A DNA stretch of 64,000 nucleotides, taken from sequence record PV806337.1; one strand, given 5' to 3'. This document shows, piece by piece, positions 1-64,000 of this stretch. Position 1 is the first letter of the stretch, and each line of letters starts with the position of its first letter. The DNA comes from a phage. The translations under genes and the position numbers were made by a program. The notes beneath the pieces are model-generated. The model did not search any database. It saw only the letters and a list, made by a program, of their open reading frames with translations, and had not been told where the DNA came from.

Positions 1-864
1 TATAATAGTCTCTCGATATTCAGGATGATTATACACATCGTTAGCACGTAATGCCCATGGTACGTTTTGATTTCCTGATAGCTCAACAGGCACGGAGTAC
101 CTATGGATTGTAGGAGCAACAGTATTATTAACCGGAGGACTAAAGATTTTATATCCAAAGAAATCTTTGAACATAACTTGCAAGCCATCCTTACGTTTTA
201 ACGTACCAGATAGTCCAATCTTGTAGCGAGCACATGATATTTCTAGGAAGTTAGTGAAAGTTGTAGCCACACAATGGTGAACTTCATCAACTATAACAGT
301 ACCGAATACTTTAGAAAGATTATTCGCATGTTTATTCACTGTTTGAATATTACTGACTACAATTGGTGGATCAATATTGTATTTCCCAGAACCTATGATG
401 CCCGGTTCAAACCCAAACCATTTACGAACTTCTGCCGCCCACATTTCACGAATGGATGTATTCGTACAGATTACCAAAGTTTTCTGGCCAAATTTATACG
501 CAAGTGCAAGGGCTAGGATAGTTTTACCAAATCCAGGCTTACCATTAATAATACAGGTATCATCGCATTCTTCATATATTGGAAGCTGATCTTCTTCACG
601 CAGCTTGAACTTAGGTTTTGGTATATCTACCGGAGCTAATGTGCGTTTATCGACTAATTCATATTTTATTCCTTTAGCATCTAGTAAGTCCAGACGCGTA
701 ATAGGAATCCACTTAATCTCTTTGGCAACAACACCACTATTCTTATACATAATAGGGTATTTACTAGTCATTGTCTCAATGTGATAAGTGGTTTGTTTAC
801 TACAATAATCCCAAAGTTCATCATCGGGCTTGAAATAGGCTTTATTAGATATAACAACCTTCAT
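1..864 (-). CDS. SF2 DExH-box helicase, N-terminal part (ORF runs off window start; T5 D10-like)
   Basis: Minus-strand ATG at 864-862 gives MKVVISNKAYF...; Walker A GKPGFGKT and DExH box VDEVHH in translation; frame open to position 1; start overlaps upstream stop (ATGA). Confidence 0.75.
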   Translation of the reverse strand, partial: MKVVISNKAYFKPDDELWDYCSKQTTYHIETMTSKYPIMYKNSGVVAKEIKWIPITRLDLLDAKGIKYELVDKRTLAPVDIPKPKFKLREEDQLPIYEECDDTCIINGKPGFGKTILALALAYKFGQKTLVICTNTSIREMWAAEVRKWFGFEPGIIGSGKYNIDPPIVVSNIQTVNKHANNLSKVFGTVIVDEVHHCVATTFTNFLEISCARYKIGLSGTLKRKDGLQVMFKDFFGYKIFSPPVNNTVAPTIHRYSVPVELSGNQNVPWALRANDVYNHPEYRETII

Positions 865-1358
865 AATTTTATTCTAAGTCTAGGAATTTCAGGCTCCTCT
901 TGATGGACTTGGTAAATAACAGGGCTATTATTTACCAGAATATAGCTTATATAAGCTGGAACATAGGATAATACAAATGGATATGGAACTTTAGCTACAT
1001 AGCATTGGTATTTTCCGTTGTAAATTCTAGCTGAATGCAAAACTTTAGAGGTGACAACATCATAAAACGTAGTTTTCTTCCAGTTAATAAGATTTCCATC
1101 AGAATCTATAAATTGGCTACGCTTTGACCCAACTAATTGAGACAACATGGATATTCTGCCCCTAATAGGATAGAGCTTATATGGTAATTCTTTCCGTTTC
1201 TCAAATAGAATAAGCCTACGTTGAGAAAAAGTGCCAGGCAACTTCCTGTTATCTAGTACATATTTATTATATCTTGTTGTAATTACGGAATAATCACCTT
1301 CTTGCTCAATTGATACAAAAGCCCGTAAAGCATATACGGGCAATTTGAAATCAAGCAC
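861..1358 (-). CDS. hypothetical protein (165 aa)
   Basis: Track ORF; GTG start overlapping polymerase stop; no recognisable motif. Confidence 0.5.
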   Translation of the reverse strand: MLDFKLPVYALRAFVSIEQEGDYSVITTRYNKYVLDNRKLPGTFSQRRLILFEKRKELPYKLYPIRGRISMLSQLVGSKRSQFIDSDGNLINWKKTTFYDVVTSKVLHSARIYNGKYQCYVAKVPYPFVLSYVPAYISYILVNNSPVIYQVHQEEPEIPRLRIKL

Positions 1359-3918
1359 CGAGAATCCTTCTCACGTTATCCAAATCTTTACATACAGCAA
1401 TAAACTTATCATCCTTGTATTTGCTATGATCTGGATGCTCTTTATCCATTGCAGCTAGTTTCTTATACTCGAATTCTGCATCAAGTAATACACCCTTGAC
1501 ATAACGAGTATATTCATCATCATCAATACAAGCGATTGATGGGTGCTGTTTCTTCATCTTACCACAAGAGTAGTCGCGAGAACCTCCAGCTTCAGAATCT
1601 GAATCAATACCAATCGGACAGCCAGGAATACTAATACCGCGGTCTTTCTGAATATTACGAATCAGGATTTCATTGTATTGGTCGATCAAATCCTCACGAA
1701 CAATAGCAACTACGGAGTCGTGAACCAGCATAACAATCTTCATCTCTTGTTCTAGGCCAAGAGAAATGATCTCATTATCTGCATCTACAGCACCTAAAAG
1801 GAGACTATCAGAAGAAGCAGACTGAATGATTGCGTTAAATCCAGAACGGATTTCTTCACCTTGAACACCACGGTCTTCGGAGTGGATATTATGCAGACGA
1901 CGTTTACGACCAAAGTGACTATAGATAAATCCATGATTCTTGATCTGATCATGGCACTTATCAATCCAACGCTTAAGCTGCGGGAACTGACCGAAGTAAG
2001 TTTCTATATACTCTTTAGCATCTGCAACCGTACACTCTACAAACGGTTCGCCTGTCTTAGCAGCCTGTTCCAGAAGAGCTTCGTTAACAGAATGAGCTAC
2101 TTTAGCTGGGCCAGAACCATACAGAATACCAAAGGTGATTGCTTTAGCTGCTTGACGCAGAGCTGGGAATAACTTTTTAACATCACGAGGCTCGCATTGG
2201 AGCTTAAATACCATGTGTGCGATGTTAGAGTGGAAGTCGGGGTATTTATCTGGTTCATTTCTCATGTTGATAAATACTTGTTGCATATTTCTATCACCAG
2301 ATAGAACAGCAGCATAATAAACTTCCGCAGTTGTTAAGTCCCATGCGATTACACGATACCCAGGAGGAGCTACTACACAACCCTTGATAATAGATTCATC
2401 ACGAGGTAACTGTTGCAAGTTCAGTTTACCGGAAGAACTCAGACGACCAGAAGTAGTCATATGTTCGTGGAAACCAGTACGAATGCAACCATCTGCATCA
2501 ATACTCAGAAGAATCTTCTCAACATAAGTAGAGATCAGCTTAGTTAGCTTACGAATCTCTAGTAGAGTCTTAGCAATTGGATGCTGCGTAGACAATTCGT
2601 TCAGAGCTTCTGCATCTGTAGAATCTGCTCCAGTATCCGTCAATTTACCTGTTGGAGTTAAGCCAACATAATCAAACAGAAGAACACGGAGTTGTTTAAC
2701 AGAGTTTGGGTTAAACGCTTCGTTCTGATCTTTCTCTAGCTGAACGACTTCTGGATAAGTATACAGTTTTTCACGAGCTTTATTCAGATTATGGGTTAAC
2801 TGGTACTGAGCTTCTTTTAAACGATCAATAGAAATAGGTACACCACGATCCTCAACACGCTGGAGAAATACACAACCAGGCATTAGGACATCATAATACA
2901 GACTACAAAGTTTTTCATTCTTCTCAATTTTTGGTAAGAAGAAGTTGTGCAAACGTATGGTAGCATCGGTATCTTTCGCAGCGTAAGGCCACATAATATC
3001 AAACGGAATTAAATCATAGGTGAAATCTTCTTTCTTGATTTTATGTGCTTTGCAGTAATCCTCTTTGAACTTATCTAGTTCGAAGTCATAGTCACCCATA
3101 TCGGTATACTTCATTGCTAGAGATTTCAAGCCATGAGTACCACGACGTTCATCTAGAACATAATGCTGCAACATAGTATCATGGAGCCTGCGTTCTTTAT
3201 GCGCTTTATCAAAAGTAAGTCCCAGATGGTACTTATAAAAGTGCATATCAAACTTCAGGTTGTGAAAAACAATAGTGTGGTTTTCACTATCCAGAATTTT
3301 CTGGAGATAATATACTGCAACCTCTGTGAGACAATCAGAATCGATATATACACCCTGATACTCTTGGTGAGACATAGAAACACCAAGCAGATAACCATCT
3401 CGACAGTATAGTGCTGAGGTTTCGGAGTCGAATGCGACAGGTCCGATAACCATATTATACACCATCTTGATATATTCTTCCGCCTCGTCAGGGTCAGTAA
3501 TAGGACGGTAATCACCAGCTTTTGCAATCTTCTCACGACCATTGATAATATCGTGGATATTCTCTACTGTTGCATCGAAAACTGGTTTCATTTCAGGCTT
3601 AAAGTGTAACTGGGCTGGGCTGATACTCGCAATCCAGTTAGCATATCCATTATACTCTACACGTTTACCGGTATAATCACCAATACCTTTCTTACCTGCA
3701 AAGTACAGGAAAGGTTCGGCACCTACTAGTATAACAAAATCATAATCATTAGGATCAAATGGGTTTTCTGGTGTTCCAATAGTAATGTGCTTTTTAAGCA
3801 AACGACCAGATAACTTCTCGTTACACATATGGAATACATCAACTTCCTCGCCGTATAGCTGGAAATGTTTATCATAACGAGTGTTATTTAGAGCTTTATC
3901 AACTACTGCGATTTTCAA
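1351..3918 (-). CDS. DNA polymerase, family A with 3'-5' exonuclease domain (855 aa)
   Basis: Exo motif VAFDSETSALY; motif B RQAAKAITFGILYGSG; motif C LVHDSVV; length equals the 855 aa I recall for T5 polymerase. Confidence 0.9.
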   Translation of the reverse strand: MKIAVVDKALNNTRYDKHFQLYGEEVDVFHMCNEKLSGRLLKKHITIGTPENPFDPNDYDFVILVGAEPFLYFAGKKGIGDYTGKRVEYNGYANWIASISPAQLHFKPEMKPVFDATVENIHDIINGREKIAKAGDYRPITDPDEAEEYIKMVYNMVIGPVAFDSETSALYCRDGYLLGVSMSHQEYQGVYIDSDCLTEVAVYYLQKILDSENHTIVFHNLKFDMHFYKYHLGLTFDKAHKERRLHDTMLQHYVLDERRGTHGLKSLAMKYTDMGDYDFELDKFKEDYCKAHKIKKEDFTYDLIPFDIMWPYAAKDTDATIRLHNFFLPKIEKNEKLCSLYYDVLMPGCVFLQRVEDRGVPISIDRLKEAQYQLTHNLNKAREKLYTYPEVVQLEKDQNEAFNPNSVKQLRVLLFDYVGLTPTGKLTDTGADSTDAEALNELSTQHPIAKTLLEIRKLTKLISTYVEKILLSIDADGCIRTGFHEHMTTSGRLSSSGKLNLQQLPRDESIIKGCVVAPPGYRVIAWDLTTAEVYYAAVLSGDRNMQQVFINMRNEPDKYPDFHSNIAHMVFKLQCEPRDVKKLFPALRQAAKAITFGILYGSGPAKVAHSVNEALLEQAAKTGEPFVECTVADAKEYIETYFGQFPQLKRWIDKCHDQIKNHGFIYSHFGRKRRLHNIHSEDRGVQGEEIRSGFNAIIQSASSDSLLLGAVDADNEIISLGLEQEMKIVMLVHDSVVAIVREDLIDQYNEILIRNIQKDRGISIPGCPIGIDSDSEAGGSRDYSCGKMKKQHPSIACIDDDEYTRYVKGVLLDAEFEYKKLAAMDKEHPDHSKYKDDKFIAVCKDLDNVRRILGA

Positions 3919-4011
3919 ATTTAATCTCCTCTTGGTAAGTAAGTATAACTTCAGTGTTTCTTCTCTAACTTACCAATATATTATATCAAAATATTGGGAT
4001 AATAGCAAATA

Positions 4012-4341
4012 CTATTTATAGGTGTGAAGTAATTTACGCATTTCATTGCGCTGCTTTTCTAGTACCCGAAATTCTTCATCTATACGCAGAAAAGCATCTA
4101 GCGCTTTCATAGATTGCTCAGTATTTTCTACAACAGCCCAATCATATGTTAGGTATACCTCTTGACCTGTATCTTTTACTTTAAAGTAAATATAAGATGC
4201 AGGTAATTTAGGATCACCAAATAAATGGAAATTCTTTCGTTTATTAAGGGACTCCAGTGTTGTAAACCGCTCTAGTTTAACCTCTTTGTGTGTTACACTA
4301 TCATACACTGGAACATCCGCATAAATATATACATATTCCAT
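4012..4341 (-). CDS. hypothetical protein (109 aa)
   Basis: Track ORF between polymerase and primase; no motif recognised. Confidence 0.5.
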   Translation of the reverse strand: MEYVYIYADVPVYDSVTHKEVKLERFTTLESLNKRKNFHLFGDPKLPASYIYFKVKDTGQEVYLTYDWAVVENTEQSMKALDAFLRIDEEFRVLEKQRNEMRKLLHTYK

Positions 4342-4367
4342 AGTAGCTCCTCAGTTATTTAGGACTA

Positions 4368-5258
4368 TTATACCAAATCTTTAAGCGATTCAGCAACTAA
4401 AATTTCAATACGTTTTGCTAACGTATCGACTTCTTCTTTATTTAAATCACCAGGATCCTTACCCTCTGGAAGTAAGAAGTTAGCAACTACAGGTGTTAAA
4501 CGTGTTTTTGTACGGATTAGTTTAGCCAGTGCTTGCGCAGCTTTATTACCAGAAGCATCATTATCTAGTAAGATAACAACAACTTTTACACCGGCAATAA
4601 TATAAGGACTGAACTTATCTGCAATGTTATCTGAAGTAAACTGATGTGTACCAAAGCAGCAAGAAGTATAGTCTATACCATTATCCTCTAGGTTCAGCAT
4701 ATCAAAGATGCCTTCAACTAGAATAAGAACTGGAGTATTATATCGTACAGGAAAAATTGGCGGTGAAACTTGTTTTGGTTTTACTAAGTATTTAGGAGGG
4801 GCAGAACTGTTTATAGAACGACCCAAAAATAGGATATTGCGTCCAACAGCATCTGTGATTGGGAATACAATTCTGCCTTCCCAGTCTGCTTGGTGTTGGA
4901 AAGCAAAATATTTCTTCAAGGTCTTAGAACTTATACCTCGGAAATCACCTTCGAAAAGGCAAGCAGATTCAGGAATTGCAAGATTCGTTGATCCATTCCT
5001 AATCTCTGAAATCTTTTTACGTACTTGCGATAGCCTTGGGGACTGTCGGTACTGAGTCTCATTAAAATAATGGTAAATGCTCGGTATACCTTTACCGAAG
5101 CCACAACTCAAGCAGTGCATAATACCTGTTTCAGGGTCAATACGCAAACTTGGGTGTTTATCGTCATGATCTGGATTGAGACAACAGATGAGGATGTCCC
5201 CACCTGTGTCTTTATATTCAATGCCTTTCAGATCAAGTAGTTCTGTTATTCTACTCAT
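4368..5258 (-). CDS. DNA primase (DnaG-like: CHC2 zinc finger + Toprim)
   Basis: Zinc finger CCLNPDHDDKHPS...HCLSCG; Toprim Glu (LILVEGIFD) and DxD (ILLDNDASG). Confidence 0.8.
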   Translation of the reverse strand: MSRITELLDLKGIEYKDTGGDILICCLNPDHDDKHPSLRIDPETGIMHCLSCGFGKGIPSIYHYFNETQYRQSPRLSQVRKKISEIRNGSTNLAIPESACLFEGDFRGISSKTLKKYFAFQHQADWEGRIVFPITDAVGRNILFLGRSINSSAPPKYLVKPKQVSPPIFPVRYNTPVLILVEGIFDMLNLEDNGIDYTSCCFGTHQFTSDNIADKFSPYIIAGVKVVVILLDNDASGNKAAQALAKLIRTKTRLTPVVANFLLPEGKDPGDLNKEEVDTLAKRIEILVAESLKDLV

Positions 5259-6778
5259 ATATCGCTGGCCTGTTCACCTGTTGAATTTTCAGTTTTGTCT
5301 TTCTTAGCACGTTTAGGTTGAGCCGGCTTATCCTTCTCAATAGGGATAACGAACTCAGCTTCCATTTGAGATATATCTTCCATTGCTAGATTGGTAGTGT
5401 TATCCATCCGCAGGGTTTCCCAGTTCATTTTAGGCATAAACTTCACGCTATCAGAAGAACGAGTCTTAACGAAGTCAAACATAATAGCACCTTGACCATT
5501 ATCAGCTTTTGCAGCATTAAGATTAGCAGCCATGTCTGCGGAATCAAGAATCCCCTTTGACATACGTGTTCTACCATCTTGATCGATCTGGTAAGGAGCT
5601 ACGCCAGCCACGTTATGTTTCTGGCAGATGGATTTGAAAGACGAGCTAACAACCATCTGTTCTTTCCAGTCATACATATCAATGGTTTTAGAATCTGGAA
5701 GTCGGGTTTGGTTAATATAGTCCAGTAAAGCTACTGTAACTTTATCACCATATCTAGCAACTAATTTATTTAATTCTACGTCAACTGTTGTAATGGACAG
5801 TTCAGGGTCATAAACGATAATCATAGGAGTATGTAGTTCATACCCTTCTATTAGCTTACTCTCCATATCGTAGAAATCACTCATCTTAGCCATTGTATAC
5901 TGTTTAACGAAGTTATCGAAAAGCTCTTCACCACCGTTGAACATTCTAGCTCTAGTTCTGGCTAATCTCAATAGAGCTGCACCTTCTAGAGTATTATTAC
6001 GCATTGCTAGTGCTGATACCCCGGCTAACATGGCTAGATTACGTCTAAATACTTCATGTTCTTTCATCTCAATTGAGAAGTATGGAGCAATATCTCCATT
6101 CAAATATTGCTGAACCTGTATGTTTGAACAGATAATGGATTTACCAGTACCACGCCAACCACCAAGCAGTAACGTTTCTGTGCGAGCTAAACCAATTTGA
6201 GCGTCGAACTCATTACAAATACCAAGAGCGATTAAGTTCAGTTTGGTATCTTCTTCTCTCTGGAAAATACGCATGTTATCTGCGTTGAATACTTTTCCAG
6301 TATTCGTTACTTTCTCTTCTAATTTTAAGTGAAGGGAGGCAACTCGGTTGAGAATTTCTCCCTGATCCAGCATTGTTAAATCTTGAAGCACGTCTGTTTC
6401 TAGAAGCTTCAGGAATAAATCCTGTGTATATTCAGCCTCTAGGACTTCAAGTGCCTGTTCCATGCTCACTTCTGGAATTTGAGTGTTAGCTAAGACGACT
6501 AGAGCTTGAGAAAGGCGGGCGTTCCTATTAGCTTCAAGCATAAGTGCGTCAATGGACGGCATTGTGTTATATTTTTTATAATAATTCTGGACGGCTTGGT
6601 AAATTGAGGAGAAAGCGTCATTAAAATGATCTTTATGCAGTTTTGAGAATGTTTCCAATGCTATTTGCTTCTGTTCGGAAGCTAGAAGCATCTTCAACAC
6701 TACAGCTTGCACGTTAAACAAGGTCATTCTCCTTTGCACGCTTTCGTGCCTTCTAAATGCAAAAAGGGGAAGGAGCAT
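5255..6778 (-). CDS. replicative DNA helicase (DnaB/RecA-fold, 507 aa)
   Basis: Walker A GGWRGTGKS; directly upstream of primase in same operon; strong RBS (AAGGGGAGGGGG) before ATG 6778. Confidence 0.7.
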   Translation of the reverse strand: MLLPLFAFRRHESVQRRMTLFNVQAVVLKMLLASEQKQIALETFSKLHKDHFNDAFSSIYQAVQNYYKKYNTMPSIDALMLEANRNARLSQALVVLANTQIPEVSMEQALEVLEAEYTQDLFLKLLETDVLQDLTMLDQGEILNRVASLHLKLEEKVTNTGKVFNADNMRIFQREEDTKLNLIALGICNEFDAQIGLARTETLLLGGWRGTGKSIICSNIQVQQYLNGDIAPYFSIEMKEHEVFRRNLAMLAGVSALAMRNNTLEGAALLRLARTRARMFNGGEELFDNFVKQYTMAKMSDFYDMESKLIEGYELHTPMIIVYDPELSITTVDVELNKLVARYGDKVTVALLDYINQTRLPDSKTIDMYDWKEQMVVSSSFKSICQKHNVAGVAPYQIDQDGRTRMSKGILDSADMAANLNAAKADNGQGAIMFDFVKTRSSDSVKFMPKMNWETLRMDNTTNLAMEDISQMEAEFVIPIEKDKPAQPKRAKKDKTENSTGEQASDI

Positions 6779-6800
6779 AGCCCCCTCCCCTTAGGTTTAA
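6764..6800 (-). promoter_or_regulatory. hairpin plus T-run spanning RBS and start codon of the DnaB-like helicase gene
   Basis: Minus-strand AAGGGGAGGGGG-CTATGCT-CCTTCCCCTT then TTTTT; start codon lies in the loop. Confidence 0.45.
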
Positions 6801-6809
6801 TTTACCAGA

Positions 6810-7577
6810 TTATTCAGCAGCCGCAGCTTTTGCATCCAGTTTAGCACGCTTAGCGGCACCATCATAGTCCTTAGCAACCAGACCACGACGAGACAGCATA
6901 GATTTAACACCGCGCTCAGACTTACCAGTTTTCTCAGCGATCTCAGCAACAGTCATGTTAACCAGATCCAGACCTTCTAACAGATCTTCACGAGTTTTAG
7001 CACTTGAGGTTTCCTGTACCGGCATAGCAGCGATACGACCTTCACGAAGCAGGCTCAGAGCTTTACCGCGGATCTGCTTAATATTACGACCGAAGTGAGC
7101 AGCGATAGCTTCAATAGTAGCACCAGCAACAACCTGATTAACAAAATCAGTTTCTTCATCTGGAGTGAAGGAACGAACAGCAGCAGCTTTTTCGGTTGGC
7201 TTAACAGAAGCGGTCATTTCCAGACTCAGAATCTTACCCTGTACCTGCTTAGCACCGAACTGACCACCAGCCACAGCAGCAGCGATTTCAGCATAGGTAT
7301 ACTGACCAGCATGAGCGTTCAGGAAATCAACCAGTTCAGCTTCCTGCTCAGGAGTCCACGGGGATTTCTGTACTTCGTTAGCTTTCTGTACTTCAAAACC
7401 TTCTTTACGCAGTTTAGAGCCAACAGAGCGAGCGGTAACATCTTTGCCAGTTTCAGCGGCCAGTTCAGCAGCGATAGCAGCTACTTGTTCTTGAGAGATT
7501 ACAGCAACACCCAGAGCAGTGGCTTTTGCTTTCAGAGACTCGGTTACACCTTCTACGTTCCAGTTCAGTTTAGACAT
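6810..7577 (-). CDS. DNA-binding protein with three internal HTH-like repeats (T5 D5-like)
   Basis: Three repeats (YAEIAAAVAGG..., IEAIAAHFGRNIKQIRGKALSL, VAEIAEKTGKSERGVKSMLSRRGL); Ala-rich; sits in replication module. Confidence 0.6.
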   Translation of the reverse strand: MSKLNWNVEGVTESLKAKATALGVAVISQEQVAAIAAELAAETGKDVTARSVGSKLRKEGFEVQKANEVQKSPWTPEQEAELVDFLNAHAGQYTYAEIAAAVAGGQFGAKQVQGKILSLEMTASVKPTEKAAAVRSFTPDEETDFVNQVVAGATIEAIAAHFGRNIKQIRGKALSLLREGRIAAMPVQETSSAKTREDLLEGLDLVNMTVAEIAEKTGKSERGVKSMLSRRGLVAKDYDGAAKRAKLDAKAAAAE

Positions 7578-8340
7578 TATTATTTTTCTCCAATAGTTCT
7601 TTAATCGACAGGATTTCTATCCCATTCGTTTCGGCTTTCTTATAAGATGAGGAAGAACGTTTTGATTCATCCTCACAGATTAGGTATTTGACGTCTTTGG
7701 TAACGGATTTCTTAACCGTGTATCCTAGACCTTCTAAGTAGTTTGTTGCATCCGTTCGATTTGCAAAATCTTGCAAAGATCCGGTAATACATACCGCGAT
7801 TCCATTTGGCTGGGCAACTAAATCATCAGTAACGACGGTTTTAGCTTTAGCACCAGTTGAGAATTTCCACGGTAATTCGATAACATCCTTGCCTTGTGGG
7901 GAATTTAGCCAGGCTTTATAATTTTCTCCAGCCTTGCCGTCAGCCTTCACATCATGGAAGCTAGTGCAATTTTGGGATAATTTCTTTGCTGCAACCTCTC
8001 CAATTAGAGGGATTCCTAAAGAACCGAGAACTGAACCAAAGTCAATGTCTCCGCGAACTTTAGTATTTAATTCGCTAATTAACTTAGCGGCAACCTTGCT
8101 ACCCACGGCTCTAACCAAATCTTCTTCGGTTAGGTAAAAGAGTTCTGAAATCTTCGTCAGCTCCAGCTTCTCAATAGTTTTCGGGCCAAAGCCCTTTAAC
8201 TTCATTTTTGAACAGAAGTTCTCAATTAACTTACTTGATTGCGCTGGACAGTTGGACTTATTCCGACAGAATAATTGTCCGTTGACAAGATCTAGCTTAG
8301 AACCACAAGAGGGACATTGTGTTGGAATTTCGATTTTCAT
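7570..8340 (-). CDS. ligB: NAD-dependent DNA ligase, C-terminal subunit (Zn finger, HhH, BRCT)
   Basis: C4 zinc finger CPSCGSKLDL...CRNKSNC, HhH-like GFGPKTIEKL, C-terminal BRCT-like region; track start 8343 is TTG, ATG at 8340. Confidence 0.8.
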   Translation of the reverse strand: MKIEIPTQCPSCGSKLDLVNGQLFCRNKSNCPAQSSKLIENFCSKMKLKGFGPKTIEKLELTKISELFYLTEEDLVRAVGSKVAAKLISELNTKVRGDIDFGSVLGSLGIPLIGEVAAKKLSQNCTSFHDVKADGKAGENYKAWLNSPQGKDVIELPWKFSTGAKAKTVVTDDLVAQPNGIAVCITGSLQDFANRTDATNYLEGLGYTVKKSVTKDVKYLICEDESKRSSSSYKKAETNGIEILSIKELLEKNNNV

Positions 8341-8370
8341 CAAATTTCTTCCTTATCAATTTATATAAAT

Positions 8371-8399
8371 ATTATAGCAAGTATTTAAGCATTTAGCAA
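8371..8399 (-). promoter_or_regulatory. T5-type promoter upstream of ligB
   Basis: -35 TTGCTA and -10 TATAAT on minus strand, 17-bp spacer, then RBS AAGGAAG. Confidence 0.65.
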
Positions 8400-8542
8400 C
8401 TACAATTTTAACTAACTTTGCTTACCCTCGCCATAACTTTCTATCCCTCAACTGAATGATAATAGTATATACCTAAGCGGCGAAAATGTCAATAACCACT
8501 TTATAATTCCGATATGGTAGATGGGTAGCAAAGGGTTATGTA

Positions 8543-9514
8543 TTAATCGTATACTCGCTCTACTATGCACGGGATTACACCACCAGCACGAATCACTCGA
8601 ATTTGGCAACCGATCTCTAGATCAAGAGAGTTAATATAATCAACGTTATTAAGAGTCGCTTTAACAATTGTAGCATCATCAATAATTACCGGTTCGAAAT
8701 AACCAACTGGAGTTACTTTACCAGAAGCCCCTACCTGCCATTCAACTTTAGTAAGAGTTGTAATCTCACCTTCTTCATCCTCTTTAATAGCGAATGCTCC
8801 ACGAGGGAATTTATTAGTCCAGCCTTCTCGGAAGAACTTGTTGTTGTCGTTAATACGAACAACTTTACCGTCCGTCGGAATCCATTTAAAGAAGGAACGC
8901 ACATTAACAACTGTTAAGAAGTTCTCATTCTCTAGCCAAAGCATATCTTTTAAATACGCTTCTGTAATACCTACAGATTCAGCAGAACACTGGATACCAT
9001 ATGCAACGAAGATTAAACCACCTTCCCCGATACGTTGTACAAAATCATCACTATCTTTGAGGTTAATAGCACCAGAGGCAAAGTTACGTTTATTTTCTAC
9101 TTCTTTTGTAATTAGAACTTCACCAGTGATTTGAGTAGGTACTTTTTGGGAAATCTTTTTAGGGATGTTCAGCAATCTTACGTTGCTTGTGACATCATTC
9201 CCTAGAATACCATTACCACGAGTTAGTGCTTGAACAAATTCGCCATTAATATATAACAGAGAAATCGCACAACCATCTAACTTATCAGTTTCTACTTGAC
9301 CTAACGGGTTAAATGGGGGTTTATCTCCACGATTATAATAAACTTTCTGTAAAGAATACATACGATACAGATGTGGAATATCACCCTTAGGTCCGATCTC
9401 TTCTTCTAACGGGAAGCGTTTTACCAGGCAATCATACTCCTCATCTGAGATTAAAGACATACCTTGATAATATGCTTCTTGGCAACGTTTAATAAAGTCT
9501 TTTACATTGGTCAT
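8543..9514 (-). CDS. ligA: NAD-dependent DNA ligase, adenylation/OB subunit
   Basis: KxDG adenylation motif (KLDGCAISLLY); N-terminal Ia-like region; separate gene from Zn/HhH/BRCT part, as in T5 split ligase. Confidence 0.8.
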   Translation of the reverse strand: MTNVKDFIKRCQEAYYQGMSLISDEEYDCLVKRFPLEEEIGPKGDIPHLYRMYSLQKVYYNRGDKPPFNPLGQVETDKLDGCAISLLYINGEFVQALTRGNGILGNDVTSNVRLLNIPKKISQKVPTQITGEVLITKEVENKRNFASGAINLKDSDDFVQRIGEGGLIFVAYGIQCSAESVGITEAYLKDMLWLENENFLTVVNVRSFFKWIPTDGKVVRINDNNKFFREGWTNKFPRGAFAIKEDEEGEITTLTKVEWQVGASGKVTPVGYFEPVIIDDATIVKATLNNVDYINSLDLEIGCQIRVIRAGGVIPCIVERVYD

Positions 9515-9787
9515 TTATTCTGCCTCATAGTATGTGGGTTGTCTAGTGGATCCGTGCCATGTATAATTTTTGCAAAGATGCAAATATGTAGTTTTTACTA
9601 GCCTATCTGACAACGGAGAGTATATTTCAGCTACTAATACTTCTTTTTCGTAATGAAGTGAAATCAGCTTATACCCACTTCTAGTTTTAGTATACTTTTC
9701 TCCATTAATCTTCTCCTCCCACATAAGTATAAGAGGCTGTCCGATGTACGGGAAAGGTTTAAGTGTACTTATACTTATCTTTTTCAC
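9515..9787 (-). CDS. hypothetical protein (90 aa)
   Basis: Track ORF, GTG start, own T5-type promoter upstream. Confidence 0.5.
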   Translation of the reverse strand: MKKISISTLKPFPYIGQPLILMWEEKINGEKYTKTRSGYKLISLHYEKEVLVAEIYSPLSDRLVKTTYLHLCKNYTWHGSTRQPTYYEAE

Positions 9788-9817
9788 TTTGCAACCCTCT
9801 CATTAATTTATATAAAT

Positions 9818-9846
9818 ATTATATAACAAAACTGAGTTGAAAGCAA
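9818..9846 (-). promoter_or_regulatory. T5-type promoter
   Basis: -35 TTGCTT, 17 bp, -10 TATAAT on minus strand upstream of 9515-9787. Confidence 0.65.
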
Positions 9847-9873
9847 GTACATTTATAAAGAAAAAGCCAAGAA

Positions 9874-10182
9874 CTAGGCATTCTTGGCTTTGAGTTCTTC
9901 AGCTCGTTTCTGTACTTCATGTAAAACCTCAGATTCGCTAAGAATCTGTGTAAACGCATAGAAAAGCTGTGATGTTGTTTCTAGGGTGTAAGGAAAAGAG
10001 AAGCCAGATTTCGTTGGAAACCATTCATCATTAATATCAAGAAGCCAGTAACGAATACCCATGTATAGATTCCCACGAAATTCAGATACTGTTAATCTTA
10101 CTTGTTCCCCCTCCTTCTCCCAAAGTATGATGGACTGGTCATCAACGTGTCCTTCATAGTTTTGATTTACCTGTTCGCTCAT
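9874..10182 (-). CDS. hypothetical protein (102 aa)
   Basis: Track ORF; no motif recognised. Confidence 0.5.
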   Translation of the reverse strand: MSEQVNQNYEGHVDDQSIILWEKEGEQVRLTVSEFRGNLYMGIRYWLLDINDEWFPTKSGFSFPYTLETTSQLFYAFTQILSESEVLHEVQKRAEELKAKNA

Positions 10183-10200
10183 TTACATATCCCAAATACA

Positions 10201-10222
10201 CAAAAAGCCCCATATAGGGGCT
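10201..10222 (-). terminator. rho-independent terminator
   Basis: Minus-strand AGCCCC-TATAT-GGGGCT followed by TTTTTG, just after stop of 10233-10529. Confidence 0.65.
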
Positions 10223-10232
10223 AATTGGTTTC

Positions 10233-10529
10233 TTATCGGCCTACTGGAGAAGCACGATCTAACTCTGATTGGAGGCTAGTCACACGACGGACTTTCTCGA
10301 CAGGAATAAAACGGAAGCTATCATTAGTACGAGAGAAGACAAGGATCTCATCATCTTTCGCTTTACGAATACGTTCACGTTTAATACGCTCAGCCAGATA
10401 TTTATCTTGGGCTGGATCAAATTCCATCGTACCCTGAAGGTACGTGGTTCCTTTCTGACGAAGTTTCTCGTAATGAAGATAAAACTCACCAAATTTTTCA
10501 CATTGTGCGATAATTTCAGCTTTGGTCAT
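10233..10529 (-). CDS. hypothetical protein (98 aa)
   Basis: Track ORF; followed by minus-strand terminator hairpin at 10201-10222. Confidence 0.5.
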   Translation of the reverse strand: MTKAEIIAQCEKFGEFYLHYEKLRQKGTTYLQGTMEFDPAQDKYLAERIKRERIRKAKDDEILVFSRTNDSFRFIPVEKVRRVTSLQSELDRASPVGR

Positions 10530-10565
10530 AACTGTGTTCCTTTTGTTGGTGGATTTATCTAAAAA

Positions 10566-10976
10566 TTACTTAGTGATAGCTCGGATTGCTTCTGCCAGAT
10601 GAGCAGCCGCTTTACCGGTCAGTTTGTCGATAATTGCATCATCCAGAAAATCTGGTGCTAGGCCAGCATCAGAGAATGCTGAACGAAGATCGGCATGAGC
10701 TTGGGCTTTGGAAGTGCGAGAACCACCAGAAGCTTTTTCTCCAGTAGATGCACTAGATTTAGAAGCAGAGCCAGCAGCTTTCTTGATATATACACCTGCT
10801 TTGGTCAACTTCATACGAAAACCGTTCGGAGTTACACCATTTTCCTGAGCAATTTCGCTAACAATTTCCATGCTAACACCCGGACGTTCATCCTCTGGGA
10901 ATTGCTCCATACGAGCAACGTATTCGGAAGACATTTTTTCGAACAGTTCATCAGTCCACTGAGTTGGAGTAGTCAT
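10566..10976 (-). CDS. hypothetical protein (136 aa), S/A/G-rich linker
   Basis: Track ORF; RBS AAGGAA; T5-type promoter upstream on minus strand. Confidence 0.5.
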   Translation of the reverse strand: MTTPTQWTDELFEKMSSEYVARMEQFPEDERPGVSMEIVSEIAQENGVTPNGFRMKLTKAGVYIKKAAGSASKSSASTGEKASGGSRTSKAQAHADLRSAFSDAGLAPDFLDDAIIDKLTGKAAAHLAEAIRAITK

Positions 10977-11033
10977 ATTTTATATTTCCTTAATTAAGAA
11001 TTAAACAGAATAGTTCTTTCAAACTATGAGAAT

Positions 11034-11062
11034 ATTATATCAAGAATTATAGGATTAAGCAA
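11034..11062 (-). promoter_or_regulatory. T5-type promoter
   Basis: -35 TTGCTT, 17 bp, -10 TATAAT on minus strand upstream of 10566-10976. Confidence 0.65.
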
Positions 11063-11079
11063 CTGAAATTTTTCTGTAG

Positions 11080-11355
11080 TTACTCCACCAGGCCAACAGC
11101 AAGCATATCATCAATGCTGGCAATCTCCCAATCGTCAGCAATAGCTTCGCATACTGTTAACGTAACAACCTCACTATAGGGATAATTACCAGCTACCCAG
11201 GTATGTTGGGTAACTACATCTGAGTCAGCGTCTAAAGTTAGTAACACTAAGCCATTATTGTCATTATCCCAGCTTCTACGATATAGAGTTTTTACTTCCC
11301 CATCTTTAAGCAAATCTGTTAGCTTACTCACGGCGTTTTCCTTTTTCTTTATCAA
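11080..11355 (-). CDS. hypothetical protein (91 aa)
   Basis: Track ORF overlapping stop of upstream gene. Confidence 0.5.
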   Translation of the reverse strand: MIKKKENAVSKLTDLLKDGEVKTLYRRSWDNDNNGLVLLTLDADSDVVTQHTWVAGNYPYSEVVTLTVCEAIADDWEIASIDDMLAVGLVE

Positions 11356-12028
11356 GTTTCAGGGCAGCCTTAACAGCTTCGTTAATCAACGTAATAATTT
11401 CTTCACGAGTCCACTTATATCCTAGAGATTTTACGTCTACCCCTAACTTTTCCAGATGTTTAACAGAAGCCAGCTCGTAATTCATATAATGAACGTTCTG
11501 TTGTTTGCCTTCTGATAGAAGCCATACACGGTAACAACCAACAGGGTTATCCATTGCTTTTTTGATTTCACCGATACACTGGTATCCAGGAACCCAAACA
11601 AGCTCACCAACTGCAAATTCTTCTGCTACAGCATCATCAGGAATAATTGGAGGATTCAATGGATCTACAATATCATTCAAACGAAGCAGAGCACCATATC
11701 GTTCCAGAACAGATTTAACCATTGCTACAGAGCGGTAATTACGATCGGCAATCTCTTCGAAAGAATCACCAGATAAATACTGCTCAATAACGTTAGCTAA
11801 CTCAATGCCTTCAATGAGTGTGCCACGTTTCTTTTTCTTCATTTCGGCAACTTGAATCTGGCGGTCTTGCCACTCCTCAATCATCCTTTCCATAGTTGGA
11901 TTGGATGATACGCCGAGCATTTCACATGCTGCTTTCTTGGTACCACCGTTCTCCAGATGCTCTATAACCTTTTTAAAGACTTCATCTGGGATTTCATGGA
12001 TATGTTTCTTTCTACGAGAACCGGCCAT
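11324..12028 (-). CDS. hypothetical protein with HTH-like segment (234 aa); first gene after PN25-type promoter
   Basis: RBS GAGAGAGGAG and ATG at 12028 immediately downstream of PN25-like promoter; possible HTH KKAACEMLGVSSNPTMERM. Confidence 0.6.
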   Translation of the reverse strand: MAGSRRKKHIHEIPDEVFKKVIEHLENGGTKKAACEMLGVSSNPTMERMIEEWQDRQIQVAEMKKKKRGTLIEGIELANVIEQYLSGDSFEEIADRNYRSVAMVKSVLERYGALLRLNDIVDPLNPPIIPDDAVAEEFAVGELVWVPGYQCIGEIKKAMDNPVGCYRVWLLSEGKQQNVHYMNYELASVKHLEKLGVDVKSLGYKWTREEIITLINEAVKAALKLDKEKGKRRE

Positions 12029-12059
12029 ATTTAAACTCCTCTCTCAAATTTATGAATCT

Positions 12060-12088
12060 ATTATACAGAAAAATTTTCCTGAAAGCAA
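12060..12088 (-). promoter_or_regulatory. T5 early promoter, PN25-type
   Basis: Reverse complement reads AAAAATTTATTTGCTTTCAGGAAAATTTTTCTGTATAATAGATTCATAAATTTGAGAGAGGAGTT; -35 TTGCTT, 17-bp spacer, -10 TATAAT. Confidence 0.85.
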
Positions 12089-12096
12089 ATAAATTT

Positions 12097-12339
12097 TTAC
12101 GATTCCTTGAGCAAAGAAGCAAGTTCAGCATAGACTTTATCTAACTCAAAGCCTATGCGAAGAGACACGTTAGTTTTCCGTTGTTTAAGTAACCACTCGG
12201 ATATGTTAGGGATGCCAGCTAATCTATGTGGTACCACCCTACATAACTTTTCCGAAGTGTCGTAAACAGGAACTTTACGTTCTTTTACTGGGAACTTCCT
12301 TATTTCCCATTTTTTATTCTTCACTGTCATTTCTAGCAC
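12097..12339 (-). CDS. hypothetical protein (80 aa)
   Basis: Track ORF; no motif. Confidence 0.45.
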   Translation of the reverse strand: MLEMTVKNKKWEIRKFPVKERKVPVYDTSEKLCRVVPHRLAGIPNISEWLLKQRKTNVSLRIGFELDKVYAELASLLKES

Positions 12340-15103
12340 CTAGTTCTGCCATTGCTTCATCATGCATATGTTTCTCCTCATCAGTCATAAACTTATATGG
12401 GATTGGCATACACTCGATTTTACAATAGGTTCTGTACCAGTCTACAATATTCTCCGTGTTCATATCCTTACCAATACCCATCATACCAAGATACATTCTT
12501 GCATATTTAGGGTTAGCACTCTGACCTGTTTTAAGGAAGAAATCTTTCTTCTTACCTTTCAGAGCTTCTATGAATGGTTTGATAGTGACGTTTGAACACT
12601 TCTTAATATCTTCCCAGAACATCTCGTGCATCTTATGGAAGAATGCAGCCCGATCATTAGGTTTATCCTTGATATATTGTTCAACATGCTCAACTGTTAC
12701 ATCTTTAATAGACTCAAGATGGTAATAGCGAACAAGAAGTAGTTTAGCTTCATACGCATCTGCATGTCGTGGAGCACAATAATCAGGAGTTGAATACAAA
12801 ATGGCTTTGATTCGCTCTTCTGTATACTCTTTACCTGCACCTTCGATAGTTCCCCAGCTTTCACTGAAAATATCAATAGTTGCACCCTGATCAAGCAAGT
12901 AATAACGTAAAGTACTAGTATAGTTCCTAGACTCCAGCTCCCTGCGACGTGCGTATAATTGCTGTGCTAACTCCAGCCAACCTTCATCAATGTTATATTG
13001 TTCAGAACCTGCGGAGAATCCACTCGTAGATTTATCAATAAAATAATAAATGTTCTGAGCACCACGGTCGCGCCTGATTGCTTGGAAACGCATGTTTGGC
13101 GCCTGGTTACTAGTTCTAGTAATAACAAATACGTTATCAAAATAGTTGAAGTCAACTCCACTCGTTACGGATGGACTACATAATAAGCAATCAATTTGTT
13201 GGTCAATTAGCTCATTAGTTGTATAATCCAGAATACGTCTAATATCCACATCAGATGTAGAGTTTGAGTGGATTTCCTTAACTAACGCACCCGTATTACG
13301 ACGCAATGCCATGCCCTTCTCATTCAGTTCATCTGGCCCACAGTCAGATACTAGGATAGATTTCTCACCCATCTCTAGAGAAGTCTGAAGTGCAACCCAA
13401 ATACTGGATTCATCAGGGAACTCATAAGCATGAGCTTTTGATAGCATTTTACGGTGATGATTATAAAATGCAACCGGTTTATCAAACTCAATCAAAGAAC
13501 CATATGCTTCAATTGTTTCTGCACTAATATCCCCATCAGATAATATAATGATTTTTGCAGTTGCAAGAATATCCCGAAGAACCTGAATACATTCACGACG
13601 TTGTTTAACAACCGGGGCGAATAATAGGTCGTTCATTACTGCATCACATTCATCGATAAAGATTGCATCAATTTGACCAATAAAACTCTTGAACTTATGC
13701 AAAGAGTGAATAGTTGTGGACATACGGTCAATAGCACCACGCTTAAAATTAAGCATATCTACAGACTTATCGTATTGTCCTGCACTAAATTTCTTAGCAT
13801 TTGAAGATACCAGTGCTCTAGTATTGGTAATTGCTAAAAAATTACCTTTAATAACTCCTGAATCTAACCAACGCACAACCGCCGTGGTTTTACCTGTGCC
13901 TAAACTCGCTTTTACAAAAGTCATATAACCTTCTGGTGGCACAGTATTTAGTTTCAAGAAATTATCAGTTTCTAGAGAATTAGTTTCTAGCTTTTTAAGT
14001 GGAATACCTTTTAAAATATCGGGTATATCGCGTTTAGAATTATTAACAAACGCTTTCAGAGCCTGCTTACGACCGTTATTAAAATAATCTTGAATATTAC
14101 GACTGTTATCTTTAGTTGCGATATATTCTGATAAGGCTGGACGGATTTCTTTTTCTAGCCATGCAAAATCAACACCATCCTCTAATGCTCTATGGTATAG
14201 TTTGGGGATAATACGCAAGTACACCCCATCCTCAGCTTCTTCTAGTTCGCTGATAGTTTCCTCTACTTTATCAGAGGCAGCTTTTTTACCTTTAATTTGA
14301 TCGAGTAAAGAGTAAAACTCCTCCTTAAACTCACCTCTAGTTGTTTCATAGTCAACCAGATTATTTGGTAAATTTACTTTAGAACCTTTAACAAATACCA
14401 GACGTGAAGCACCCTCCGCTTTAAACGGATCTACTATACCATCGGTAAATAACGGATCTGCAAAATAATGGAGCTGTACGGAAGAGTAATAAGCTAAGTC
14501 GGCAATATCAAAGCCGTACTTTTGTCTACTACTTTCATTGATAGATGTAAATAAGAATTTGATTTGACCCTGAGTTACTTTAACATTAGATTCTAGTATT
14601 AAGTGCATTCGGATACCTGGTTTTAGCCCAGCCGAAGACGATGCATGAGCGATAAACCCTGCATCAAGAGGAAACATATCCTCACTAATACTATTTAACA
14701 TCCTAATAATATGTCGAGCCATGCCAACAAGATCAAACTTGTTACAACCACCTGTATCTACAATACCATCCACGTCCATTGCAATTATATGACTTGGGTT
14801 AGATACATTAAAGTTGCCCTTCTTACGTCGCACATTATTTTTAGGTGCAAGACATCGACCTCGTACCGCAACGATATGAGGGTCAGACGTTAAACGTCTC
14901 ATAAGAGGAAGCATTTCTACTAGGGTTTGAGGATCAACTTCATCAATTACATCAAACTTGAAGGGCATTGAGGCTGGTTTACCTTCAGGATGCTTTGAGG
15001 AAAATCTTTTAGCAAAAAGATAGTCTTCTGCTTTAACTTCTCGCCAATTGCCTGTGGCTAAATCGCGATGAAATCCTGCATGACCTTGTAGGATTGAGAA
15101 CAC
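12314..15103 (-). CDS. large SF2 helicase / putative replication-origin-binding protein (T5 D2-like)
   Basis: Walker A ASLGTGKTT, Walker B IFIDECD; about 930 aa; track start 15181 is TTG, likely GTG at 15103 with AGGAG 7 nt upstream. Confidence 0.7.
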   Translation of the reverse strand: MFSILQGHAGFHRDLATGNWREVKAEDYLFAKRFSSKHPEGKPASMPFKFDVIDEVDPQTLVEMLPLMRRLTSDPHIVAVRGRCLAPKNNVRRKKGNFNVSNPSHIIAMDVDGIVDTGGCNKFDLVGMARHIIRMLNSISEDMFPLDAGFIAHASSSAGLKPGIRMHLILESNVKVTQGQIKFLFTSINESSRQKYGFDIADLAYYSSVQLHYFADPLFTDGIVDPFKAEGASRLVFVKGSKVNLPNNLVDYETTRGEFKEEFYSLLDQIKGKKAASDKVEETISELEEAEDGVYLRIIPKLYHRALEDGVDFAWLEKEIRPALSEYIATKDNSRNIQDYFNNGRKQALKAFVNNSKRDIPDILKGIPLKKLETNSLETDNFLKLNTVPPEGYMTFVKASLGTGKTTAVVRWLDSGVIKGNFLAITNTRALVSSNAKKFSAGQYDKSVDMLNFKRGAIDRMSTTIHSLHKFKSFIGQIDAIFIDECDAVMNDLLFAPVVKQRRECIQVLRDILATAKIIILSDGDISAETIEAYGSLIEFDKPVAFYNHHRKMLSKAHAYEFPDESSIWVALQTSLEMGEKSILVSDCGPDELNEKGMALRRNTGALVKEIHSNSTSDVDIRRILDYTTNELIDQQIDCLLCSPSVTSGVDFNYFDNVFVITRTSNQAPNMRFQAIRRDRGAQNIYYFIDKSTSGFSAGSEQYNIDEGWLELAQQLYARRRELESRNYTSTLRYYLLDQGATIDIFSESWGTIEGAGKEYTEERIKAILYSTPDYCAPRHADAYEAKLLLVRYYHLESIKDVTVEHVEQYIKDKPNDRAAFFHKMHEMFWEDIKKCSNVTIKPFIEALKGKKKDFFLKTGQSANPKYARMYLGMMGIGKDMNTENIVDWYRTYCKIECMPIPYKFMTDEEKHMHDEAMAELGARNDSEE

Positions 15104-15602
15104 AACAATACTCCTGTGTTGGAAATAAAATAAGTTTTCTTTAGGACTATTCAGAAAGAATAGAACAACTGTTACTGTCAATTTCTCAACAAATTAATCG
15201 CAAATACTGAAGTGGGGTGGCAACTTCCACTTTCACGCTGCGCTGCTGCTTTGCTATATCGCACAAATCCTTGAGGATGGCCGCTAAGCCAGATTTGCTC
15301 ACCTAATGCTTCATATACTAGCTCATACTAGATGCAATATAACTTACAGAATCACGTCTCGGAGTTTTTCACTCCTCCCATCTCACTTCACAACCACCTC
15401 ATACTAGGTTGCTTCGAGGCCTTACCAGGGTTCCTATGGGACGCAGATCGCTAAGTATTCTATTAACTATTTGTTTAAAAACTAACACGTAACAGTTAAA
15501 ACAACCCTTAATGGGGCAGCCTAACTGTTCCGTATCGCGGATTGTAAACAAGAAAAATTAGCAAAATCAATTTTTACTAATGTCTCTCAATTCAATATAA
15601 AT

Positions 15603-15631
15603 ATTATATCAAGATTTTGGGCATCCTGCAA
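15603..15631 (-). promoter_or_regulatory. promoter heading a roughly 500-nt leader before the D2-like gene
   Basis: -35 TTGCAG, 17 bp, -10 TATAAT on minus strand; no ORF for about 500 nt downstream. Confidence 0.5.
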
Positions 15632-15722
15632 GTAAAATTTTCCGGATGGTGCTATCATTGGTCTTGAGTACGGATAAAACCGAGCCAAAATGACTCGGTA
15701 ATCAGAGTTCAGCTAATAAAAA

Positions 15723-16115
15723 TCATTCATCATTTAAGCCTGGAACATAAATCCCAACACGGTTTAATTGTTCTTTAGCTTCTTTGAGAATATCTGGAGT
15801 GTACTCCCAAATATCATCTTCCACCTGTAAAAGATGGGGCGAACAACCATCATCCGACACACGACATATGGCCAAACCACGTGGGTGGAACAAAGAGAAA
15901 TTTAGGGCAACAATTAAACCCATAGCAGACAACTCATTCCAATCCAACTCCCATTCCCCCGCGTAGCCGGATAGGAAAACACCAACACAGGGATCATCTA
16001 TTTGCTGCTCCGGAAAAGTGAAGGAGGCTTGTCTTACCCCCAACCAACGTTGTAGCAGCTTCTCCGCACGTTTCACCAAACTAGGATCAATCTGACGCCA
16101 ATATACTTGTTCCAT
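15723..16115 (-). CDS. hypothetical protein (130 aa), paralog of 16125-16553
   Basis: Shares blocks with neighbour (PCVGVFLSG, MGLIVALNFSLFHP, RVGIYVPGLN vs PCIGLIVQV, MGLVFALNYKLFMP, RFGYMIPGLT). Confidence 0.5.
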   Translation of the reverse strand: MEQVYWRQIDPSLVKRAEKLLQRWLGVRQASFTFPEQQIDDPCVGVFLSGYAGEWELDWNELSAMGLIVALNFSLFHPRGLAICRVSDDGCSPHLLQVEDDIWEYTPDILKEAKEQLNRVGIYVPGLNDE

Positions 16116-16124
16116 TCTGCCTCC

Positions 16125-16553
16125 TTAAGCAGTTAAACCTGGGATCATATACCCGAAACGTCGAAGTTTCTGAATCCCCTCATTTACTTCTTCCGGTGAG
16201 TAAGACCAACCATAACGTTCATTAACCTGAAAACCAGGAGATTCACTAGTTTTATAGTTAACAACAAGGCGATGCTTAGCAGGCATAAACAGCTTATAAT
16301 TTAACGCAAAAACTAAGCCCATTTCGTCTAACTCTTTCCAGCCCACAATCTCTTCAAGACCATCCTCTACCTGCACAATTAAACCAATACAGGGGGCCTC
16401 ATCAATATCATCTTTAAAAGCAAAGGAGATTTCGTTATTCTCACACCATATTTTCAAGGAGTTAATAGCCTCATTATACAGGCTAGCCGGTAGAGTACGC
16501 CAAAAGTTAACCAAAATTGGGTTAGCTTCTTTAGAGAATACATTATTGAACAT
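16125..16553 (-). CDS. hypothetical protein (142 aa), paralog of 15723-16115
   Basis: Same motif blocks as neighbour; tandem duplication. Confidence 0.5.
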   Translation of the reverse strand: MFNNVFSKEANPILVNFWRTLPASLYNEAINSLKIWCENNEISFAFKDDIDEAPCIGLIVQVEDGLEEIVGWKELDEMGLVFALNYKLFMPAKHRLVVNYKTSESPGFQVNERYGWSYSPEEVNEGIQKLRRFGYMIPGLTA

Positions 16554-16555
16554 AT

Positions 16556-17062
16556 TTACACCTTAAATTGTTGTAGGGCTTTACACATTTCAAGATCTGG
16601 ACTAAATTCTAGCATATAGCTAACAGCCATTAAATCTTGAAGATTTATTCCAGTTCTACCGTTGACTATAACCGTTGGATACTGGTACATCATAGCACCA
16701 GCGTCATCCAGAACACACCAATGTTTGAGCTTATGCTTTTCAACGAAGCGAAGAACAGAATTACCCCTAGATAATCCACCCCCAGTAAAATCCGTTGTAC
16801 CAAGAAAACGATCGATAAGACCTAATCCGGTCATAATCTGAACGTTCTCCATCTCATTCCTGACAGAGAACCATGAGGATACTCCAACAATCATTATCGG
16901 AGAAGGACGAATAAAGTCCTGAAAAGCCTTGAGAAGCGGTTTGAAAACCCAATCACTTCCAAAGAAAATCTTTTCGTCATCAGGTGCATGATGGTGGGAG
17001 ATGCTCGAATTGAGCACCCCATCAATATCTAGAAAAATAATTGGAGTATTACTTATTTCCAT
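16556..17062 (-). CDS. HAD-superfamily phosphatase-like protein (168 aa)
   Basis: HAD motif I IIFLDIDGVLNS and motif IV-like VLDDAG. Confidence 0.6.
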   Translation of the reverse strand: MEISNTPIIFLDIDGVLNSSISHHHAPDDEKIFFGSDWVFKPLLKAFQDFIRPSPIMIVGVSSWFSVRNEMENVQIMTGLGLIDRFLGTTDFTGGGLSRGNSVLRFVEKHKLKHWCVLDDAGAMMYQYPTVIVNGRTGINLQDLMAVSYMLEFSPDLEMCKALQQFKV

Positions 17063-17258
17063 TTTTGTTCCTTTCTAAGAACCTATCATACTCAACCGTA
17101 TCAACATATATAACACCATAGTCATCGGATTTATAGTCCATCTCCCACAGCTCACAGCGATAGCACCAACTACCATCCGCCCATACAAATATATCATCGG
17201 GGTGTGTATACACAGATTTAACTATGGACATACCTGTTTCCCTTGCTTCTCGACACAT
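17049..17258 (-). CDS. hypothetical protein (69 aa), Cys/Trp-rich
   Basis: Track ORF overlapping both neighbours. Confidence 0.4.
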   Translation of the reverse strand: MCREARETGMSIVKSVYTHPDDIFVWADGSWCYRCELWEMDYKSDDYGVIYVDTVEYDRFLERNKNGNK

Positions 17259-18054
17259 AAGGTCTACCCTCTAAATGAGCTTCTACACGAGCAATAAAAT
17301 CAGGATCACTAAAAGCATCTACCGCACCTTTACTCCAGTAAGGGACACCACGTTCTTCCAGCTGGTACATCTCACTACGAGTCATACCTTGATAGCCCGG
17401 TTCCGCCGCGAGGGCACTATCATAGTAGTTAACTACCATAAATTTCGCAGCAGTCCTATTAAGAACAGGAAATAATTCCCAGTAGAAGTTAATTACTTGG
17501 TTAGAGCAACCAACCACAATGATCATATCTTGACTGGTAATACCATCAAAAACATTATACATTTCTGCGTATGCAGGAGCATGCTCTCCAAAGAAGATTA
17601 CATTAGGTTTAACCCATTTATAATCATCTGGATCAATAGAATTGTATCCTACATCAATAATCCGTTTATTGCTACTATTGTAGCTATCAGCTACAACAAC
17701 CTCTTTTAAATATCCGTGAATATGCAGAATGTCACTATGTGGAACGCCAGCACGCTCAATAAGGTCATCAACGTTGGTAGTCAAGTTTACTACTTGACCT
17801 GGATATTGTTTATACCATTCACCAATACGCAAATGCGCAAGATTGGGTTCAACAGTTTTTAGCTCTTCACGACGCTTGTTGTAAAACATATGGGTTTTAT
17901 GATAAAAATTACCACGAAAGGCATGAATATTACATACTTCTTCTAGATCATAGTCATCCCACAATGCTTTACCACTAGCAGTATCAGTACGGAAGGCTCG
18001 TACACCACTTTCAACACTCAAACCCGCACCACTAATAATAATTAATCTACGCAT
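17218..18054 (-). CDS. Sir2-family (sirtuin-like) NAD-binding protein lacking the zinc ribbon
   Basis: Sirtuin motifs ISGAGLSVESGVRAFR, TTNVDDLIERAG, HIHGYL, KPNVIFFGE, IIVVGCS; no CxxC...CxxC zinc module. Confidence 0.65.
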   Translation of the reverse strand: MRRLIIISGAGLSVESGVRAFRTDTASGKALWDDYDLEEVCNIHAFRGNFYHKTHMFYNKRREELKTVEPNLAHLRIGEWYKQYPGQVVNLTTNVDDLIERAGVPHSDILHIHGYLKEVVVADSYNSSNKRIIDVGYNSIDPDDYKWVKPNVIFFGEHAPAYAEMYNVFDGITSQDMIIVVGCSNQVINFYWELFPVLNRTAAKFMVVNYYDSALAAEPGYQGMTRSEMYQLEERGVPYWSKGAVDAFSDPDFIARVEAHLEGRPYVSRSKGNRYVHS

Positions 18055-18268
18055 TTTTCACCTGTTCTCTGAAGTTTTGCCCAATACTGTCTAATAGCTC
18101 AGCTAATTCTTTATTGCCTTTCTCCATTAAGGTATTAGCAATAACTTCTAGCATAGTAGCGCAGGATTCAACACCATCCTTATAGCCAGTTTCCCACTGC
18201 TGCATTAATGCATTTTCCAAAGCGGAGTTTAAACCCTTATCTGGTAGCATCGGCTTCGAGAATGCCAT
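18047..18268 (-). CDS. hypothetical protein (73 aa)
   Basis: Track ORF in overlapping operon. Confidence 0.45.
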   Translation of the reverse strand: MAFSKPMLPDKGLNSALENALMQQWETGYKDGVESCATMLEVIANTLMEKGNKELAELLDSIGQNFREQVKNA

Positions 18269-18461
18269 AAAGTTTCTCCTCTAGTTCCATAACACGATTT
18301 TCATAAGAGGCACGCAACTTTTCAATTGCCAGTGCACGCACTGTAACCTCATTAGAGTTAATAGCTAATTGGGCCAGATCTTCTGTTTCCATACGTCCGT
18401 TGTAAATTAATCGATATTTAAGGTGTTTCACATTCTTAGTCATTATTAAACTCCACTGCAA
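18237..18461 (-). CDS. hypothetical protein (74 aa)
   Basis: Track ORF in overlapping operon. Confidence 0.45.
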   Translation of the reverse strand: MQWSLIMTKNVKHLKYRLIYNGRMETEDLAQLAINSNEVTVRALAIEKLRASYENRVMELEEKLYGILEADATR

Positions 18462-18816
18462 CTGTTTCTAGGTCTTCGTCAGAAAAACTAGAGTATACAT
18501 CTTTAAGATACTGTTTAATACTCCAAGTAATATCTTCGTACCCATTGGGGCTACGTTGGTATACTTTTAACACTCTATTATACACAAATTCAAGATTACA
18601 TTTTACTTCATCTCTGTCTTCATCAAACAAGCAATATGGGTTATAAGGCGATACATCTAGATTTGTTCCCACCCAATCGCCAATAATGGTAGGGTATCCA
18701 ACACCCTCTATATGCGAGTAATCACCTGTGGCAGCAAAGACAGCCTCAGCAATATCATCTACACCCAGATGGAAACTACCACATGTAGATTCAACTATAT
18801 AGGGCTTTAATTCCAT
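18436..18816 (-). CDS. hypothetical protein (126 aa)
   Basis: Track ORF; RBS GAGAGGAGAAAG; T5-type promoter upstream. Confidence 0.55.
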   Translation of the reverse strand: MELKPYIVESTCGSFHLGVDDIAEAVFAATGDYSHIEGVGYPTIIGDWVGTNLDVSPYNPYCLFDEDRDEVKCNLEFVYNRVLKVYQRSPNGYEDITWSIKQYLKDVYSSFSDEDLETVAVEFNND

Positions 18817-18844
18817 ATCTTTCTCCTCTCAAATTTATAAATCT

Positions 18845-18873
18845 ATTATATATAAATTTTTGGCTGAAAGCAA
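18845..18873 (-). promoter_or_regulatory. T5-type promoter for the 18816-15723 operon
   Basis: -35 TTGCTT, 17 bp, -10 TATAAT, then ATTTATAAATTTGAGAGGAGAAAG RBS region. Confidence 0.7.
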
Positions 18874-18915
18874 ATAAAATAAAAGCCAGGTCGACTAGCA
18901 ACCCGGCTGATTAGC

Positions 18916-20763
18916 TTACTTAGCTCGAATATCCTGATGTTTCACCCTGCCCATAACCTCATGCTGTTTGCCTGGGTTAAATGGACGAGCACCTGGATTT
19001 CCAAGATACCCACAAACTCGACGAGTTACTTCAAGAGTTTCGGGGTCATGATTACCACAGATAGGGCACTTAAATCCATCTTCGGATGCTATTGTTTCAC
19101 CTAAGAATCCACATTTACCACAAGAATCCACTGGAGTATTAATACCGAAGTAATGAACTTTACTAGCAGCATAATTAATAACCCATTCTAGTGCATCTGG
19201 GAATCGTTTCATATCCGGTAGTTCTACATAGGAAATACACCCACCAGAAGCAATCGGAGTAAAGTTAGATTCATAATCAAATTTCACATTGGGAGCAACT
19301 TTACGTTCCACATCAAGGTGGTGAGAGTTAGTGTAGTATCCTTTGGACAGAATATCTTCATGCTCCGGGAAATATTCACGATCTAAACGGCAAAACCTAT
19401 CACACAGGGACTCTGACGGTGTAGCATACAGGCTATAACCTAACTTAGTTTCTTCCTTCTTCTGATCGACTCTATCTCGCATGTACTGCAATACACGCTG
19501 AACAAACTTGATGCTGGTCTCGGACATTGTGTCTACATCTTTGCCAAACATGAACTGTAGCATTTCATGACAACCAATATATCCTAGAGATACAGAAGCA
19601 CGGTTATAGAAATGATCGAATACGTATTCATCAGGCTCCAAGCGCAGTCCAAAGGCTCCTGACATATAGAGGATGGGTGCAGCTTTAGCTTGAATGTATT
19701 TTAAGCGATCAACTCTCCACTCCAACGCTTTTAATGCTGTATCCACACGTAGCTCAAGCAAATCAAAGAATAGATCAATATTTCCTTCAGCTTCGATAGC
19801 AATTCTAGGCAAGTTTACAGAAACAACACCTAAGTTATTACGACCTGCAGTTTCACCATCTTCTGTAGCAGCTAGGAATGAACGGCAGCCCATAGAAACT
19901 TTATAGTCACCAGTAACTTCCACAACCTTATCATAGCTGATATAATCTGGATACATACGTTCAGCAGTACATTTCATAGCTAACTTCTTGATGTCATAAT
20001 TAACATCCCCTGGTTTCATATTAACGCCATCACGGAGTACAAATACCAGTTTAGGGAAGATAGCTGTACGCTTATTGATACCTAAACCATCCATGCGTAC
20101 TTTCAGTATTGCTTTCTGTACTAGACGTGCTTCCCAAGAAGTTCCTAGACCAAAACCAAAGGTAATAAATGGACTCTGCCCATTAGAGTTGAACATGGTA
20201 TTGATTTCATATTCTAAACCCTGACAAGCGTCATAGACTTCTTTTTCAGTCATCTCCGTAGCCATTACGGATGCTTTGGCTTCATCCTTAGTCCAACGTT
20301 TTGCAAACGCATGATTTTTGTCATAAGATTTACGAACATAAGGGGCTAATACTTCATCAAGGCGATCTACAGAAGTACCACCATACTGATGGGAGCTAAC
20401 CTGAGTGATAATCTGAGCAGTAATAGCCGCCGCAGTAGTGATAGAGTTTGGAGTGCTAATTTCAGCATTACCAACCTTCATACCATTCTTCAACATATCT
20501 TCCAGAGCTACCAGGCAACAGTTAGTCATACCTAATGCAGCATAATCAGCATCATGGAAATGAATATCCCCAATCATATGAGCATTTCGAATCTGAATTG
20601 GCATTTCTTCTAAAATCAGATACTTACTCAATTCACCTGCAAGCATATCCCTTTGTGTAGGGAAACGTTCACTCGGTTTGTTCGCGTTATTAAAAAGTAA
20701 CTCTTCATTGGCAGATCCCTCAATAATTTCCTTACAATTTCTAATCAATTCATCTTTGTTCAT
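18916..20763 (-). CDS. nrdD: anaerobic ribonucleoside-triphosphate reductase (class III RNR)
   Basis: C-terminal zinc site CGKCGF...CPICGNHD and glycyl-radical motif RVCGYLG; 615 aa. Confidence 0.9.
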   Translation of the reverse strand: MNKDELIRNCKEIIEGSANEELLFNNANKPSERFPTQRDMLAGELSKYLILEEMPIQIRNAHMIGDIHFHDADYAALGMTNCCLVALEDMLKNGMKVGNAEISTPNSITTAAAITAQIITQVSSHQYGGTSVDRLDEVLAPYVRKSYDKNHAFAKRWTKDEAKASVMATEMTEKEVYDACQGLEYEINTMFNSNGQSPFITFGFGLGTSWEARLVQKAILKVRMDGLGINKRTAIFPKLVFVLRDGVNMKPGDVNYDIKKLAMKCTAERMYPDYISYDKVVEVTGDYKVSMGCRSFLAATEDGETAGRNNLGVVSVNLPRIAIEAEGNIDLFFDLLELRVDTALKALEWRVDRLKYIQAKAAPILYMSGAFGLRLEPDEYVFDHFYNRASVSLGYIGCHEMLQFMFGKDVDTMSETSIKFVQRVLQYMRDRVDQKKEETKLGYSLYATPSESLCDRFCRLDREYFPEHEDILSKGYYTNSHHLDVERKVAPNVKFDYESNFTPIASGGCISYVELPDMKRFPDALEWVINYAASKVHYFGINTPVDSCGKCGFLGETIASEDGFKCPICGNHDPETLEVTRRVCGYLGNPGARPFNPGKQHEVMGRVKHQDIRAK

Positions 20764-21421
20764 TAATTATTTCCTCAATAAACCTTGCTACTACTTCTGG
20801 CTCAATACTAAAAAATTCTGTAGCACCATCAAAATCTTTATATTGACAATTATATTCCTTAAACTGTAAATGGGTTTCTCTCTCAATATGCATAGCTTTT
20901 GATCTATCTGAAAAGCTATACTCCTTAAATATTTTTAAATCATGTATGTTAGAGGAAGTTTTAATATCTCTGAGTCTATCTTTAGTTCTGCTAGACACAC
21001 CTATTTTGGTTCCCACATTACTTACTAAAATATATACGTTAGTAGGATAATTATCCTTCTCTAATAAACATATAGGACAACCAGAATTATGATTTCTAAC
21101 ACTATCAAGTGTAGACTCCCATTTATGATCATTCTCACAGCTGAACATGATTTTACTCTTGGAATTGATATATTTACCTTCCATCTTTATTCCACGGGCA
21201 GCTAAAGATTCATTTACTTCTTTAAGATCTAAAGTACGGCTAGCACAATAAGGGCAACCTCTACCACCTTTTACGTTATCTACTCTAGCCTCCCAACTAT
21301 GCCCATTAGAGCACTTAAATATAGCCTTGGATTTAGCTGATACATACGTGCTTAGCATAACTATTCCTCTAGGAGCAAGTGCTAAGTTCACATCTTCTGT
21401 AGTTATTTTCTTTCTTACCAT
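20750..21421 (-). CDS. zinc-ribbon x2 plus T5orf172/GIY-YIG-like domain protein (homing-endonuclease-like)
   Basis: Two repeats C..GH.W......CP.C; C-terminal NVYILVSN...KIGVSSR...EFF resembling T5orf172 domain; overlaps nrdD start. Confidence 0.6.
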   Translation of the reverse strand: MVRKKITTEDVNLALAPRGIVMLSTYVSAKSKAIFKCSNGHSWEARVDNVKGGRGCPYCASRTLDLKEVNESLAARGIKMEGKYINSKSKIMFSCENDHKWESTLDSVRNHNSGCPICLLEKDNYPTNVYILVSNVGTKIGVSSRTKDRLRDIKTSSNIHDLKIFKEYSFSDRSKAMHIERETHLQFKEYNCQYKDFDGATEFFSIEPEVVARFIEEIINEQR

Positions 21422-21442
21422 TAAATTCTCCTTAATTCACAT

Positions 21443-21471
21443 ATTATACATAATTCCACCCCATACGTCAA
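21443..21471 (-). promoter_or_regulatory. sigma70-like promoter for 21421 gene and nrdD
   Basis: -35 TTGACG, 17 bp, -10 TATAAT on minus strand; RBS AAGGAG. Confidence 0.6.
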
Positions 21472-21643
21472 CTACATTTTTCTAATACTATTTGACTTTT
21501 GATTTTTATCAATTTTTATTGATGCTATACAGCATAATATCTTTACATATAAATAAATGATTATCTAGTATCATATTTCTACCTTTATAAGCAAGTAAAT
21601 TTTTTATTTAAAAGCAATATCATAGGTTTATTTAAAATTATAC

Positions 21644-21673
21644 TTGCTTTTTGCTGTAAACCTTGTTATAATA
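21644..21673 (+). promoter_or_regulatory. T5-type promoter for phoH
   Basis: -35 TTGCTT, 17 bp, -10 TATAAT about 75 nt upstream of phoH. Confidence 0.65.
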
Positions 21674-21748
21674 TATTTGTAAGTTGATAAACAAGATCTC
21701 TTTGTTGATCCTCTGTTAGAAGCGAAGTACACTATAGGAGTGTTATTT

Positions 21749-22501
21749 ATGGGAAAAGCACGTCAAAAAAGAGAGAACCGCAATGGTTCAAGAAAGCGTG
21801 GCAACAAGTATGAGAATAACGTAATTCAGGCTGATTTTTCTAATGATTACGCTAACCCAGTTGCTAAATCCCTAGTAGGTAAAAACCGCGAGCAAAAATC
21901 ATATATCAATATGATCAAGAACAACACAGTGACTGTGGGCATCGGTGAGCCAGGTACTGGTAAAACCTTTATTCCGTCCGTTCTTGCAGCTCAGGAACTC
22001 GTAGACATTCACTCAGATATTGAGCAAGTGATCCTCGTACGTCCTAATGAACCTCTAGGTAAGTCTCTTGGTATGCTTCCTGGTGATCTAGCAGAAAAGC
22101 TAGAGCCTTGGTTGGAGCCAATAGCTGATGGTATGAAATGGGCCATCGGCGATCATGCCTATAAGGGATATGTCGAACGTCAGAAAATTAAATTTTTGGC
22201 TGTCGAACATGCTCGTGGCAGAACTTTCAACAACTCCTATGTAATTGTCGATGAAGCTCAGAATATTTCCGTTGAGGCAATGATTTGTCTTCTAACTCGT
22301 GTAGGGCAAGACTGCCGTTTAATTATCTGCGGAGATATAGCTCAGAAAGACATTAAAGGTGACTCAGGTCTAGCACTCCTTATGGAAGTCTATGAGAAAT
22401 ACGAAAATGCCCCATTCTCAATGATCGAATTGATTGATAACGTTCGTTCTGTTGAGTCTAAAGCATTCTATGACATCTTTAAAGACATGGGGAAGGTGTA
22501 A
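21749..22501 (+). CDS. phoH: PhoH-like ATPase
   Basis: Walker A GEPGTGKTF, Walker B VIVDEAQN; track start 21740 is GTG, ATG at 21749 with AGGAG upstream. Confidence 0.85.
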   Translation: MGKARQKRENRNGSRKRGNKYENNVIQADFSNDYANPVAKSLVGKNREQKSYINMIKNNTVTVGIGEPGTGKTFIPSVLAAQELVDIHSDIEQVILVRPNEPLGKSLGMLPGDLAEKLEPWLEPIADGMKWAIGDHAYKGYVERQKIKFLAVEHARGRTFNNSYVIVDEAQNISVEAMICLLTRVGQDCRLIICGDIAQKDIKGDSGLALLMEVYEKYENAPFSMIELIDNVRSVESKAFYDIFKDMGKV

Positions 22502-22502
22502 T

Positions 22503-22724
22503 ATGGGAAACGTCGTTCATCTGAGCCGTAAAACTAAAATACATCGTACTTCACTGAGTGCTGCTAATATGATTACACGTAAGGAAGGGGAAGAAAGTCC
22601 TAAGACAACCCTAGCGTGGAAAATTGTAACCTCAAATCCAAATAAACCATTCAATTATAACGAGTTGAGCACCTCCATAGATATTCTATTAAAAGAAGTA
22701 GCTAGAACTAAAGTAATTGAATAA
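22503..22724 (+). CDS. hypothetical protein (73 aa)
   Basis: ATG at 22503 with RBS GGGGAAGG; track start 22434 lies inside phoH. Confidence 0.5.
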   Translation: MGNVVHLSRKTKIHRTSLSAANMITRKEGEESPKTTLAWKIVTSNPNKPFNYNELSTSIDILLKEVARTKVIE

Positions 22725-22866
22725 GCTAAAAAGCTAGACTGGTAATATACAGGGCCTGGGTATGAAAATACTCGGGCCTTTTCTATCAGAAAATTTTATT
22801 TGCCTAATGACCGATAATAAAGTAGAATATTCCTTAAATCCTGATAACTATAAAAAGGAAAGCCAA

Positions 22867-25197
22867 ATGAGCCATCGCATTGAAAAAGTAATTAAACGTG
22901 ACGGTACTGTAGAAGACTTTGCTCCTGAAAAAATCAATGGTTGGGCAGAGTATGGTTGCAAAACAGTTGATGTAAGCTGGTCAGCCATTACTATGGCTGC
23001 TCAAAAAACTCTGCCTAAAGGGGTTGTAGATTCCGACACTCTGATGGATGCATTAATTAAAGCTGCTGAAAGTCTTATTAAAGATAATCCAGCATACGAT
23101 GTGCCAGCAAAGGAATTACGTCTTGCGCAAATGCGTAAACGCCTTTATGACTCTTTCGAACCACCTTCTTTACGCTTCTTCCATGACCACATGGTTAGCG
23201 TAGGTGCATGGGAAGACATGAGTGCATGGATTACCGATGAGCAATTTGAAGCTCTGAATCAGGTTATCGACCATGATCGTGACCGTCTTTTTACTAGTGG
23301 TGGGCTGAAGCAGTTCTTTGATAAGTATTCCCGTCGTAATATAGCCACTGGTGAAATTTATGAAACCCCGCAATTCGCCTACATGGGTATGGCAATGGCG
23401 ATGTTATCTCAACCTAACTGGACAATTCTAGATGCAATCGACCTCTACAACGCAATGTCGCTCCACAAAATCAACGTTCCTACGCCGCCACTGGTTGGTC
23501 TGCGCTCTAGTGACCGTGGATTTGCTAGTTGCTGTCTCGTGGATTCCACTGACACGTTGGATTCAATCGACACCGCCGAGCACATCGTCTTCAAAATGGT
23601 CGCAGCCAGAGCGGGAATCGGGTATCATCTTGAAAGCCGATCAATTGCTGATCCGGTGCGAAATGGGGCATTCCCGCATTCCGGAAAACTGCCATATTAT
23701 CGACACATTGACCGCTCAGTAAAGGCCAATACTCAGCAAACTCGTGGTGGTTCTGCTACAGTGTCTTATCCATACTTCGACCCTGAAATCATTCAATTGA
23801 TGCAGGTTAAGCAACAACGTGCTACAGATGAGAATAAAATCGATAAGATGGATTATTCTCTGAGCTTTAACAATCTTTTGTTAAAACGTTATCTTAAAAA
23901 CGAAGATATTACGCTAATGTCATACTTCTATGCTCCAGAAGTTCATGAAGCGTTTTATAGTGATGACGAGGCTAAATTTGAAGAAATCTACGTGGCAGCG
24001 GAGAAACGTGTGGCATCTCTTACAAAGATCGACCACGAAGGAAAAACAGTTCCTGCAGCTCCTAAAGTCTCTGCAAAAGAAATCCTAGATACTTGGCTAC
24101 GTATCCGAATGGAAACAGGACGTATGTATGCTCACCACATTGGGGAATCTAATCGTCACGGTAACTTCCTTGATCCGATCCGTATGACAAACCTTTGTGT
24201 TGAAATTACTCAGCCTACACGCCCGTTCCATCACATTACAGAGCTGTACAAGACAAAAGAGCAGCTTGATCAAATGAAGCCGGAGGATATTGGTGAAGTA
24301 TCTCTGTGTAACTTAGGTGGTGTTGTACTTGGACGCATGGAATCTCTGGCTGAGTGGGAAAAAACTTGCTACATCCTTCTGAAGTTTGTTGATACAATTA
24401 TTGAAATTCAGGATTATCCGTTCCCAACTATGGAATATACGGCCAAGAAACGTCGTAATGTCGGTATTGGCCTAATGAACGCAGCAGGTGCAATGGCAGC
24501 AGAAGGTCTGGCTTACGAAGGTATTGAAGCTCGTAACTGGATCCACCGTGAGGCTGAAAAACTGTCTTACTTCCTGCATAAAGCCTCTGTACGCCTGGCT
24601 AAGGAACAGGGTGCATGTGAGTGGTTTGATCGTACTAAACCATCTAAAGGAATTCTGGTAATCGACACGTACAAGAAAACTGTTGATGAGCTGGTATCCG
24701 TAGGTCTAGAAATGGACTGGGAGTCTCTGCGTGCAGATATTCTGAAATATGGTATGCGTAACTCTGTTCTGACTGCTCAGATGCCGGGAGAAAGTTCTTC
24801 TGTTCTGTTAGGTGTTACTAACTCTATCGAACCACCTCGTAAGATTGTATCTATCAAGGGTAGTGCAGTAAATAAAGTAATTGCAATTGCTCCAGGTGCA
24901 ACCGATTGGGAAACGTTAATGAGCTATAAATTGGCTTATGATGTAGATCGTATCGAGTGGATCAAATGGGTAGCAACTATGCAGAAATTCTTCAGCCAGT
25001 CTGTTAGTACTAATATGTACTACGACTACACCAAGTTTGAGAATGAAATTATTCCTGGCCCAGTAGTAGTTCGTGATTTCATGACTGCTGTTAAATACGG
25101 GTGGAAAACTTGGTATTATGCTAACTTCAACACCGCAAATGGTGGTGGTGCTGGAGAAGAAGCAGCTGGTTGTGCATCAGGCGGTTGTACTATTTAA
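22867..25197 (+). CDS. nrdA: ribonucleotide reductase class Ia large subunit
   Basis: N-terminal ATP-cone-like region, C-terminal redox pair GCASGGC; likely start M36 of track ORF with RBS AAAGGAAAG. Confidence 0.9.
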   Translation: MSHRIEKVIKRDGTVEDFAPEKINGWAEYGCKTVDVSWSAITMAAQKTLPKGVVDSDTLMDALIKAAESLIKDNPAYDVPAKELRLAQMRKRLYDSFEPPSLRFFHDHMVSVGAWEDMSAWITDEQFEALNQVIDHDRDRLFTSGGLKQFFDKYSRRNIATGEIYETPQFAYMGMAMAMLSQPNWTILDAIDLYNAMSLHKINVPTPPLVGLRSSDRGFASCCLVDSTDTLDSIDTAEHIVFKMVAARAGIGYHLESRSIADPVRNGAFPHSGKLPYYRHIDRSVKANTQQTRGGSATVSYPYFDPEIIQLMQVKQQRATDENKIDKMDYSLSFNNLLLKRYLKNEDITLMSYFYAPEVHEAFYSDDEAKFEEIYVAAEKRVASLTKIDHEGKTVPAAPKVSAKEILDTWLRIRMETGRMYAHHIGESNRHGNFLDPIRMTNLCVEITQPTRPFHHITELYKTKEQLDQMKPEDIGEVSLCNLGGVVLGRMESLAEWEKTCYILLKFVDTIIEIQDYPFPTMEYTAKKRRNVGIGLMNAAGAMAAEGLAYEGIEARNWIHREAEKLSYFLHKASVRLAKEQGACEWFDRTKPSKGILVIDTYKKTVDELVSVGLEMDWESLRADILKYGMRNSVLTAQMPGESSSVLLGVTNSIEPPRKIVSIKGSAVNKVIAIAPGATDWETLMSYKLAYDVDRIEWIKWVATMQKFFSQSVSTNMYYDYTKFENEIIPGPVVVRDFMTAVKYGWKTWYYANFNTANGGGAGEEAAGCASGGCTI

Positions 25198-25206
25198 TAA
25201 AAACAA

Positions 25207-25233
25207 GGAGATCTTCGGGTCTCCTTTTTCTTT
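25207..25233 (+). terminator. rho-independent terminator after nrdA
   Basis: GGAGAT-CTTCGG-GTCTCC followed by TTTTTCTTTG. Confidence 0.7.
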
Positions 25234-25243
25234 GAAATTTTAC

Positions 25244-25272
25244 TTGCTAATCGCTACCAGATTTGCTATAAT
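25244..25272 (+). promoter_or_regulatory. T5-type promoter for nrdB
   Basis: -35 TTGCTA, 17 bp, -10 TATAAT directly after terminator hairpin. Confidence 0.7.
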
Positions 25273-25303
25273 ATTCCTGAAATAGTGAGAAAGAGGAAAA
25301 TCA

Positions 25304-26449
25304 ATGACTACTTTACTAAACCTGAATTGGGATCATACTAACGCCGACCTTTTCCTGGGAGATTCTCTCGGTATCGCAGATTATGTACGTGTAGCACATC
25401 CAGAACTAGAACGTCTGGCACTTCTGCAGCGCTCTCAATTTTGGACTGAAACTGAAATCAGTCTGGAAGCAGATAAGAAACAATGGCCTAATCTCCCACG
25501 AGAAATTCAGGAAATTACACTCCTGAACTTAGCATGGCAAACTCAAACTGATTCCTTTATCAGTCGTGCCCCTGAAGCAGCTATTATGCCGCTTGTAAGT
25601 CGTCCAGAATTGGAAGGTATGCTCAAACAGTGGAGCTATTTTGAAGACCTGCATAGTCGTGCTTATAGCAATATTATTCGTAATGTGCTGACTGATCCAG
25701 CAGAATTTATTGATTCTGTAACCAAAAACCAAGAAGCATTCGCGCGCATCGCTGATTCTGTTGAACTATTCGATGAACTGTACCAGTTAGGTCAGTATTT
25801 CATCGCAGTACGCGATCATCGTGGCGACAATACATATCCAGAAACTGAGTTCCCTGAAGTTAAACGTGAAACTCAGGCTAAACTATTAGACGCTTACTTT
25901 GCGATCTATGGTCTGGAAGCAATGCAGTTTTACGCATCCTTTGCATGTACCTTTGCATTAGCAGAGAACGATATTCTGCAAGGTATTGCTAAAAATCTGC
26001 AATTAATCGCTAAAGATGAAGCTCTGCACACTCAGATGTCCAAAGCAATCATCCAGATTATGTTTCAGCAATTTGACAAAGATCTGGTAGATGAAGCAGT
26101 GGCTAAAGCACCAGCACAGCTCCTGAAAACTCTGAAAACTGAAATTGAATGGGGTCATTTCATTTTCAAAGGTCGTAGTCTGATTGGCTTGAATGCAGAA
26201 CTTCTAGAAGAATATCTGTATTTTGTGGGACGTAATGCATTTATGCACATCGGTGTAGAATGGCCTAGTCATTTACCAGTAATCACCAAAAACCCTATTC
26301 CGTGGATTATGAACTGGTTGGATACTACTTCTCTACAGCCTGCTCCACAAGAAATCCAGATTGGTGCAGCCTACCGTGTAGGTCAGGTAACTGAGACCTC
26401 TACTGATACTCTGAAAGATCTGGGTAATGAATTTGGAGATTTCTTATGA
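25304..26449 (+). CDS. nrdB: ribonucleotide reductase class Ia small subunit
   Basis: Diiron ligand blocks (EAMQFYASFA, DEALHTQ); own promoter and terminator upstream. Confidence 0.9.
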   Translation: MTTLLNLNWDHTNADLFLGDSLGIADYVRVAHPELERLALLQRSQFWTETEISLEADKKQWPNLPREIQEITLLNLAWQTQTDSFISRAPEAAIMPLVSRPELEGMLKQWSYFEDLHSRAYSNIIRNVLTDPAEFIDSVTKNQEAFARIADSVELFDELYQLGQYFIAVRDHRGDNTYPETEFPEVKRETQAKLLDAYFAIYGLEAMQFYASFACTFALAENDILQGIAKNLQLIAKDEALHTQMSKAIIQIMFQQFDKDLVDEAVAKAPAQLLKTLKTEIEWGHFIFKGRSLIGLNAELLEEYLYFVGRNAFMHIGVEWPSHLPVITKNPIPWIMNWLDTTSLQPAPQEIQIGAAYRVGQVTETSTDTLKDLGNEFGDFL

Positions 26450-26979
26450 TTACAGCAATGTATGCAGTTGGGCCGAATGGGGAGTTCGGCCTCCGCGGTA
26501 AACTTCCATGGGGTTCCTTCAAAGAAGAACTAGATGCTTTCTATTCTCAACTGGACGTGTTGAATCCAGATAACATCATCATTGGTGCGGGTACTTATTT
26601 AGCTCTTCCATACGCCGTTAGAGAACGTATGATTGGAGCTTCTGACCTATTTATTCGTGCTGATCGTCCACTGCCAGATGATATTACACATGATATTTAC
26701 ACCCCAATTTCTAAGATTGGGGATGCTTTACCTACATTTCTGAAAGATCAGCAGACAGTAGTTCTAGGTGGTGCTAACCTTCTTCTAGAAATGTATCAAT
26801 ATGGTCATATTGAAAGTGCTTTTGTATCCACAATCTTTAGTAATCAAAAACTAGAGGCAGATGTATATCTGGATAATACGATTCTAGATTACAACTATGA
26901 ATCTACTCGTTTAGTTTACGCAACTGGCGCAAACAGTGATAACAGCCTGCGATTTGTACAGGAATTGGTTACTTATTAA
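26446..26979 (+). CDS. frd: dihydrofolate reductase
   Basis: N-terminal [23 protein letters not shown] signature; overlaps nrdB stop and thyA start. Confidence 0.8.
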
Positions 26980-27833
26980 TGGATCAGTATATAGAAGTTG
27001 GAAAACGTATTCTATCAGAAGGTCAGTGGGTAACGAATCCCAGAACAGGGGTTCGTTGCCTCACCATTATTGATGCAGATTTTACTTTTAACGTAGGTGC
27101 AGGTGAATTCCCACTTATTACTACTCGTAAGGCGTTTGCAAAACAAGCAATAATGGAAATGATTGGGTATCTACGTGGGTATGATTCAGCAGCACAATTC
27201 CGCGCTATTGGTGTTAACACATGGAATGCTAATGCAAATGAAAACTTAGCTTGGCTAGACAATCCATACCGTAAAGGTGAGGATGATATGGGACGAGTCT
27301 ATGGTGTTCAAGGACGTCAGTGGACTAATTCCGATGGTCTTATGTTTGACCAACTAGTCAAGATTTATCATAATCTGAAAAAGGGCATTGATGATCGTGG
27401 GGAAATTCTAACCTTCTGGAATCCGGGGGAGTTCTCAAAGGGTTGCTTACGTCCATGTATGCATACTCATCAGTTCTCTATTTTGGGAGATACATTATAT
27501 CTGAACTCTTTCCAGAGATCTAATGACTTCCTGTTAGGCCAAGTATTTAACATGGTTCAGTGCTATACGCTTCTAGCATTAATGGCACAGATTACAGGCC
27601 TTAAACCAGGAATTGCACGCCAGAAGATTATCAATCTTCATATCTATGAGGATCAGTATAATGTTTTGATGGAGCACAAGCAATTCGATCGTGAACCTTT
27701 TGCACTCCCAACTCTAGAAATTAATCCAAATATTAAGACTTTAGATGACGTATTGACTTGGGTAAGTAAGGATGATTTTACTGTTCAAGGTTATGAACAT
27801 CATCCAGCTATTGCATACCCATTCACTGTTTAA
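26979..27833 (+). CDS. thyA: thymidylate synthase
   Basis: ThyA-like blocks (FWNPGEF, catalytic Cys region [19 protein letters not shown]); adjacent to frd. Confidence 0.8.
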
Positions 27834-27846
27834 TTTAAAATATTAT

Positions 27847-27876
27847 TTGCTTTAATCCCAGTACTTATAGTATAAT
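27847..27876 (+). promoter_or_regulatory. T5-type promoter for HNH endonuclease gene
   Basis: -35 TTGCTT, 18 bp, -10 TATAAT. Confidence 0.65.
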
Positions 27877-27903
27877 ATCTCCTATATACATTATAGGAGA
27901 TAT
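27875..27903 (+). promoter_or_regulatory. 12-bp perfect inverted repeat occluding the RBS of the HNH gene
   Basis: ATATCTCCTATA-TACAT-TATAGGAGATAT; right arm contains the AGGAG Shine-Dalgarno 5 nt before ATG 27908. Confidence 0.6.
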
Positions 27904-27907
27904 ATTT

Positions 27908-28462
27908 ATGATCGTACAAGAGGGGTGGACAAAAGAATCCGCACGTAATAGGTTTATCTATAATCCTCTTACTGGGGAGATTTTAAATAGAATTAACAGT
28001 GGTAGGGCTAAGAAAGGACAGATAGCCGGGTACCTAGACAAGTCTACTGGATATATTCGGGTAACATTGGCAGGAAAAAGAATGAAAGGACATCAGTTAG
28101 CCTTCTTATACATGGAAGGATATATACCTGATACTATAGATCACATCAACAGAATAAAATCTGATAATAGATGGTGTAATTTAAGGGAATCTTCACCCCA
28201 AGAGAATGCTAGAAATATTAAAGCAAGAAGTAAATCTGGTTATTTAGGGGTTGGGTGGCATAAGCCAAGTCAAAAATGGTGGGTATATACTAAAGATGTA
28301 AAAGGAGCGCAGATTAATGGTGGTTACTTTGATTATACGAAATTAGAGGAAGCAGTCAATAAAGCTAATGAACTCCGTCAGCAATTACATGGACATACTG
28401 CTATTTTAGAAGTTTTTAATCCTGATCAACCAATACCTACCATAGAGGAACTTAATAAATGA
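27908..28462 (+). CDS. HNH homing endonuclease with AP2-like DNA-binding region
   Basis: HNH motif HQLAFLYMEG...IDHINRIKSDNRWCNLRE; AP2-like GYLGVGWHKPSQKWWVY. Confidence 0.75.
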   Translation: MIVQEGWTKESARNRFIYNPLTGEILNRINSGRAKKGQIAGYLDKSTGYIRVTLAGKRMKGHQLAFLYMEGYIPDTIDHINRIKSDNRWCNLRESSPQENARNIKARSKSGYLGVGWHKPSQKWWVYTKDVKGAQINGGYFDYTKLEEAVNKANELRQQLHGHTAILEVFNPDQPIPTIEELNK

Positions 28463-28935
28463 GTGTTTTCCACATTTACACAGATGGTGCTTGTAAGTCT
28501 AACCCAGGTCCAGGTGCTTGGGGATTTATTGTCTATGATGATAACGATGATCGTTTAGGTTCTAAATCTGGATATAGTCCTAAAACTACAAATAATGAGA
28601 TGGAACTCACGGCTATTGTAGAGGCTCTACGTTGGTCAGTTAAAAAAGATAATAGACCAATTGTTATCTATACTGATTCTGCTTATTGCAAAAATGGTAT
28701 GGAAAGTTGGATGTTTTCTTGGCAAAGGAAAGGCTGGAAGAAAGCAGATGGTGAAGTTCCTCTTAATCTAGAACTTTGGCAGGAAGCATTTAAATTAACA
28801 CAGCAGTATATCAACTTTCATAATACTAACCCTACCTTTATTAAGGTTAAAGGACATTCTGGTATTAGTGGTAATGAAGCTGTAGACGCCTTATGTAACA
28901 CAGTTATTACTGAAGCTGAAATGGCTGAGATGTGA
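28459..28935 (+). CDS. rnh: ribonuclease H (RNase HI)
   Basis: HIYTDGACKSNPGPGAWGF, ELTAIVEAL, IYTDSAY, GHSGISGNEAVDAL. Confidence 0.85.
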   Translation: MSVFHIYTDGACKSNPGPGAWGFIVYDDNDDRLGSKSGYSPKTTNNEMELTAIVEALRWSVKKDNRPIVIYTDSAYCKNGMESWMFSWQRKGWKKADGEVPLNLELWQEAFKLTQQYINFHNTNPTFIKVKGHSGISGNEAVDALCNTVITEAEMAEM

Positions 28936-28956
28936 TAAATAAATTAAAAAATTTTC

Positions 28957-28985
28957 TTGCTTAAAGCCCTCTAATTTAGTATAAT
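28957..28985 (+). promoter_or_regulatory. T5-type promoter
   Basis: -35 TTGCTT, 17 bp, -10 TATAAT upstream of 29013. Confidence 0.7.
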
Positions 28986-29012
28986 ATTCGTATTGAAAGT
29001 GAGGAGGGCTTT

Positions 29013-29291
29013 ATGAGAATTTATAACTCAAATTCATTAGGATTTAAACCGTTGAGAAAACGTGCACAATCACCTCGTCAAATAAGAAAGGCTAATATTG
29101 GTGAGCCAGAAACACGTCTTCCACCTCCTCCGGAACAACGTTTAGTTTATCTGGATGAAGAATTAGCTGAACGCGAAAGAAAAGCTCAAGAAGAGATTGA
29201 GCGTAAGAAAATGTGTACTGCTCCAGCATATAATAAAGGAGCGTATCAATATGTTTCCGATGCAGAACAAGCCAAGATGGTTGGTAGATAA
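29013..29291 (+). CDS. hypothetical protein (92 aa)
   Basis: Track ORF with T5-type promoter and RBS GAGGAGGG. Confidence 0.55.
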   Translation: MRIYNSNSLGFKPLRKRAQSPRQIRKANIGEPETRLPPPPEQRLVYLDEELAERERKAQEEIERKKMCTAPAYNKGAYQYVSDAEQAKMVGR

Positions 29292-29307
29292 TTTTTAAAA
29301 AATTCAT

Positions 29308-29336
29308 TTGCTAAACGCTTCAAATTCTCGTATAAT
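29308..29336 (+). promoter_or_regulatory. T5-type promoter
   Basis: AAAAATTCATTTGCTAAACGCTTCAAATTCTCGTATAAT; -35 TTGCTA, 17 bp, -10 TATAAT. Confidence 0.75.
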
Positions 29337-29374
29337 ATACTTCATAAATTGATAAACAAAAAGGAAAATAAATA

Positions 29375-29890
29375 ATGGCTAAGCAGAAAAACGCAAAAAC
29401 TCAAGCAGCCCCGGCAGTTAAAACTTTCCCTCAGACTGAGGCTAACCGCAAAGCTCGTCTGGAACGCCACCTGCGCAAGCACCCTACTGATGCTCAAGCT
29501 GCACAGGCACTGAATCGTCCGGCTCCGATTCGTCAAAAGCCGAAGGCTAAGAATACCACTCGTTCTGTAGTCCGCCTTGTGACCTATGTACAGGGTTATG
29601 GTCACAAATCTGTTCCAGTAGCACTGAGTTTCAATGCTGGAGCAGAATTGTTCCCTCGTAATGGCATGGCCATGAAAGATTACGAGAAAGCAGTTAACCA
29701 GAAACGCAAACCAACGGCAGATGTATTGCGTGATACTCGTGGACAGTTTGGTTCTGTTAAGCCAAATATCTTCGGTGTAGAGTATAGCAAAGATAATGTT
29801 CGTGCTCTATGTTACGGTGTAGGCATTAAGTTCACGGGTGATTCTGCTCGTAAATCTGCTAAACCAGCTCGTAAACGTAAAGCGAAGTAA
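29375..29890 (+). CDS. hypothetical basic protein (171 aa)
   Basis: Lys/Arg-rich; own promoter; RBS AAAGGAAAA. Confidence 0.55.
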   Translation: MAKQKNAKTQAAPAVKTFPQTEANRKARLERHLRKHPTDAQAAQALNRPAPIRQKPKAKNTTRSVVRLVTYVQGYGHKSVPVALSFNAGAELFPRNGMAMKDYEKAVNQKRKPTADVLRDTRGQFGSVKPNIFGVEYSKDNVRALCYGVGIKFTGDSARKSAKPARKRKAK

Positions 29891-29899
29891 TAGATAAAT

Positions 29900-29915
29900 A
29901 GGGGCAGAAGCCCCT
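29900..29915 (+). other. GC-rich GNRA-tetraloop hairpin (intergenic RNA element)
   Basis: AGGGGC-AGAA-GCCCCT immediately after stop of 29375-29890; no T-run. Confidence 0.5.
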
Positions 29916-29954
29916 ACAATCTACTAATTCTCTAACTAATCAAGGATATTTTTT

Positions 29955-30170
29955 ATGTTCTCTAAGAAACCACGTTCCGTTACTGAAATCGTTGCTTCCT
30001 TTACCACTATCACTGATGAGCTTCAAGCTCGTATTGAGGCTGATCAAAAAATTGCGGCGGATATTCAGAAACAGCAGGAAGAACTCGCTTTAAAGTTGGC
30101 TGAAACCAACAAGAGTGAAAAATCTGCCCAAACTATTATGGAAAATATCCTTAAACTGCTGGGCAAGTGA
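29955..30170 (+). CDS. hypothetical protein (71 aa), coiled-coil-like
   Basis: Track ORF with RBS AAGGA. Confidence 0.5.
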   Translation: MFSKKPRSVTEIVASFTTITDELQARIEADQKIAADIQKQQEELALKLAETNKSEKSAQTIMENILKLLGK

Positions 30171-30178
30171 TTTAAATC

Positions 30179-30196
30179 AGGGGGCGAAAGCCCCTC
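30179..30196 (+). other. GC-rich GNRA-tetraloop hairpin (intergenic RNA element)
   Basis: AGGGGGC-GAAA-GCCCCT after stop of 29955-30170; near-identical to hairpin at 29900. Confidence 0.5.
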
Positions 30197-30211
30197 TTAT
30201 TTGGAGAAACT

Positions 30212-30448
30212 ATGCGTAATTTTGTAGCAAAGAATGATTTTAACCGTGCTAGCACTCATAAGTCCGCTAGAGATTATACACGACTTTCTAGTCATGAGGT
30301 AATGGACACCTGTTATGAAGAGCTGGAAGGTAGCTGGAATGAATGGCCCGACTTCTCTATGGAAGAGAACTGGGATGTCAGTGAGGATATGCTTCCTGGC
30401 TTTAAAGACCCCAAGAAGTGGGAGTCTATTAAAGAGCTGTCTCTTTAA
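30212..30448 (+). CDS. hypothetical acidic protein (78 aa)
   Basis: Track ORF with RBS GGAG. Confidence 0.5.
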   Translation: MRNFVAKNDFNRASTHKSARDYTRLSSHEVMDTCYEELEGSWNEWPDFSMEENWDVSEDMLPGFKDPKKWESIKELSL

Positions 30449-30476
30449 TAGTTTTCTACACAATAAAGGATAAGTT

Positions 30477-31178
30477 ATGAAAGTAAAACCATTTGGTATG
30501 CTAGATATTGAATCTCTGGGAACTCCAGGAGATTGTGGTACTACTCATATCGCAATGCCTTCTTTCGCTTTTGTGGCTATGCATGGAATTGATAAAGACC
30601 CTGATCTAATATTTGTTACTTTGGATGTACAAGATCAGCTTAATTCTGGTGCCAAAGTTACAGCATCTACTCTAGCATTCTGGATGGATCAAGCTAAAAA
30701 TAGCCCGTCTGCTATCCACATTATGGAAGCTATGAAGGAACGTAATCCAAAACTGATTGCCTTCCAAAATGGTAAACATCATTGCACTAATAAACTCGGC
30801 TCTAACTATGCTGCCTACTCTATGGCTAAAAATATTATGGAGTTGGCTTTAGGCGAAAATGCTTTGTATTATGGAAACGGTCCAGAGTTTGATATGACTA
30901 TCTACTCTGCAAACACGTTCCATGCTGGAACCAATGAAGAGGTAGTTCCGTGGAAATTCTGGAATTTGGGTAATGTTCGATCTCTTCGTAACCTCTGGAT
31001 GCAGGCTGGATACAGTTATAAAGCTCTAGAGACCGAAGGTATTAGCTGGGCAATAGCTAAAATGGAGAAGATGGACACCATTCGTTATGGGATCTATCCG
31101 GTTAAGCACGACCCAGCATTTGATGCCTTAGTTGAGAGCTATTGTGTTGCAGCTATGATCGAAAAAATGAAAATTTGA
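30477..31178 (+). CDS. DEDDh-family 3'-5' exonuclease-like protein
   Basis: Exo I-like MLDIESLG and Exo III-like HDPAFDALVE. Confidence 0.6.
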   Translation: MKVKPFGMLDIESLGTPGDCGTTHIAMPSFAFVAMHGIDKDPDLIFVTLDVQDQLNSGAKVTASTLAFWMDQAKNSPSAIHIMEAMKERNPKLIAFQNGKHHCTNKLGSNYAAYSMAKNIMELALGENALYYGNGPEFDMTIYSANTFHAGTNEEVVPWKFWNLGNVRSLRNLWMQAGYSYKALETEGISWAIAKMEKMDTIRYGIYPVKHDPAFDALVESYCVAAMIEKMKI

Positions 31179-31179
31179 T

Positions 31180-31208
31180 TTGCTTCCGGCTCCAAAATTC
31201 TGTATAAT
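31180..31208 (+). promoter_or_regulatory. T5-type promoter
   Basis: -35 TTGCTT, 17 bp, -10 TATAAT upstream of 31249. Confidence 0.7.
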
Positions 31209-31248
31209 ATATTCATAAATTTGAGAAAACAATAAAAGGAAAACAAAT

Positions 31249-31431
31249 ATGCCAGTATCTAAAAATGTTCGTAAAAATGGTAAGAAAGCTACTCGTAATC
31301 TGGGTATCCGTCGTATGGCTGAACGTCAATCAGGTATCCAGAAAATCTTTGATCTGCTAAATCGTGCTAATCCTAAAATTGATAACAGTAACGATACTGT
31401 TCTGCGCACTCTGCTGGCAATTGGTCTGTAA
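31249..31431 (+). CDS. hypothetical small basic protein (60 aa)
   Basis: Track ORF with own promoter. Confidence 0.5.
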   Translation: MPVSKNVRKNGKKATRNLGIRRMAERQSGIQKIFDLLNRANPKIDNSNDTVLRTLLAIGL

Positions 31432-31484
31432 TAGACCAACTTTAAACAAATTCAAATCTCAAACTTCATATAAGGAAGCAAATA

Positions 31485-32123
31485 ATGACTACTCGTATCT
31501 CTAAAACTCGCGCTCTGGCAACTATCAAATCTCTGGAAGCTAAAATCCGTAAAGCTACTGAACAACAGCTTCTGATCGCTGTTGGTGAAGGTAAGGATAA
31601 AAATAAGGTTGTAGTTGGCGCTGCAATCGAAGTAGATGATTTATCTGAGCGTATTAAGACAGATTTCCAGTCCCTGCTGGATATGATGTCCCAGCGTGAT
31701 CGTATCAAAGCTGCTCTGATTAAGAGCAATGCAGAAACGATCGTTGAGATAGGCTCTCGTAAAATGACTGTTGCGGAAGCAATTGAAGCTAAGCGTTCTA
31801 TGGAACTTAAAGCCCAACTGCTGGCTAACATGCGTAAGCAGTTCCATGCCGCCACGGTTAAGTTTAATACGCAGAAAGCACAGTTTGATGCTAAATATGA
31901 GCGTTTGCAGGATAGCATGGCTACCCGTGATAAGAAAACTTCCGAAGATGAAGTTAAAATGCAGCTCAACCTGCTGGAACTCAAGAATACTCCATTCTTG
32001 ATTGATCCGCTGGAACTGGAGAAGCTGATTAAGCAGCATGACGAGGAATACCAGGACTTTGCAACAAATGTTGATTTTGTTCTGTCCGAGTCTAACGCCT
32101 CTACCTTCATTGAAGTAGAGTAA
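31485..32123 (+). CDS. hypothetical protein (212 aa), coiled-coil-rich
   Basis: Track ORF with RBS AAGGAAG; antisense track ORFs look spurious. Confidence 0.6.
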   Translation: MTTRISKTRALATIKSLEAKIRKATEQQLLIAVGEGKDKNKVVVGAAIEVDDLSERIKTDFQSLLDMMSQRDRIKAALIKSNAETIVEIGSRKMTVAEAIEAKRSMELKAQLLANMRKQFHAATVKFNTQKAQFDAKYERLQDSMATRDKKTSEDEVKMQLNLLELKNTPFLIDPLELEKLIKQHDEEYQDFATNVDFVLSESNASTFIEVE

Positions 32124-32506
32124 TAATTTAAAAGCTAGTAAATCGGTAGACGAAAGCCCAAGCATCTTACCTCGCAGCAGCGGTTGAAATACGAGGTTAA
32201 ATAAGACCGCTGACCATACTATAAAGTATAATCTATTGGAGATTATGTTTATTACACCAGCCTTTTAAGCTGACACGTAAGAACAAAGCGTCGTTGATAT
32301 TACCGACACAACTTCAAAGATCAACATTTAAGTATGAAAGCTGAAAAGTTTAAAGAACTCAAACTTCTAAACTTCTAAAGCTAAAAGATGCAAAGTATTC
32401 GTTGATGATTCAAACCCTAGATCAAAGGTACATGGCTCATAAGATATGGCCTGTGGCGCCTCTAGGCTGTTTATCGGTTTACTAGTTTCACAATTTAAAA
32501 ATGTAT

Positions 32507-32535
32507 TTGCTAATTTACTAAGTTATCTGTATAAT
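32507..32535 (+). promoter_or_regulatory. T5-type promoter
   Basis: -35 TTGCTA, 17 bp, -10 TATAAT upstream of 32566. Confidence 0.7.
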
Positions 32536-32565
32536 ATATTTTTAAATTGATGAAACGAGGCTATT

Positions 32566-32883
32566 ATGACTTTTCATATTTTGATTGATGATGTGCGTAA
32601 TCTTCACGGAATGGATATTATCATTCGAACCCCAGAAGCCGCTGTAGAGTTTCTGAATAAAACTGATACCACCGGCCATTTCGTTTATATGGATAATGAC
32701 TTGGCTGTAGATGGTATGGAAGGTTATCAAATTCTTCGTTTACTCTTAGAATTTGGGCAGAGACCAAAGAAAGTGGTACTAGTAACCTCGAACCCAGTAG
32801 CTAAGCAAAATATGCGTAATGATTTGCTTGACTTAGGGTATAAAGAAAATCCCAATCGTGTTGAATATGATTGGCAGGAGTAA
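32566..32883 (+). CDS. hypothetical protein (105 aa), possibly receiver-like fold
   Basis: Track ORF with own promoter; acidic residues ILIDDV...MDNDL; weak. Confidence 0.5.
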   Translation: MTFHILIDDVRNLHGMDIIIRTPEAAVEFLNKTDTTGHFVYMDNDLAVDGMEGYQILRLLLEFGQRPKKVVLVTSNPVAKQNMRNDLLDLGYKENPNRVEYDWQE

Positions 32884-32888
32884 AAAGA

Positions 32889-33338
32889 ATGAAGGCAGCT
32901 TTGCTTTTAGTAGCTGCCCTTACCTTCAGCTTTAGTAGTCAGGCATCGCACGATGCAAAAGAAATAGATTGCATTGCTAAAAATATCTATTTCGAAAGTC
33001 GTGGTGAGGGCATAAAGGGAATGACGGCGATTGCACATGTTACTAAAAACCGTGTAAACTCCGGTAAATTCCCAGATTCCTACTGTAAAGTAGTATATCA
33101 GTCTAACCAGTTCTCTTGGGTATCTAAGAGACCAAAAGTTGATAAAACTGATGAGGCTTGGCAAACCGCTAAGAATTTAGCTAGAGTGATATACTACGTT
33201 GATTTACCACAAGATCCTACATATGGAGCACTATACTTCCATAGTGGTAAAGATAAACCTTACTGGACAAAGAAGTTTAAGAAAACAACTAAGATTAAGG
33301 GACATACATTCTATAAACCTGTTGTCACTAAAACTTAA
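32889..33338 (+). CDS. secreted cell-wall hydrolase, SleB/CwlJ-like
   Basis: Signal peptide MKAALLLVAALTFSFSSQA; block NIYFESRGEGIKGMTAIAHVTKNR typical of SleB-type hydrolases. Confidence 0.6.
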   Translation: MKAALLLVAALTFSFSSQASHDAKEIDCIAKNIYFESRGEGIKGMTAIAHVTKNRVNSGKFPDSYCKVVYQSNQFSWVSKRPKVDKTDEAWQTAKNLARVIYYVDLPQDPTYGALYFHSGKDKPYWTKKFKKTTKIKGHTFYKPVVTKT

Positions 33339-33346
33339 AAATTTAC

Positions 33347-33375
33347 TTGCTTAGCTACTTAAATTTCTGTATAAT
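33347..33375 (+). promoter_or_regulatory. T5-type promoter
   Basis: -35 TTGCTT, 17 bp, -10 TATAAT upstream of small ORF 33407. Confidence 0.7.
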
Positions 33376-33406
33376 ACTTTCATAAATTAATGAGAGGAAG
33401 CGAAAT

Positions 33407-33577
33407 ATGAAATCAGTTGTAATTATTGGTGTTAACACTCGCGGTATTCGTACTACGAAAACTGTTAAAACTTCTAACGTTGCTGAAATAACTACGAACC
33501 CTAAAAAGTTTGATTTCGCCAAAGTCTCAGCAGTTATGACAGAACAATCTTTTAACCAAGCATTGGGGATGAAATAA
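33407..33577 (+). CDS. hypothetical small protein (56 aa)
   Basis: Not in track (<60 aa); T5-type promoter and RBS GAGAGGAAG upstream; stop overlaps next start. Confidence 0.4.
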   Translation: MKSVVIIGVNTRGIRTTKTVKTSNVAEITTNPKKFDFAKVSAVMTEQSFNQALGMK

Positions 33578-34011
33578 TGGGTGAAAATATTCTAATGACC
33601 CTTCGTGGACTACTTAGTCTAGCACGTACTCACGGTGATAAGGAACGGGCACTTAATCTTCAGACCATGATTGGTGATCTGCAACGTATTGATAAAGACA
33701 TTGTTACTCGAACCGAGTTCGTAGCCTATCTGAAAGCTCAGATTAAGGCTCTAGAAAATGCAAAACAACGCGCTATTAAAGTTGGTATGGAAGTTCCTAC
33801 TGATGTAGACTATGAGCAACTGCTTTATTCCATGCTGCAAGAGTATCAGCCAAGTCAACTGACTGAGGTTCAGATTCGTGAGTATTTTGCAGAACTGGTT
33901 AAATTAAACCCAGGTATTACCAAAGCTCTATTAATGAAAACTATTAAGGCAGAATTTCCCGGACGTTATGACGGTAAAACAACTGCTTTGATTGCTAGTG
34001 AATTTTTCTAA
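33577..34011 (+). CDS. hypothetical protein (144 aa)
   Basis: Track ORF. Confidence 0.55.
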   Translation: MGENILMTLRGLLSLARTHGDKERALNLQTMIGDLQRIDKDIVTRTEFVAYLKAQIKALENAKQRAIKVGMEVPTDVDYEQLLYSMLQEYQPSQLTEVQIREYFAELVKLNPGITKALLMKTIKAEFPGRYDGKTTALIASEFF

Positions 34012-34019
34012 AAATTCAT

Positions 34020-34048
34020 TTGCTAAATGCTTATAAATTCTGTATAAT
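34020..34048 (+). promoter_or_regulatory. T5-type promoter driving an about 800-nt non-coding transcript ending in tRNA-Arg
   Basis: -35 TTGCTA, 17 bp, -10 TATAAT; no ORF with RBS until 34955. Confidence 0.7.
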
Positions 34049-34270
34049 ATATTCATAAATTAGGGAACAGCGAGCCGATTACGCTGAGTGCAGAATCCCA
34101 ACCGGAGCGCATTGAATAGAGTCGGTGGGTTAGTTGTAAAACTAGTACACAGGGGGCGGCAATCCCGGTTAGTGGCTAGAACGTGTAAAATGAGGCGTCT
34201 GAAACCTCTCCCCTAAACTCTTCTCTGATTTATAAATAGTGGGGTGTGGAAATCACTTATGTAGTAACAC

Positions 34271-34342
34271 TGCCGTCCTAGTATAATTGGTATTATCAAG
34301 CCGTAACTGGTGGAAGATGTAGGTTCGAATCCTACGGTCGGT
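34271..34342 (+). ncRNA. degenerate tRNA-like fragment (T-arm and acceptor only)
   Basis: T-arm GTAGG-TTCGAAT-CCTAC and 6/7-bp acceptor GCCGTCC/GGTCGGT, no convincing anticodon arm, no CCA. Confidence 0.3.
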
Positions 34343-34845
34343 AAGAACTGGATAACTGATGCTTTTAACATAAAAGCTTCCGAGGTTAGTTGCGCACTGC
34401 CTAAACCACGCGGTAGTTGGTTCCAGACTAACCAACCAGTCTGCTGAATAGTTTTATTACGATTTAACTATGTCCAGGCTAAAGAAGAACTTTAGAAGGT
34501 ATTCTAGGATAGTGAAGTTCTTTCTCCATATCGGAGTAGTTTTTCAAGCTATCCACAAAGTGGGAAATGCTGACATGAGAGATGTCACTAATGGTGCACA
34601 ATAGCACAGGTAATTCGCGATAACTCCTGTTGAGTAGCAGCAAAAGGTGGGAAGTCATGACCCCAAGCCTAACCGAGTCCTCAATATACCGCAGGACATA
34701 ACCACTAAGTCACCCTGACTTAAACTGGAAAATAATAGACGTTACTGTATTTTGTCTTGAAATACTTAATGAGTGAGACTTATGACTCTCCCGGTATCGT
34801 CTGTATTTTTAAGAGTTTTTACGAGAGTTCTTAAAAATACTTAAA

Positions 34846-34920
34846 CGGGGTGTAGTCTAAGGGAGAGGCAGGAGTCTTCTAAATTCCTTTATGCAGGTTC
34901 GAATCCTGTCACCTCGGCCA
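34846..34920 (+). tRNA. tRNA-Arg (anticodon TCT)
   Basis: Acceptor CGGGGTG/CACCTCG, anticodon stem GGAGT/ATTCC with loop CTTCTAA, T-arm GCAGG-TTCGAAT-CCTGT, encoded CCA. Confidence 0.8.
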
Positions 34921-34954
34921 ATTTTATTAACTGTAACTAAAACAAAGGAAATAT

Positions 34955-35902
34955 ATGTTTGCTACTAAAAATATGAAAGAACTGACTTCTGAGCAGAAAG
35001 TAATTCGTACTATTAAACGTTGGGGTATTGGTGCTGTAGTTGGTTTAGCAGGTTTAATCCTAGCTTTTAATTCATATACTATTGTTTCTGATGGTACGGT
35101 TAAAACCCAAACATTCCTGGGTAAAGTAGACCCTAATCCAGTATTGCCGGGCTTCCATCTTGTAAACCCGTTTGCATCTTTCGATACTTTTAGTACAAAA
35201 GATATTGCTGTAAAATTAGATAAACTTCAGGTTCCTAGCCAGGATAAGTTTAAATCCACTGTTGACCTGACTGTTATGTTGCAGTTTGATGGTTCTAAAG
35301 CACCGATTAACCGTATTAACGCAGGTACTCAGGATCAGGCACTAGACAAGTATGTAACTGAAAAATTACTGTCTACTATTCGTGAGTTTGGTAAGTCTGT
35401 ACCTAAAGCACAAGATTTATTTGATGCTAAAATTCAGGCTCAATTGCAAACTGCAATTCAACAGGAAGTTGAAGAGTATGCGCGCCCATATGGTTACACA
35501 GTTAAGCAGGTATTCCTTCAGGATATTACCTTGCCGCCAGTAATCATGGAACAGGTACAGAATACCAAAGTTCGTGAAGAGCAAGTTAATGCTGCGAAAG
35601 CTGAACTTGCTCGCGTTGAACAGGAAGCACAGCAAAAAGTTAAACAAGCAGAAGCAGATCGTGAAGCTCGTAACAACCAAGCTATTGCTAATGAACGTGA
35701 CGCAGATGCTAAACTGTACGCAGCTAAGAAAGAAGCTGAAGCTAACGCCGCATTGCAACGTACCATTACTCCTGAAATGATTCGTTGGAAACAACTGGAA
35801 GTTGAAATGATCCGTGCTCAGAAGTATCAAGGTGGTGTACCTCAGACTGTGGTAGGTACTGGCTACGATGGTCAAATGATCATGGATATGCGTAACAAGT
35901 AA
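34955..35902 (+). CDS. SPFH/band-7 (stomatin/prohibitin-like) membrane protein
   Basis: N-terminal TM (WGIGAVVGLAGLILAF), SPFH-like core, long Ala/Glu/Gln coiled coil. Confidence 0.65.
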   Translation: MFATKNMKELTSEQKVIRTIKRWGIGAVVGLAGLILAFNSYTIVSDGTVKTQTFLGKVDPNPVLPGFHLVNPFASFDTFSTKDIAVKLDKLQVPSQDKFKSTVDLTVMLQFDGSKAPINRINAGTQDQALDKYVTEKLLSTIREFGKSVPKAQDLFDAKIQAQLQTAIQQEVEEYARPYGYTVKQVFLQDITLPPVIMEQVQNTKVREEQVNAAKAELARVEQEAQQKVKQAEADREARNNQAIANERDADAKLYAAKKEAEANAALQRTITPEMIRWKQLEVEMIRAQKYQGGVPQTVVGTGYDGQMIMDMRNK

Positions 35903-35925
35903 TAGTTACACGTAATCTTCGAACC

Positions 35926-35960
35926 AAGCCCGCGTTTCCTACGAGAGCGCGGGCTTTTCT
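35926..35960 (+). terminator. rho-independent terminator after SPFH gene
   Basis: AAGCCCGCG ... CGCGGGCTT followed by TTTCTGTATTT. Confidence 0.7.
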
Positions 35961-35970
35961 GTATTTAAGG

Positions 35971-36015
35971 CAAAAGAAAAAGCCCCTTACCTTTCGGCAG
36001 GGGCTTTTGTTTTTG
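35971..36015. terminator. bidirectional terminator between convergent units
   Basis: AGCCCCT-TACCTTTCGGC-AGGGGCT flanked by A-run upstream and T-run downstream. Confidence 0.65.
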
Positions 36016-36221
36016 GTTTAGAACCATACTCTCGGTGTACAGCAACCACCCATACGGGAGGCCAATCTTGACTGAAAATCTACTCTAGGGGGCAGGATAA
36101 GAGTAGGCTTAAAGGCAAAGGGATTGAACGCCGGTATTTGCGTAAACATTGCTGGAGAGCAACAACGTGCTACAGGCACTGGGCAGCACGAAACAGATTT
36201 TCTGCAACACATATTTCCTCC

Positions 36222-36638
36222 TTAGGAGTTACTACCCCCATTTTGAGCTTTTGCAACTTGGCTTTGGCAGAAGCTATTAAACTTACCCATAAGTGATACA
36301 AGCTGTTTCCCATCCTCTGTCTTTGCGAAGTCTTCGAAAAGGGCTAGTACTGCCTGTCCTTCCGCAGAAACCTGCGGTTGTTGGGTTTGTTGCTGAACTT
36401 GCTGCTGAGGCACCTGTTGCTGCATTTGTTGAGGCATTTGCGACTGCCCGCTCATTTGCTGCATCATTTGCATAGGACTCACACTTCCAGGGTTTTGCTG
36501 GAGTTGTTGCTGCATCTGTTGCGCTTCTGCTAAACGCTGTTGCAACTGTTGTAAGTAGGGGTTATCCAGACCCGGAATGGGCTGCTGGGAGCCCATACTT
36601 TGATTAAGTCCGTTATTTACAAAACCATATTTACTCAT
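36222..36638 (-). CDS. Gln-rich low-complexity protein (138 aa)
   Basis: Track ORF; extreme Q/M/P composition (QQMQQQLQQ...). Confidence 0.5.
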   Translation of the reverse strand: MSKYGFVNNGLNQSMGSQQPIPGLDNPYLQQLQQRLAEAQQMQQQLQQNPGSVSPMQMMQQMSGQSQMPQQMQQQVPQQQVQQQTQQPQVSAEGQAVLALFEDFAKTEDGKQLVSLMGKFNSFCQSQVAKAQNGGSNS

Positions 36639-36659
36639 AATGGGCTCCTCCCCTTAATA

Positions 36660-37649
36660 TTAAGCCGGCAGTTTAGCCTGCAGACCAGCCAGAGTCTGAG
36701 TGATAGCACCAAGACTTAAAGCGATTTGATTAATTACCTGACCGTTAGCACCGCTACCCGCAGCGATTGCTTCACGTAGGCGACATGCGTCTAACTCATC
36801 CTGGATACGCGCAGTAGTTACACCAGCGATCGCAGTCTGAAGTTCACAGCAACATTCAGCGATCTGACGTTCCAGAGAGTTCTGGTTAGCACACATCTGA
36901 GCCTGAACAGCGGCAAACTGGTTATTAGTTTGTAAAGTCTGCTGGAAAGCGATCTGTGCAGAATCAAACTTATCTTGTGCACGAGCTATCTGGTTAGCTG
37001 CGAAAGATTGATCAATCTGGCGAGAAAGATCGAACTGACCCTGAATAACGTTGCGAGTTTCCTGGCAGATCTGATTAGACAGATTAGCACCTGTACCGTA
37101 GATCGTAGTTAGTACAGACTGAGTATCACGGCTCTGGTTTTGGGTTGTCTGGCTAAAACCATTGTTAACTGCGCTTAAAACAGCTCCAGTACCCTGGTTA
37201 GCCTCTGTACGAGTAGTGTTGATAGCTGCTAGAATACTAGCGGTATCTTGGTTCTGAAGTACTGCATCAACTGCGGTACCTTCACCAACTACACCACGTC
37301 CACCGAATCCACCGAAACCACCGAATCCGCCGGTTAATAGAGCACCGATTAGGATAGCTCCGAATAGTCCCATACCTTCACCACCGAAAGCACCTGCGTT
37401 TGCTGGGTAACCACCCAGTAGGCCAGGGAAGCCACTAGTGAATACGTTTACTGGTTCTTGCATTTTATGTTTTCCATATTTATGACAATGTTCATCATCG
37501 TCATCTTCTTCTTCATCATCGTGTTCACGATGTTTTTCTTCGTAGGCTCTGACCTTCTCCCACTTTTTCTTATCTGATTCCTCGTGACGGTGCAGTTCTG
37601 CTGCAACGCTAGCGACGGTCTCAGGACTCTTAGCTACTTCTTCTGTCAT
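36660..37649 (-). CDS. membrane protein with His/acidic N-terminus, Gly-rich TM and Q/N/T-rich C-terminus
   Basis: Likely start M21 of track ORF with RBS AGGAGGTG; HREHDDEEEDDDDEH block; GALLTGGFGGFGGFGG; own sigma70-like promoter. Confidence 0.55.
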   Translation of the reverse strand: MTEEVAKSPETVASVAAELHRHEESDKKKWEKVRAYEEKHREHDDEEEDDDDEHCHKYGKHKMQEPVNVFTSGFPGLLGGYPANAGAFGGEGMGLFGAILIGALLTGGFGGFGGFGGRGVVGEGTAVDAVLQNQDTASILAAINTTRTEANQGTGAVLSAVNNGFSQTTQNQSRDTQSVLTTIYGTGANLSNQICQETRNVIQGQFDLSRQIDQSFAANQIARAQDKFDSAQIAFQQTLQTNNQFAAVQAQMCANQNSLERQIAECCCELQTAIAGVTTARIQDELDACRLREAIAAGSGANGQVINQIALSLGAITQTLAGLQAKLPA

Positions 37650-37711
37650 ATTTTGACACCTCCTAGTATATAGAAAATGTGTGTCTCTTTGATCACTCAT
37701 CCATAACATAT

Positions 37712-37740
37712 ACTTTACACTACCCCAGCGAAAATGTCAA
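37712..37740 (-). promoter_or_regulatory. sigma70-like promoter for antisense island gene
   Basis: -35 TTGACA, 17 bp, -10 TAAAGT on minus strand; lacks the T5 early promoter downstream box. Confidence 0.5.
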
Positions 37741-37856
37741 GGGGTCTTTAAAAATTGCCCCCGGATTTTTAGTGGGGTCACAAATTTTGGTCCTCCCCAC
37801 TTATCTGCTACCCTTAAGTGCCCTATGATTTTCCTCTAAAAAGTTAAAAAATTTGA

Positions 37857-37885
37857 TTGCTTGAATGCTAAATTCTCTGTATAAT
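37857..37885 (+). promoter_or_regulatory. T5-type promoter for Toprim gene
   Basis: -35 TTGCTT, 17 bp, -10 TATAAT. Confidence 0.7.
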
Positions 37886-37915
37886 ATATCTATAAATTTG
37901 AGAGAGGAACCAAAT

Positions 37916-38434
37916 ATGAATGTTGATGAGCTAACACAGCACCTCTTATCCAGAGGATTTGATACAGATAAATATCATTGCTGGTTAAGTCCGGAAGGAT
38001 GGCTAACAGTCCCGTTGTATGACTTCTCCGGGATGTTGCGAGGCTATCAGACGTATAATCCTTCTGCTCCAAAAGGTCATGGTAAGTGTCCCTTTGAAGC
38101 TAAATATTTTACTTATTCTACTACCCAGTGTGTATGGGGACTAGAAACTCTCAATGGAGATGAAAAAGTAGTATTGATCGCTGAATCTGTATTTAAGGCA
38201 GTTGCGCTACATAACGCTGGTTATCCAGCCCTGGCAATGTTAGGTTCTTCTCCAGGAAAAGCGTTATTAAAGCAACTGAAATTATTACCTTTTAAATTGG
38301 TAGCTGTCGGAGACAACGATCCTGCGGGTGAAAAATTTGCTAGAAAATTAAACGGCTTTGTTTCTCCCGTAGATGTGGATGAGATGTCTACCGAAAACTT
38401 GAAAAATTTTCTTGCTATGAAGCTAAATTTCTAA
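37916..38434 (+). CDS. Toprim-domain protein (possible RNase M5-like/primase-like nuclease)
   Basis: Toprim Glu (VVLIAESVFKAV) and DxD (AVGDNDPAGEKFARKL); likely start M18 of track ORF. Confidence 0.6.
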   Translation: MNVDELTQHLLSRGFDTDKYHCWLSPEGWLTVPLYDFSGMLRGYQTYNPSAPKGHGKCPFEAKYFTYSTTQCVWGLETLNGDEKVVLIAESVFKAVALHNAGYPALAMLGSSPGKALLKQLKLLPFKLVAVGDNDPAGEKFARKLNGFVSPVDVDEMSTENLKNFLAMKLNF

Positions 38435-38440
38435 TATAAT
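38412..38440 (+). promoter_or_regulatory. T5-type promoter directly upstream of tRNA-Ser
   Basis: -35 TTGCTA, 17 bp, -10 TATAAT; tRNA starts about 16 nt after -10. Confidence 0.65.
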
Positions 38441-38455
38441 ATATCTTATAAATTC

Positions 38456-38544
38456 GGAAGAATAGCATAACGGTATTGCAGCAGATTGCTAATCTGTCGG
38501 TTTGAAATATAGCCTTGTGGGTTCGATTCCCACTTCTTCCGCCA
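38456..38544 (+). tRNA. tRNA-Ser (anticodon GCT), long variable arm
   Basis: Acceptor GGAAGAA/TTCTTCC, anticodon loop TTGCTAA, T-arm GTGGG-TTCGATT-CCCAC, CCA; T5-type promoter directly upstream. Confidence 0.8.
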
Positions 38545-38550
38545 AATTCT

Positions 38551-38628
38551 GGTTCTCAAGCTCATATGGTATGAGCACCCGGCTCATAACCGGAAGGTAC
38601 GTAGGTTCGAATCCTCGGGGAGCCACCA
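38551..38628 (+). tRNA. tRNA with CAT anticodon (Met/fMet/Ile2), non-canonical T-stem
   Basis: Acceptor GGTTCTC/GGGAGCC with G-U pairs; anticodon loop CTCATAA; T-loop TTCGAAT with bulged stem; CCA. Confidence 0.55.
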
Positions 38629-38648
38629 ACTTAATTAGGGGATTACAA

Positions 38649-38837
38649 GTGGAATTATACATAGTTTATGTTGTATTTATTCAAGATAGAGAATACCCGG
38701 ATGAATATAAAAAAGGATATAGGTTAGCCAGAGCTACCTCTGAGGCCCAAGCTATGGATAAAGTGGCAGATTATATGATTATGGTAGAAAACGTATACTA
38801 TATCGACTCCCTTGAAGCCTCAAAAGTAATTGACTAA
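38649..38837 (+). CDS. hypothetical small protein (62 aa, GTG start)
   Basis: C-terminal part of track ORF 38502..38837 downstream of two tRNAs; weak. Confidence 0.3.
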   Translation: MELYIVYVVFIQDREYPDEYKKGYRLARATSEAQAMDKVADYMIMVENVYYIDSLEASKVID

Positions 38838-38846
38838 GGAGACTAT

Positions 38847-39032
38847 ATGTCCAAGTTTCAAGAACTCAAGCAAGAGCTAGAAGAATGTGCCTGCCCTGAG
38901 TGTAGGGGAATTGGTGAAAGTTCTGATGCAGAAGCAGGAGATACTTTTTGCAATATCTGGATTTGTTCAAATTGCAACGGTACAGGTATTAATCCTAACT
39001 GCGGTGTTTCCCTAGATATTGAACGAGGATAA
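38847..39032 (+). CDS. small Cys-rich zinc-ribbon-like protein (61 aa)
   Basis: CPECRG...CNIWICSNCNGTG; RBS AAGGAG. Confidence 0.5.
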   Translation: MSKFQELKQELEECACPECRGIGESSDAEAGDTFCNIWICSNCNGTGINPNCGVSLDIERG

Positions 39033-39037
39033 TACCT

Positions 39038-39127
39038 GTGAAACTAAAAGATTATTATATTGGTTGGTTTGTGGGACTAGTAGTAGGATTTTCACTAGGC
39101 TATAATATGTATCAACTAATAAACTGA
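39038..39127 (+). CDS. possible hydrophobic micro-peptide (29 aa, GTG start)
   Basis: VKLKDYYIGWFVGLVVGFSLGYNMYQLIN; speculative. Confidence 0.2.
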   Translation: MKLKDYYIGWFVGLVVGFSLGYNMYQLIN

Positions 39128-39133
39128 TTACAT

Positions 39134-39210
39134 GGGGGTGTAATCGAATTGGCATAGGTACTGGACTTAAAATTCAGGTTTTGTGGGTTCGAATCCCACC
39201 ACCCCTACCA
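39134..39210 (+). tRNA. tRNA, probable anticodon TAA (Leu), short variable arm
   Basis: Acceptor GGGGGTG/CACCCCT, anticodon stem CTGGA/TTCAG with loop CTTAAAA, T-arm GTGGG-TTCGAAT-CCCAC, CCA. Confidence 0.6.
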
Positions 39211-39225
39211 ACTTAAGGAAATAAG

Positions 39226-39393
39226 ATGTATAGACATCCACCTCCGCCAACACGTCGTTCTAGGGAAGTCATCCTTATGGAATTGACTAAAAACTTCAAG
39301 GCAACTCTTGAAGATAGAGATTTAGGCACGGATGAAGACATTGATTTTATTTGTAGACTATTAAAGATGAAACTGGAGAAACAACATGGCTAA
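39226..39393 (+). CDS. hypothetical small protein (55 aa)
   Basis: ATG 11 nt after RBS AAGGAA; stop overlaps next start (ATGGCTAA). Confidence 0.4.
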   Translation: MYRHPPPPTRRSREVILMELTKNFKATLEDRDLGTDEDIDFICRLLKMKLEKQHG

Positions 39394-39592
39394 TCCTGAA
39401 ATTACCGCACAACGTTTCATGCTTAAAGGCATGATTGCTGAAGCAGGTATGACTCAAGAGGTTGCAGACTTTCATAAGCAATTTCTTGATATTATAACTC
39501 TAGCTAAAGAGACTGGAGAAAGAGAACACGGTGCAGCAATTATGGCTATATCTCTTATTAGCCTAGACTTAGCTGAAGAATCTGGAATTTAG
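39386..39592 (+). CDS. hypothetical protein (68 aa)
   Basis: Track ORF. Confidence 0.5.
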   Translation: MANPEITAQRFMLKGMIAEAGMTQEVADFHKQFLDIITLAKETGEREHGAAIMAISLISLDLAEESGI

Positions 39593-39622
39593 CTCCTCCA
39601 AACAGAATTTTTAAAAATGTAC

Positions 39623-39652
39623 TTGCCTTTTGCTTTAAATTTCTGATATAAT
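39623..39652 (+). promoter_or_regulatory. T5-type promoter
   Basis: -35 TTGCCT, 18 bp, -10 TATAAT upstream of 39683. Confidence 0.6.
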
Positions 39653-39682
39653 AGTTATATAAATTGATGAAGGAGTTAACTA

Positions 39683-39958
39683 ATGCAAAATCGTGTTGTA
39701 GCAACTGGTATTGAAAGTGCAATCTGTAAATCCTGGGAAGGCTGGGAAGGTGAGATTGAATGGCTTTATTTCTATGATGTAGAACTTCTACCGGAAGTTA
39801 AAGCTAAATGTGTTGAAGCTGGCATGGCTCCAGATGCAAAAGCTGATATTGATATTTCAATGTCTGAACTTAAAGGTCGTGTAATTACTGTTAGTGATGA
39901 GGGCGAAGAAGTCTTCGAACTTCCATTCTCCTTAACTGTCACTCCTAAGTTCGACTAA
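39683..39958 (+). CDS. hypothetical protein (91 aa)
   Basis: Track ORF with promoter and RBS AAGGAG. Confidence 0.55.
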   Translation: MQNRVVATGIESAICKSWEGWEGEIEWLYFYDVELLPEVKAKCVEAGMAPDAKADIDISMSELKGRVITVSDEGEEVFELPFSLTVTPKFD

Positions 39959-39994
39959 CTAATACAGCATTGGGTAAGTTCTTTAAAATTTGAC

Positions 39995-40023
39995 TTGCTC
40001 AGTGCCTTAAAACTTGGTATAAT
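39995..40023 (+). promoter_or_regulatory. promoter for tRNA sub-cluster (Tyr, Glu, Trp)
   Basis: -35 TTGCTC (overlapping TTGACT), 17 bp, -10 TATAAT. Confidence 0.6.
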
Positions 40024-40039
40024 AGTTATCTAATTTGGA

Positions 40040-40089
40040 AACATATTTAAAAGTGTTTAAACTAGTATTTGAATACTTTTAAATATGTT
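40040..40089 (+). promoter_or_regulatory. 15-bp perfect inverted repeat in tRNA leader
   Basis: AACATATTTAAAAGT ... ACTTTTAAATATGTT separated by 20 nt; right arm ends 3 nt into tRNA-Tyr. Confidence 0.6.
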
Positions 40090-40177
40090 GGATTAGTATC
40101 GTAGAGGTAGCGAAGCAGACTGTAAATCTGCCGACTCGGAAGGGTCTCGGGTGGTTCGACTCCATCATCCAACACCA
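40087..40177 (+). tRNA. tRNA-Tyr (anticodon GTA), long variable arm
   Basis: Acceptor GTTGGAT/ATCCAAC, anticodon stem GCAGA/TCTGC with loop CTGTAAA, T-loop TTCGACT, CCA. Confidence 0.8.
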
Positions 40178-40184
40178 AATTTAA

Positions 40185-40261
40185 GTCCTGTTAGACAAAC
40201 TGGTAAAGTCACTACCCTTTCAAGGTAGGATTTGCGGGTTCGATCCCCGCACAGGACGCCA
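40185..40261 (+). tRNA. tRNA-Glu (anticodon TTC)
   Basis: Acceptor GTCCTGT/ACAGGAC, anticodon stem CTACC/GGTAG with loop CTTTCAA, T-arm GCGGG-TTCGATC-CCCGC, CCA. Confidence 0.8.
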
Positions 40262-40267
40262 TTTTCT

Positions 40268-40346
40268 GCATTCCTAGAGTGTTACTGGACAGCATGTCGG
40301 TCTCCAAAACCGTACGGTCTAGGTTCGAGTCCTAGTAGGTTTGCCA
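40268..40346 (+). tRNA. putative tRNA-Trp (anticodon CCA); acceptor and D stems poorly paired
   Basis: T-arm CTAGG-TTCGAGT-CCTAG then ...G-CCA; anticodon loop CTCCAAA; weak acceptor pairing, possible pseudogene. Confidence 0.45.
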
Positions 40347-40352
40347 AAATTT

Positions 40353-40427
40353 GCACCTTTAGCTGAGATGGATTAGCGCTTGCCTGAAGAGCTTGAGAGG
40401 TTGGATCGTTACCAACGGGGTGCTCCA
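40353..40427 (+). tRNA. tRNA-like, possibly Phe (anticodon GAA), non-canonical T-loop
   Basis: Acceptor GCACCTT/GGGGTGC, D-arm GCTG...TAGC, anticodon loop CTGAAGA with mismatched stem, T-arm GTTGG-ATCGTTA-CCAAC, CCA. Confidence 0.45.
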
Positions 40428-40444
40428 AATTGAAGGAGCTGCTG

Positions 40445-40717
40445 ATGCATCCTGAAAACTTCTTTATTTACTGCGCTGATAAGTCGCTGAAACGTAGAAT
40501 TAACAAAGTCTATCATTATAGTGCTAGTCAACAGCCTTATGTATACGCTTTTGACGGTGATCACATTCCACTAGAACAATTATCTTGTGATTACATGATA
40601 TTGAAGAACTTTGATGAGACGAAGATCTCGAGCGTTCACAATCGACAGAATCCATTAACGTGGAAATATAAGAAGAAAAAGAAAGGCATCAAATTCTTAA
40701 AAAATGTAGTTGCTTAG
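40445..40717 (+). CDS. hypothetical protein (90 aa)
   Basis: ATG 40445 with RBS GAAGGAG; track start 40430 is TTG. Confidence 0.5.
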   Translation: MHPENFFIYCADKSLKRRINKVYHYSASQQPYVYAFDGDHIPLEQLSCDYMILKNFDETKISSVHNRQNPLTWKYKKKKKGIKFLKNVVA

Positions 40718-40738
40718 TTTCCAAAAGTTCTGTATAAT
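40710..40738 (+). promoter_or_regulatory. T5-type promoter upstream of tRNA-Cys
   Basis: -35 TTGCTT, 17 bp, -10 TATAAT. Confidence 0.65.
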
Positions 40739-40786
40739 AATTACATAAATTGAACTGGAGAAGCAACATGACAGAACAAGATAAAC

Positions 40787-40862
40787 CGACCGTTGGCTGA
40801 ATGGCTTAGGCGAAGGATTGCAAATCCTTTTTATGTGAGTTCAAATCTCATGCGGTCGTCCA
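40787..40862 (+). tRNA. tRNA-Cys (anticodon GCA)
   Basis: Acceptor CGACCGT/GCGGTCG, anticodon stem AAGGA/TCCTT with loop TTGCAAA, T-loop TTCAAAT, CCA; promoter directly upstream. Confidence 0.8.
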
Positions 40863-40883
40863 AATTACTAAAGGAAAGAAGTA

Positions 40884-41402
40884 GTGCATACAAAAGTTTT
40901 TGATAGTTTGGTAAAGAAAGGCGTTGTTACTAACGAGCCCTTCTATATAACCGCAGAACTAATCCAGAGATTTATGGAAGAATATATAAATCTTTCAGGA
41001 ACCAATGGTAATACCAAAAAGAATACAAATACTATGTATTCGAGAAAACTTGCTGCACTTTCCTTTATAAAGTTTAAGCAGGAAAATAAACTTCCTATTT
41101 CTGAAGGTTTTGTATACTGTATTAGTAATCCTGCATGGAAAAATCAGTATAAAATAGGTATGAGTCAAAATCCAAAAGAGAGATTAGCTCAATATCAGAC
41201 TTATTCCCCTTATAGGGATTATAAGTTAGAGCATTGGTCTTTTTGGTTTGACAAACGAAAAGGTGAAAAACTAATTCACCAGTATTTCAAAGATTTAAAA
41301 GAACATGAGTGGTTTAGTATAAATTCTAGGGATCTTAGTAAATATCTAGAACGTATTAACTCTAGTTCTGACTTATATGGTTCCTTAGCTCTAATTGGTT
41401 AG
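40884..41402 (+). CDS. T5orf172/GIY-YIG-like domain protein
   Basis: GFVYCISNPAWKNQYKIGMSQNPKERL...EWF; GTG start with RBS AAGGAAAG; last 24 nt overlap a tRNA 5' end. Confidence 0.6.
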   Translation: MHTKVFDSLVKKGVVTNEPFYITAELIQRFMEEYINLSGTNGNTKKNTNTMYSRKLAALSFIKFKQENKLPISEGFVYCISNPAWKNQYKIGMSQNPKERLAQYQTYSPYRDYKLEHWSFWFDKRKGEKLIHQYFKDLKEHEWFSINSRDLSKYLERINSSSDLYGSLALIG

Positions 41403-41456
41403 AGCGGCATCTTGTTAAGTTGAGGGTTGCTGGTTCGAATCCTGCAGGAACCGCCA
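41379..41456 (+). tRNA. tRNA, probable Asn (anticodon GTT)
   Basis: Perfect acceptor GGTTCCT/AGGAACC, D-arm GCTC...GAGC, loop TTGTTAA, T-loop TTCGAAT, CCA; 5' end overlaps CDS 40884-41402. Confidence 0.6.
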
Positions 41457-41558
41457 AATTCTGTGTAGAGTTAAGTAAACCGGTAGCCAACCAGCTATCA
41501 TTGCTGACATCGAATTCAGCCATAGATACCATTTTCGTTAATAACTGAGGAAACAAGC

Positions 41559-41744
41559 ATGTCCAAGAATGTAATTGCGCAGCTAGAAGTTCATCGTGAT
41601 AGCACTATCAACAATATTGAAGTTGAGAAGAAATACATAGAAGAACTTAAACATGATATACTGGTAAGTCTCAACCGTCTTAATGTACGAAAAGAGTTTC
41701 TTAAAGAACTTAATGCAGCTATTGAAAAACTCAAAGCTGAGTAA
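41559..41744 (+). CDS. hypothetical protein (61 aa), coiled coil
   Basis: Track ORF with RBS GAGGAAA. Confidence 0.5.
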   Translation: MSKNVIAQLEVHRDSTINNIEVEKKYIEELKHDILVSLNRLNVRKEFLKELNAAIEKLKAE

Positions 41745-41753
41745 ATGAATTAT

Positions 41754-41830
41754 GCGACCGGGGCTGGCTTGGTAATGGTACTCCCCTGTCACGGGAGAGA
41801 ATGTGGGTTCAAATCCCATCGGTCGCGCCA
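41754..41830 (+). tRNA. tRNA-Asp (anticodon GTC)
   Basis: Acceptor GCGACCG/CGGTCGC, anticodon stem CTCCC/GGGAG with loop CTGTCAC, T-loop TTCAAAT, CCA. Confidence 0.8.
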
Positions 41831-41847
41831 AATAAGGTAGGTTAGCT

Positions 41848-42006
41848 ATGGAACGTAGGGAGTTTACTCCAGAAGAGATAGAGCAGATAAAAGAATCTGC
41901 TATGAAAAATGCTAGAATATCTCTGTCACTGGAAGGTATCATTATTAGTGATGTAAACTTTGAAAAAATCAAAGCCATAGCTGATGAACTGGAAAAAGTA
42001 ATTTAA
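41848..42006 (+). CDS. hypothetical small protein (52 aa)
   Basis: Not in track; ATG after RBS AAGG. Confidence 0.35.
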   Translation: MERREFTPEEIEQIKESAMKNARISLSLEGIIISDVNFEKIKAIADELEKVI

Positions 42007-42007
42007 T

Positions 42008-42083
42008 ACATCCATAGCTCAATGGTTAGAGCTACCGCCTCTTAAGCGGAGGGTTCTAGGTTCAAGTCCTAGTGGGTGTACCA
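42008..42083 (+). tRNA. tRNA-Lys (anticodon CTT)
   Basis: Acceptor ACATCCA/TGGGTGT, D-arm GCTC..GAGC, loop CTCTTAA, T-arm CTAGG-TTCAAGT-CCTAG, CCA. Confidence 0.65.
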
Positions 42084-42109
42084 AATTAAACTAGCACGAG
42101 AAATATGCT

Positions 42110-42457
42110 ATGATTAATGCTAAAGAAGAATTGTTACTTGCCCTAAAGAATACTAATTCTGAAGTTAAGTGTATTAAGATAGAATTCGGTTATTATGGGG
42201 ATAAAGAAGTTTGGGTATTACCCGTAGGTTATACAGAAAAAGATATTGAAGATTTTCTAGATAATCTAGACTTTAAATATGATTCTGGTTTCGGCGGACA
42301 ATTGCTTTATGGTAACGTATGGTTTACCGATGGAACTTGGTTAGAACGTGGTGAATATGATGGTTCTGAATGGTGGGAATATAAGACTACACCAGCAATC
42401 CCAGAAGAATGCCGAACAATTAATGGTGAAGTAGATCGTACTTTACTATTAAATTAA
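42110..42457 (+). CDS. hypothetical protein (115 aa)
   Basis: Track ORF. Confidence 0.55.
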   Translation: MINAKEELLLALKNTNSEVKCIKIEFGYYGDKEVWVLPVGYTEKDIEDFLDNLDFKYDSGFGGQLLYGNVWFTDGTWLERGEYDGSEWWEYKTTPAIPEECRTINGEVDRTLLLN

Positions 42458-42579
42458 CAAAATTTCAGTGCAGAACACGGAGCTAGCAATTCGGAAGTGC
42501 TGACTCATGATAAGCTGCCTATGTACTTGCGAAGCGGTCGTGTCCAAGACTCGGACTCTTGCACTGAAAACAATCAAAC

Positions 42580-42700
42580 ATTCTAGCGTGGTTGATGGGG
42601 AAACCAGCTTGGCGAGGGCAGAAGCTCGTTCGATTCGAGTGAAAGAATGGTTCTCGTAAGTCCGCACAAGTGATAACAGGTTCGAGTCCTGTCTAGAATG
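42580..42700 (+). ncRNA. tRNA-like element about 121 nt, tRNA ends with expanded internal region
   Basis: Perfect 7-bp acceptor ATTCTAG/CTAGAAT, D-arm-like TGGTT-GATGGGGA-AACCA, 3' T-arm ACAGG-TTCGAGT-CCTGT, internal second T-arm-like CTCG-TTCGATT-CGAG; no CCA. Confidence 0.4.
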
Positions 42701-42711
42701 ACACTATAAAG

Positions 42712-42833
42712 TTTACTTATTATGTAGGTTCCGATAGACCGGCGGGTCTATTCTGGCATTTAAGAGAGGTCTCGCAAACTTCTTTGTCAGCCGTGGGGTT
42801 GGTAGCCTCCAGGTGGCCTACACAATAAGTAAA
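42712..42833 (+). ncRNA. structured non-coding element closed by a 17-bp long-range stem
   Basis: TTTACTTATTATGTAGG pairs with CCTACACAATAAGTAAA 105 nt downstream (16/17); internal hairpins AGACC-GGCG-GGTCT; no ORF. Confidence 0.4.
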
Positions 42834-42849
42834 TTTATTAAAAATTCAT

Positions 42850-42878
42850 TTGCTATTCTGCTTTATTATCTGTATAAT
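42850..42878 (+). promoter_or_regulatory. T5-type promoter
   Basis: -35 TTGCTA, 17 bp, -10 TATAAT upstream of small membrane ORF 42911. Confidence 0.7.
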
Positions 42879-42910
42879 ATATTTTATAAAGTGAAGAGAA
42901 GGAAAGCAAA

Positions 42911-43069
42911 ATGAAACACAAGATAGCTCAAGTTTTTATGGCATTATGGTGTATACCAATAGCTATAACAGCATTTAATCTAGATACTTTTACTATAGAA
43001 GAAAAATGTATCGGATTAGTTAGCGGTTTTATTATGCTGGGCTTATCTTTGCTGTGGTTAAAGAACTAA
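42911..43069 (+). CDS. small membrane protein (52 aa)
   Basis: Promoter and RBS GAAGAGAAGGAAAG; two hydrophobic segments. Confidence 0.4.
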   Translation: MKHKIAQVFMALWCIPIAITAFNLDTFTIEEKCIGLVSGFIMLGLSLLWLKN

Positions 43070-43073
43070 TATT

Positions 43074-43151
43074 CTCCGTGTAGCTCAGTTTGGCCAGAGC
43101 GTTTCGTTTGGGGCGATAGGGTCGGGGGTTCAAATCCTCCCACGGAGACCA
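43074..43151 (+). tRNA. tRNA-Pro (anticodon TGG)
   Basis: Acceptor CTCCGTG/CACGGAG, D-arm GCTCAGTTTGGCCAGAGC, loop TTTGGGG, T-loop TTCAAAT, CCA. Confidence 0.7.
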
Positions 43152-43157
43152 AACAAT

Positions 43158-43235
43158 TGCGGGTTAGATCTCTGGTAGAGATCGCTAGTCTCATAAGCTA
43201 GAAAGAGGTAGGTTCGATTCCTGCACCCGCTTCCA
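43158..43235 (+). tRNA. tRNA with CAT anticodon (Met/fMet/Ile2)
   Basis: Anticodon stem CTAGT/GCTAG with loop CTCATAA, T-loop TTCGATT, CCA end. Confidence 0.65.
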
Positions 43236-43255
43236 CTTTAATAGAGGATTTCGAA

Positions 43256-43423
43256 ATGAAAGTATTTCGATTAGTAGTAAGTGACAAACGTTTAGGTAAG
43301 AATACCTCAAAATCCTTACTTGCTCATTATGGAAAAGATGAGAAAGAAGTAATGGCGGAGTTTGGGATTAATCACCCTTACTTGAAAGTTCACTCTATTA
43401 AAGAAGTATATAATGGTTACTAA
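43256..43423 (+). CDS. hypothetical small protein (55 aa)
   Basis: ATG after RBS AGAGGA between two tRNAs. Confidence 0.4.
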   Translation: MKVFRLVVSDKRLGKNTSKSLLAHYGKDEKEVMAEFGINHPYLKVHSIKEVYNGY

Positions 43424-43424
43424 T

Positions 43425-43503
43425 AGATCGCTAGCTCAATAGGTTTAGTAGCATCCGACTTTTAATCGGAAGGTTCTGGGTTCGAGTCCCAGGCGATCTA
43501 CCA
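43425..43503 (+). tRNA. tRNA-Lys (anticodon TTT)
   Basis: Acceptor AGATCGC/GCGATCT, anticodon stem TCCGA/TCGGA with loop CTTTTAA, T-arm CTGGG-TTCGAGT-CCCAG, CCA. Confidence 0.8.
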
Positions 43504-43521
43504 ATTTCAAGAAAAACGCAG

Positions 43522-43550
43522 TTGCTTGATGCTTAATTTCTTGTTATAAT
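43522..43550 (+). promoter_or_regulatory. T5-type promoter driving a structured leader and tRNAs
   Basis: -35 TTGCTT, 17 bp, -10 TATAAT; followed by GAAA-tetraloop hairpin 43564-43583. Confidence 0.65.
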
Positions 43551-43563
43551 ATTTATATAAATT

Positions 43564-43583
43564 GATGAGGAGAAATCCTCATC
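43564..43583 (+). other. GAAA-tetraloop hairpin at 5' end of a promoter-driven transcript
   Basis: GATGAGGA-GAAA-TCCTCATC, about 14 nt downstream of -10 TATAAT. Confidence 0.5.
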
Positions 43584-43787
43584 ATAGTTCACTAAGGTAT
43601 TAGCTCGACCTAGGACTGGCTACCAAAAAGCACGATCCCTACGATTTGGAGAAGTTCTAGATTAGTCCACTAGATTCAGCGGCAACTGAATAGTGTATTG
43701 GGTTTGCGAGATGACGCAGTTCCTTCCGCTCGAAGCGAAGGTGCTGTAGTTACGCCGAGCTAATAGCCTTAGTAAACTAAAGAATTT

Positions 43788-43866
43788 GGGGGATGGGTCT
43801 GCTAGGGGTGGACACCTCACTTGCACCGAGGACATCAGAACGATTCGAATTCGTTATCCTCCACCA
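43788..43866 (+). tRNA. tRNA, probable Ala (anticodon TGC)
   Basis: Acceptor GGGGGAT/ATCCTCC, D-arm GTCT...GGAC, loop CTTGCAC, T-arm AACGA-TTCGAAT-TCGTT, CCA. Confidence 0.6.
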
Positions 43867-43871
43867 AATAC

Positions 43872-43948
43872 GCGTGATTGATGGAATTGGCATACATACC
43901 GTCCTTAGAAGTCGGGTTTTGAGGGTTCGAATCCCTTGTCACGCACCA
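43872..43948 (+). tRNA. tRNA, probable anticodon TAG (Leu), short variable arm
   Basis: Acceptor GCGTGAT/GTCACGC, loop CTTAGAA, T-arm GAGGG-TTCGAAT-CCCTT, CCA. Confidence 0.55.
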
Positions 43949-44073
43949 AATTTGATGGTCAGAGTAAATTAAACCTACTATCTCGGTTGAGCTGTTTTAA
44001 TGGGTTCGAATCCCAGCGAGGCGTAACTGCCTGGTGTGATAGAGGCATCATTCCACTAACATTGGAAAAACTA

Positions 44074-44304
44074 ATGAAACGAAAATTAAAAAAGTCTTAT
44101 ATAATTAAGATAAATAAGCTACGAAGTAGGGCAAAAGGATGGCCACTTCGAATATTAATTGCGGATAACCATACTAGATACCATGCGGAACAACGTCATT
44201 ACAAACAGTGGGAGTCATACTGCCGCTCAAAAGCAGGTCGTTTAGATGGATCTTATGAGTTTCTATTTGGTAAGAAGCCTACTAGAGTAGCTTTAGGTAA
44301 TTAA
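44074..44304 (+). CDS. hypothetical small basic protein (76 aa)
   Basis: Internal ATG of track ORF 43936..44304, whose N-terminus overlaps a tRNA; weak RBS. Confidence 0.3.
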   Translation: MKRKLKKSYIIKINKLRSRAKGWPLRILIADNHTRYHAEQRHYKQWESYCRSKAGRLDGSYEFLFGKKPTRVALGN

Positions 44305-44309
44305 TACTT

Positions 44310-44400
44310 GGAAGAGCAAATCGAATTGGCGACGAAAACCGCTTGGAAAGTGGCTGACTGGTAAAACGGCTTGAGAGTTCAAATCTCTCCTCTTCCGCCA
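44310..44400 (+). tRNA. tRNA-Ser-like (probable anticodon GGA), long variable arm
   Basis: Acceptor GGAAGAG/CTCTTCC, T-arm GAGAG-TTCAAAT-CTCTC, CCA; candidate loop TTGGAAA. Confidence 0.55.
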
Positions 44401-44412
44401 AACAATTTATAT

Positions 44413-44507
44413 GGTAGGTCAATCCAATGGCTGGCGTGGGACTCCGACTTGAAATCGGTTGATCGTAGTGATACGGTGTAAGGGTTCGATCCCCTTACCT
44501 ACCTCCA
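44413..44507 (+). tRNA. tRNA-Ser-like (probable anticodon TGA), long variable arm
   Basis: Acceptor GGTAGGT/ACCTACC, anticodon hairpin CCGA-CTTGAAA-TCGG, extra arm CGTA-GTGA-TACG, T-arm AAGGG-TTCGATC-CCCTT, CCA. Confidence 0.6.
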
Positions 44508-44512
44508 AATCT

Positions 44513-44644
44513 TGAAGTATGCCGGAATCGGTAGACGGGGCTGCCTAAAAGGTTTATAGGGAACATCCACTCCCTGCAACATACCTCATAAAGCGGCTGA
44601 GATAAATGGTCTATCTCGTGAAGGTTCAAGTCCTTCTGCTTCTT
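44513..44644 (+). ncRNA. tRNA-Leu-like element about 130 nt with extra internal sequence
   Basis: 5' TGAAGTA-TG-CCG-GAATCGGTAGA-CGG resembles type II Leu D-arm; 3' T-arm GAAGG-TTCAAGT-CCTTC; acceptor 6/7 pairs; extra hairpin GAGATA/TATCTC. Confidence 0.35.
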
Positions 44645-44873
44645 GATATATCTATGGCTCAAAGTGTAACGGTGCTATTTGATGCTCTTAGTAAGACTTT
44701 CCCGACATGCGTTCGGGAGTAAGCTGCTAAGGCTAGAGTAGAAGAGTTTCGGAGAGCCGCCACAATTGAAAATTCGTACTCGTCTTGAGCTGCGCGCAAT
44801 AGGAGATAACTTGATTAGTATTCTAGAACATGCTAATTGAGGATGGTTTCGCTAACCCTGCGAGTTTTCAATT

Positions 44874-44950
44874 GTGGCTATATCATAATTGGTTAATGAT
44901 CCTGATTGTGAATCAGGCCTATGTGGATTCGAATTCCACTAGCCACCCCA
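44874..44950 (+). tRNA. tRNA-His (anticodon GTG)
   Basis: Acceptor GTGGCTA/TAGCCAC, anticodon stem CCTGA/TCAGG with loop TTGTGAA, T-arm GTGGA-TTCGAAT-TCCAC, CCA. Confidence 0.8.
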
Positions 44951-44975
44951 AATTAACTTAAACAGGAAATAAAAT

Positions 44976-45170
44976 ATGGCTGATTTCTGCAAACAATGCT
45001 CCATTGATATGTGGGGCAGAGATACTGGTGATCTTTCTGGTTTGATTACAGAAGCTGAAGTTAAAGAAGGCTACGGTGCAGTTGTAGTTTGCGAAGGCTG
45101 TGGAGTTATTCGAGTAGATCATGAAGGCAAACGTTTAGAAGAACCTGGGCCAACTACTCTAATTCCATAG
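44976..45170 (+). CDS. hypothetical Cys-containing protein (64 aa)
   Basis: Track ORF with RBS AGGAAA; CxxC...CxxC. Confidence 0.5.
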   Translation: MADFCKQCSIDMWGRDTGDLSGLITEAEVKEGYGAVVVCEGCGVIRVDHEGKRLEEPGPTTLIP

Positions 45171-45182
45171 AGTAATAATTAT

Positions 45183-45258
45183 TGGGATGTAGATCAATTG
45201 GCAGATCGTCGGCCTCTGACTCCGAAGGTTCCACGTTCGATCCGTGGCATCCCAGCCA
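45183..45258 (+). tRNA. tRNA-Gln (anticodon CTG)
   Basis: Acceptor TGGGATG/CATCCCA, D-arm GATC..GATC, loop CTCTGAC, T-arm CCACG-TTCGATC-CGTGG, CCA. Confidence 0.7.
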
Positions 45259-45264
45259 AACAAT

Positions 45265-45340
45265 TGGAGAGTAGTGTAACGGTTAGCACAACGGCCTTTG
45301 ACTCCGTTAATGGTAGGTTCGATTCCTCCTTCTCCAGCCA
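45265..45340 (+). tRNA. tRNA-Gln (anticodon TTG)
   Basis: Acceptor TGGAGAG/TTCTCCA, loop CTTTGAC (paralogous to previous tRNA), T-loop TTCGATT, CCA. Confidence 0.7.
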
Positions 45341-45348
45341 AATAATAA

Positions 45349-45424
45349 GCGGTTAAGCACACGGGTTGTGTCGCAGGCCTTCCAAGCCTCGCTGAGTAGG
45401 GTTCGATTCCCTCTAGCCGCTCCA
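45349..45424 (+). tRNA. tRNA-Gly (anticodon TCC)
   Basis: Acceptor GCGGTTA/TAGCCGC, anticodon stem AGGC/GCCT with loop CTTCCAA, T-loop TTCGATT, CCA. Confidence 0.7.
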
Positions 45425-45440
45425 ACTTTAAGGAAATGTT

Positions 45441-45662
45441 ATGCACGTTTTTGAGTTTCGTAATAAAAATACTGATAAGCGAGTTATCATTATTGGAGAA
45501 ACATACCGAGCATATGAACAAACTGACGGCTCTGTTATCTTGAATGATGAGAAAGGAGGTTTTAGCTTTTATCCAGAAGAACCTTATGAAGAGTTTCGTA
45601 CTAAGTTTCTTTTACCAGACTGGCTAGCAGTAGCTGAGCAACGAGAATCCGAAGATGGCTGA
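45441..45662 (+). CDS. hypothetical protein (73 aa)
   Basis: Track ORF with RBS AAGGAAA. Confidence 0.55.
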   Translation: MHVFEFRNKNTDKRVIIIGETYRAYEQTDGSVILNDEKGGFSFYPEEPYEEFRTKFLLPDWLAVAEQRESEDG

Positions 45663-45819
45663 TAACCTAAAATTAAGGGTCGACAAACAAAAGAAATACA
45701 TTGAGGTTGAATTAGGCGAAGAACGCTTAAAGCTAACTTTCGAGTTTCTTCAGCAGTTGGCAATGACAGTTATGACTGATAAGTCTCCTGTTATTGAAAA
45801 AGAAATCCCGTTGAAATAA
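45655..45819 (+). CDS. hypothetical small protein (54 aa)
   Basis: ATG overlapping previous stop (ATGGCTGA); not in track. Confidence 0.35.
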   Translation: MADNLKLRVDKQKKYIEVELGEERLKLTFEFLQQLAMTVMTDKSPVIEKEIPLK

Positions 45820-45827
45820 CGGGTTCT

Positions 45828-45902
45828 GCTCCTAAAGCATTGCTGGCGATGCAGTTGCCTTGTAAGCATCTGAACCGGGTTCGATTCCTGGTGGGAGCAC
45901 CA
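45828..45902 (+). tRNA. tRNA-Thr (anticodon TGT)
   Basis: Acceptor GCTCCTA/TGGGAGC, D-arm GCAT..ATGC, loop CTTGTAA, T-arm CCGGG-TTCGATT-CCTGG, CCA. Confidence 0.7.
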
Positions 45903-45917
45903 AATTTAAAAATTCAT

Positions 45918-45946
45918 TTGCCTTCTCTCTTATTTCTTGTTATAAT
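45918..45946 (+). promoter_or_regulatory. T5-type promoter
   Basis: -35 TTGCCT, 17 bp, -10 TATAAT upstream of 45977. Confidence 0.7.
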
Positions 45947-45976
45947 ATTTATATAAATTAATGAGAGGGAAACCAA

Positions 45977-46270
45977 ATGAAACGTTATCTTTCTGTAGTA
46001 TTTCAAACTGGTGGTCAAAGATATACCTATGAATTTCCTAACTCTTGGAAAATCAAAGAAGGTGATCAAGTTGTTGTGTTAACACCACGTGAAGGATATA
46101 AAGTAGTAACTGTTAAACAAGTATTCCCAAAAGATCATGAACCAGCTAAAGGCATTTGCTATAAGATGATTCATGGTGTAGTTCGTCAAGTACCACGAGC
46201 GGAAGTCGAAATCAAAATAGATAAAGATGGTAAACTTAAATACACCTCCTGCTTAGACGAGTTGCTATAA
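45977..46270 (+). CDS. hypothetical protein (97 aa)
   Basis: Track ORF with promoter and RBS GAGAGGGAAA. Confidence 0.55.
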   Translation: MKRYLSVVFQTGGQRYTYEFPNSWKIKEGDQVVVLTPREGYKVVTVKQVFPKDHEPAKGICYKMIHGVVRQVPRAEVEIKIDKDGKLKYTSCLDELL

Positions 46271-46476
46271 TGAGGATTACTTTTACAGAAAAGATCATGA
46301 GTAATGGTGTTATGATCATTACCGCATGGGATGGTAATCAGTGGTGTAGTGTTTCAGGTATTAAACCTGAAGAACAAACACTAGAAAATATCTCAAAGAT
46401 TAAGCGAAGAATGGCAGAACGTGCACGACTTCCAGGTGCACCCAGAAATGGCAAACGTTCTGCAACTAAATGTTAA
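46270..46476 (+). CDS. hypothetical protein (68 aa)
   Basis: Track ORF overlapping previous stop. Confidence 0.5.
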   Translation: MRITFTEKIMSNGVMIITAWDGNQWCSVSGIKPEEQTLENISKIKRRMAERARLPGAPRNGKRSATKC

Positions 46477-46477
46477 T

Positions 46478-46554
46478 GCTTCGGTAGCTTAGCGATCTAA
46501 AGCACTCGGCTGATAACCGAGAGATCGGGGGTTTAAATCCCTCCCGGAGTACCA
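46478..46554 (+). tRNA. tRNA-Ile (anticodon GAT)
   Basis: Acceptor GCTTCGG/CCGGAGT, anticodon stem CTCGG/CCGAG with loop CTGATAA, T-loop TTTAAAT, CCA. Confidence 0.75.
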
Positions 46555-46650
46555 AATTTAGGAATTAAGACTATGCGTCCAGGAAAGTTTAAAAAAGCTA
46601 ATTGGTCTAAAGAGTATAAAGAATACTTACTTAGTCTAATAAAACATAAT

Positions 46651-46726
46651 AGTTAGTTGGCAGAGTGGTTATGCACCTCCTTCATACGGAGCGATTACAG
46701 TGGTTCAAATCCACTACTAACTACCA
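46651..46726 (+). tRNA. tRNA with CAT anticodon (Met/fMet/Ile2)
   Basis: Acceptor AGTTAGT/ACTAACT, anticodon stem CTCC/GGAG with loop TTCATAC, T-arm AGTGG-TTCAAAT-CCACT, CCA. Confidence 0.7.
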
Positions 46727-46763
46727 TTAAAAGAGCTAGAGATAGCTAAATATAGGAGCAGTT

Positions 46764-46958
46764 ATGTTAACAGTTAAAGTAATGGCCACTAATGGTGGTG
46801 AAGAAATTCATGACGGTACTAGTGTAGGATTTAATCCCAAAAATAAAAGTATTCATATTTCAGGATTAGATCAACCAATTTTCTTAAAAGAGAATGAAGT
46901 TGCCTATGTTATGAACCAAAATGGTAAAACTGTTTCCGTATACTATGGAAAAGTATAA
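46764..46958 (+). CDS. hypothetical protein (64 aa)
   Basis: Track ORF with RBS AGGAG; terminator follows. Confidence 0.55.
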   Translation: MLTVKVMATNGGEEIHDGTSVGFNPKNKSIHISGLDQPIFLKENEVAYVMNQNGKTVSVYYGKV

Positions 46959-46968
46959 AGAATAAAAT

Positions 46969-46995
46969 ATCAGGCCTTTGTGCCTGATTTCTATG
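46969..46995 (+). terminator. rho-independent terminator
   Basis: ATCAGGC-CTTTGT-GCCTGAT followed by TTCTATGTTTATT. Confidence 0.6.
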
Positions 46996-47143
46996 TTTAT
47001 TAAGCTGAATGGGACTATCAATCCACAAGCCGGACTACGAGCGATTATCGGGTATTCACTTAATAAACAGCCTGCCTTCCAGTTTTTATCTTGCTTCTGG
47101 GTTAACAAAAAGCTGAGCCAAATTCTAACATCGGGGAGATCTA

Positions 47144-47512
47144 ATGAAAGCATATCAAAATCTTAAATCTGGCGTAATTAACCTTGTTCATGAAAATCAG
47201 ATTATTCAGCTGTACTCCGACAATGGTGAACTTAAACAGAAAGTTCTAGTTGAAGATCTAGAAGGTATCACACCACAATTCGATTCCGAAGCCTTCCGTG
47301 AAGTCAAAGTGGAAGTCGCTCCTCAAATCGAAGGTGGTCAGCACCTAAATGTCAATGTGTTAAGCCGTGATCAGCTTTTGGATGCGCAGAAACATCCTGA
47401 AAAATATCCTCAGTTGACCATCCGTGTCTCTGGCTACGCTGTTCGATTTAATGCACTGACTCGCGAACAACAGAACGACGTTATTAGTCGTACGTTTACT
47501 CAGGCGATGTAA
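47144..47512 (+). CDS. grcA: autonomous glycyl-radical cofactor (GrcA/YfiD-like)
   Basis: C-terminal half [57 protein letters not shown] closely resembles E. coli GrcA incl. RVSGY glycyl radical motif. Confidence 0.8.
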
Positions 47513-47593
47513 TGGGGTTTGGATACGATTTCTCCCAGCTACGCAAGGTAGTCGAGCAAACTCCATTTATCTCCCAAGTTTTAGGAGAAATGT

Positions 47594-47908
47594 GTGGATC
47601 GAGCATTAAGACGCCATCACCGGCAACGTATGAAGAACAACCGCAAGAAGTACTGGACAGTCTTTCCACATGAAGAAAGCCCTAAGCGGTTAGGTATCAT
47701 CACTACTACTCCTTGCATCTGTTCTTGTTGGATGTGTGGGAACCCTCGCAAATATTATAAGAATAGTAAAGCAGGACTGAAAATTTCGGAGATTAGGAAA
47801 ATGGAAGCAATGATTATGGGCATTTCAAATGATGAATTTGATGGCTTTGTAGGATTCGGAGAAGGAATCAGCTCAGGCTGTTTCGAAGATGAATGCCACG
47901 ATCTGTAA
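47594..47908 (+). CDS. hypothetical protein with basic N-terminus and CxCxCxxC cluster (104 aa)
   Basis: GTG start with RBS AGGAG; TPCICSCWMCGNP; not a CX3CX2C radical-SAM motif. Confidence 0.5.
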   Translation: MDRALRRHHRQRMKNNRKKYWTVFPHEESPKRLGIITTTPCICSCWMCGNPRKYYKNSKAGLKISEIRKMEAMIMGISNDEFDGFVGFGEGISSGCFEDECHDL

Positions 47909-47917
47909 TTAATAACA

Positions 47918-47953
47918 AACCCCAGCTATTGAACAAGTAGTCTGGGGTTTTTC
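47918..47953 (+). terminator. rho-independent terminator
   Basis: AACCCCAG ... CTGGGGTT followed by TTTCT. Confidence 0.7.
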
Positions 47954-48029
47954 TGTATACAGGTAAATAGTTTATGTATAATAAAATTCATCCACATTAG
48001 GTTAATTTAAAAGACTTAATGGAGGTAAT

Positions 48030-48377
48030 ATGAGCCGTACTTATCGTAAACAATCTGGTGATCAGTGGTGGAAGTCTAAAGAACAATTCTCTCAAGAATA
48101 TTCTTTCATCAAAGAAAATGGCTACTGGATTCGTGTTATTTATGCCAAATCTTGGGACTACATCAAAAAAGAAATGAAGGAAGCAACCATTCGTAATGAG
48201 AAAAAGGATGGTTATAACTGGAATTCCATTAGTAAGAATGTTAAGTGGCACTCTAATAAAATGGTTCGTCAAGGGAATCGTCAAGAACTCCACCGCGTGA
48301 TGAAAGATACAGAAAATTATGATTATAATCGCGATCATGACATGCGTAAGCGTGGATTATGGTGGTGCTATGACTAA
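48030..48377 (+). CDS. hypothetical protein (115 aa), Trp/Lys-rich
   Basis: Track ORF with RBS GGAGG. Confidence 0.55.
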   Translation: MSRTYRKQSGDQWWKSKEQFSQEYSFIKENGYWIRVIYAKSWDYIKKEMKEATIRNEKKDGYNWNSISKNVKWHSNKMVRQGNRQELHRVMKDTENYDYNRDHDMRKRGLWWCYD

Positions 48378-48394
48378 ATTCTGAAATAATTCAT

Positions 48395-48423
48395 TTGCTA
48401 AACCTCTCTTTTCTTGCTATAAT
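48395..48423 (+). promoter_or_regulatory. T5-type promoter
   Basis: -35 TTGCTA, 17 bp, -10 TATAAT upstream of 48454. Confidence 0.7.
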
Positions 48424-48453
48424 ATATTTATAAATTGATGGGAGAGGTTTGAA

Positions 48454-48735
48454 ATGAAAACTCGTCTAGACTGTGCCCTTCATGTTCTTGAGCATGATGT
48501 TGTGGGAACCTGTATGTCTTACCACGAAGCAGGTCGTTTAATTAAAGAACGTGTGGCAGATGTGTGCGGATTGAAGATTACTGCTGAGGAATCTGAGGAT
48601 CTTTTAGGTCAAGCACTGGAGAAAACCGAAATGTTTCTCTGCGATTCTTGTTCTTGGTGGTGTGAAGCTCACGAACGTTCTTTCAACGATTATGATGTAT
48701 GTCGTGATTGTAGTGGGGAGGATGAAAATGAATAA
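48454..48735 (+). CDS. hypothetical Cys-rich protein (93 aa)
   Basis: Track ORF with promoter; CDSCSWWCEAH...CRDCSG. Confidence 0.55.
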   Translation: MKTRLDCALHVLEHDVVGTCMSYHEAGRLIKERVADVCGLKITAEESEDLLGQALEKTEMFLCDSCSWWCEAHERSFNDYDVCRDCSGEDENE

Positions 48736-49027
48736 GTTTATTATTGCACTGATGATCTCCGCAGTTAGTTTCGGTTCTATGGCGTCTACCAAAGTTTCTA
48801 TGAAAAATGGCAGTGTTAAAGTCCAACAGAACGGCATTATTACCGAGTATGGTAAAGTTCGTGATGTTAAAGAACGTAATGGTAAAGTAGAAATCTATAC
48901 TAACAAAAACTTTTCTACTCCAGCTGTTACTATTGGCAAACGCGGTGAAATAACCACTCAACGTACTAATAGCTCTAGTTCTTTTACTTGTCGTTATGAT
49001 TGCGACTTTGAAGGTGAAGATGAATAA
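48728..49027 (+). CDS. secreted protein with signal peptide (99 aa)
   Basis: MNKFIIALMISAVSFGSMAS signal peptide; RBS GGGAGG; track start 48662 lies in upstream gene. Confidence 0.5.
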   Translation: MNKFIIALMISAVSFGSMASTKVSMKNGSVKVQQNGIITEYGKVRDVKERNGKVEIYTNKNFSTPAVTIGKRGEITTQRTNSSSSFTCRYDCDFEGEDE

Positions 49028-49412
49028 TTTAGACCCTAGAATTAAATTTGCAATTACCGAAATCCAAGATCAAATTGATGAGGACTTTACTGTTTGGTCA
49101 AGGTCCGGTAACGGGGAATACTGCCAGCTTTATAGTATGAAAATGGGTATCTCAATTGAGCTTAATATCAACTCTGAGGGTAGAGTTGAAGCCCAACCCA
49201 TGTTCAGTGTTCCAGGCTTCTCTGGATTTGTTGCAGGTATAAAATTGTGCCTACCAAATAACCATCTTCATCGAGTTATTTGTCAGCTAGAGACTATTAA
49301 GCATTTCTTGCCAGAAGGTAATATTAATGACTACTACCATGAAGTTGTAGCAGCTCATATGATGAAAGAAAGTAAACGTCGGAGAGAAGAACGTGAAAAG
49401 ACTAAACATTAA
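49020..49412 (+). CDS. hypothetical protein (130 aa)
   Basis: Internal ATG of track ORF 48996..49412 with RBS GAAGGTGAAG. Confidence 0.5.
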   Translation: MNNLDPRIKFAITEIQDQIDEDFTVWSRSGNGEYCQLYSMKMGISIELNINSEGRVEAQPMFSVPGFSGFVAGIKLCLPNNHLHRVICQLETIKHFLPEGNINDYYHEVVAAHMMKESKRRREEREKTKH

Positions 49413-49689
49413 CAGCACAGTGCAGATTCCAGCAACTAAGGATGTTTTAACATTCCTACGAAGTGAAAACGCTCAGTTTTGGCATGATCATGTTGTAAAG
49501 AACGGTAGTATTCCAGATGTAGTTGCCTTTGCCAAAAAACGTATCGAAGAATATAAAGATCCAGAGATTAAAGATGGGATGATCACTATGCAATTGTGGG
49601 TAGCCATGAATACGTTTGGACCTACTATGAGTCTAGGAGTTACTCCACTGTTTACTAATATTCTAATTAATGAAAAGGATCTGAAATGA
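49393..49689 (+). CDS. hypothetical protein (98 aa)
   Basis: Track ORF, GTG start. Confidence 0.5.
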   Translation: MKRLNINSTVQIPATKDVLTFLRSENAQFWHDHVVKNGSIPDVVAFAKKRIEEYKDPEIKDGMITMQLWVAMNTFGPTMSLGVTPLFTNILINEKDLK

Positions 49690-49970
49690 TTATCTCTCCA
49701 TTTGCTCTTTGGTTCGTCATTGGATCTATAGTAGCTATTTACAGCTTGGTTGATGATCTGTATATTTCTAAGAATAAAGATGTAATATTATACGTTATAC
49801 ATAAAACTCGACCGTTAGATCTGCCTCCTCTTGATGATAAAACATTACTCAGATGTGCTAGATCTATGATATTTATTGTGGATATTCTTCTAGGCCCAAC
49901 ATCTGTGTTTTTCTTTTATAGAAAGACTCGTAATATGAAAAAATTTAAAGCTGAAATGCAGAATACCTAA
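49686..49970 (+). CDS. membrane protein (94 aa)
   Basis: Track ORF; N-terminal TM FALWFVIGSIVAIYSLV. Confidence 0.5.
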   Translation: MIISPFALWFVIGSIVAIYSLVDDLYISKNKDVILYVIHKTRPLDLPPLDDKTLLRCARSMIFIVDILLGPTSVFFFYRKTRNMKKFKAEMQNT

Positions 49971-50080
49971 AGAACTCGCGTAGGACCGAGTTGCGTCACC
50001 TGCAACTGTTACGGATAAGGGAGTCGTGCCCCTTAGTGCGGTAAGTGGTGAGGTGGCTGCTAGCCATAACTGGAGATAAT

Positions 50081-50425
50081 ATGACTATATTACTAATTCT
50101 TGTTACAACTTGGTTTTTAATCGGTGCTGTATATGCGATAGCTATTATTAGACATTTGGATGAACATTCTGCTGAATGGTTTGTTAAGTATCTACGTATT
50201 GATGATCAAGAACAGAAGTTTAAAGATGAAAAGCAGAAAAAAGCAGTAAATAATATGACAGCCAAAGAATGCTTGTTCTACATGCGTATTGTAGGGTTCT
50301 TTGGACTATTAGTTGCTGGCCCAATTGGTTCTACCATTGCTCCATATAAAGAAACAGTTGCTGACATCAAATTGTGGAGAAATGCAGGGGTACTACGCAA
50401 AGCTAGAGAAACTAATATTACATAA
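50081..50425 (+). CDS. membrane protein (114 aa)
   Basis: ATG with RBS GGAGA; two predicted TM segments; terminator follows. Confidence 0.5.
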   Translation: MTILLILVTTWFLIGAVYAIAIIRHLDEHSAEWFVKYLRIDDQEQKFKDEKQKKAVNNMTAKECLFYMRIVGFFGLLVAGPIGSTIAPYKETVADIKLWRNAGVLRKARETNIT

Positions 50426-50469
50426 GATTGATACTAAATCAACTTACTAGCAAAAGCAAATAATGACAA

Positions 50470-50505
50470 AGCCCAGCCTGCACTTTTGCGACTGGGCTAT
50501 TTTTA
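50470..50505 (+). terminator. rho-independent terminator
   Basis: GCCCAG-CCTGCACTTTTGCGA-CTGGGC followed by TATTTTTAT. Confidence 0.65.
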
Positions 50506-50519
50506 TAATAAAATTTTAG

Positions 50520-50548
50520 TTGCTTAGATGCCCAAACTTTTGTATAAT
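50520..50548 (+). promoter_or_regulatory. T5-type promoter
   Basis: -35 TTGCTT, 17 bp, -10 TATAAT upstream of 50580. Confidence 0.7.
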
Positions 50549-50579
50549 ATGTTTATAGATTGAGGCAAGAGGATTAAAT

Positions 50580-51278
50580 ATGAGGATTATTTCTAAGTTC
50601 GCCGATGTGTATGATTTGCAGAACAGTTTGTTCGACCCAGATCGTGTTTGGGAGCGTAAAACTGAAGAGTTGCTGGTTAAAGTAACCGATGATGCAGAAA
50701 AGAACATTGTGCATACTCGCCAGGTATTTCGTGATGGCTCGCTATCTTTTCGTGGTGATTTCGAATATTTTGTAAACCCACTATTTGTTGCAGGTGAAGT
50801 TTACTGGTTGCACGAGCTGTACTGCTGGCATCCGGCATTTAGCTTCAAAACGTTCAACCTCGACACTATGTTCGATAAAATGGAAGAGATGGGGTTGCAT
50901 GCCCGCTCTTATTTAATGGATAAGAGTCGCGGAGATGTTCGTGAAACAATGCGTGATTTGCTCGCTGAAGCAAAACCTAAAGCAGAACGTATCTTATCCG
51001 AACTGCGTGTACCGATTGCATATGTGAAAGGTATTAAAAAGAACGATAACGATGATGTTCGTAACTTCGTGATTCAGACTAACATTCGTTTCCATCAGTC
51101 AGGTATTCCGTGGCAGGAAATTGAAAGTAACTTATACCGTTTACACCAAGTTCTCGAACAGTATATCTTCGGTGTACTAGGAACTGGTGAGCCTGATATG
51201 ATTAAAGTATCAGATAAAGACAGGTTAGCAGCGCATGGATTTGATACAAAAACTTCTTTCAGGAATATGGCAAGGTAA
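50580..51278 (+). CDS. hypothetical protein (232 aa)
   Basis: Track ORF with promoter and RBS. Confidence 0.6.
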   Translation: MRIISKFADVYDLQNSLFDPDRVWERKTEELLVKVTDDAEKNIVHTRQVFRDGSLSFRGDFEYFVNPLFVAGEVYWLHELYCWHPAFSFKTFNLDTMFDKMEEMGLHARSYLMDKSRGDVRETMRDLLAEAKPKAERILSELRVPIAYVKGIKKNDNDDVRNFVIQTNIRFHQSGIPWQEIESNLYRLHQVLEQYIFGVLGTGEPDMIKVSDKDRLAAHGFDTKTSFRNMAR

Positions 51279-51684
51279 GTGGTATATCCTGGGAGCAGGT
51301 CTAGCGATAGGCATCGGGTTCGGTGCTTATCACTTAGTAGATAAAGTGGAGACTTTAGCAGGAGATCTTGCGGTAGCTACTAAAAAGATTTCTTCTCTAG
51401 AGACTTCCCTCAATAAGGTGAAAGCTGAAAGCGAACTTCGTGAGACTAGAATGAATCAGTATTTCACAATGAATAATATTTCGCAAGCAGATCTAGACAA
51501 AAAGATTAAGCAGTTAGACAAAGCTCTTAGTCGCCAAGATATTATAGCTGCAAAGCCTGGATTGGTAACATTAATTGCTAAAAAGCAGAGTAAAGAGTTC
51601 GAGGAAAGATTAGCATGTTTAACTGGAAACTTGGAATACTGCTCGCAGCCGCAATCACAATCACAGGCTGTGCAGAAGAAATAA
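51235..51684 (+). CDS. membrane-anchored coiled-coil protein (possible i-spanin-like)
   Basis: N-terminal TM WYILGAGLAIGIGFGAYHLV then coiled coil; overlaps both neighbours. Confidence 0.5.
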   Translation: MDLIQKLLSGIWQGKWYILGAGLAIGIGFGAYHLVDKVETLAGDLAVATKKISSLETSLNKVKAESELRETRMNQYFTMNNISQADLDKKIKQLDKALSRQDIIAAKPGLVTLIAKKQSKEFEERLACLTGNLEYCSQPQSQSQAVQKK

Positions 51685-51968
51685 AACCAGAGCCATCTCA
51701 TGAGTTAAAGCAAGCTCATGTAGACTGGCCTAAAGGACTTCAACCTTGTAGCTTTGACTTTAAGTTTGAAAAGAAAGTAGCTACAAATGGAGAAGATGGC
51801 GTAGTAGTTGTTGTACCATATAAAGATTGGAATATGTTGGCAAAATGCCGTGAGGCAGAATATTCATATATTTCACGACTGACAAGTATGGTTTGCTTCT
51901 ATCGCCAAGATTTACAAGAAAAACGTTGCTTAGTTTACTATCCACCCATTACAAATAGGAAAGATTAA
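51615..51968 (+). CDS. lipoprotein (possible o-spanin-like)
   Basis: Lipobox LAAAITITGC; start embedded in upstream gene; RBS GAGGAAAG. Confidence 0.5.
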   Translation: MFNWKLGILLAAAITITGCAEEIKPEPSHELKQAHVDWPKGLQPCSFDFKFEKKVATNGEDGVVVVVPYKDWNMLAKCREAEYSYISRLTSMVCFYRQDLQEKRCLVYYPPITNRKD

Positions 51969-52720
51969 TGTCAGTATTAGTCGGTTTACATGGTGAAGCT
52001 GGTTCGGGAAAAGATACCGTTGCAAAATTAATTATCGATTGGTGTAATGACACGTATCCAACGTGTTTACCCCGTCGTTATAGTTTTGCTAAGCCCGTTT
52101 ATGAACTTGCATCCGTAATCCTCGGTGTAACTCCAGAGTTTCTAGGAGAGCGCAGGGGAAAAGAGGTTGACCAATGGTTTACGGTCACACAATCTCAATT
52201 GGAGCGAGCCAGAGATGTGTGGTTTAAGTACGGTATCGATAAGTTTGAAGACTTCTCGTACGTTTGGCCTATTTTTGAGGAAAAATATCTTAATCCTCAA
52301 CAACTTATCTCAGAGAGTAAAAAAGACGGACTTTATAGTTTATTTATTTCTCCGAGAAAAATGTTACAGCTCGTAGGAACTGAGCTAGGAAGGCAGCTGG
52401 TGCATGAACGCATTTGGCTCATAATTCTGGAGCAATCCATCGCTAAAGACGACCCAGACGTCGCCGTAATAACAGATGTTAGATTCCCCAATGAAGGAGA
52501 GTTACTCAGAGAAACAAACCATTTAGATATGGATTCTTTGATAGTAAATGTAGTACCCGCTGAGCAGAAGTTCACTATTAAATCAGATCATCCATCTGAA
52601 AGTGGTATTCCTGCAAAATATATTACTCACGAATTAGTTAATAAATTCGATGGTATCAATAACCTTAAACTAGAAGTTTATAACTTCTGTGACTTAGAGC
52701 TAGAACCACTAGTTGGATAA
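51968..52720 (+). CDS. deoxynucleoside monophosphate kinase-like P-loop kinase
   Basis: P-loop GLHGEAGSGKDT at N-terminus; about 250 aa. Confidence 0.65.
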   Translation: MSVLVGLHGEAGSGKDTVAKLIIDWCNDTYPTCLPRRYSFAKPVYELASVILGVTPEFLGERRGKEVDQWFTVTQSQLERARDVWFKYGIDKFEDFSYVWPIFEEKYLNPQQLISESKKDGLYSLFISPRKMLQLVGTELGRQLVHERIWLIILEQSIAKDDPDVAVITDVRFPNEGELLRETNHLDMDSLIVNVVPAEQKFTIKSDHPSESGIPAKYITHELVNKFDGINNLKLEVYNFCDLELEPLVG

Positions 52721-52732
52721 TCAAGGATCGCT

Positions 52733-53332
52733 ATGACTAATAAAAAAGAAGAAAAGACTAACCTGTTTCACTCCATTCGCCAATCTAATGAGTATACCTT
52801 TTTCTTTGATGAAGAATTAGGTCCACCTGATGAATACCGTGATTTATCAATGGTACTTATGCAGGCAAATGAGGACGACGAAATTAATCTGATGATTAAT
52901 GGCCCGGGTGGTTATGTTGATACTGCCGCACAGTTATCTAACTTAATTGCTAATTGCCGTGGAACAGTTATAGGACACCTGATTGGTCCTAGTGCTTCTG
53001 CTTACTGCACAATTTTCCTATCTTGTCATGGATGGGTAGTACACCCACATGCTACGCTAATGGGACACACGTTCTCTGGCGGGTTCTGTGAGAAAGGTCA
53101 AGAAATCAAGAAAGCCTATGAATCTTACAACAAGTTCGTAGAAGATATGATGCTAGATGTCTACTATCCATTCTTCTCAATAGATGAAATCGACGAGATG
53201 GTAAAAGACAACAAAAATATCTATCTAGATAGCAAGGAAATACATAAGCGTATTGAAATCTTGGCAAAATATCGATCTGAGCAATATAATAAAATGCAGT
53301 TACCTCAATCCGAGGGGCACAACGAAGAGTAA
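52733..53332 (+). CDS. ClpP-like serine peptidase (S14 fold)
   Basis: ClpP-type INGPGGYVDTAAQL and Ser/His region GPSASAY...HPHATLMGH. Confidence 0.55.
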   Translation: MTNKKEEKTNLFHSIRQSNEYTFFFDEELGPPDEYRDLSMVLMQANEDDEINLMINGPGGYVDTAAQLSNLIANCRGTVIGHLIGPSASAYCTIFLSCHGWVVHPHATLMGHTFSGGFCEKGQEIKKAYESYNKFVEDMMLDVYYPFFSIDEIDEMVKDNKNIYLDSKEIHKRIEILAKYRSEQYNKMQLPQSEGHNEE

Positions 53333-53342
53333 GTAATTTTAA

Positions 53343-53374
53343 GCCAGGGTTAAGTACCCTGGCTTTTCTTTTAT
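53343..53374 (+). terminator. rho-independent terminator before lysis cassette
   Basis: GCCAGGG-TTAAGTA-CCCTGGC followed by TTTTCTTTT. Confidence 0.75.
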
Positions 53375-53434
53375 CTAAAATTCTTCTTGACAACGACATA
53401 ATTTTGTGCTCCAAGTGTAACATTTAAAAACCCA

Positions 53435-53463
53435 TTGAAATTTTCCTCCAAAATTAGTATAAT
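53435..53463 (+). promoter_or_regulatory. promoter for holin-endolysin cassette
   Basis: -35 TTGAAA, 17 bp, -10 TATAAT, then RBS AGAGGAGG and TTG start. Confidence 0.6.
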
Positions 53464-53488
53464 GGTACTGGTTAGAGGAGGTTACAAA

Positions 53489-54145
53489 TTGGAAAAGTTC
53501 TTACAATTATTAACAGTACTGCTCCAAGAAGCGAAAGACCCAGCATCGCTTCTTAAACGTCTGCTAACTATCTTAGTTGCTGTCATTATTTTCTTATTTG
53601 TTAGTAATACTAGTGAAGTGATGTCATTCTTAAAGACTTTTTCCACGTCTGCAGTTTTACAGGATTTACAAACCCAGAGGATAGATAACTTCCCTAATGT
53701 GGCGAGGGAAAAGAGCATGGTTCTCTTCTCTCAGACGGGTGCAGATGCTGTTTTTGTAGTCAAGTATAAACCAGATGCTATCAATGACTATTCCAATATT
53801 ATTGCATGGGAAAGTAATGCGCAATTAGATAGGGCTGACTTGGCCGATAAAGCGGTAAATAAAACGTCTGAATTATACAGACGTCATTTAGAGGGCTTTA
53901 ACTACGCATCGGATCTAAGTGTAAGAGTAAATAAATATATGGGGTTAAATATACCTGCGTTTAAAAACGTTACTTTTAATTACATATACACTTGTCCATA
54001 CTTCAATCTAAAAAATATCTATGCTGGGTACATTGGTATTGCTTGGAAAGATAATCCGGTAGATACAGCTGATTCTGAACAGTTCAAGGAATATTTAGCA
54101 AAGCTCTGTTCCCCACAACAGAGATCTTTAGGTAGATCAATATGA
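53489..54145 (+). CDS. hol: holin (218 aa, TTG start)
   Basis: RBS AGAGGAGG then TTG; N-terminal TM; immediately upstream of and overlapping endolysin. Confidence 0.65.
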   Translation: MEKFLQLLTVLLQEAKDPASLLKRLLTILVAVIIFLFVSNTSEVMSFLKTFSTSAVLQDLQTQRIDNFPNVAREKSMVLFSQTGADAVFVVKYKPDAINDYSNIIAWESNAQLDRADLADKAVNKTSELYRRHLEGFNYASDLSVRVNKYMGLNIPAFKNVTFNYIYTCPYFNLKNIYAGYIGIAWKDNPVDTADSEQFKEYLAKLCSPQQRSLGRSI

Positions 54146-54555
54146 GTTTTAAATTTGGTAAAAATAGTGAAAAACAATTAGCTACCGTTAAGCCCGAACT
54201 ACAAAAAGTAGCTCGTAGGGCTTTAGAACTATCTCCGTATGATTTCACAATCGTGCAAGGTATTCGTACAGTAGCACAAAGTGCCCAGAACATTGCTAAT
54301 GGTACTTCATTTCTAAAAGATCCTAGTAAAAGCAAACATATTACTGGGGATGCTATTGATTTTGCTCCATATATTAATGGCAAAATTGATTGGAATGACT
54401 TAGAAGCATTTTGGGCAGTTAAAAAGGCTTTTGAACAAGCTGGTAAAGAGCTAGGCATTAAACTTCGTTTTGGTGCTGATTGGAATGCTTCGGGAGATTA
54501 TCACGACGAAATAAAACGTGGTACCTATGATGGCGGTCATGTCGAACTAGTTTAA
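54142..54555 (+). CDS. lys: endolysin, zinc L-alanyl-D-glutamate peptidase (M15)
   Basis: 137 aa MSFKFGKNSEKQLATVKPEL... matches my recollection of T5 endolysin; zinc ligands HITGDAID and GGHVEL. Confidence 0.9.
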   Translation: MSFKFGKNSEKQLATVKPELQKVARRALELSPYDFTIVQGIRTVAQSAQNIANGTSFLKDPSKSKHITGDAIDFAPYINGKIDWNDLEAFWAVKKAFEQAGKELGIKLRFGADWNASGDYHDEIKRGTYDGGHVELV

Positions 54556-54566
54556 TTAATAACTGA

Positions 54567-54590
54567 GGCGGGAATATTCCCGCCTTTTTA
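54567..54590 (+). terminator. rho-independent terminator after endolysin
   Basis: GGCGGGA-ATAT-TCCCGCC followed by TTTTT. Confidence 0.8.
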
Positions 54591-54632
54591 GGCAAAGGGG
54601 GCTTTAATAATTTTTGAAGATAGGAGAAAGCC

Positions 54633-55049
54633 ATGTTTGCAGAACTATTCACTATGATGCTGCTAGGTATCTGGAAAATAAGTCTAGTAGTATTCGTTTT
54701 AATGATAGTCTTTACTATCATTGCATTAACTACCCGAAATAGCTTATTAATAAAGGTTATTCACGGACTAGAGTATATAATTATGGGTTCATTCGGCGTT
54801 TGTAAATGCAATTGCCATAGAGATACGAAATATTGTTGGTTATGGATGGAACTAGAGAATCCTATATCCATAGCTTTGGCTGTTTCATTCGGTATGATTC
54901 TTATGGCCCTTACTCTAGCATTAATACCTTTGATGTTAGCTGGGGGAGTTACAGCGTATTTCACCCTTTTCTCCCCGATACTTATGTACTCAATTTACCC
55001 AATAACTATGTATCTAGTTAGGAAAAAATTTATACATACAGTAGATTAA
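54633..55049 (+). CDS. multi-pass membrane protein (138 aa)
   Basis: Track ORF with RBS AGGAGAAAG; four hydrophobic segments. Confidence 0.5.
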   Translation: MFAELFTMMLLGIWKISLVVFVLMIVFTIIALTTRNSLLIKVIHGLEYIIMGSFGVCKCNCHRDTKYCWLWMELENPISIALAVSFGMILMALTLALIPLMLAGGVTAYFTLFSPILMYSIYPITMYLVRKKFIHTVD

Positions 55050-55062
55050 GATAAAAAAGTAG

Positions 55063-55091
55063 TTGACTTTTAGCCCTAGTTATTATATAAT
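55063..55091 (+). promoter_or_regulatory. sigma70 consensus-like promoter
   Basis: -35 TTGACT, about 17 bp, -10 TATAAT upstream of 55125. Confidence 0.65.
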
Positions 55092-55124
55092 ATATACATA
55101 AATTAGTTAAGAGAGGTATATATT

Positions 55125-55556
55125 ATGTCTGATCGTTTCTATACTCAAATGGCGGAACATTTTCGTATACCACATTACGAGCTAAACATTGCACTCCGTG
55201 ATCATGACTCTCCTGAGTACAAAAAGCTCGAAAAGAAAGCGGAAAAATCTATTGATACAAAGGTAGGTGCATCTATGTCTAAGGGCAAAAAGTTAACTCG
55301 TCTTGATCTTAATAAAATTTTAACTGAACTTTTGGGTACTGATATTGAAGGTGCTAAATTACCGCTTCTTGTACTAGAGACTATGATTAAAAAGGTCAAA
55401 AATAAAGAATATAAGAAGGTAGAAGTGCCAGAAGGCAGATTGAAGGCTCCTTATCAGGAAGCATTAACCGAGTGTTTGGGTGTAAATCTTGATCTAAGCA
55501 CCGCAACCGTAAAAACTATGAAAAACTTCTTAGAGGCCATTAATAACTATGAGTAA
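55125..55556 (+). CDS. hypothetical protein (143 aa)
   Basis: Track ORF with promoter (TTGACT/TATAAT) and RBS. Confidence 0.55.
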   Translation: MSDRFYTQMAEHFRIPHYELNIALRDHDSPEYKKLEKKAEKSIDTKVGASMSKGKKLTRLDLNKILTELLGTDIEGAKLPLLVLETMIKKVKNKEYKKVEVPEGRLKAPYQEALTECLGVNLDLSTATVKTMKNFLEAINNYE

Positions 55557-55839
55557 ATTAGTATATCTATTGAAAGGTTCCACTTGCAATCCTTGCAAAA
55601 TGTTTGAGCCAGTATTTGATAAAGTAGTCAATGACTATAATTTGGAAATCCATAAAGAGACTGATAATACAGAATTAATGCAGAAATTTGGTGTGCGCCA
55701 AGTTCCTGTAGTAGTTCTGGCAGATCGCTTACCTAATGGTCGAGTAGAAGCTAATCATATTCTGATTGGACGTCAGCTTCGTAAAGAAACTATGCACGAA
55801 GCTATTAAAAATTTCCTGGATGATAATCCAGAGGACTAA
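55549..55839 (+). CDS. thioredoxin/glutaredoxin-like redoxin
   Basis: CxxC active site GSTCNPCKMFEPVF near N-terminus; 96 aa. Confidence 0.6.
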   Translation: MSKLVYLLKGSTCNPCKMFEPVFDKVVNDYNLEIHKETDNTELMQKFGVRQVPVVVLADRLPNGRVEANHILIGRQLRKETMHEAIKNFLDDNPED

Positions 55840-55847
55840 TAAACAAA

Positions 55848-55878
55848 GCCTGATCTTAGCGGATCAGGCTTTTATTTT
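55848..55878 (+). terminator. rho-independent terminator
   Basis: AGCCTGATC-TTAGCG-GATCAGGCT followed by TTTATTTT. Confidence 0.75.
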
Positions 55879-55880
55879 AC

Positions 55881-55909
55881 TTGCTTTTTGCTAAAAATTT
55901 TGGTATAAT
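55881..55909 (+). promoter_or_regulatory. T5-type promoter
   Basis: -35 TTGCTT, 17 bp, -10 TATAAT upstream of 55937. Confidence 0.7.
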
Positions 55910-55936
55910 ATTTATATAAATTGATCGGAGGATTAA

Positions 55937-56182
55937 ATGTTAGCGGAACAGGCAAAACGTTTAGCCAGAATAAATAGAGCTGCACTTCTTAAAAGCAGAA
56001 AGAAACAATATAAGTATGTTAAAAAGAGAATAGTTTCTTCTGTGGGGATTGGAGGTTCTTTTGTACAGTTTAATCGTGATGAAATTGGTTATGAAGCTAT
56101 AAAAGCCCTCTATAAAGAGGGTTATACCCTCCAACTATCTAATGATTATGGCACAACTATTTTAACTGTTATTTGGGAATAA
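55937..56182 (+). CDS. hypothetical protein (81 aa)
   Basis: Track ORF with promoter and RBS GGAGGA. Confidence 0.5.
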   Translation: MLAEQAKRLARINRAALLKSRKKQYKYVKKRIVSSVGIGGSFVQFNRDEIGYEAIKALYKEGYTLQLSNDYGTTILTVIWE

Positions 56183-56184
56183 TT

Positions 56185-57048
56185 ATGAAAAAAGAATTTA
56201 ATGTACATAAAACTCTAGTAGTGCCGGATGATGCCAACTTGTTTTTCGTTGGTGATATTCATGGGTGCAACGATTTGCTAGAAGATGCGTTAAAATTAGC
56301 TGGGTATAATAGCAAAAAAGATTGCGTAGTATGTGTTGGTGACTTAATTGACCGAGGCACACAAAACTTACAAGTTTTAGCCAAATTCCTGTATAATCCA
56401 CGCTTTATCAGTGTCCGTGGCAATCATGACCAATTTATGATTGTGGGAGATTGGGCTAACTGGATGTATAATGGTGGTATGTGGGCCATGAATGAACTAG
56501 ATGCTGACACCATTAAAAATATTGCCGAAGATATGGCTGAAAAAATGCCAGTATTCCTAACTGTTAGACATCGTGGTAAGAAGTTTGGTGTTGTTCATGG
56601 TGGTATACCTTTTACATACAAAGAATGTGGTAATGAAGTAGAAACCCCAGTATGGGATAATCTTATTGCACAAGTAGAAGCAACTAAGGAAGACCCACAT
56701 GACCATCCGGGATACCATGTTGAACCATATTTATGGGATCGAGATGTAATCCAAGAAATAGGCTTCTACTTGTCCAAAAATGGTGAGGAACACCCATATT
56801 TCCAGCGTTATGCAGGATTTAAAGAAAAATACATGGTAGAAGTGCCTGAAGTTAAAGGGGTAGATTTCGTGTTTCACGGGCATACTGGGGTCCCTTACCC
56901 ACTTCTTTATAAAAACCGTGTTTATCTTGATACTGGCGGTGTTTTCAACGGGCAGTTGACGGTTGCGCAGGTTAATGATGAAACGGGCAAAATCACCACA
57001 TTTACTACACTCCGGGAAGATAGCTGTGGTGTACAGAGGATTCTTTAA
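56185..57048 (+). CDS. Ser/Thr protein phosphatase (PPP-family metallophosphatase)
   Basis: GDIHGC, GDLIDRG, GNHD, GH motifs; track start 56173 is TTG, ATG at 56185. Confidence 0.8.
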   Translation: MKKEFNVHKTLVVPDDANLFFVGDIHGCNDLLEDALKLAGYNSKKDCVVCVGDLIDRGTQNLQVLAKFLYNPRFISVRGNHDQFMIVGDWANWMYNGGMWAMNELDADTIKNIAEDMAEKMPVFLTVRHRGKKFGVVHGGIPFTYKECGNEVETPVWDNLIAQVEATKEDPHDHPGYHVEPYLWDRDVIQEIGFYLSKNGEEHPYFQRYAGFKEKYMVEVPEVKGVDFVFHGHTGVPYPLLYKNRVYLDTGGVFNGQLTVAQVNDETGKITTFTTLREDSCGVQRIL

Positions 57049-57347
57049 TGAATGATAGAATGAAAGAAGTACGAGAAGAATTACGAGCAATGCGTATTGA
57101 TGCCCTTCGTTGGAGGGCATTAGTTAATGCTTTCGTCAAAGGAGATACTGGGGTAATATATTCTGGGATAGCAGTCAATTTTTGTTTTAATTCTCCTACT
57201 GAAATAGAGGTAGAAACAAGGCTTACTACCTATCTTAATGAGGTAGACCTTAAGGAAGGAGAGACTTCCGAGGAGTTTAAAACCAAAGTGTTAACCTCTT
57301 GGGTTGATAGTTTAATACAGAATAAGGAAAAGAGTAATGAAAGTTAA
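57048..57347 (+). CDS. hypothetical protein (99 aa)
   Basis: Track ORF overlapping previous stop. Confidence 0.5.
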   Translation: MNDRMKEVREELRAMRIDALRWRALVNAFVKGDTGVIYSGIAVNFCFNSPTEIEVETRLTTYLNEVDLKEGETSEEFKTKVLTSWVDSLIQNKEKSNES

Positions 57348-57927
57348 ATTCTGGTCAGACTTGCACCTAGACCACCCTGGAGCGTTACGTTTCCGTCCGT
57401 GGTTTAAGAACATGAAGGAGCACGATGAGTATATTCTAGACACTTTGTCCAAGCATATTGGTAAACGAACAAAACTTATTTTGCTAGGAGATATTGCAGT
57501 AGGTCGTGAAGGTCTGGCCAAGTTAAAGTCGGTTATCCACAATGTCCCTAATCAACTCATTATGGGTAATCATGATGCGGAGCGTCAAGGACTGAGTATT
57601 AGGGACTTAGCGGAAGTTTATGACGATATTCAAGCTCTAGGCAAACAGACTGGAGGTGGCAAAAAGTTTTGGCTATCTCACTGCCCTTTGCATCCCAATG
57701 AACTTCGTGGCAAACTAAATATTCACGGACATGTACATACTACTTCTTTACGTGACCCACGTTATATTAATGTCTCATTTGAAATGAGTAGAACTCCAAT
57801 TCCACTAGAGGATATTGTGTCTGGTAAGTTTACTAGTTACGATAGAGTGGTTAATTGTACTACCGGCGAGGTATTACAAATAGGAGAAGACGTAGCTGCT
57901 GTATTGCGTGGCGATATAAATGTCTAA
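57337..57927 (+). CDS. calcineurin-like metallophosphoesterase
   Basis: SDLHLDH, LLGDIAVG, GNHDAE, GHVH motifs. Confidence 0.7.
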   Translation: MKVKFWSDLHLDHPGALRFRPWFKNMKEHDEYILDTLSKHIGKRTKLILLGDIAVGREGLAKLKSVIHNVPNQLIMGNHDAERQGLSIRDLAEVYDDIQALGKQTGGGKKFWLSHCPLHPNELRGKLNIHGHVHTTSLRDPRYINVSFEMSRTPIPLEDIVSGKFTSYDRVVNCTTGEVLQIGEDVAAVLRGDINV

Positions 57928-58035
57928 GTATATAGCTGAGGTTATTATTAAACGAATCATACAGGCGATAGCAATACTTATAATCATTTGTATTGCTATT
58001 GGCACAGGATTAGGCATTTTAATTAAAAGTTTTAT

Positions 58036-58064
58036 TTGCTAAAATGCTTAAGTTTCTGTATAAT
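58036..58064 (+). promoter_or_regulatory. T5-type promoter
   Basis: -35 TTGCTA, 17 bp, -10 TATAAT upstream of 58095. Confidence 0.7.
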
Positions 58065-58094
58065 TGCTGTATAAATTGATGAGAAGGAATCAAA

Positions 58095-58526
58095 ATGAAC
58101 AAAGTTGATAAAGCTCTAGTTTTCGCAGCAGCAGATAAGTTTGAACAAGTTAAGGCAACTTTCCGAACCCTGTTTCAGTCTTACGTACAGGATAAGTCTA
58201 ATCCTATTTCTGAACGCTTGATGGTTTGGGAGTGTCATGCTTGCAATGCCTTATTAATTGCGGATTATCGTAGCGATATAGATAAAGATCTATGCGAAAT
58301 TCTTATCGCTGAGGAGGCAGAACGTTATCAGTTAGTCTCTTTCCAAGATTTGGCGGAGCATATCATTCCCGATGATCTTTGGGATAAATACTATGGTGAT
58401 CCTGAAGATGAAGGAATGACTCCAGAAGCATGTATTGAGCTGATCTGCAAAGATCATCCTGAAATTGCAGAGAAATTTGAAAAAGTTTTTGCTTCTGAGT
58501 TCTCCGGCGTTGTTAACGATTGGTAA
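58095..58526 (+). CDS. hypothetical acidic protein (143 aa)
   Basis: Track ORF with promoter and RBS. Confidence 0.55.
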   Translation: MNKVDKALVFAAADKFEQVKATFRTLFQSYVQDKSNPISERLMVWECHACNALLIADYRSDIDKDLCEILIAEEAERYQLVSFQDLAEHIIPDDLWDKYYGDPEDEGMTPEACIELICKDHPEIAEKFEKVFASEFSGVVNDW

Positions 58527-58543
58527 GTAATTAAAAAATTCAG

Positions 58544-58572
58544 TTGCTTTAAGCCTTAAAATTCTGTATAAT
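58544..58572 (+). promoter_or_regulatory. T5-type promoter
   Basis: -35 TTGCTT, 17 bp, -10 TATAAT upstream of 58605. Confidence 0.7.
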
Positions 58573-58604
58573 AAGTTCATAAATTAATGAGAGAGGAAAT
58601 TCTA

Positions 58605-58856
58605 ATGGAAAACATGACTAAAAACGAAATGGCTAACGTTCTGGCAATTCTCCTCGACATGCAGGGTTTTGAAGGACAGCTCATGAAGATGTCTATTCCG
58701 GCGATGAAAAAGATGTATGATTCTCTGAATAAGAATGCTATGGCGTTCAACCTTGCAAAACAGGAAGCTCGTTTTGCTAAAGAGCATCAAGCGACTGCCG
58801 AACGTCGTGCAGCATCTTTTGAGCGTGAAGTTAAGCAACTGAAAGGTAAGAAATAA
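58605..58856 (+). CDS. hypothetical protein (83 aa)
   Basis: ATG after RBS GAGAGAGGAAA; track start 58587 lies in promoter leader. Confidence 0.5.
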   Translation: MENMTKNEMANVLAILLDMQGFEGQLMKMSIPAMKKMYDSLNKNAMAFNLAKQEARFAKEHQATAERRAASFEREVKQLKGKK

Positions 58857-58878
58857 GGACTAAGGGAGTATATAATTA

Positions 58879-59160
58879 ATGTTGATTGAAATTCTTATTG
58901 GGTTACTAGTTCTTACTACGCTAGTAGCGATTGGCGGAGTTATTGGGATTGTGAATGCACGAAAAAGCATGGAAAATATGCTTATTACTAATGATGGACT
59001 ACACCACCGTTTGCTAGAGCAAGAGCAGGATATTGAATTAGCACAAAGACGCTCGGATATTCTTAAGGAAAAATTAAATAATATAGAAGCAGTAGTTGGG
59101 AATAATAAATTACCTGCTAAAGTAATGCGTACACAGATAATCACGGAGATTAAAAAATGA
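58879..59160 (+). CDS. membrane protein (93 aa)
   Basis: N-terminal TM LIEILIGLLVLTTLVAIGGVIGIV; RBS AAGGGAG. Confidence 0.5.
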   Translation: MLIEILIGLLVLTTLVAIGGVIGIVNARKSMENMLITNDGLHHRLLEQEQDIELAQRRSDILKEKLNNIEAVVGNNKLPAKVMRTQIITEIKK

Positions 59161-59402
59161 TGATGTTTATCCTAGCATTTTATTTGATTGTGGTAGGGGT
59201 TCTAGTTACTAAGTACCACATATGGGCACCAAATAATGTAGGTAAGGTAGCACTGTTTGTTATCCCAGTTCCACTTATTATACTTTCTATGTTACTGGTG
59301 ATGTTAATAGGTAAAGTAACAAAAACAGATGTTAAGCGCATTGCTGACGAATTGCAACAGTCCTGTGATATGGTTGAGGATATTCTTAAAGATGAAGTTT
59401 AA
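59157..59402 (+). CDS. membrane protein (81 aa)
   Basis: Two TM segments; overlaps previous stop. Confidence 0.5.
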   Translation: MMMFILAFYLIVVGVLVTKYHIWAPNNVGKVALFVIPVPLIILSMLLVMLIGKVTKTDVKRIADELQQSCDMVEDILKDEV

Positions 59403-59718
59403 TTTTAATGAATTAAATACCTTACATGAGATATTACAGTTTGTGAATAATAATATTAGTATTCCAGATGATACACTAGAAGTTCTCATGTTAATCGAGA
59501 AAAAGGTAGGAATTGAAATTGAGGATTCTTGGAAACCACTTTCTGTATTAACACCTCTTAATATGAAAGTGATAGTTAAAAATATTGATACTGGTGAAGA
59601 GTGTGAAATGATTCGTAAAGAACTAGCTGATAGCTACTCACCAAAGTCTGTAGTAATGTACCATGATGATACCGCTAAGACTCTACAGACAGCTAATTAC
59701 GTATGGCGTCTCCCATGA
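59392..59718 (+). CDS. hypothetical protein (108 aa)
   Basis: ATG overlapping previous stop; track start 59329 lies in upstream gene. Confidence 0.45.
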   Translation: MKFNFNELNTLHEILQFVNNNISIPDDTLEVLMLIEKKVGIEIEDSWKPLSVLTPLNMKVIVKNIDTGEECEMIRKELADSYSPKSVVMYHDDTAKTLQTANYVWRLP

Positions 59719-59817
59719 TTAATTTAGTACCAATTACTGCGTGGCTAATAGCACTATTAGTGCTCGCAGTTTTTATTATTGTGGAGCAGGCCAAAGTAAT
59801 AAGGAGACTTAAAAACA

Positions 59818-60018
59818 ATGATAAAACGTCTTGTTTATCAGGCACCAAAGATTGTAACTGAGTATTTTGTATTACTGCCTCAGATTGTATTTCTAACAGC
59901 ATTATTTAATATACTTTTTCGACATCTAGGAATAACGGAAAATATCTTCTACACTTCTGGACTACTTCCTTTTATGTACGAAGGCATTATCGTGGCAATT
60001 AACGGAGTTCGTAAATGA
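59818..60018 (+). CDS. small membrane protein (66 aa)
   Basis: Track ORF with RBS AAGGAGA. Confidence 0.4.
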   Translation: MIKRLVYQAPKIVTEYFVLLPQIVFLTALFNILFRHLGITENIFYTSGLLPFMYEGIIVAINGVRK

Positions 60019-60476
60019 CAGCACTACAACAACTACAGAATTACTGGTTTGATAACCAATTTAACGATCTTTTCATCCAGTTGTTTGTCGAAACGAACGG
60101 ACGCTTCAACTACCGATTCTTTAACAAGTTTCACGAAACAAAATTCTCGCATACAGAAATTAATGCAGCGATCCAAGACCTAACTGGTTCTAAAGTAGTT
60201 CAATATCGTGAAGTAGACTTTACACCAGATTGTTTTGGGTTTGAGTTGTTTAAGAAAGCATATAAATTTGGTAAGTTTGAGGATGCTCGTCAATGGGTTC
60301 ATGATTTCTGGTACAACACTGATATTGTTCCTAGTCGTGTACTGATTCTTAACTGGATTGCTAAACAACATCCGCCTAAAGCTCAATCATCCTTCTTACC
60401 AACTGACACAGGAAACCTCTACCATGACAGAAAAGAAAAATCCATTATTGGAGCAGATGAAGGAGTGGGAGAGTAA
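60015..60476 (+). CDS. hypothetical protein (153 aa)
   Basis: Track ORF overlapping previous stop. Confidence 0.5.
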   Translation: MTALQQLQNYWFDNQFNDLFIQLFVETNGRFNYRFFNKFHETKFSHTEINAAIQDLTGSKVVQYREVDFTPDCFGFELFKKAYKFGKFEDARQWVHDFWYNTDIVPSRVLILNWIAKQHPPKAQSSFLPTDTGNLYHDRKEKSIIGADEGVGE

Positions 60477-60795
60477 TATTGAATCTGGTCTAGTAGACGG
60501 AGAAGATATTGTTAACTCCATGCTAGAAGTAACAGTAGATAATATTAATCCTATTTTGGCCAAAGAAACCTCCGATCTTATAGGACTCTCTAGCACATTT
60601 GATTCTTTAGCTAAATTAGCCTTAGATGACGAAGAGATAACCAAAGAAGATCTCGCCTCAGCTATGAATATGGCTATTAACGCTTACATTGGTAAACGTA
60701 CCGATGAACTTGGTAAACAGATCAATAAGCGTGATGCTACGCTAGGTCTTATGGAAACGGCCACTATGTTAAGAAGTGGTAAACAACTTCATTAA
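60424..60795 (+). CDS. hypothetical protein (about 123 aa)
   Basis: Internal ATG (MTEKKNPLLEQ) of track ORF 60358..60795; start uncertain; terminator follows. Confidence 0.45.
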   Translation: MTEKKNPLLEQMKEWESNIESGLVDGEDIVNSMLEVTVDNINPILAKETSDLIGLSSTFDSLAKLALDDEEITKEDLASAMNMAINAYIGKRTDELGKQINKRDATLGLMETATMLRSGKQLH

Positions 60796-60802
60796 TTCTA
60801 GA

Positions 60803-60840
60803 GGCCAGGACTTAATTGTTCTGGCCTTTTGAGTACATAT
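60803..60840 (+). terminator. rho-independent terminator
   Basis: GGCCAG-GACTTAATTGTT-CTGGCC followed by TTTT. Confidence 0.65.
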
Positions 60841-60854
60841 AAAAGGAGACTATA

Positions 60855-61088
60855 GTGGAAATTGTATTAGTTATTCTTGCAATAGCACTATTATTCGCAA
60901 TCAGCGTATCTATTAAAAAGACTCGTGATCTTAATAGGACTATAGATGATAACAGAAAACTACGTGGTGAAAAGGCTAGGCTTAACCTACAACATGAAGC
61001 TCTGAAGTTATTTGTAGTTCAGGGCAATAGAAACCATACTCCTGAAGACTTTATTAAACAGCTTAAAAAGCACTTAGGGCTCAAATAA
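60855..61088 (+). CDS. small membrane protein (77 aa, GTG start)
   Basis: RBS AAGGAG; N-terminal TM IVLVILAIALLFAISV. Confidence 0.45.
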   Translation: MEIVLVILAIALLFAISVSIKKTRDLNRTIDDNRKLRGEKARLNLQHEALKLFVVQGNRNHTPEDFIKQLKKHLGLK

Positions 61089-61273
61089 TGGAAACTCTTT
61101 TTCTTTTAATGCTCGTAGGTTCTCTGTTACTAATACTAGCACTTCTACTAATCTGCAATATTCTTAATAATAAGAATCTAGAGCTAAAGTGTGAGAACCA
61201 AATCCTTAACCGTGAACTTAAACAATATAATCTAGCAGCCTATAAACTGTTAGACAAACTGGAGAATAAATAA
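61088..61273 (+). CDS. small membrane protein (61 aa)
   Basis: TM LFLLMLVGSLLLILALLLI; overlaps neighbours. Confidence 0.4.
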   Translation: METLFLLMLVGSLLLILALLLICNILNNKNLELKCENQILNRELKQYNLAAYKLLDKLENK

Positions 61274-61875
61274 TGACTTTTAATGCGCAACAATCTATTC
61301 AAGTAGTGCCAGATCATGAACTGAACACATGGGATTATAGCTTTAAAGATTTAACCGCTACTGTACAATTTAAATCTATGAAGCTAACATTTGCACACAC
61401 TGACCTTAGAGCATGTAAAGGTCTTGAGGATAAGCTCGAAGATGCTCGCAAGATTTTTGGTAAGGCTCGCATCCCAGCTGATAATCTAATTAACGCATTA
61501 ATCGATGCAGGGTACAAACTTGTGAAGACTGAGGTGAACCGCCCTAGTACTCCAGTGACTATTAGAGATCCGTGGCAGTCAGGGACAATCGCAATGCTGA
61601 ATAAATCATCGGATTTGCACAATGTTCCTTGTGGGGGTGTGATAAGTAGTACGCAGTCATATAAGTTTGGGGAAGATTACGGCCCTTCTGTACAGTTGAA
61701 ACATACTCAAGAAGCTTTTGAATCTGATATGCGAAGCGTAGCACCTGCGGATGCTGAAGGTTTTAGAAGTCCCATCTATGTTACTCACTTTAATAATCTT
61801 AGGCCTGGGAGTATAAATGATGCTATCCTTGAAGCGTTGGGAGCTGCTATTAATGAAGATAAGAGGGGTAATTAA
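61273..61875 (+). CDS. hypothetical protein (200 aa)
   Basis: Track ORF. Confidence 0.55.
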   Translation: MTFNAQQSIQVVPDHELNTWDYSFKDLTATVQFKSMKLTFAHTDLRACKGLEDKLEDARKIFGKARIPADNLINALIDAGYKLVKTEVNRPSTPVTIRDPWQSGTIAMLNKSSDLHNVPCGGVISSTQSYKFGEDYGPSVQLKHTQEAFESDMRSVAPADAEGFRSPIYVTHFNNLRPGSINDAILEALGAAINEDKRGN

Positions 61876-62600
61876 TGAGTATAAAAAAGAATTTAGCAGA
61901 GATTATTAAGTTAGCTAGAGCTTGTAATGGAAAATGTGTTTCTCAGCTTAATGAACTAGAAGCACATGCAGTAGCATTTTGTGCAGAGTTTTATCCTGCA
62001 TACCTTAATGCTAGTGGGCAACCTAAATATAATAAGGATGCCGAAGAAGTTACGTTAGCTCCTTCATATATTAGCTTGCGTCGTTTAATTCAAACCGTTG
62101 ATCCTACTATTAAAGGATTCTCAGCAGATTCATTCCACGTCTTTGCAGATAAAGAACTCCCGTATTTTAAAGAAGGAAATGCAAAGTCATGTTTAGAATG
62201 TTATCCTAATATACTGATGATTCCTCAAAAGCAATGTAAATACGATCATCTTCCTAGACTTACAAAGAAAGTAGCACCACCTTATTCTTCTCTATCTGAA
62301 TTAAAGCTAGGAATTGTATCTACACTTGCGCAGATTCATCTAAGTATAGTTGACGACTCAACAACATCTAACCCTATTCTAGATGCTGCTCACTTTGAAA
62401 TTTTACGTGATCCTGAACAAGCTAGAAAAGTTGCTAAGTCTGTTAAGTTTGATATATCAACAATTCTTGACACTAAACAAGAAACTAGACCTAGAGGAAG
62501 TGTAGATTATTCTGCGCTAAATTCCGAGTCATCTTACTTAGCAACATTCCTTTTCATGGCGTCAAAAGGGGTTATTCTAAAGGTTAATAAAGATGGATGA
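61875..62600 (+). CDS. hypothetical protein (241 aa)
   Basis: Track ORF. Confidence 0.55.
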   Translation: MSIKKNLAEIIKLARACNGKCVSQLNELEAHAVAFCAEFYPAYLNASGQPKYNKDAEEVTLAPSYISLRRLIQTVDPTIKGFSADSFHVFADKELPYFKEGNAKSCLECYPNILMIPQKQCKYDHLPRLTKKVAPPYSSLSELKLGIVSTLAQIHLSIVDDSTTSNPILDAAHFEILRDPEQARKVAKSVKFDISTILDTKQETRPRGSVDYSALNSESSYLATFLFMASKGVILKVNKDG

Positions 62601-63321
62601 TTTACGTGCTGAAATTAATAAAAAGTTACGAGAGGAAGCCCGGAGGTTTCCTCTTAAAAACTTTTTGAAGTCAAATGGCTCTACTAATATAACGAAGATT
62701 AGGCAACTTCACCCTGACTTCCAACAAGAGGCCTTAAACCTTATCTTTATTAGGAAAGCTTTAAAAGTCCAGAAAGAAGAGTATGGGTATGAAAGAGTTA
62801 ATTATAAGACAGCCAATCAGTTAGTAGAGATATGGTGCTATAAACATAAAGGATACTTTATGCAAACTGCTAGATCTCACCTAGATGGGCACGGTTGTTT
62901 ACAATGTGCTAGGGAAAGCAACCTAAATACACCTATCGAGAAACCGGAGGTAGAAGAAGATGTTCAGTCCCCCACATATCTCTATATCTTCTCTAATAAA
63001 GATCAGTCTAGGAAGAAATTAAAGACAAAGATTGGGGTTTCTAGAGAGCCACATCAAAGGTTTAAGAATCTAGAGTATGATAAATTGCGTGTGCCGGGTT
63101 TTGAAGATATGGAAGTATTTGGTATCTACCAGTATAAGAAAGGATCGAAAGAACTCGCTTACAAAATAGAACACCAAGCACATAAATTTTTCGAGAATAA
63201 ATTTGCTAACCATTATAAATTCGATGGAGCAAAAGAGATATTCAACATTAAAGCTGTAGAGGCAGAAGAATATCTATTAAGTCAAGGTTGCATAAAAATT
63301 TACCCAACTCCAAACTCATGA
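62593..63321 (+). CDS. zinc-ribbon plus T5orf172/GIY-YIG-like domain protein
   Basis: N-terminal CYKHKGYF...GHGCLQCAR; C-terminal YLYIFSNKDQ...KIGVSREPHQR...GAKEIF, same family as 20750-21421 and 40884-41402. Confidence 0.6.
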   Translation: MDDLRAEINKKLREEARRFPLKNFLKSNGSTNITKIRQLHPDFQQEALNLIFIRKALKVQKEEYGYERVNYKTANQLVEIWCYKHKGYFMQTARSHLDGHGCLQCARESNLNTPIEKPEVEEDVQSPTYLYIFSNKDQSRKKLKTKIGVSREPHQRFKNLEYDKLRVPGFEDMEVFGIYQYKKGSKELAYKIEHQAHKFFENKFANHYKFDGAKEIFNIKAVEAEEYLLSQGCIKIYPTPNS

Positions 63322-63348
63322 CAAAAATTTAAAAGTAACGAAATCTGC

Positions 63349-63378
63349 TTGACATTCGTGAGAATAATGTGTTATAAT
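63349..63378 (+). promoter_or_regulatory. sigma70 consensus promoter facing the repeat region
   Basis: -35 TTGACA, 18 bp, -10 TATAAT; no ORF downstream within window. Confidence 0.6.
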
Positions 63379-63699
63379 AATCTCATAGATTAAAAACATC
63401 AACTTGTTTTTACCTCTAGGCCGTAGATTTACATCATTCCTCGTAGGAAAACACTTGATGACGGTTCTGCTCGCAGGTTCTCGTCAATTGTTCTTCCACA
63501 CCGAGACTTAGGAGGATGTATCAAATCGCACGCGCCTAGAGGGGCTAACTCTCATGAAATGGGGGTATATTTACTTTTAAATAACTAAAAAATATTTAAA
63601 GGCAATATCTGTGTTCAAGATGATACACCTGTTGCCGCTCTCCATCTCTAGGATCACATACACTTTCCTAGAAACTCCAGAGTTCTCACTAAATACTCA

Positions 63700-63950
63700 C
63701 GAAATATCACACTTCTAGTGGGCGGTTCTCCTAAGTTTCTAGGAACATATACTAGGCGGTTAATATAGGGCGGTTAATATAGGGCGGTTATTTCTAGGAG
63801 ACATTTTTCCAAAACACATTTCCAGAAATTACTATCGGATTTGCACATTGTGTTTCTAGAAATTTATGGTCGGATTTGCACAAACGCCTAAGTTTTTAGG
63901 AACTCTTACTCCCCTGAAAATGGCAGCATTATTTCGGGCCGAAGGCCCAT
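63700..63950. repeat. iteron-like direct repeats and repeated motifs in non-coding region
   Basis: Three tandem copies of about 14 bp (TAGGCGGTTAATA, TAGGGCGGTTAATA, TAGGGCGGTTATTT); GGGCGGTT 4 times; CTAAGTTTCTAGGAAC twice; TCGGATTTGCACA twice; hairpin GGGCCGAAGGCCC. Confidence 0.6.
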
Positions 63951-64000
63951 AATTGCCTGAGTTTTTAGAGCCACAGAAATTTTCACTTGTCAAGCTATTT

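What the first reader, a model, noticed from the sequence alone, without database searches (positions are those of the whole stretch)
43584..43787. Structured about 200-nt non-coding leader between a promoter and tRNA-Ala
Downstream of promoter 43522-43550 and a GAAA-tetraloop hairpin, about 200 nt lack any ORF and show long-range complementarity (GGTATTAGCTCG near 43596 with CGAGCTAATAGCC near 43755). Together with 42712-42833 and 44645-44873 this makes a family of promoter-driven structured spacers within the tRNA array.
Basis: seen in the sequence. Interest (0 to 1): 0.5.

Follow-up and report, generated by a model that had tools for sequence, protein, structure and literature searches.

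The report
Known T5 stable RNA "RNA 2H"
The "structured leader" is the gene for RNA 2H, a ~171-nt stable non-coding RNA that GenBank records of T5-like phages already annotate with unknown function; here it proves to be a pseudoknotted fold found in several T5-family genera, apparently cut out of its transcript by RNase III.

Summary
Window 43586-43778 forms a 21-bp closing stem around a multi-helix fold (z = -4.6), downstream of a T5-type early promoter and upstream of tRNA-Ala.

It is not new. It is 96.5% identical to "RNA 2H, stable RNA with unknown functions", annotated in the BF23 and phage 5 tRNA-region records, after "promoter P13b".

This analysis adds four points:
- The annotated ends lie inside the closing stem with a 2-nt 3' overhang, as RNase III would leave. 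The mature RNA here would be 43598-43768.
- Covariation supports every helix, including a pseudoknot between the 5' junction strand and a hairpin loop.
- Homologs occur in Tequintavirus/Epseptimavirus, Sugarlandvirus, Serratia phage Slocum and Proteus phage PM135, with a candidate in a Vibrio phage. None was found in Rfam, E. coli genomes or plasmids.
- In Slocum, PM135 and one Epseptimavirus the next gene encodes a protein, so this is a separate gene, not a tRNA-Ala leader.

Function remains unknown. Viable T5 deletion mutants lack the region. My best guess is a trans-acting folded RNA with an accessory role.

The parts
43503..43576 (+). Early promoter, homolog of BF23/phage 5 'promoter P13b' (-35 TTGCTT 43524-43529; -10 TATAAT 43547-43552). 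It belongs to a repeated T5 promoter cassette ('repeat b').
   Evidence: Sequence read. 93% identical to the BF23 P13b feature. T5 annotates 'repeat b copy 3' here. Similar cassettes occur at about 10 other window sites.
43565..43584 (+). 5' leader hairpin GAUGAGGA-GAAA-UCCUCAUC. It masks the GAGGAG Shine-Dalgarno-like part of the promoter cassette. It is not a conserved part of the RNA.
   Evidence: The loop is inverted (UUUC) in metagenome contig L033. The hairpin is replaced by a ~110-nt module in phage 5, S132 and chee130. It is absent in Sugarlandvirus.
43586..43607 (+). P1, 5' strand (AGUU C ACUAAGG U AUUAGCUCG). The putative RNase III cut is between G43597 and U43598.
   Evidence: 21 pairs, 99% paired across 42 copies, 5 pairs changed on both sides between T5-type and Sugarlandvirus. 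Further versions of the stem occur in Slocum, PM135, L077 and Thalassa.
43598..43768 (+). Predicted mature RNA 2H (171 nt): 5'-UAUUAGCUCG...CGAGCUAAUAGCC-3'.
   Evidence: BLAST of the BF23 misc_RNA 'RNA 2H' (172 nt) gives 96.5% identity at 43598-43768. The same ends are annotated in BF23 and phage 5.
43613..43617 (+). Pseudoknot PK1, 5' strand (GGACU) in the junction after P1.
   Evidence: It pairs with 43664-43668. Partner sequences co-vary across lineages. Shuffle control gives combined p = 2e-4.
43618..43633 (+). Conserved A-rich linker GGCUACCAAAAA followed by GCAC (tentative 4-bp helix PK2/P2 with GUGU at 43693-43696).
   Evidence: A CCAAAA-type motif is kept in most lineages. RCAC:GUGU (T5, Sugarlandvirus, Slocum) corresponds to AUGY:GCAU (PM135, L077) and ACUC:GAGU (Thalassa). 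The helix is only 4 bp, so this remains tentative.
43634..43655 (+). Arm 1: a variable hairpin. This copy has the short version, weakened by a 1-nt deletion.
   Evidence: Relatives carry 25-nt-longer versions with a different sequence but a conserved YUUGC:GCAAR base and an inner hairpin.
43656..43674 (+). Hairpin Hx (UCUAG / 9-nt loop AUUAGUCCA / CUAGA). Loop bases 43664-43668 (AGUCC) form the 3' strand of PK1.
   Evidence: UCUAG:CUAGA becomes UCUGA:UCAGA in UTK0009 and SB13. Other versions are CGGA:UCCG in Sugarlandvirus, AUCGG:CCGAU in Slocum and GGGA:UCCC in L077.
43675..43690 (+). Hairpin P4 (UUCA / GCGGCAAC / UGAA).
   Evidence: The stem covaries: ACGC:GCGU, CUGGUG:CACCAG, GGAU:AUCC, GGGU:ACCC, CGGA:UCCG.
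43691..43705 (+). Conserved linker UAGUGUAUUGGGUUU, which includes the tentative PK2 3' strand GUGU (43693-43696).
   Evidence: Invariant or nearly invariant across 35 T5-type copies. Related sequence is present in the other lineages.
43706..43755 (+). Arm 3 / P5: a long hairpin, 'type A' sequence in this copy.
   Evidence: Two unrelated sequence types (A and B) fold alike. 8-9 pairs are changed on both sides, and the basal pair is C:G, U:A or A:U.
43756..43778 (+). P1, 3' strand (CGAGCUAAU A G CCUUAGU A AACU). The putative RNase III cut is after C43768.
   Evidence: Same evidence as for the P1 5' strand. The U.G pair next to a bulged A on this strand is kept in T5-type, Slocum, PM135, L077 and Thalassa; Sugarlandvirus has A and UG there.
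43788..43866 (+). Downstream neighbour: the 79-nt 'long' tRNA-Ala(UGC). It is not part of the RNA.
   Evidence: Sequence read. Orthologues are detected by ARAGORN and annotated as tRNA-Ala in phage 5, with a note on amber-suppressor conversion.

Best explanation
The region is the gene for RNA 2H, a discrete stable non-coding RNA of T5-like phages.

Proposed pathway, with the status of each step:
1. Host RNA polymerase transcribes it from the early promoter P13b (annotated; homology shown).
2. The 5' and 3' flanks form a 21-bp helix, P1 (shown by folding and covariation).
3. Host RNase III cuts both strands of P1 at a conserved U.G/bulged-A site. This releases a ~171-nt RNA that keeps a 10-bp terminal stem with a 2-nt 3' overhang, and it frees the downstream tRNA or mRNA (inferred from the annotated ends).
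4. The released RNA folds into a compact body (shown by covariation; one 4-bp helix is tentative). The body has two sequence-variable arms, two short hairpins, and a pseudoknot that docks the 5' junction strand into a hairpin loop. Conserved A-rich and UAGUGUA linkers connect these parts.
5. Selection acts on the shape of the whole interior, not only on the processing stem. I therefore infer that the RNA works in trans as a folded molecule, most likely by binding a host or phage protein as a scaffold or decoy. The role would be accessory (host takeover or counter-defence) and is not needed on laboratory E. coli. This last step is inference only.
For: Identity:
- 96.5% identical over 172 nt to the BF23 misc_RNA 'RNA 2H, stable RNA with unknown functions'. 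It has the same flanks: P13b upstream and tRNA-Ala downstream.
- The same annotation appears in phage 5.

Structure:
- Folding z-scores are -4.6 for the window, -6.5 for Slocum and -2.4 for both Sugarlandvirus and Thalassa.
- Across 42 copies, 96.6% of cells are paired, against 27-40% when partners are slid by 1-3 columns. 21 pairs are changed on both sides.
- Every helix has 3-7 different complementary versions across lineages.
- The pseudoknot PK1 covaries: GGACU:AGUCC, GAGCC:GGCUC, GAGUC:GACUC, GAACC:GGUUC and others. Its shuffle control gives a combined p = 2e-4.

Strand and RNA level:
- The reverse strand scores 33 bits against 241 for the forward strand.
- Conserved G.U pairs are present.

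RNase III:
- The annotated ends in two records are U...AGCC. This places the cuts opposite each other in P1 with a 2-nt 3' overhang, 11-12 bp from the base of the stem and 10 bp from its top.
- The ends are not set by the neighbouring genes. There is a 19-nt spacer before the tRNA.

Independence from tRNA-Ala:
- A protein gene follows the RNA in Slocum, PM135 and 26175I.

Dispensability:
- The viable T5 deletions T5-123 (29191-32442) and T5Mos (30661-38625), reported in PMC11464382, span the T5 copy at 31719-31912.
Against:
- The basis of the GenBank annotation ('stable RNA', exact ends) could not be traced to a readable paper.
- No nucleotide outside the helices is invariant across all lineages, which gives no handle on a binding site.
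- A gene of unknown function (phrog_7572) is often adjacent but is missing from this window, so no partner protein is indicated.
- The central region has competing pairings (CUAG repeats). The thermodynamic fold prefers a different pairing from the covariation-supported hairpin and pseudoknot.
- The Thalassa homolog rests on a 15.5-bit hit that matches only the P1 stem, plus my own manual parse.
Confidence: 0.6

Rival explanations
1. Cis-acting processing module only. The long stem exists to give RNase III an entry site that separates the promoter-proximal leader or upstream transcript from the downstream tRNA or mRNA. This would resemble the RNase III sites between T7 early genes. The excised ~170-nt piece would be a stable by-product with no function of its own.
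For: - The ends look RNase III-like.
- The next gene starts 1-20 nt after P1 in every lineage, either a tRNA or a Shine-Dalgarno sequence plus a start codon.
- The element is dispensable in the laboratory.
- The arms are freely swapped between phages.
Against: A processing site needs only P1. Yet the interior helices Hx, P4 and P5 and the pseudoknot are all kept by compensatory changes across genera. The linkers are near-invariant within genera. A passenger sequence should decay or shrink.
Confidence: 0.2
2. Cis-regulatory leader that controls transcription or translation of what follows. It would be either a riboswitch-like sensor or a put-like processive antiterminator that helps RNA polymerase read through a long untranslated tRNA array.
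For: - It lies directly after a strong promoter in T5, BF23, this window and Sugarlandvirus.
- It has a complex pseudoknotted fold of riboswitch-like size.
- Long untranslated arrays are natural targets of Rho (established knowledge).
Against: - No terminator or Shine-Dalgarno-sequestering helix follows it.
- The downstream genes differ between lineages.
- In phage 5, S132 and chee130 it is separated from the promoter by another ~110-nt module.
- No junction nucleotide is invariant across lineages.
- It is annotated as an excised stable RNA.
- There is no Rfam match for any lineage.
Confidence: 0.07
3. Base-pairing small RNA that targets a host or phage mRNA through one of its loops or linkers.
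For: Stable phage-encoded RNAs can act as antisense regulators (general knowledge). One 13-nt antisense match to window position 28764 exists.
Against: - The 13-mer match is about what chance gives (0.3 expected).
- It lies in a segment that is paired in the model.
- There is no BLAST similarity or complementarity to E. coli genomes or plasmids.
- Loop sequences are not conserved between lineages.
Confidence: 0.08
4. A DNA-level element rather than an RNA. Candidates are a miniature inverted-repeat mobile element bounded by 22-bp inverted repeats, a homing-endonuclease target, or a replication or packaging signal.
For: - It has terminal inverted repeats.
- Its neighbours differ in Slocum and PM135.
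- HNH homing endonuclease genes are common in this region.
Against: - It is single-copy in the 64-kb window and in every locus searched.
- G.U pairs and the strong strand asymmetry of the model score (241 vs 33 bits) point to RNA.
- Internal helices and the pseudoknot covary.
- It is absent from bacterial genomes apart from 2 chance 18-mers.
Confidence: 0.03

Closest known systems
RNA 2H of phages BF23 and phage 5 (GenBank NC_042564 and AJ604531, misc_RNA 'stable RNA with unknown functions')
   Same: It is the same gene: 96.5% identity, the same promoter (P13b), the same position before tRNA-Ala and the same inferred ends.
   Different: Nothing of substance differs. This copy has a 1-nt deletion in arm 1 and a G-to-A change in the A-rich linker. 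Its neighbouring tRNA-Ala is the 79-nt type, as in phage 5, not the 74-nt type of BF23 and T5.
Other annotated stable RNAs of the T5/BF23 tRNA region (RNAI, RNAIII, RNAIV; tRNA-like RNA1, RNA2, RNA3)
   Same: They share the genomic neighbourhood and the annotation 'unknown functions'. All are closed by a terminal stem.
   Different: There is no sequence or structure similarity to RNA 2H. They are shorter (74-144 nt). RNAI and RNA3 end in CCA like tRNAs. They lie within tRNA arrays without a promoter of their own, and RNAIII and RNA3 directly abut tRNAs. RNA 2H instead lies within a long helix with staggered ends.
Phage T4 species 1 and species 2 RNAs (rnaC, rnaD)
   Same: They are small stable RNAs of unknown function encoded at the end of a phage tRNA cluster.
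   Different: They are not homologous. The RNA 2H model gives only short-hairpin noise on the T4 locus (10 bits or less).
RNase III processing stems (T7 early-mRNA sites; rRNA precursor stems)
   Same: A stem of about two helical turns is formed by the flanks of the product. The cuts leave a 2-nt 3' overhang (the enzyme's properties are from established knowledge).
   Different: The excised piece here is a conserved pseudoknotted RNA rather than an rRNA or a simple hairpin. RNase III dependence is untested.
Orphan structured RNAs of phages found near tRNA genes (e.g. GOLLD, ROOL)
   Same: Both are complex, covariation-supported folds encoded in phage genomes near tRNAs, with unknown function (resemblance recalled from knowledge).
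   Different: RNA 2H is much smaller (~170 nt against 500-800 nt). There is no Rfam match to these or to any other family.

Membership tests
RNA 2H (T5-like phage stable RNA) | Sequence homology to the annotated RNA 2H over its full length | tested here: met
   96.5% identity, 172/172 nt aligned, window 43598-43768
RNA 2H (T5-like phage stable RNA) | Same genomic setting: promoter P13b upstream, tRNA-Ala downstream, in the tRNA gene region | tested here: met
RNA 2H (T5-like phage stable RNA) | Accumulates as a stable ~172-nt RNA in infected cells | not testable with these tools
   Known only from the wording of the GenBank annotation. No readable paper was found.
RNase III-processed RNA | Flanks form a double helix of about 20 bp or more | tested here: met
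   21 bp with one bulge and one mismatch. It is kept by 5 or more compensatory pairs across genera.
RNase III-processed RNA | Product ends staggered with a 2-nt 3' overhang | tested here: met
   The annotated ends in BF23 and phage 5 map to G|U on the 5' strand and CC| on the 3' strand. The experimental basis of those ends is unknown.
RNase III-processed RNA | Processing depends on the rnc gene | not testable with these tools
   Needs Northern blot or RACE in an rnc mutant.
tRNA / tmRNA / tRNA-like RNA | Cloverleaf or tRNA-like domain recognised by ARAGORN or the Rfam tRNA clan | tested here: not met
   No hit within 43586-43778
Riboswitch / cis-regulatory leader | Expression platform (terminator or Shine-Dalgarno-sequestering helix) coupled to the fold | tested here: not met
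   No terminator-like site follows it on the + strand. The Shine-Dalgarno sequence lies outside P1 in Slocum, PM135 and 26175I.
Riboswitch / cis-regulatory leader | Constant association with one class of downstream gene | tested here: not met
   The downstream gene is tRNA-Ala, or one of several unrelated CDSs.
Any Rfam 15 family (including 6S, Y RNA-like, tmRNA, riboswitches, GOLLD/ROOL) | Covariance-model match | tested here: not met
   No match to the element at E up to 5-10 for the four lineages scanned: the window, Sugarlandvirus, L077 (PM135-like) and Slocum, plus the phage 5 copy. PM135 itself and Thalassa were not scanned.
T4 species 1/2 RNAs | Homology in sequence and structure | tested here: not met
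   Model R2 with filters off gives no hit over rnaC or rnaD.
Miniature inverted-repeat mobile element | Multiple dispersed copies per genome | tested here: not met
   One copy in the 64-kb window and in each 40-kb locus searched

The most novel reading that the evidence does not exclude
RNA 2H is the founding member of a new class of phage-encoded, RNase III-released, pseudoknotted RNAs. It would act in trans on a host or phage protein, for example as a decoy or inhibitor of a host defence or RNA-metabolism factor. Its swappable arms would tune specificity. This would give the first function for any of the orphan 'stable RNAs' of T5 and T4 tRNA regions.
Probability: 0.3. Interest if true: 0.7.

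Novelty: already known. Interest (0 to 1): 0.4.

Why it matters
T5-like phages are model phages and common therapy candidates. Their tRNA region has recently been shown to carry counter-defence functions: phage tRNAs defeat PARIS and retron Eco7 (PMC11464382, PMC10644984). The same region also encodes seven annotated non-tRNA stable RNAs whose roles are still listed as unknown. RNA 2H is the largest of these and the most elaborately folded.

This analysis provides three things:
- a testable structural model (P1 with an RNase III site, a pseudoknot and covarying arms);
- evidence that the RNA is present in several genera of Demerecviridae;
- evidence that it is an independent gene.

These turn a bare annotation into something that can be deleted, mutated compensatorily and pulled down. 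The analysis also shows that many genome records place spurious 'hypothetical protein' calls over this RNA, and that Rfam lacks a model for it.

Tried and rejected
1. Rfam at gathering and at permissive E-values, for the window and three other lineages plus phage 5: nothing.
2. Host or plasmid origin or mimicry: no BLAST hit in 5,426 E. coli genomes or 72,556 plasmids. A bacterial-genome scan gave two 18-mer chance hits in Acidobacteria with no further similarity.
3. The thermodynamic fold of the centre (CUAGGAC:GUUCUAG and CACUA:UAGUG): the only informative variants (UTK0009, SB13) break it but compensate the alternative hairpin, and other genera support the pseudoknot. I therefore replaced it.
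4. A second loop-linker pairing (UGCC:GGCA): single uncompensated changes in the window, SB13 and L040 argue against it.
5. Klebsiella phage vB_Kpn_3 as a genuine divergent form: it is a recombinant whose P1 5' strand was replaced by a T5-type promoter cassette.
6. A palindromic P1 pattern scan of IMG/VR: 16 of the 18 new loci (L060-L071, L073-L076) were AT-rich chance matches. L072 is PM135 and L077 is a real homolog.
7. A partner protein: the adjacent gene phrog_7572 is often upstream but is absent from this window and from the T5 and BF23 loci, and it lies 2.6 kb away in PM135.
8. Antisense targets within the window: one 13-mer, at chance level.
9. Homologs next to the long tRNA-Ala in Cronobacter EspYZU15, Klebsiella KpS8, Erwinia Cronus and Aeromonas LAh_9: none.
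10. Literature on function: none found.

Full report
**What is there.** The window comes from a T5-like phage (Demerecviridae). The 2.8 kb around the finding is 97% identical to Escherichia phage Baret, Salmonella phage PMBT29 and many others.
- a T5-type early promoter, TTGCTT at 43524-43529, 17-nt spacer, TATAAT at 43547-43552;
- a GAAA-loop hairpin at 43565-43584;
- a long-range pairing of GGTATTAGCTCG (43596-43607) with CGAGCTAATAGCC (43756-43768).

That pairing is the top of a 21-bp stem, P1 (43586-43607 with 43756-43778). The stretch folds far better than shuffles: -71.5 against -50.6 +/- 4.5 kcal/mol, z = -4.64, 0 of 200 shuffles as good. No ORF in it is conserved.

**It already has a name.** Two GenBank records of phage tRNA gene regions annotate the homologous stretch as misc_RNA "RNA 2H, stable RNA with unknown functions", 172 nt long. 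The records are BF23 (NC_042564) and Salmonella phage 5 (AJ604531). In both, "promoter P13b" precedes it and tRNA-Ala follows. The BF23 feature aligns to window 43598-43768 at 96.5% identity, and P13b aligns to 43503-43576. T5 itself has the sequence but leaves it unannotated. Many newer records leave it blank or lay a "hypothetical protein" over it. I found no paper in the library that says anything about its function. It matches no Rfam 15 family, even at E = 10.

**Ends and biogenesis.** In both annotated records the RNA runs from the U of ...AAGG|UAUUAGCUCG to the CC of CGAGCUAAUAGCC|UUAG. In P1 the removed GG on the 5' strand pairs with the retained CC on the 3' strand. The two ends are therefore cuts across one helix with a 2-nt 3' overhang. 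They lie 11-12 bp from the base of the helix and 10 bp from its top. That is the product geometry of RNase III (enzyme properties from established knowledge). The ends are not set by neighbouring genes, since the tRNA starts 19 nt further on. The cut site coincides with a U.G pair next to a bulged A on the 3' strand. This feature is kept in T5-type phages, Slocum, PM135, L077 and Thalassa, while Sugarlandvirus has A and UG there. I infer this pathway: transcription from P13b, RNase III excision, and a mature RNA at window 43598-43768 (171 nt). RNase III dependence is untested.

**Structure.**
- I collected 35 distinct T5-type copies from phage records, IMG/VR and metagenomes.
- Within this group P1 and the linkers are almost invariant.
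- Arm 1 occurs in short and long versions. Arm 3 occurs in two unrelated sequence types that fold alike, with 8-9 pairs changed on both sides.
- The arms are shuffled between phages in different combinations.
- A covariance model then found full-length copies in Klebsiella Sugarlandvirus phages at 66-72 bits.
- A second model found copies in Serratia phage Slocum (71 bits), Proteus phage PM135 (35 bits) and an IMG/VR contig (52 bits). It gave a weak hit of 15.5 bits (E = 0.004, P1 stem only) between tRNA-Glu and tRNA-Ala of Vibrio phage Thalassa.
- Across 42 copies, 96.6% of cells pair, against 27-40% when partners are slid. 21 pairs change on both sides, including 5 in P1.
- Across the lineages every helix exists in 3-7 different complementary versions.

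**The centre of the fold.**
- The thermodynamic fold of the central region is not the one evolution keeps.
- The informative variants support a hairpin, Hx (43656-43674). Five bases of its 9-nt loop (AGUCC, 43664-43668) pair with the junction strand after P1 (GGACU, 43613-43617).
- This pseudoknot appears as GGACU:AGUCC, GAGCC:GGCUC, GAGUC:GACUC, GAACC:GGUUC, GAACC:GGUUU, GAACU:GGUUC and GUGCC:GGCGU.
- Junction-loop complementarity exceeds shuffles in each lineage, with a combined p = 2e-4.
- A 4-bp helix between the two conserved linkers (RCAC:GUGU, AUGY:GCAU, ACUC:GAGU) would close an inner junction, but it is too short to be sure of.
- G.U pairs, and a 241-bit against 33-bit difference between strands, place the structure on the + strand RNA.

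**Not a tRNA-Ala leader, and not a family with the other spacers.**
- RNA 2H sits before tRNA-Ala in T5-type phages, Sugarlandvirus and the Thalassa candidate.
- In Slocum, PM135 and Escherichia phage 26175I a ribosome-binding site and unrelated protein genes follow it within a few bases.
- The leader hairpin is not part of the RNA. Its loop is inverted in one contig, it is absent in Sugarlandvirus, and another ~110-nt module replaces it in phage 5, S132 and chee130.
RNAIV (42722-42824) lies upstream of promoter P13a. The second spacer is the tail of tRNA-like RNA1 plus RNAI (44656-44762) and RNAIII (44767-44872), inside a tRNA array.
- The RNA 2H model does not match them.

**What it does.**
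- This is unknown. Viable T5 mutants T5-123 (deletion 29191-32442) and T5Mos (30661-38625) remove the T5 copy at 31719-31912. The RNA is therefore dispensable on laboratory E. coli.
- The PARIS-suppressing fragment (31885-32870) reported in PMC11464382 holds only the first ~28 nt of the element, so the paper gives no sign that RNA 2H is the suppressor.
- There is no similarity to E. coli genomes, plasmids or bacterial genomes.
- There is no convincing antisense target and no constant neighbouring protein.
- The whole interior fold is maintained across genera, not just the processing stem. I therefore favour a trans-acting folded RNA that binds a protein, with an accessory role in host takeover or counter-defence.
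- A purely cis role as an RNase III processing module is the main rival. Riboswitch or antiterminator, base-pairing sRNA and DNA-level element are less likely, for the reasons given under each rival.

**Comparison and verdict.**
- The element is a member of the already annotated RNA 2H gene.
- It resembles the T4 species 1 and 2 RNAs only in setting, not in sequence or structure.
- New here are the RNase III-type reading of the ends, the covariation-backed pseudoknot model, the distribution across several Demerecviridae genera, and the independence from tRNA-Ala.
- Interest is moderate. The object is known and non-essential, but it is a well-folded orphan RNA in a model phage and is now ready for direct tests.

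Noticed in passing
window 43788-43866: The 79-nt 'long' tRNA-Ala(UGC) after RNA 2H is missed by ARAGORN and Rfam in this window. This copy has an A.C mismatch in the anticodon stem (CCUCA...CGAGG, where relatives have CCUCG). ARAGORN finds the orthologues in atrejo, UTK0009 and IME260. Phage 5 annotates its copy as convertible to an amber suppressor.
   Followed up: partly
window 41459-41531, 42579-42702, 42722-42824, 44511-44655, 44656-44762, 44767-44872: Six further non-tRNA stable RNAs annotated in BF23 are present here at 86-99% identity: RNA3, RNA2, RNAIV, RNA1, RNAI and RNAIII. All have 'unknown functions'. RNAI and RNA3 end in CCA after an acceptor-like stem. None is in Rfam at gathering score.
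   Followed up: partly
window 44314-44404: A 91-nt tRNA-Ser-like gene (GGAAGAG...CTCTTCC-GCCA, apparent anticodon GGA). It appears to correspond to BF23 tRNA-Ser2, and T5 marks its UCC-reading Ser gene as a pseudo-tRNA. Neither ARAGORN nor Rfam detected it here, and ARAGORN also misses it in BF23.
   Followed up: no
L033:~1040-1065 (metagenome contig ERZ1026903.8721), equivalent to window 43565-43584: The leader hairpin has its 4-nt loop inverted (GATGAGGA-TTTC-TCCTCATC instead of -GAAA-). This would happen if the palindromic hairpin had flipped at the DNA level.
   Followed up: no
L079:138-250 (phage 5); also L006 and L008 upstream of RNA 2H: In phage 5, S132 and chee130 a ~110-nt segment sits between promoter P13b and RNA 2H in place of the GAAA hairpin. 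It has its own long-range pairing (GAUACCAG...CUGGUAUC) and may be another small structured RNA.
   Followed up: no
L045:6765-7030 (Klebsiella phage vB_Kpn_3): This is a recombinant RNA 2H. The 3' half is T5/Epseptimavirus-like. The 5' start is 100% identical to the T5 'repeat b' promoter cassette that precedes the ligase gene, so the P1 5' strand is lost and the stem is broken. It is probably a dead copy.
   Followed up: partly
L003:17-370, L004, L007, L058:19561-19953 (-), L059:22114-22488: A ~118-130-aa protein of unknown function (phrog_7572, no Pfam domain) lies directly upstream of RNA 2H in many Epseptimavirus phages and in Serratia phage Slocum (33-35% identity). It is 2.6 kb away in PM135. 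It is absent from this window and from the T5 and BF23 loci examined.
   Followed up: partly
window 8351-8409, 29290-29362, 32492-32553, 39604-39673, 45902-45972 and others: The P13a and P13b promoters belong to a repeated cassette, with about 10 copies at 73-92% identity in the window. T5 annotates these as 'repeat b/c'. They are likely recombination points for deletions and module swaps in the tRNA region.
   Followed up: no
L058:19309-19518 (+), L005:374-695 (-), L047:325-483 (-), L049:293-481 (-): Several GenBank records annotate 'hypothetical protein' CDSs, often on the opposite strand, across the RNA 2H sequence. These are probably gene-caller artefacts.
   Followed up: no
window 43950-44075: The stretch between tRNA-Leu and the next ORF contains a T-arm-like GGGTTCGAATCCC and weak tmRNA/T-loop hits. 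It may be a tRNA remnant.
   Followed up: no

What the first reader, a model, noticed from the sequence alone, without database searches (positions are those of the whole stretch)
44513..44644. Second expanded tRNA-like gene, tRNA-Leu-like at its 5' end
The 5' part (TG-CCG-GAATCGGTAGA-CGG) resembles the D-arm of bacterial type II Leu tRNAs and the 3' part has a canonical T-arm (GAAGG-TTCAAGT-CCTTC) with a 6/7-bp acceptor. The element is about 130 nt with an extra perfect hairpin (GAGATA/TATCTC) and no encoded CCA, unlike the 24 neighbouring tRNAs.
Basis: partly seen in the sequence, partly recalled or inferred. Interest (0 to 1): 0.55.

Follow-up and report, generated by a model that had tools for sequence, protein, structure and literature searches.

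The report
T5-type RNA1: anticodon-less tRNA-Leu mimic
This is the window's copy of phage T5 "RNA1", a long-annotated stable RNA of unknown function that is shaped like a leucine tRNA; comparison of relatives shows that the anticodon loop has been replaced by a conserved, structured arm, so it almost certainly cannot read codons.

Summary
Window 44513-44644 folds as a class II (long variable arm) tRNA-Leu-type cloverleaf with about 41 extra nucleotides in the anticodon loop, U at position 73 and no CCA. The window is a T5-like phage. The element is the homolog of T5 misc_RNA rna1, annotated "tRNA-like stable RNA with unknown functions", so it is already known.
- In 29 distinct homologs, 15 of 42 base pairs show compensatory changes, including both helices of the insert.
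- The insert's 8-nt apical loop (ACAUCCAC), the variable-arm loop and every D/T "hinge" nucleotide are invariant or nearly so.
- The positions where U33 and an anticodon should sit vary freely.

It is therefore neither a pseudogene nor a spliced decoding tRNA. ARAGORN's intron-mode call, "tRNA-Phe(AAA) with a 41-nt intron", is spurious. RNA1 keeps all E. coli LeuRS body determinants but lacks A73 and CCA.

My best reading is a non-chargeable, non-decoding tRNA-Leu body mimic, cut from the early polycistronic tRNA transcript, that presents an effector hairpin to an unknown partner. The partner and function are inferred, not shown. Found in passing: an apparently undescribed class of short structured inserts in tRNA-Leu(UAA) genes of other phages.

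The parts
44511..44655 (+). Whole RNA1 unit, as delimited by homology to the T5 misc_RNA rna1 (T5s03). It runs from just after tRNA-Ser(UGA) to the first base before RNAI.
   Evidence: blastn of T5 rna1 against the window: 85.5% identity over 145 nt. T5 annotation. Covariance model R1 scores 177.6 bits at 44503-44655.
44513..44519 (+). Acceptor-stem 5' strand (UGAAGUA). It pairs with 44637-44643; the 1-72 pair is U.U.
   Evidence: Four of 7 pairs have compensatory changes across homologs (helix 2).
44522..44538 (+). D arm (CCG / GAAUCGGUAGA / CGG) with A14, A15, G18, G19 and A20a. It is preceded by U8-G9 at 44520-44521.
   Evidence: Invariant in 29 homologs. The D loop is identical to E. coli leuZ.
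44539..44544 (+). Anticodon-stem 5' strand (GGCUGC). It pairs with 44593-44598 (GCGGCU).
   Evidence: 99.4% of cells paired; 3 of 6 pairs have compensatory changes (helix 4).
44545..44592 (+). The 48 nt that stand in place of the 7-nt anticodon loop (about 41 nt extra). They comprise an A-rich internal loop, lower helix I2 (44550-44553 with 44583-44586), an asymmetric internal loop, and the apical hairpin I3.
   Evidence: Rfam tRNA alignment places a 45-nt insert here. ARAGORN -i calls a 41-nt 'intron'. Compensatory changes occur in I2 (2 pairs) and I3 (3 pairs). The U33/anticodon-equivalent columns 43-47 vary.
44557..44576 (+). Apical hairpin I3 of the insert: stem 44557-44562 with 44571-44576, and an 8-nt loop ACAUCCAC at 44563-44570.
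   Evidence: Stem pairs 56-73, 57-72 and 58-71 covary (AU/UA/GC/CG). The loop GAACAUCC(A/G)CUC is invariant apart from a single A-to-G change in T5.
44593..44598 (+). Anticodon-stem 3' strand (GCGGCU).
   Evidence: helix 4.
44599..44617 (+). Long variable arm of a class II tRNA (GAGAUA / AAUGGUC / UAUCUC). U48 follows at 44619.
   Evidence: 100% of cells paired. Pair 100-112 covaries (AU/UA/CG). The loop AAAUGGUCU is invariant except for one U-to-C change.
44620..44636 (+). T arm (GAAGG / UUCAAGU / CCUUC).
   Evidence: 100% of cells paired. U54, U55, C56 and A58 are invariant. The T loop is identical to E. coli leuZ and leuT.
44637..44647 (+). Acceptor-stem 3' strand (UGCUUCU, 44637-44643), U at the discriminator position (44644), then GAU in place of CCA. 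GAU pairs with the leader AUC at 44509-44511.
   Evidence: Sequence. The outer pairs 8-144 and 9-143 are kept, and are replaced by a 7-bp extension in Klebsiella phages (helix 1).

Best explanation
The element is the window phage's ortholog of T5 RNA1. It is a structured non-coding RNA derived from a class II tRNA-Leu.

What the comparison shows:
- It keeps the complete L-shaped tRNA-Leu body: acceptor, D, variable and T arms, and all elbow and hinge nucleotides.
- Its anticodon loop has been replaced by a conserved three-helix arm that ends in an invariant 8-nt loop.
- Its acceptor end has lost A73 and CCA.
- The structure, including the insert, is under purifying selection.
- There is no conserved anticodon and no U33.
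- All E. coli LeuRS body determinants are kept, but the discriminator determinant is not.

What I infer:
- It is transcribed as part of the early polycistronic tRNA transcript.
- It is cut out by the host's tRNA-processing nucleases: RNase P at its own 5' end and at the 5' end of the adjacent RNAI, then endo- and exonucleolytic 3' trimming. Its tRNA fold makes it stable.
- It works as a tRNA-body mimic that can be neither aminoacylated nor used on the ribosome.
- The tRNA-Leu-shaped body engages a factor that recognises tRNA shape. LeuRS or a tRNA-directed host nuclease or defence protein are the obvious candidates.
- The invariant apical loop and the invariant variable-arm loop provide specific contacts for that partner or for a second one.
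For: Identity:
- The window is 98.4% identical to a Tequintavirus over the locus.
- The element matches T5 rna1 ('tRNA-like stable RNA with unknown functions') in the same order: tRNA-Ser, RNA1, RNAI, RNAIII, tRNA-His.

Structure under selection:
- 92.3% of cells paired against 37-49% in the slid controls.
- 15 of 42 pairs carry compensatory changes (0 of 500 shuffles reach this), spread over the acceptor stem, anticodon stem, both insert helices and the variable arm.
- RNAalifold independently recovers the same helices apart from the D stem, with 14 compensated pairs.

Functional loops:
- The insert loop, the variable-arm loop, the D loop and the T loop are invariant or nearly so, while the stems turn over.
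- RNA1 is only 85.5% identical to T5, whereas its neighbours are 92-99% identical.

Not decoding:
- The columns equivalent to U33 and the anticodon read CUAAA, CGAAU, CCAAU or CUAAC in different lineages.
- The Rfam tRNA score is below the gathering threshold.

LeuRS logic:
- The review PMC9976931 states that in E. coli A73, A15-U48, G18G19, A20a and the D/T tertiary pairs carry leucine identity, and that the anticodon arm and long variable arm are dispensable.
- RNA1 has all the hinge elements invariant and a D loop and T loop identical to leuZ, but it has U73 and no CCA.

Context and distribution:
- No promoter-like site lies on the + strand in 43300-45400, and T5 annotates no promoter between P13b and P11. 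This fits a polycistronic precursor.
- RNAI starts at the base after the RNA1 unit and ends in a GCCA acceptor-like terminus.
- RNA1 is retained in 493 phage records infecting Escherichia, Salmonella, Klebsiella, Pectobacterium, Yersinia and Citrobacter.
- In Klebsiella phages it persists where RNAI and RNAIII are not detectable beside it.
Against: - No expression or end-mapping data were available. 'Stable RNA' rests on the T5 record's annotation alone.
- No partner was identified.
- Searches for complementarity between the invariant loops and E. coli rRNAs, the co-encoded phage RNAs or the window gave only chance-level matches.
- In PMC11555353, only the fragments carrying tRNA-Tyr and ORF75 of a T5-like tRNA-rich region rescued phage from retrons Eco2 and Eco7. 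That gives no support for RNA1 as a counter-measure to those tRNA-cutting systems.
- The T5 tRNA region is a deletion hotspot, so RNA1 is dispensable on laboratory hosts (citing Glukhov 2018).
- Conservation of the hinge nucleotides could reflect only the need to fold and be processed, not LeuRS binding.
- The leader-trailer pairing leaves the mature ends uncertain.
Confidence: 0.5

Rival explanations
1. It is a tRNA gene with an intron. The roughly 41-nt insert is removed and the exons are joined to give a decoding tRNA: either Phe(AAA), as ARAGORN's intron mode calls it, or Leu(UAA), as the T5 allele's C|...|UUAAAA arrangement suggests.
For: - ARAGORN -i calls tRNA-Phe(aaa) with a 41-nt intron at exactly 44513-44644.
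- The T5-type allele reads GACUGC-C-[40 nt]-UUAAAA-GCGGU, which would give a Leu(UAA) loop if the insert were excised.
- Other phages carry canonical tRNA-Leu(UAA) genes with short inserts at 32/33 or 34/35.
Against: - The putative anticodon and U33 are not conserved: CUAAAA, CGAAUA, CCAAUA or CUAACG on the 5' side, and CAUAAA, UAAAA, GAAAAC or ACGG on the 3' side.
- 41 nt is far too short for a group I intron, and no intron or ribozyme family matches.
- The internal loops do not form a bulge-helix-bulge motif.
- From general knowledge, E. coli and T5 have no tRNA splicing endonuclease.
- The gene lacks A73 and CCA and has U.U at 1-72, so even a spliced product would not be a LeuRS substrate.
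- The insert's apical loop is invariant and its stems covary, which an excised spacer would not need.
Confidence: 0.05
2. It is purely a cis-acting processing and punctuation module. The tRNA-like fold exists only to recruit RNase P and 3' nucleases, so that the neighbouring RNAs (RNAI, RNAIII, tRNA-His) and mRNAs are released from the polycistronic transcript. The excised RNA has no function in trans.
For: - RNA1, RNAI, RNAIII and tRNA-His are packed with spacers of 0-4 nt and no promoter.
- The RNA1 unit ends where RNAI begins.
- From general knowledge, tRNA-like punctuation is a known principle in mitochondrial transcripts and in MALAT1/mascRNA.
Against: - A processing signal needs only the acceptor/T minihelix. 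It does not need an invariant 8-nt loop on a covarying three-helix arm, nor an invariant variable-arm loop.
- In Klebsiella phages RNA1 is kept where RNAI and RNAIII are not detectable beside it.
- RNAI and tRNA-His have their own acceptor-like termini.
Confidence: 0.2
3. It is a trans-acting base-pairing regulator. One of its invariant single-stranded loops (ACAUCCAC, or AAAUGGUCU with UGG opposite CCA) pairs with a host or phage RNA, for example an mRNA or the 3' CCA end of tRNAs in the manner of T-box and RNase P L15 contacts. The tRNA body serves only as a stable scaffold.
For: - Both loops are invariant.
- An AAUGG(U) stretch also lies unpaired and conserved in the insert of the sister RNA2. 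In a Klebsiella phage that stretch is nearly identical to RNA1's variable-arm loop.
Against: - No target above chance was found in rRNAs, in the co-encoded RNAs or in the 64-kb window. The best matches are 8-9 nt, which is the expected number, and they are partly buried in RNA1's own stem.
- The two loop variants seen (A67G in T5, U105C in one Klebsiella phage) give no covariation.
- Only half a phage genome and no host transcriptome were searched.
Confidence: 0.12
4. It is a decaying tRNA-Leu pseudogene that acquired a random insertion and has no function.
For: - It lacks an anticodon, A73 and CCA.
- It lies in a deletion-prone, dispensable region.
- Many depositors leave it unannotated or lay a hypothetical ORF over it.
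Against: - 15 pairs have compensatory changes and the loops are invariant across phage genera whose stems have diverged.
- It is retained in 493 records.
- The overlapping ORFs are short, use TTG starts or lie on the minus strand, and have no support.
Confidence: 0.03

Closest known systems
Phage T5 RNA1 (gene rna1, locus tag T5s03, NC_005859 30501-30644)
   Same: Homologous: 85.5% identity over 145 nt. Same gene order (tRNA-Ser(UGA), RNA1, RNAI, RNAIII, tRNA-His) and the same cloverleaf-plus-insert fold.
   Different: - The window carries a different allele of the insert and stems, with five compensatory pair swaps relative to T5.
- The window's 3' loop remnant is UCAUAAA, where T5 has UUAAAA.
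- T5 has the small ORF T5.063 between tRNA-Ser and RNA1; the window does not.
E. coli class II tRNA-Leu, especially tRNA-Leu(UAA) leuZ
   Same: - U8-G9, the 11-nt D loop GAAUCGGUAGA and the T loop UUCAAGU are identical.
- 3-bp D stem and long variable arm.
- A15-U48, G18G19 and A20a, the LeuRS hinge determinants, are all present.
   Different: - About 41 nt inserted in the anticodon loop, with no anticodon and no U33.
- U73 instead of A73, and no CCA.
- U.U at the 1-72 pair.
- A 6-bp variable stem with a 7-nt loop.
- Below the Rfam tRNA gathering score.
Phage T4 species 1 and species 2 RNAs (rnaC, rnaD)
   Same: They are small stable RNAs of 139 and 119 nt at the end of a phage tRNA cluster. 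rnaC has a T-arm-like hairpin and paired termini. From my own knowledge, their function is still unknown after decades.
   Different: There is no detectable homology: the RNA1 covariance model scores 7.7 bits on rnaC. The architecture also differs, with no complete cloverleaf around an anticodon-loop insert.
Intron-containing tRNAs (bacterial group I introns in tRNA-Leu(UAA); archaeal and eukaryotic bulge-helix-bulge introns)
   Same: Extra sequence interrupts the anticodon loop of a Leu-type tRNA gene. The T5 allele is formally compatible with an insertion between positions 32 and 33.
   Different: - 41 nt against the roughly 200 nt or more of a group I core.
- No Rfam intron or ribozyme match.
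- No BHB motif.
- No conserved mature anticodon.
- The acceptor end is not that of a functional tRNA.
Phage tRNA-Leu(UAA) genes with a CCAGUG...GGCAGCA...ACCA insert
   Same: A Leu-type class II tRNA body whose anticodon loop holds a 49-57-nt structured module, with a covarying stem and an invariant hairpin loop.
   Different: Those genes keep A73, an encoded CCA and the remaining anticodon-loop nucleotides, so they look like tRNAs that must be matured. Their insert motif is absent from RNA1. They occur in unrelated large phages.
Other non-decoding tRNA mimics (tmRNA tRNA-like domain, plant-virus 3' tRNA-like structures, mascRNA, bacterial YrlA); comparison from general knowledge
   Same: A tRNA-shaped fold is used for processing, for stability or to engage tRNA-binding proteins, rather than for decoding.
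   Different: RNA1 keeps all four arms of a class II tRNA and is a free-standing RNA in a tRNA operon. ARAGORN's tmRNA mode and Rfam give no match to tmRNA or any other family.

Membership tests
T5 RNA1 (rna1) family of T5-like phages | Sequence homology to T5 rna1 | tested here: met
   85.5% identity over 145 nt, E = 5e-43. 493 phage records match.
T5 RNA1 (rna1) family of T5-like phages | Conserved position in the tRNA cluster (after tRNA-Ser(UGA), before RNAI, RNAIII and tRNA-His) | tested here: met
   T5 feature table. Window coordinates of all T5 stable-RNA homologs.
T5 RNA1 (rna1) family of T5-like phages | Shared secondary structure (class II cloverleaf plus a two-helix insert) | tested here: met
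   Model R1 scores 177.6 bits on the window.
T5 RNA1 (rna1) family of T5-like phages | Accumulates as a stable RNA in infected cells | not testable with these tools
   Only the depositor's annotation 'stable RNA' is available.
Canonical decoding tRNA | 7-nt anticodon loop with U33 and a conserved anticodon | tested here: not met
   The loop is 48 nt. The U33-equivalent is U, G or C, and the anticodon-equivalent columns vary.
Canonical decoding tRNA | Reaches the Rfam RF00005 gathering score or is called by default ARAGORN | tested here: not met
   25.2 bits against a threshold of 29. No default ARAGORN call.
Canonical decoding tRNA | Tertiary-interaction nucleotides (U8, A14, G18, G19, U54, U55, C56, A58, 15-48 pair) | tested here: met
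   All are invariant in 29 homologs.
Canonical decoding tRNA | 3' N73-CCA end, encoded or added | tested here: inconclusive
   CCA is not encoded: UGAU follows the stem. Post-transcriptional addition cannot be tested here.
E. coli LeuRS substrate (tRNA-Leu identity) | Discriminator A73 | tested here: not met
   U at 44644 in 26 of 29 homologs. The Klebsiella versions have an A that is base-paired within an extended helix. The rule is taken from PMC9976931.
E. coli LeuRS substrate (tRNA-Leu identity) | Hinge determinants A15-U48, G18G19, A20a and the D/T-loop tertiary pairs | tested here: met
   Invariant columns A25, T117, G28, G29, A31, T123, T124, C125 and A127. D and T loops are identical to leuZ.
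Group I intron in a tRNA gene | Catalytic core (P3-P9, about 200 nt or more) detectable by a covariance model | tested here: not met
   The insert is 41-45 nt. There is no Intron_gpI hit or any ribozyme hit, even at E up to 5.
Archaeal/eukaryotic-type tRNA intron | Bulge-helix-bulge motif at the exon-intron junctions, and a conserved mature anticodon loop after excision | tested here: not met
   The junction loops measure 5 x 6 nt and 1 x 4 nt, not two 3-nt bulges on opposite strands 4 bp apart. No excision gives a consistent 7-nt loop across alleles.
tmRNA | tRNA-Ala-like domain plus a tag reading frame | tested here: not met
   ARAGORN -m finds none. There is no Rfam tmRNA match at the locus.
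   The motif is absent from all 29 RNA1 homologs. RNA1 lacks A73 and CCA. For the class itself.

The most novel reading that the evidence does not exclude
RNA1 is a dedicated 'dead' tRNA-Leu: a non-chargeable decoy or adaptor that titrates or redirects a host factor recognising the class II tRNA-Leu elbow, such as LeuRS or a tRNA-directed immune nuclease. The invariant apical loop would act as a second, specific binding site.

On this reading RNA1 is the degenerate end-point of a wider, so far undescribed phage habit of planting structured RNA modules in the anticodon loop of tRNA-Leu genes. LeuRS ignores the anticodon arm, so tRNA-Leu is uniquely tolerant of this. The intact members of that class (A73 and CCA kept, insert ending in ACCA) would then be either a new kind of protein-dependent bacterial tRNA intron or chargeable non-decoding tRNAs.
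Probability: 0.2. Interest if true: 0.75.

Novelty: already known. Interest (0 to 1): 0.4.

Why it matters
T5-like phages are model phages and are widely used for therapy and biocontrol. Their tRNA-rich region is now known to hold counter-defence functions: tRNA-Lys against PARIS, and tRNA-Tyr and ORF75 against retrons. About 0.8 kb of that region encodes seven "stable RNAs of unknown function", which most genome annotations ignore or cover with hypothetical ORFs.

This analysis shows that RNA1 is under strong structural selection. Its anticodon has been replaced by a conserved effector arm, and it keeps the LeuRS body determinants while lacking the acceptor determinants. That turns a 40-year-old annotation into concrete experiments: LeuRS binding and inhibition, partner pull-down, and loop mutants tested on natural hosts.

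It also warns annotators that intron-mode tRNA finders produce a false "tRNA-Phe" here.

Tried and rejected
- Spliced tRNA: rejected. There is no conserved anticodon or U33, the insert is too short for a group I intron, there is no BHB motif, and A73 and CCA are missing.
- Pseudogene: rejected on covariation.
- tmRNA or any Rfam family: no match, even at permissive E-values.
- Base-pairing targets of the invariant loops in 16S, 23S and 5S rRNA, in RNA2, RNAIV, RNA2H, RNAI, RNAIII and RNA3, and in the whole window: only chance-level matches. One example is 8 nt next to the sarcin-ricin loop, half of which is buried in RNA1's own stem.
- Intramolecular kissing between the variable-arm loop (UGG) and the insert loop (CCA): only 3 bp are possible and the two loop variants seen do not covary. 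Left open, not supported.
- Anti-retron decoy: not supported by the published fragment screen.
- Dependence on RNAI or RNAIII: rejected, because RNA1 persists in Klebsiella phages where they are not detectable beside it.
- More distant homologs: a variable-arm/T-arm bait returned only the same T5-like contigs. Two Vibrio Demerecviridae tRNA regions hold only ordinary tRNA-Leu genes. The bacterial and archaeal genome scan gave 45 chance matches, and the model hit only two ordinary-length tRNA-sized stretches there.
- Homology to T4 rnaC or rnaD: none.
- blastn of RNA1 halves against E. coli genomes: no match, because the queries are too short for that database. Replaced by direct comparison with leuT and leuZ.
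- Literature searches for T5 RNA1 function, a T5 small-RNA transcriptome, or short phage tRNA introns found nothing specific. The T4 genome review is not held.
- Three GC-rich IMG/VR loci (L133, L135, L136) and 92 of the 112 CCAGTG...GGGGCAGCACC hits were discarded as chance matches in coding sequence.
Full report
**Observation.** It has a 7-position acceptor stem with one U.U mismatch, U8-G9 and a 3-bp D stem around GAAUCGGUAGA. It also has a perfect 6-bp hairpin GAGAUA/UAUCUC and a canonical T arm GAAGG-UUCAAGU-CCUUC, and UGAU follows where CCA would be. Default ARAGORN finds 21 tRNAs in the window but nothing here. Rfam finds nothing here in a 14-kb scan. Scanned alone, the Rfam tRNA model aligns to exactly 44513-44644 at 25.2 bits, below its 29-bit gathering score. 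That alignment has a 45-nt insertion in the anticodon loop and a 19-nt variable-arm insertion. ARAGORN in intron mode reports 'tRNA-Phe(aaa), 41-nt intron' at the same coordinates. The minimum-free-energy fold of the single sequence is the same cloverleaf but is only marginally better than shuffles (z = -1.96). The case therefore rests on comparison with relatives.

**What it is.** The window is a T5-like phage, 98.4% identical to Escherichia phage HildyBeyeler (Tequintavirus) across this locus. A 151-nt query around the element matches 493 phage records. In the T5 reference genome the matching interval is annotated as misc_RNA rna1, product 'RNA1', note 'tRNA-like stable RNA with unknown functions'. 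It is followed by rnaI, rnaIII and tRNA-His. All seven T5 'stable RNAs' have homologs in the window:
- RNA3 at 41459-41531
- RNA2 at 42579-42703
- RNAIV at 42722-42824
- RNA2H at 43598-43768
- RNA1 at 44511-44655
- RNAI at 44656-44762
- RNAIII at 44767-44872

The element is therefore already known as an annotated feature. Its function is not known. I found no paper in the held library that addresses it.

**Anatomy.**
- Acceptor stem: 44513-44519 with 44637-44643.
- D arm: 44522-44538.
- Anticodon stem: GGCUGC (44539-44544) with GCGGCU (44593-44598).
- Anticodon loop: 48 nt (44545-44592) where 7 are expected. These form an A-rich 5 x 6 internal loop, a lower helix AGGU/ACCU, an asymmetric internal loop, and an apical hairpin (44557-44576) with the 8-nt loop ACAUCCAC.
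- Variable arm: 44599-44617.
- U48: 44619.
- T arm: 44620-44636.
- Discriminator position: 44644, a U.
- The leader AUC (44509-44511) can pair with the trailer GAU (44645-44647).

**Comparative evidence.** I aligned 29 distinct homologs: the window, T5, IMG/VR T5-like contigs, three Klebsiella Sugarlandvirus phages and a Pectobacterium-phage type.
- For the structure above, 92.3% of cells form standard pairs, against 37-49% when the 3' partners are slid by 1-3 columns.
- Fifteen of 42 pairs show changes on both sides, a number reached by 0 of 500 shuffles. They are distributed as acceptor 4, anticodon stem 3, lower insert helix 2, apical insert hairpin 3, variable arm 1 and outer extension 2.
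- RNAalifold independently recovers the same helices, except that it draws an alternative D stem. It finds 14 compensated pairs.
- The loops are frozen. The insert loop GAACAUCC(A/G)CUC, the variable-arm loop AAAUGGUCU, the D loop and the T loop are invariant or nearly so.
- The columns that would hold U33 and the anticodon are not conserved: CUAAA, CGAAU, CCAAU or CUAAC. The 3' remnant of the loop also varies: CAUAAA, UAAAA, GAAAAC or ACGG.
- RNA1 is the most diverged of the window's stable RNAs relative to T5, at 85.5% against 92-99% for its neighbours. About half of its differences are compensatory pair swaps. One Klebsiella phage (L123) carries a recombinant of two insert alleles. The stems therefore turn over or are exchanged between lineages while the fold and the loops are held.

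**What it is not.**
- Not a pseudogene, because of the covariation.
- Not an intron-bearing decoding tRNA. No excision yields a consistent 7-nt loop or anticodon across lineages. Forty-one nucleotides cannot hold a group I core, and no intron or ribozyme family matches. The junctions do not form a bulge-helix-bulge motif. The acceptor end lacks what a tRNA-Leu needs.
- The ARAGORN intron-mode call of tRNA-Phe(AAA), which at least one deposited genome appears to have adopted (H70), is therefore spurious.
- Not tmRNA.
- Not homologous to T4's species 1 and 2 RNAs, which are the closest classical analogues.

**Relation to tRNA-Leu.** U8-G9, the 11-nt D loop and the T loop are identical to E. coli tRNA-Leu(UAA) leuZ. 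According to the identity review PMC9976931, E. coli leucine identity rests on A73 plus the hinge elements: A15-U48, G18G19, A20a, and the pairs G18:U55, G19-C56 and U54:A58. [quoted passage not shown] RNA1 has every hinge element invariant. It has U at position 73, no CCA and a U.U 1-72 pair. In other words, it keeps what LeuRS and other shape-reading proteins see on the body, and it has lost what is needed to be charged.

**Distribution and context.**
- The family is confined to enterobacterial T5-like phages. A bait made of only the variable arm and T arm returns the same 27 T5-like IMG/VR contigs.
- The covariance model finds only ordinary tRNA-Leu genes in the tRNA regions of two Vibrio Demerecviridae.
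- Nothing RNA1-like turns up in one genome for each of 185,579 bacterial and archaeal species. That scan gave 45 chance pattern matches, and the model hit only two ordinary-length tRNA-sized stretches there.
- There is no promoter-like site on the + strand between 43300 and 45400, and T5 annotates none between P13b and P11. RNA1 must therefore be cut from a long early transcript.
- RNAI begins at the base after the RNA1 unit and ends in an acceptor-like stem plus GCCA.
- RNA1 does not depend on RNAI or RNAIII. Klebsiella phages keep RNA1 (and RNA2) without detectable RNAI or RNAIII beside it.
- RNA2 is built on the same plan: a class I tRNA-like body whose anticodon loop is replaced by a module of about 54 nt.
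- The T5 tRNA region is a deletion hotspot, so these RNAs are dispensable on laboratory hosts.

**Mechanism.**
- Shown: a conserved, structured, anticodon-less tRNA-Leu-shaped RNA gene with an effector-like arm.
- Inferred: excision by RNase P and 3' nucleases, stability through the tRNA fold, and action as a non-chargeable, non-decoding tRNA-body mimic that binds a partner through the Leu-type elbow and the two invariant loops.
- Candidates for the partner are LeuRS or a tRNA-directed host nuclease. tRNA-cutting defences that act on T5-like phages are well documented. However, the one published fragment screen credits only tRNA-Tyr and ORF75, and I found no base-pairing target.
- Probabilities: about 0.9 that this is a functional structured ncRNA that does not decode; about 0.5 for the full mimic/effector-arm account; about 0.2-0.3 for any specific partner.
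- Rivals: a pure cis-acting processing module (0.2), a base-pairing regulator (0.12), a spliced tRNA (0.05) and a pseudogene (0.03).

**Side finding.** The first pattern scan combined a Leu-type D loop, 80-110 nt, and a T loop. It returned about 100 non-T5 viral contigs, most of them carrying Leu-type tRNA bodies with 30-80 extra nucleotides.
- One coherent class comprises 17 contigs in two sub-types, each an otherwise canonical tRNA-Leu(UAA) gene with A73, an encoded CCA and a 15-nt variable arm.
- Each carries a 49-57-nt insert either between positions 32 and 33 or between 34 and 35.
- The insert contains CCAGUG, a covarying 5-bp hairpin with an invariant GGCAGCA loop, and always ends in ACCA just before the remaining loop nucleotides.
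- Rfam has no family for it, and I found no description in the held literature.
- RNA1 lacks this motif but shares the design: a Leu body with a structured hairpin in the anticodon loop. The T5 allele of RNA1 reads C-[40 nt]-UUAAAA at the same 32/33 junction. RNA1 may therefore be a degenerate descendant of such a gene. This is a lead, not a result.

**Verdict.** The feature is already known as T5 RNA1, but its function is uncharacterised. Interest is moderate, at 0.4. It is not a surprise to a T5 specialist. The structural-selection result and the LeuRS-determinant pattern do make an old open question testable, and the wider insert class deserves its own follow-up.

Noticed in passing
IMG/VR loci L100 9207-9342(-), L028 1324-1459(-), L264 3967-4102, L268 3923-4056(-), L212 4247-4380, L073 7383-7519, L266 3253-3385(-), L277 10894-11037(-), L216 2668-2799 and others: Canonical phage tRNA-Leu(UAA) genes (A73 and CCA encoded) carry a 49-57-nt structured insert in the anticodon loop, at 32/33 or 34/35. 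The insert has invariant CCAGUG, a covarying hairpin with an invariant GGCAGCA loop, and always ends in ACCA. It is too short for a group I intron and has no BHB motif. I found no Rfam family and nothing in the held literature. It may be a new kind of bacterial or phage tRNA intron, or a chargeable non-decoding tRNA.
   Followed up: partly
IMG/VR loci such as L101, L021, L029, L035, L039, L041, L110; L094, L068, L119, L120; L091, L064, L086; L011, L036, L052, L027, L057, L079: Several further families of Leu-type tRNA-shaped RNAs occur in unrelated viral contigs. They have an acceptor stem, the GGAAUUGGUAGAC D loop and a T arm, but 70-99 nt between the D and T arms with no recognisable anticodon stem. 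Most end in A-CAA or A-CGA rather than CCA.
   Followed up: partly
Its anticodon loop is replaced by about 54 nt holding a T-arm-like hairpin (CUCG-UUCGAUU-CGAG) and an unpaired GAAAGAAUGGUU. In a Klebsiella phage (L128) this stretch reads AUAAAUGGUCUC, almost identical to RNA1's invariant variable-arm loop. A similar GGAUGGUUU occurs in RNAIII. This may be a shared single-stranded AAUGGU motif; its significance is untested.
   Followed up: partly
window 44656-44762 (RNAI) and 44767-44872 (RNAIII): Two more T5 'stable RNAs with unknown functions' fill the whole gap between RNA1 and tRNA-His. RNAI has a GGCUC/GAGCC terminal stem followed by GCCA, like a tRNA acceptor end. RNAIII has a 12-bp terminal stem and folds well (z = -2.8). 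RNAIII is 99% identical to T5, RNAI 92%.
   Followed up: partly
window 39134-39210 and 43872-43948: Both decoding tRNA-Leu genes of this phage (UAA and UAG, each with A73-CCA) are 77 nt long with 5-nt variable loops. That is a class I shape, whereas T5's own tRNA-Leu(UAG) is an 85-nt class II tRNA. RNA1 is thus the only Leu-type body with a long variable arm in this cluster.
   Followed up: partly
window 44511-44655 versus flanks: RNA1 is a local divergence hotspot: 85.5% identity to T5 while RNAIII, RNA2, RNA2H, RNAIV and RNA3 are 97-99% identical. At least six insert and stem alleles circulate, and one recombinant allele occurs in Klebsiella phage vB_Kpn_3 (L123). This suggests allele exchange or diversifying pressure on the stems, with the loops fixed.
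   Followed up: partly
window 34272-34343, 38551-38625, 40353-40424, 45348-45421, 43788-43866, about 44310-44400: Default ARAGORN misses these tRNA genes. The first four are found by Rfam. tRNA-Ala(UGC) appears only with a relaxed ARAGORN threshold. tRNA-Ser(GGA) is annotated in HildyBeyeler and T5, but neither tool calls it in the window.
   Followed up: partly
GenBank records matched: Annotation of this locus is inconsistent across deposited T5-like genomes. Most records leave it blank, several lay 'hypothetical protein' ORFs over it, and at least one shows 'tRNA-Phe' under the match (H70). Some of the 'tRNA-Ser' labels listed under the match may simply belong to the adjacent tRNA-Ser(UGA) gene, whose last bases lie inside the query. 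Only the T5 reference names RNA1.
   Followed up: no
L124 (Klebsiella phage AmPh_EK80) 385-1000: In Sugarlandvirus phages RNA1 sits in a non-coding stretch of about 650 nt between tRNA-Val and a rho-independent terminator. Its acceptor helix is extended by 7 further base pairs. The flanking non-coding sequence contains other hairpins and may hold further uncharacterised RNAs.
   Followed up: no
L142 14325-14745; L024 3837-4428: Large structured RNAs of unknown function sit inside phage tRNA clusters: GOLLD, annotated in a Vibrio T5-like phage, and ROOL, immediately upstream of an insert-bearing tRNA-Leu in an IMG/VR contig.
   Followed up: no
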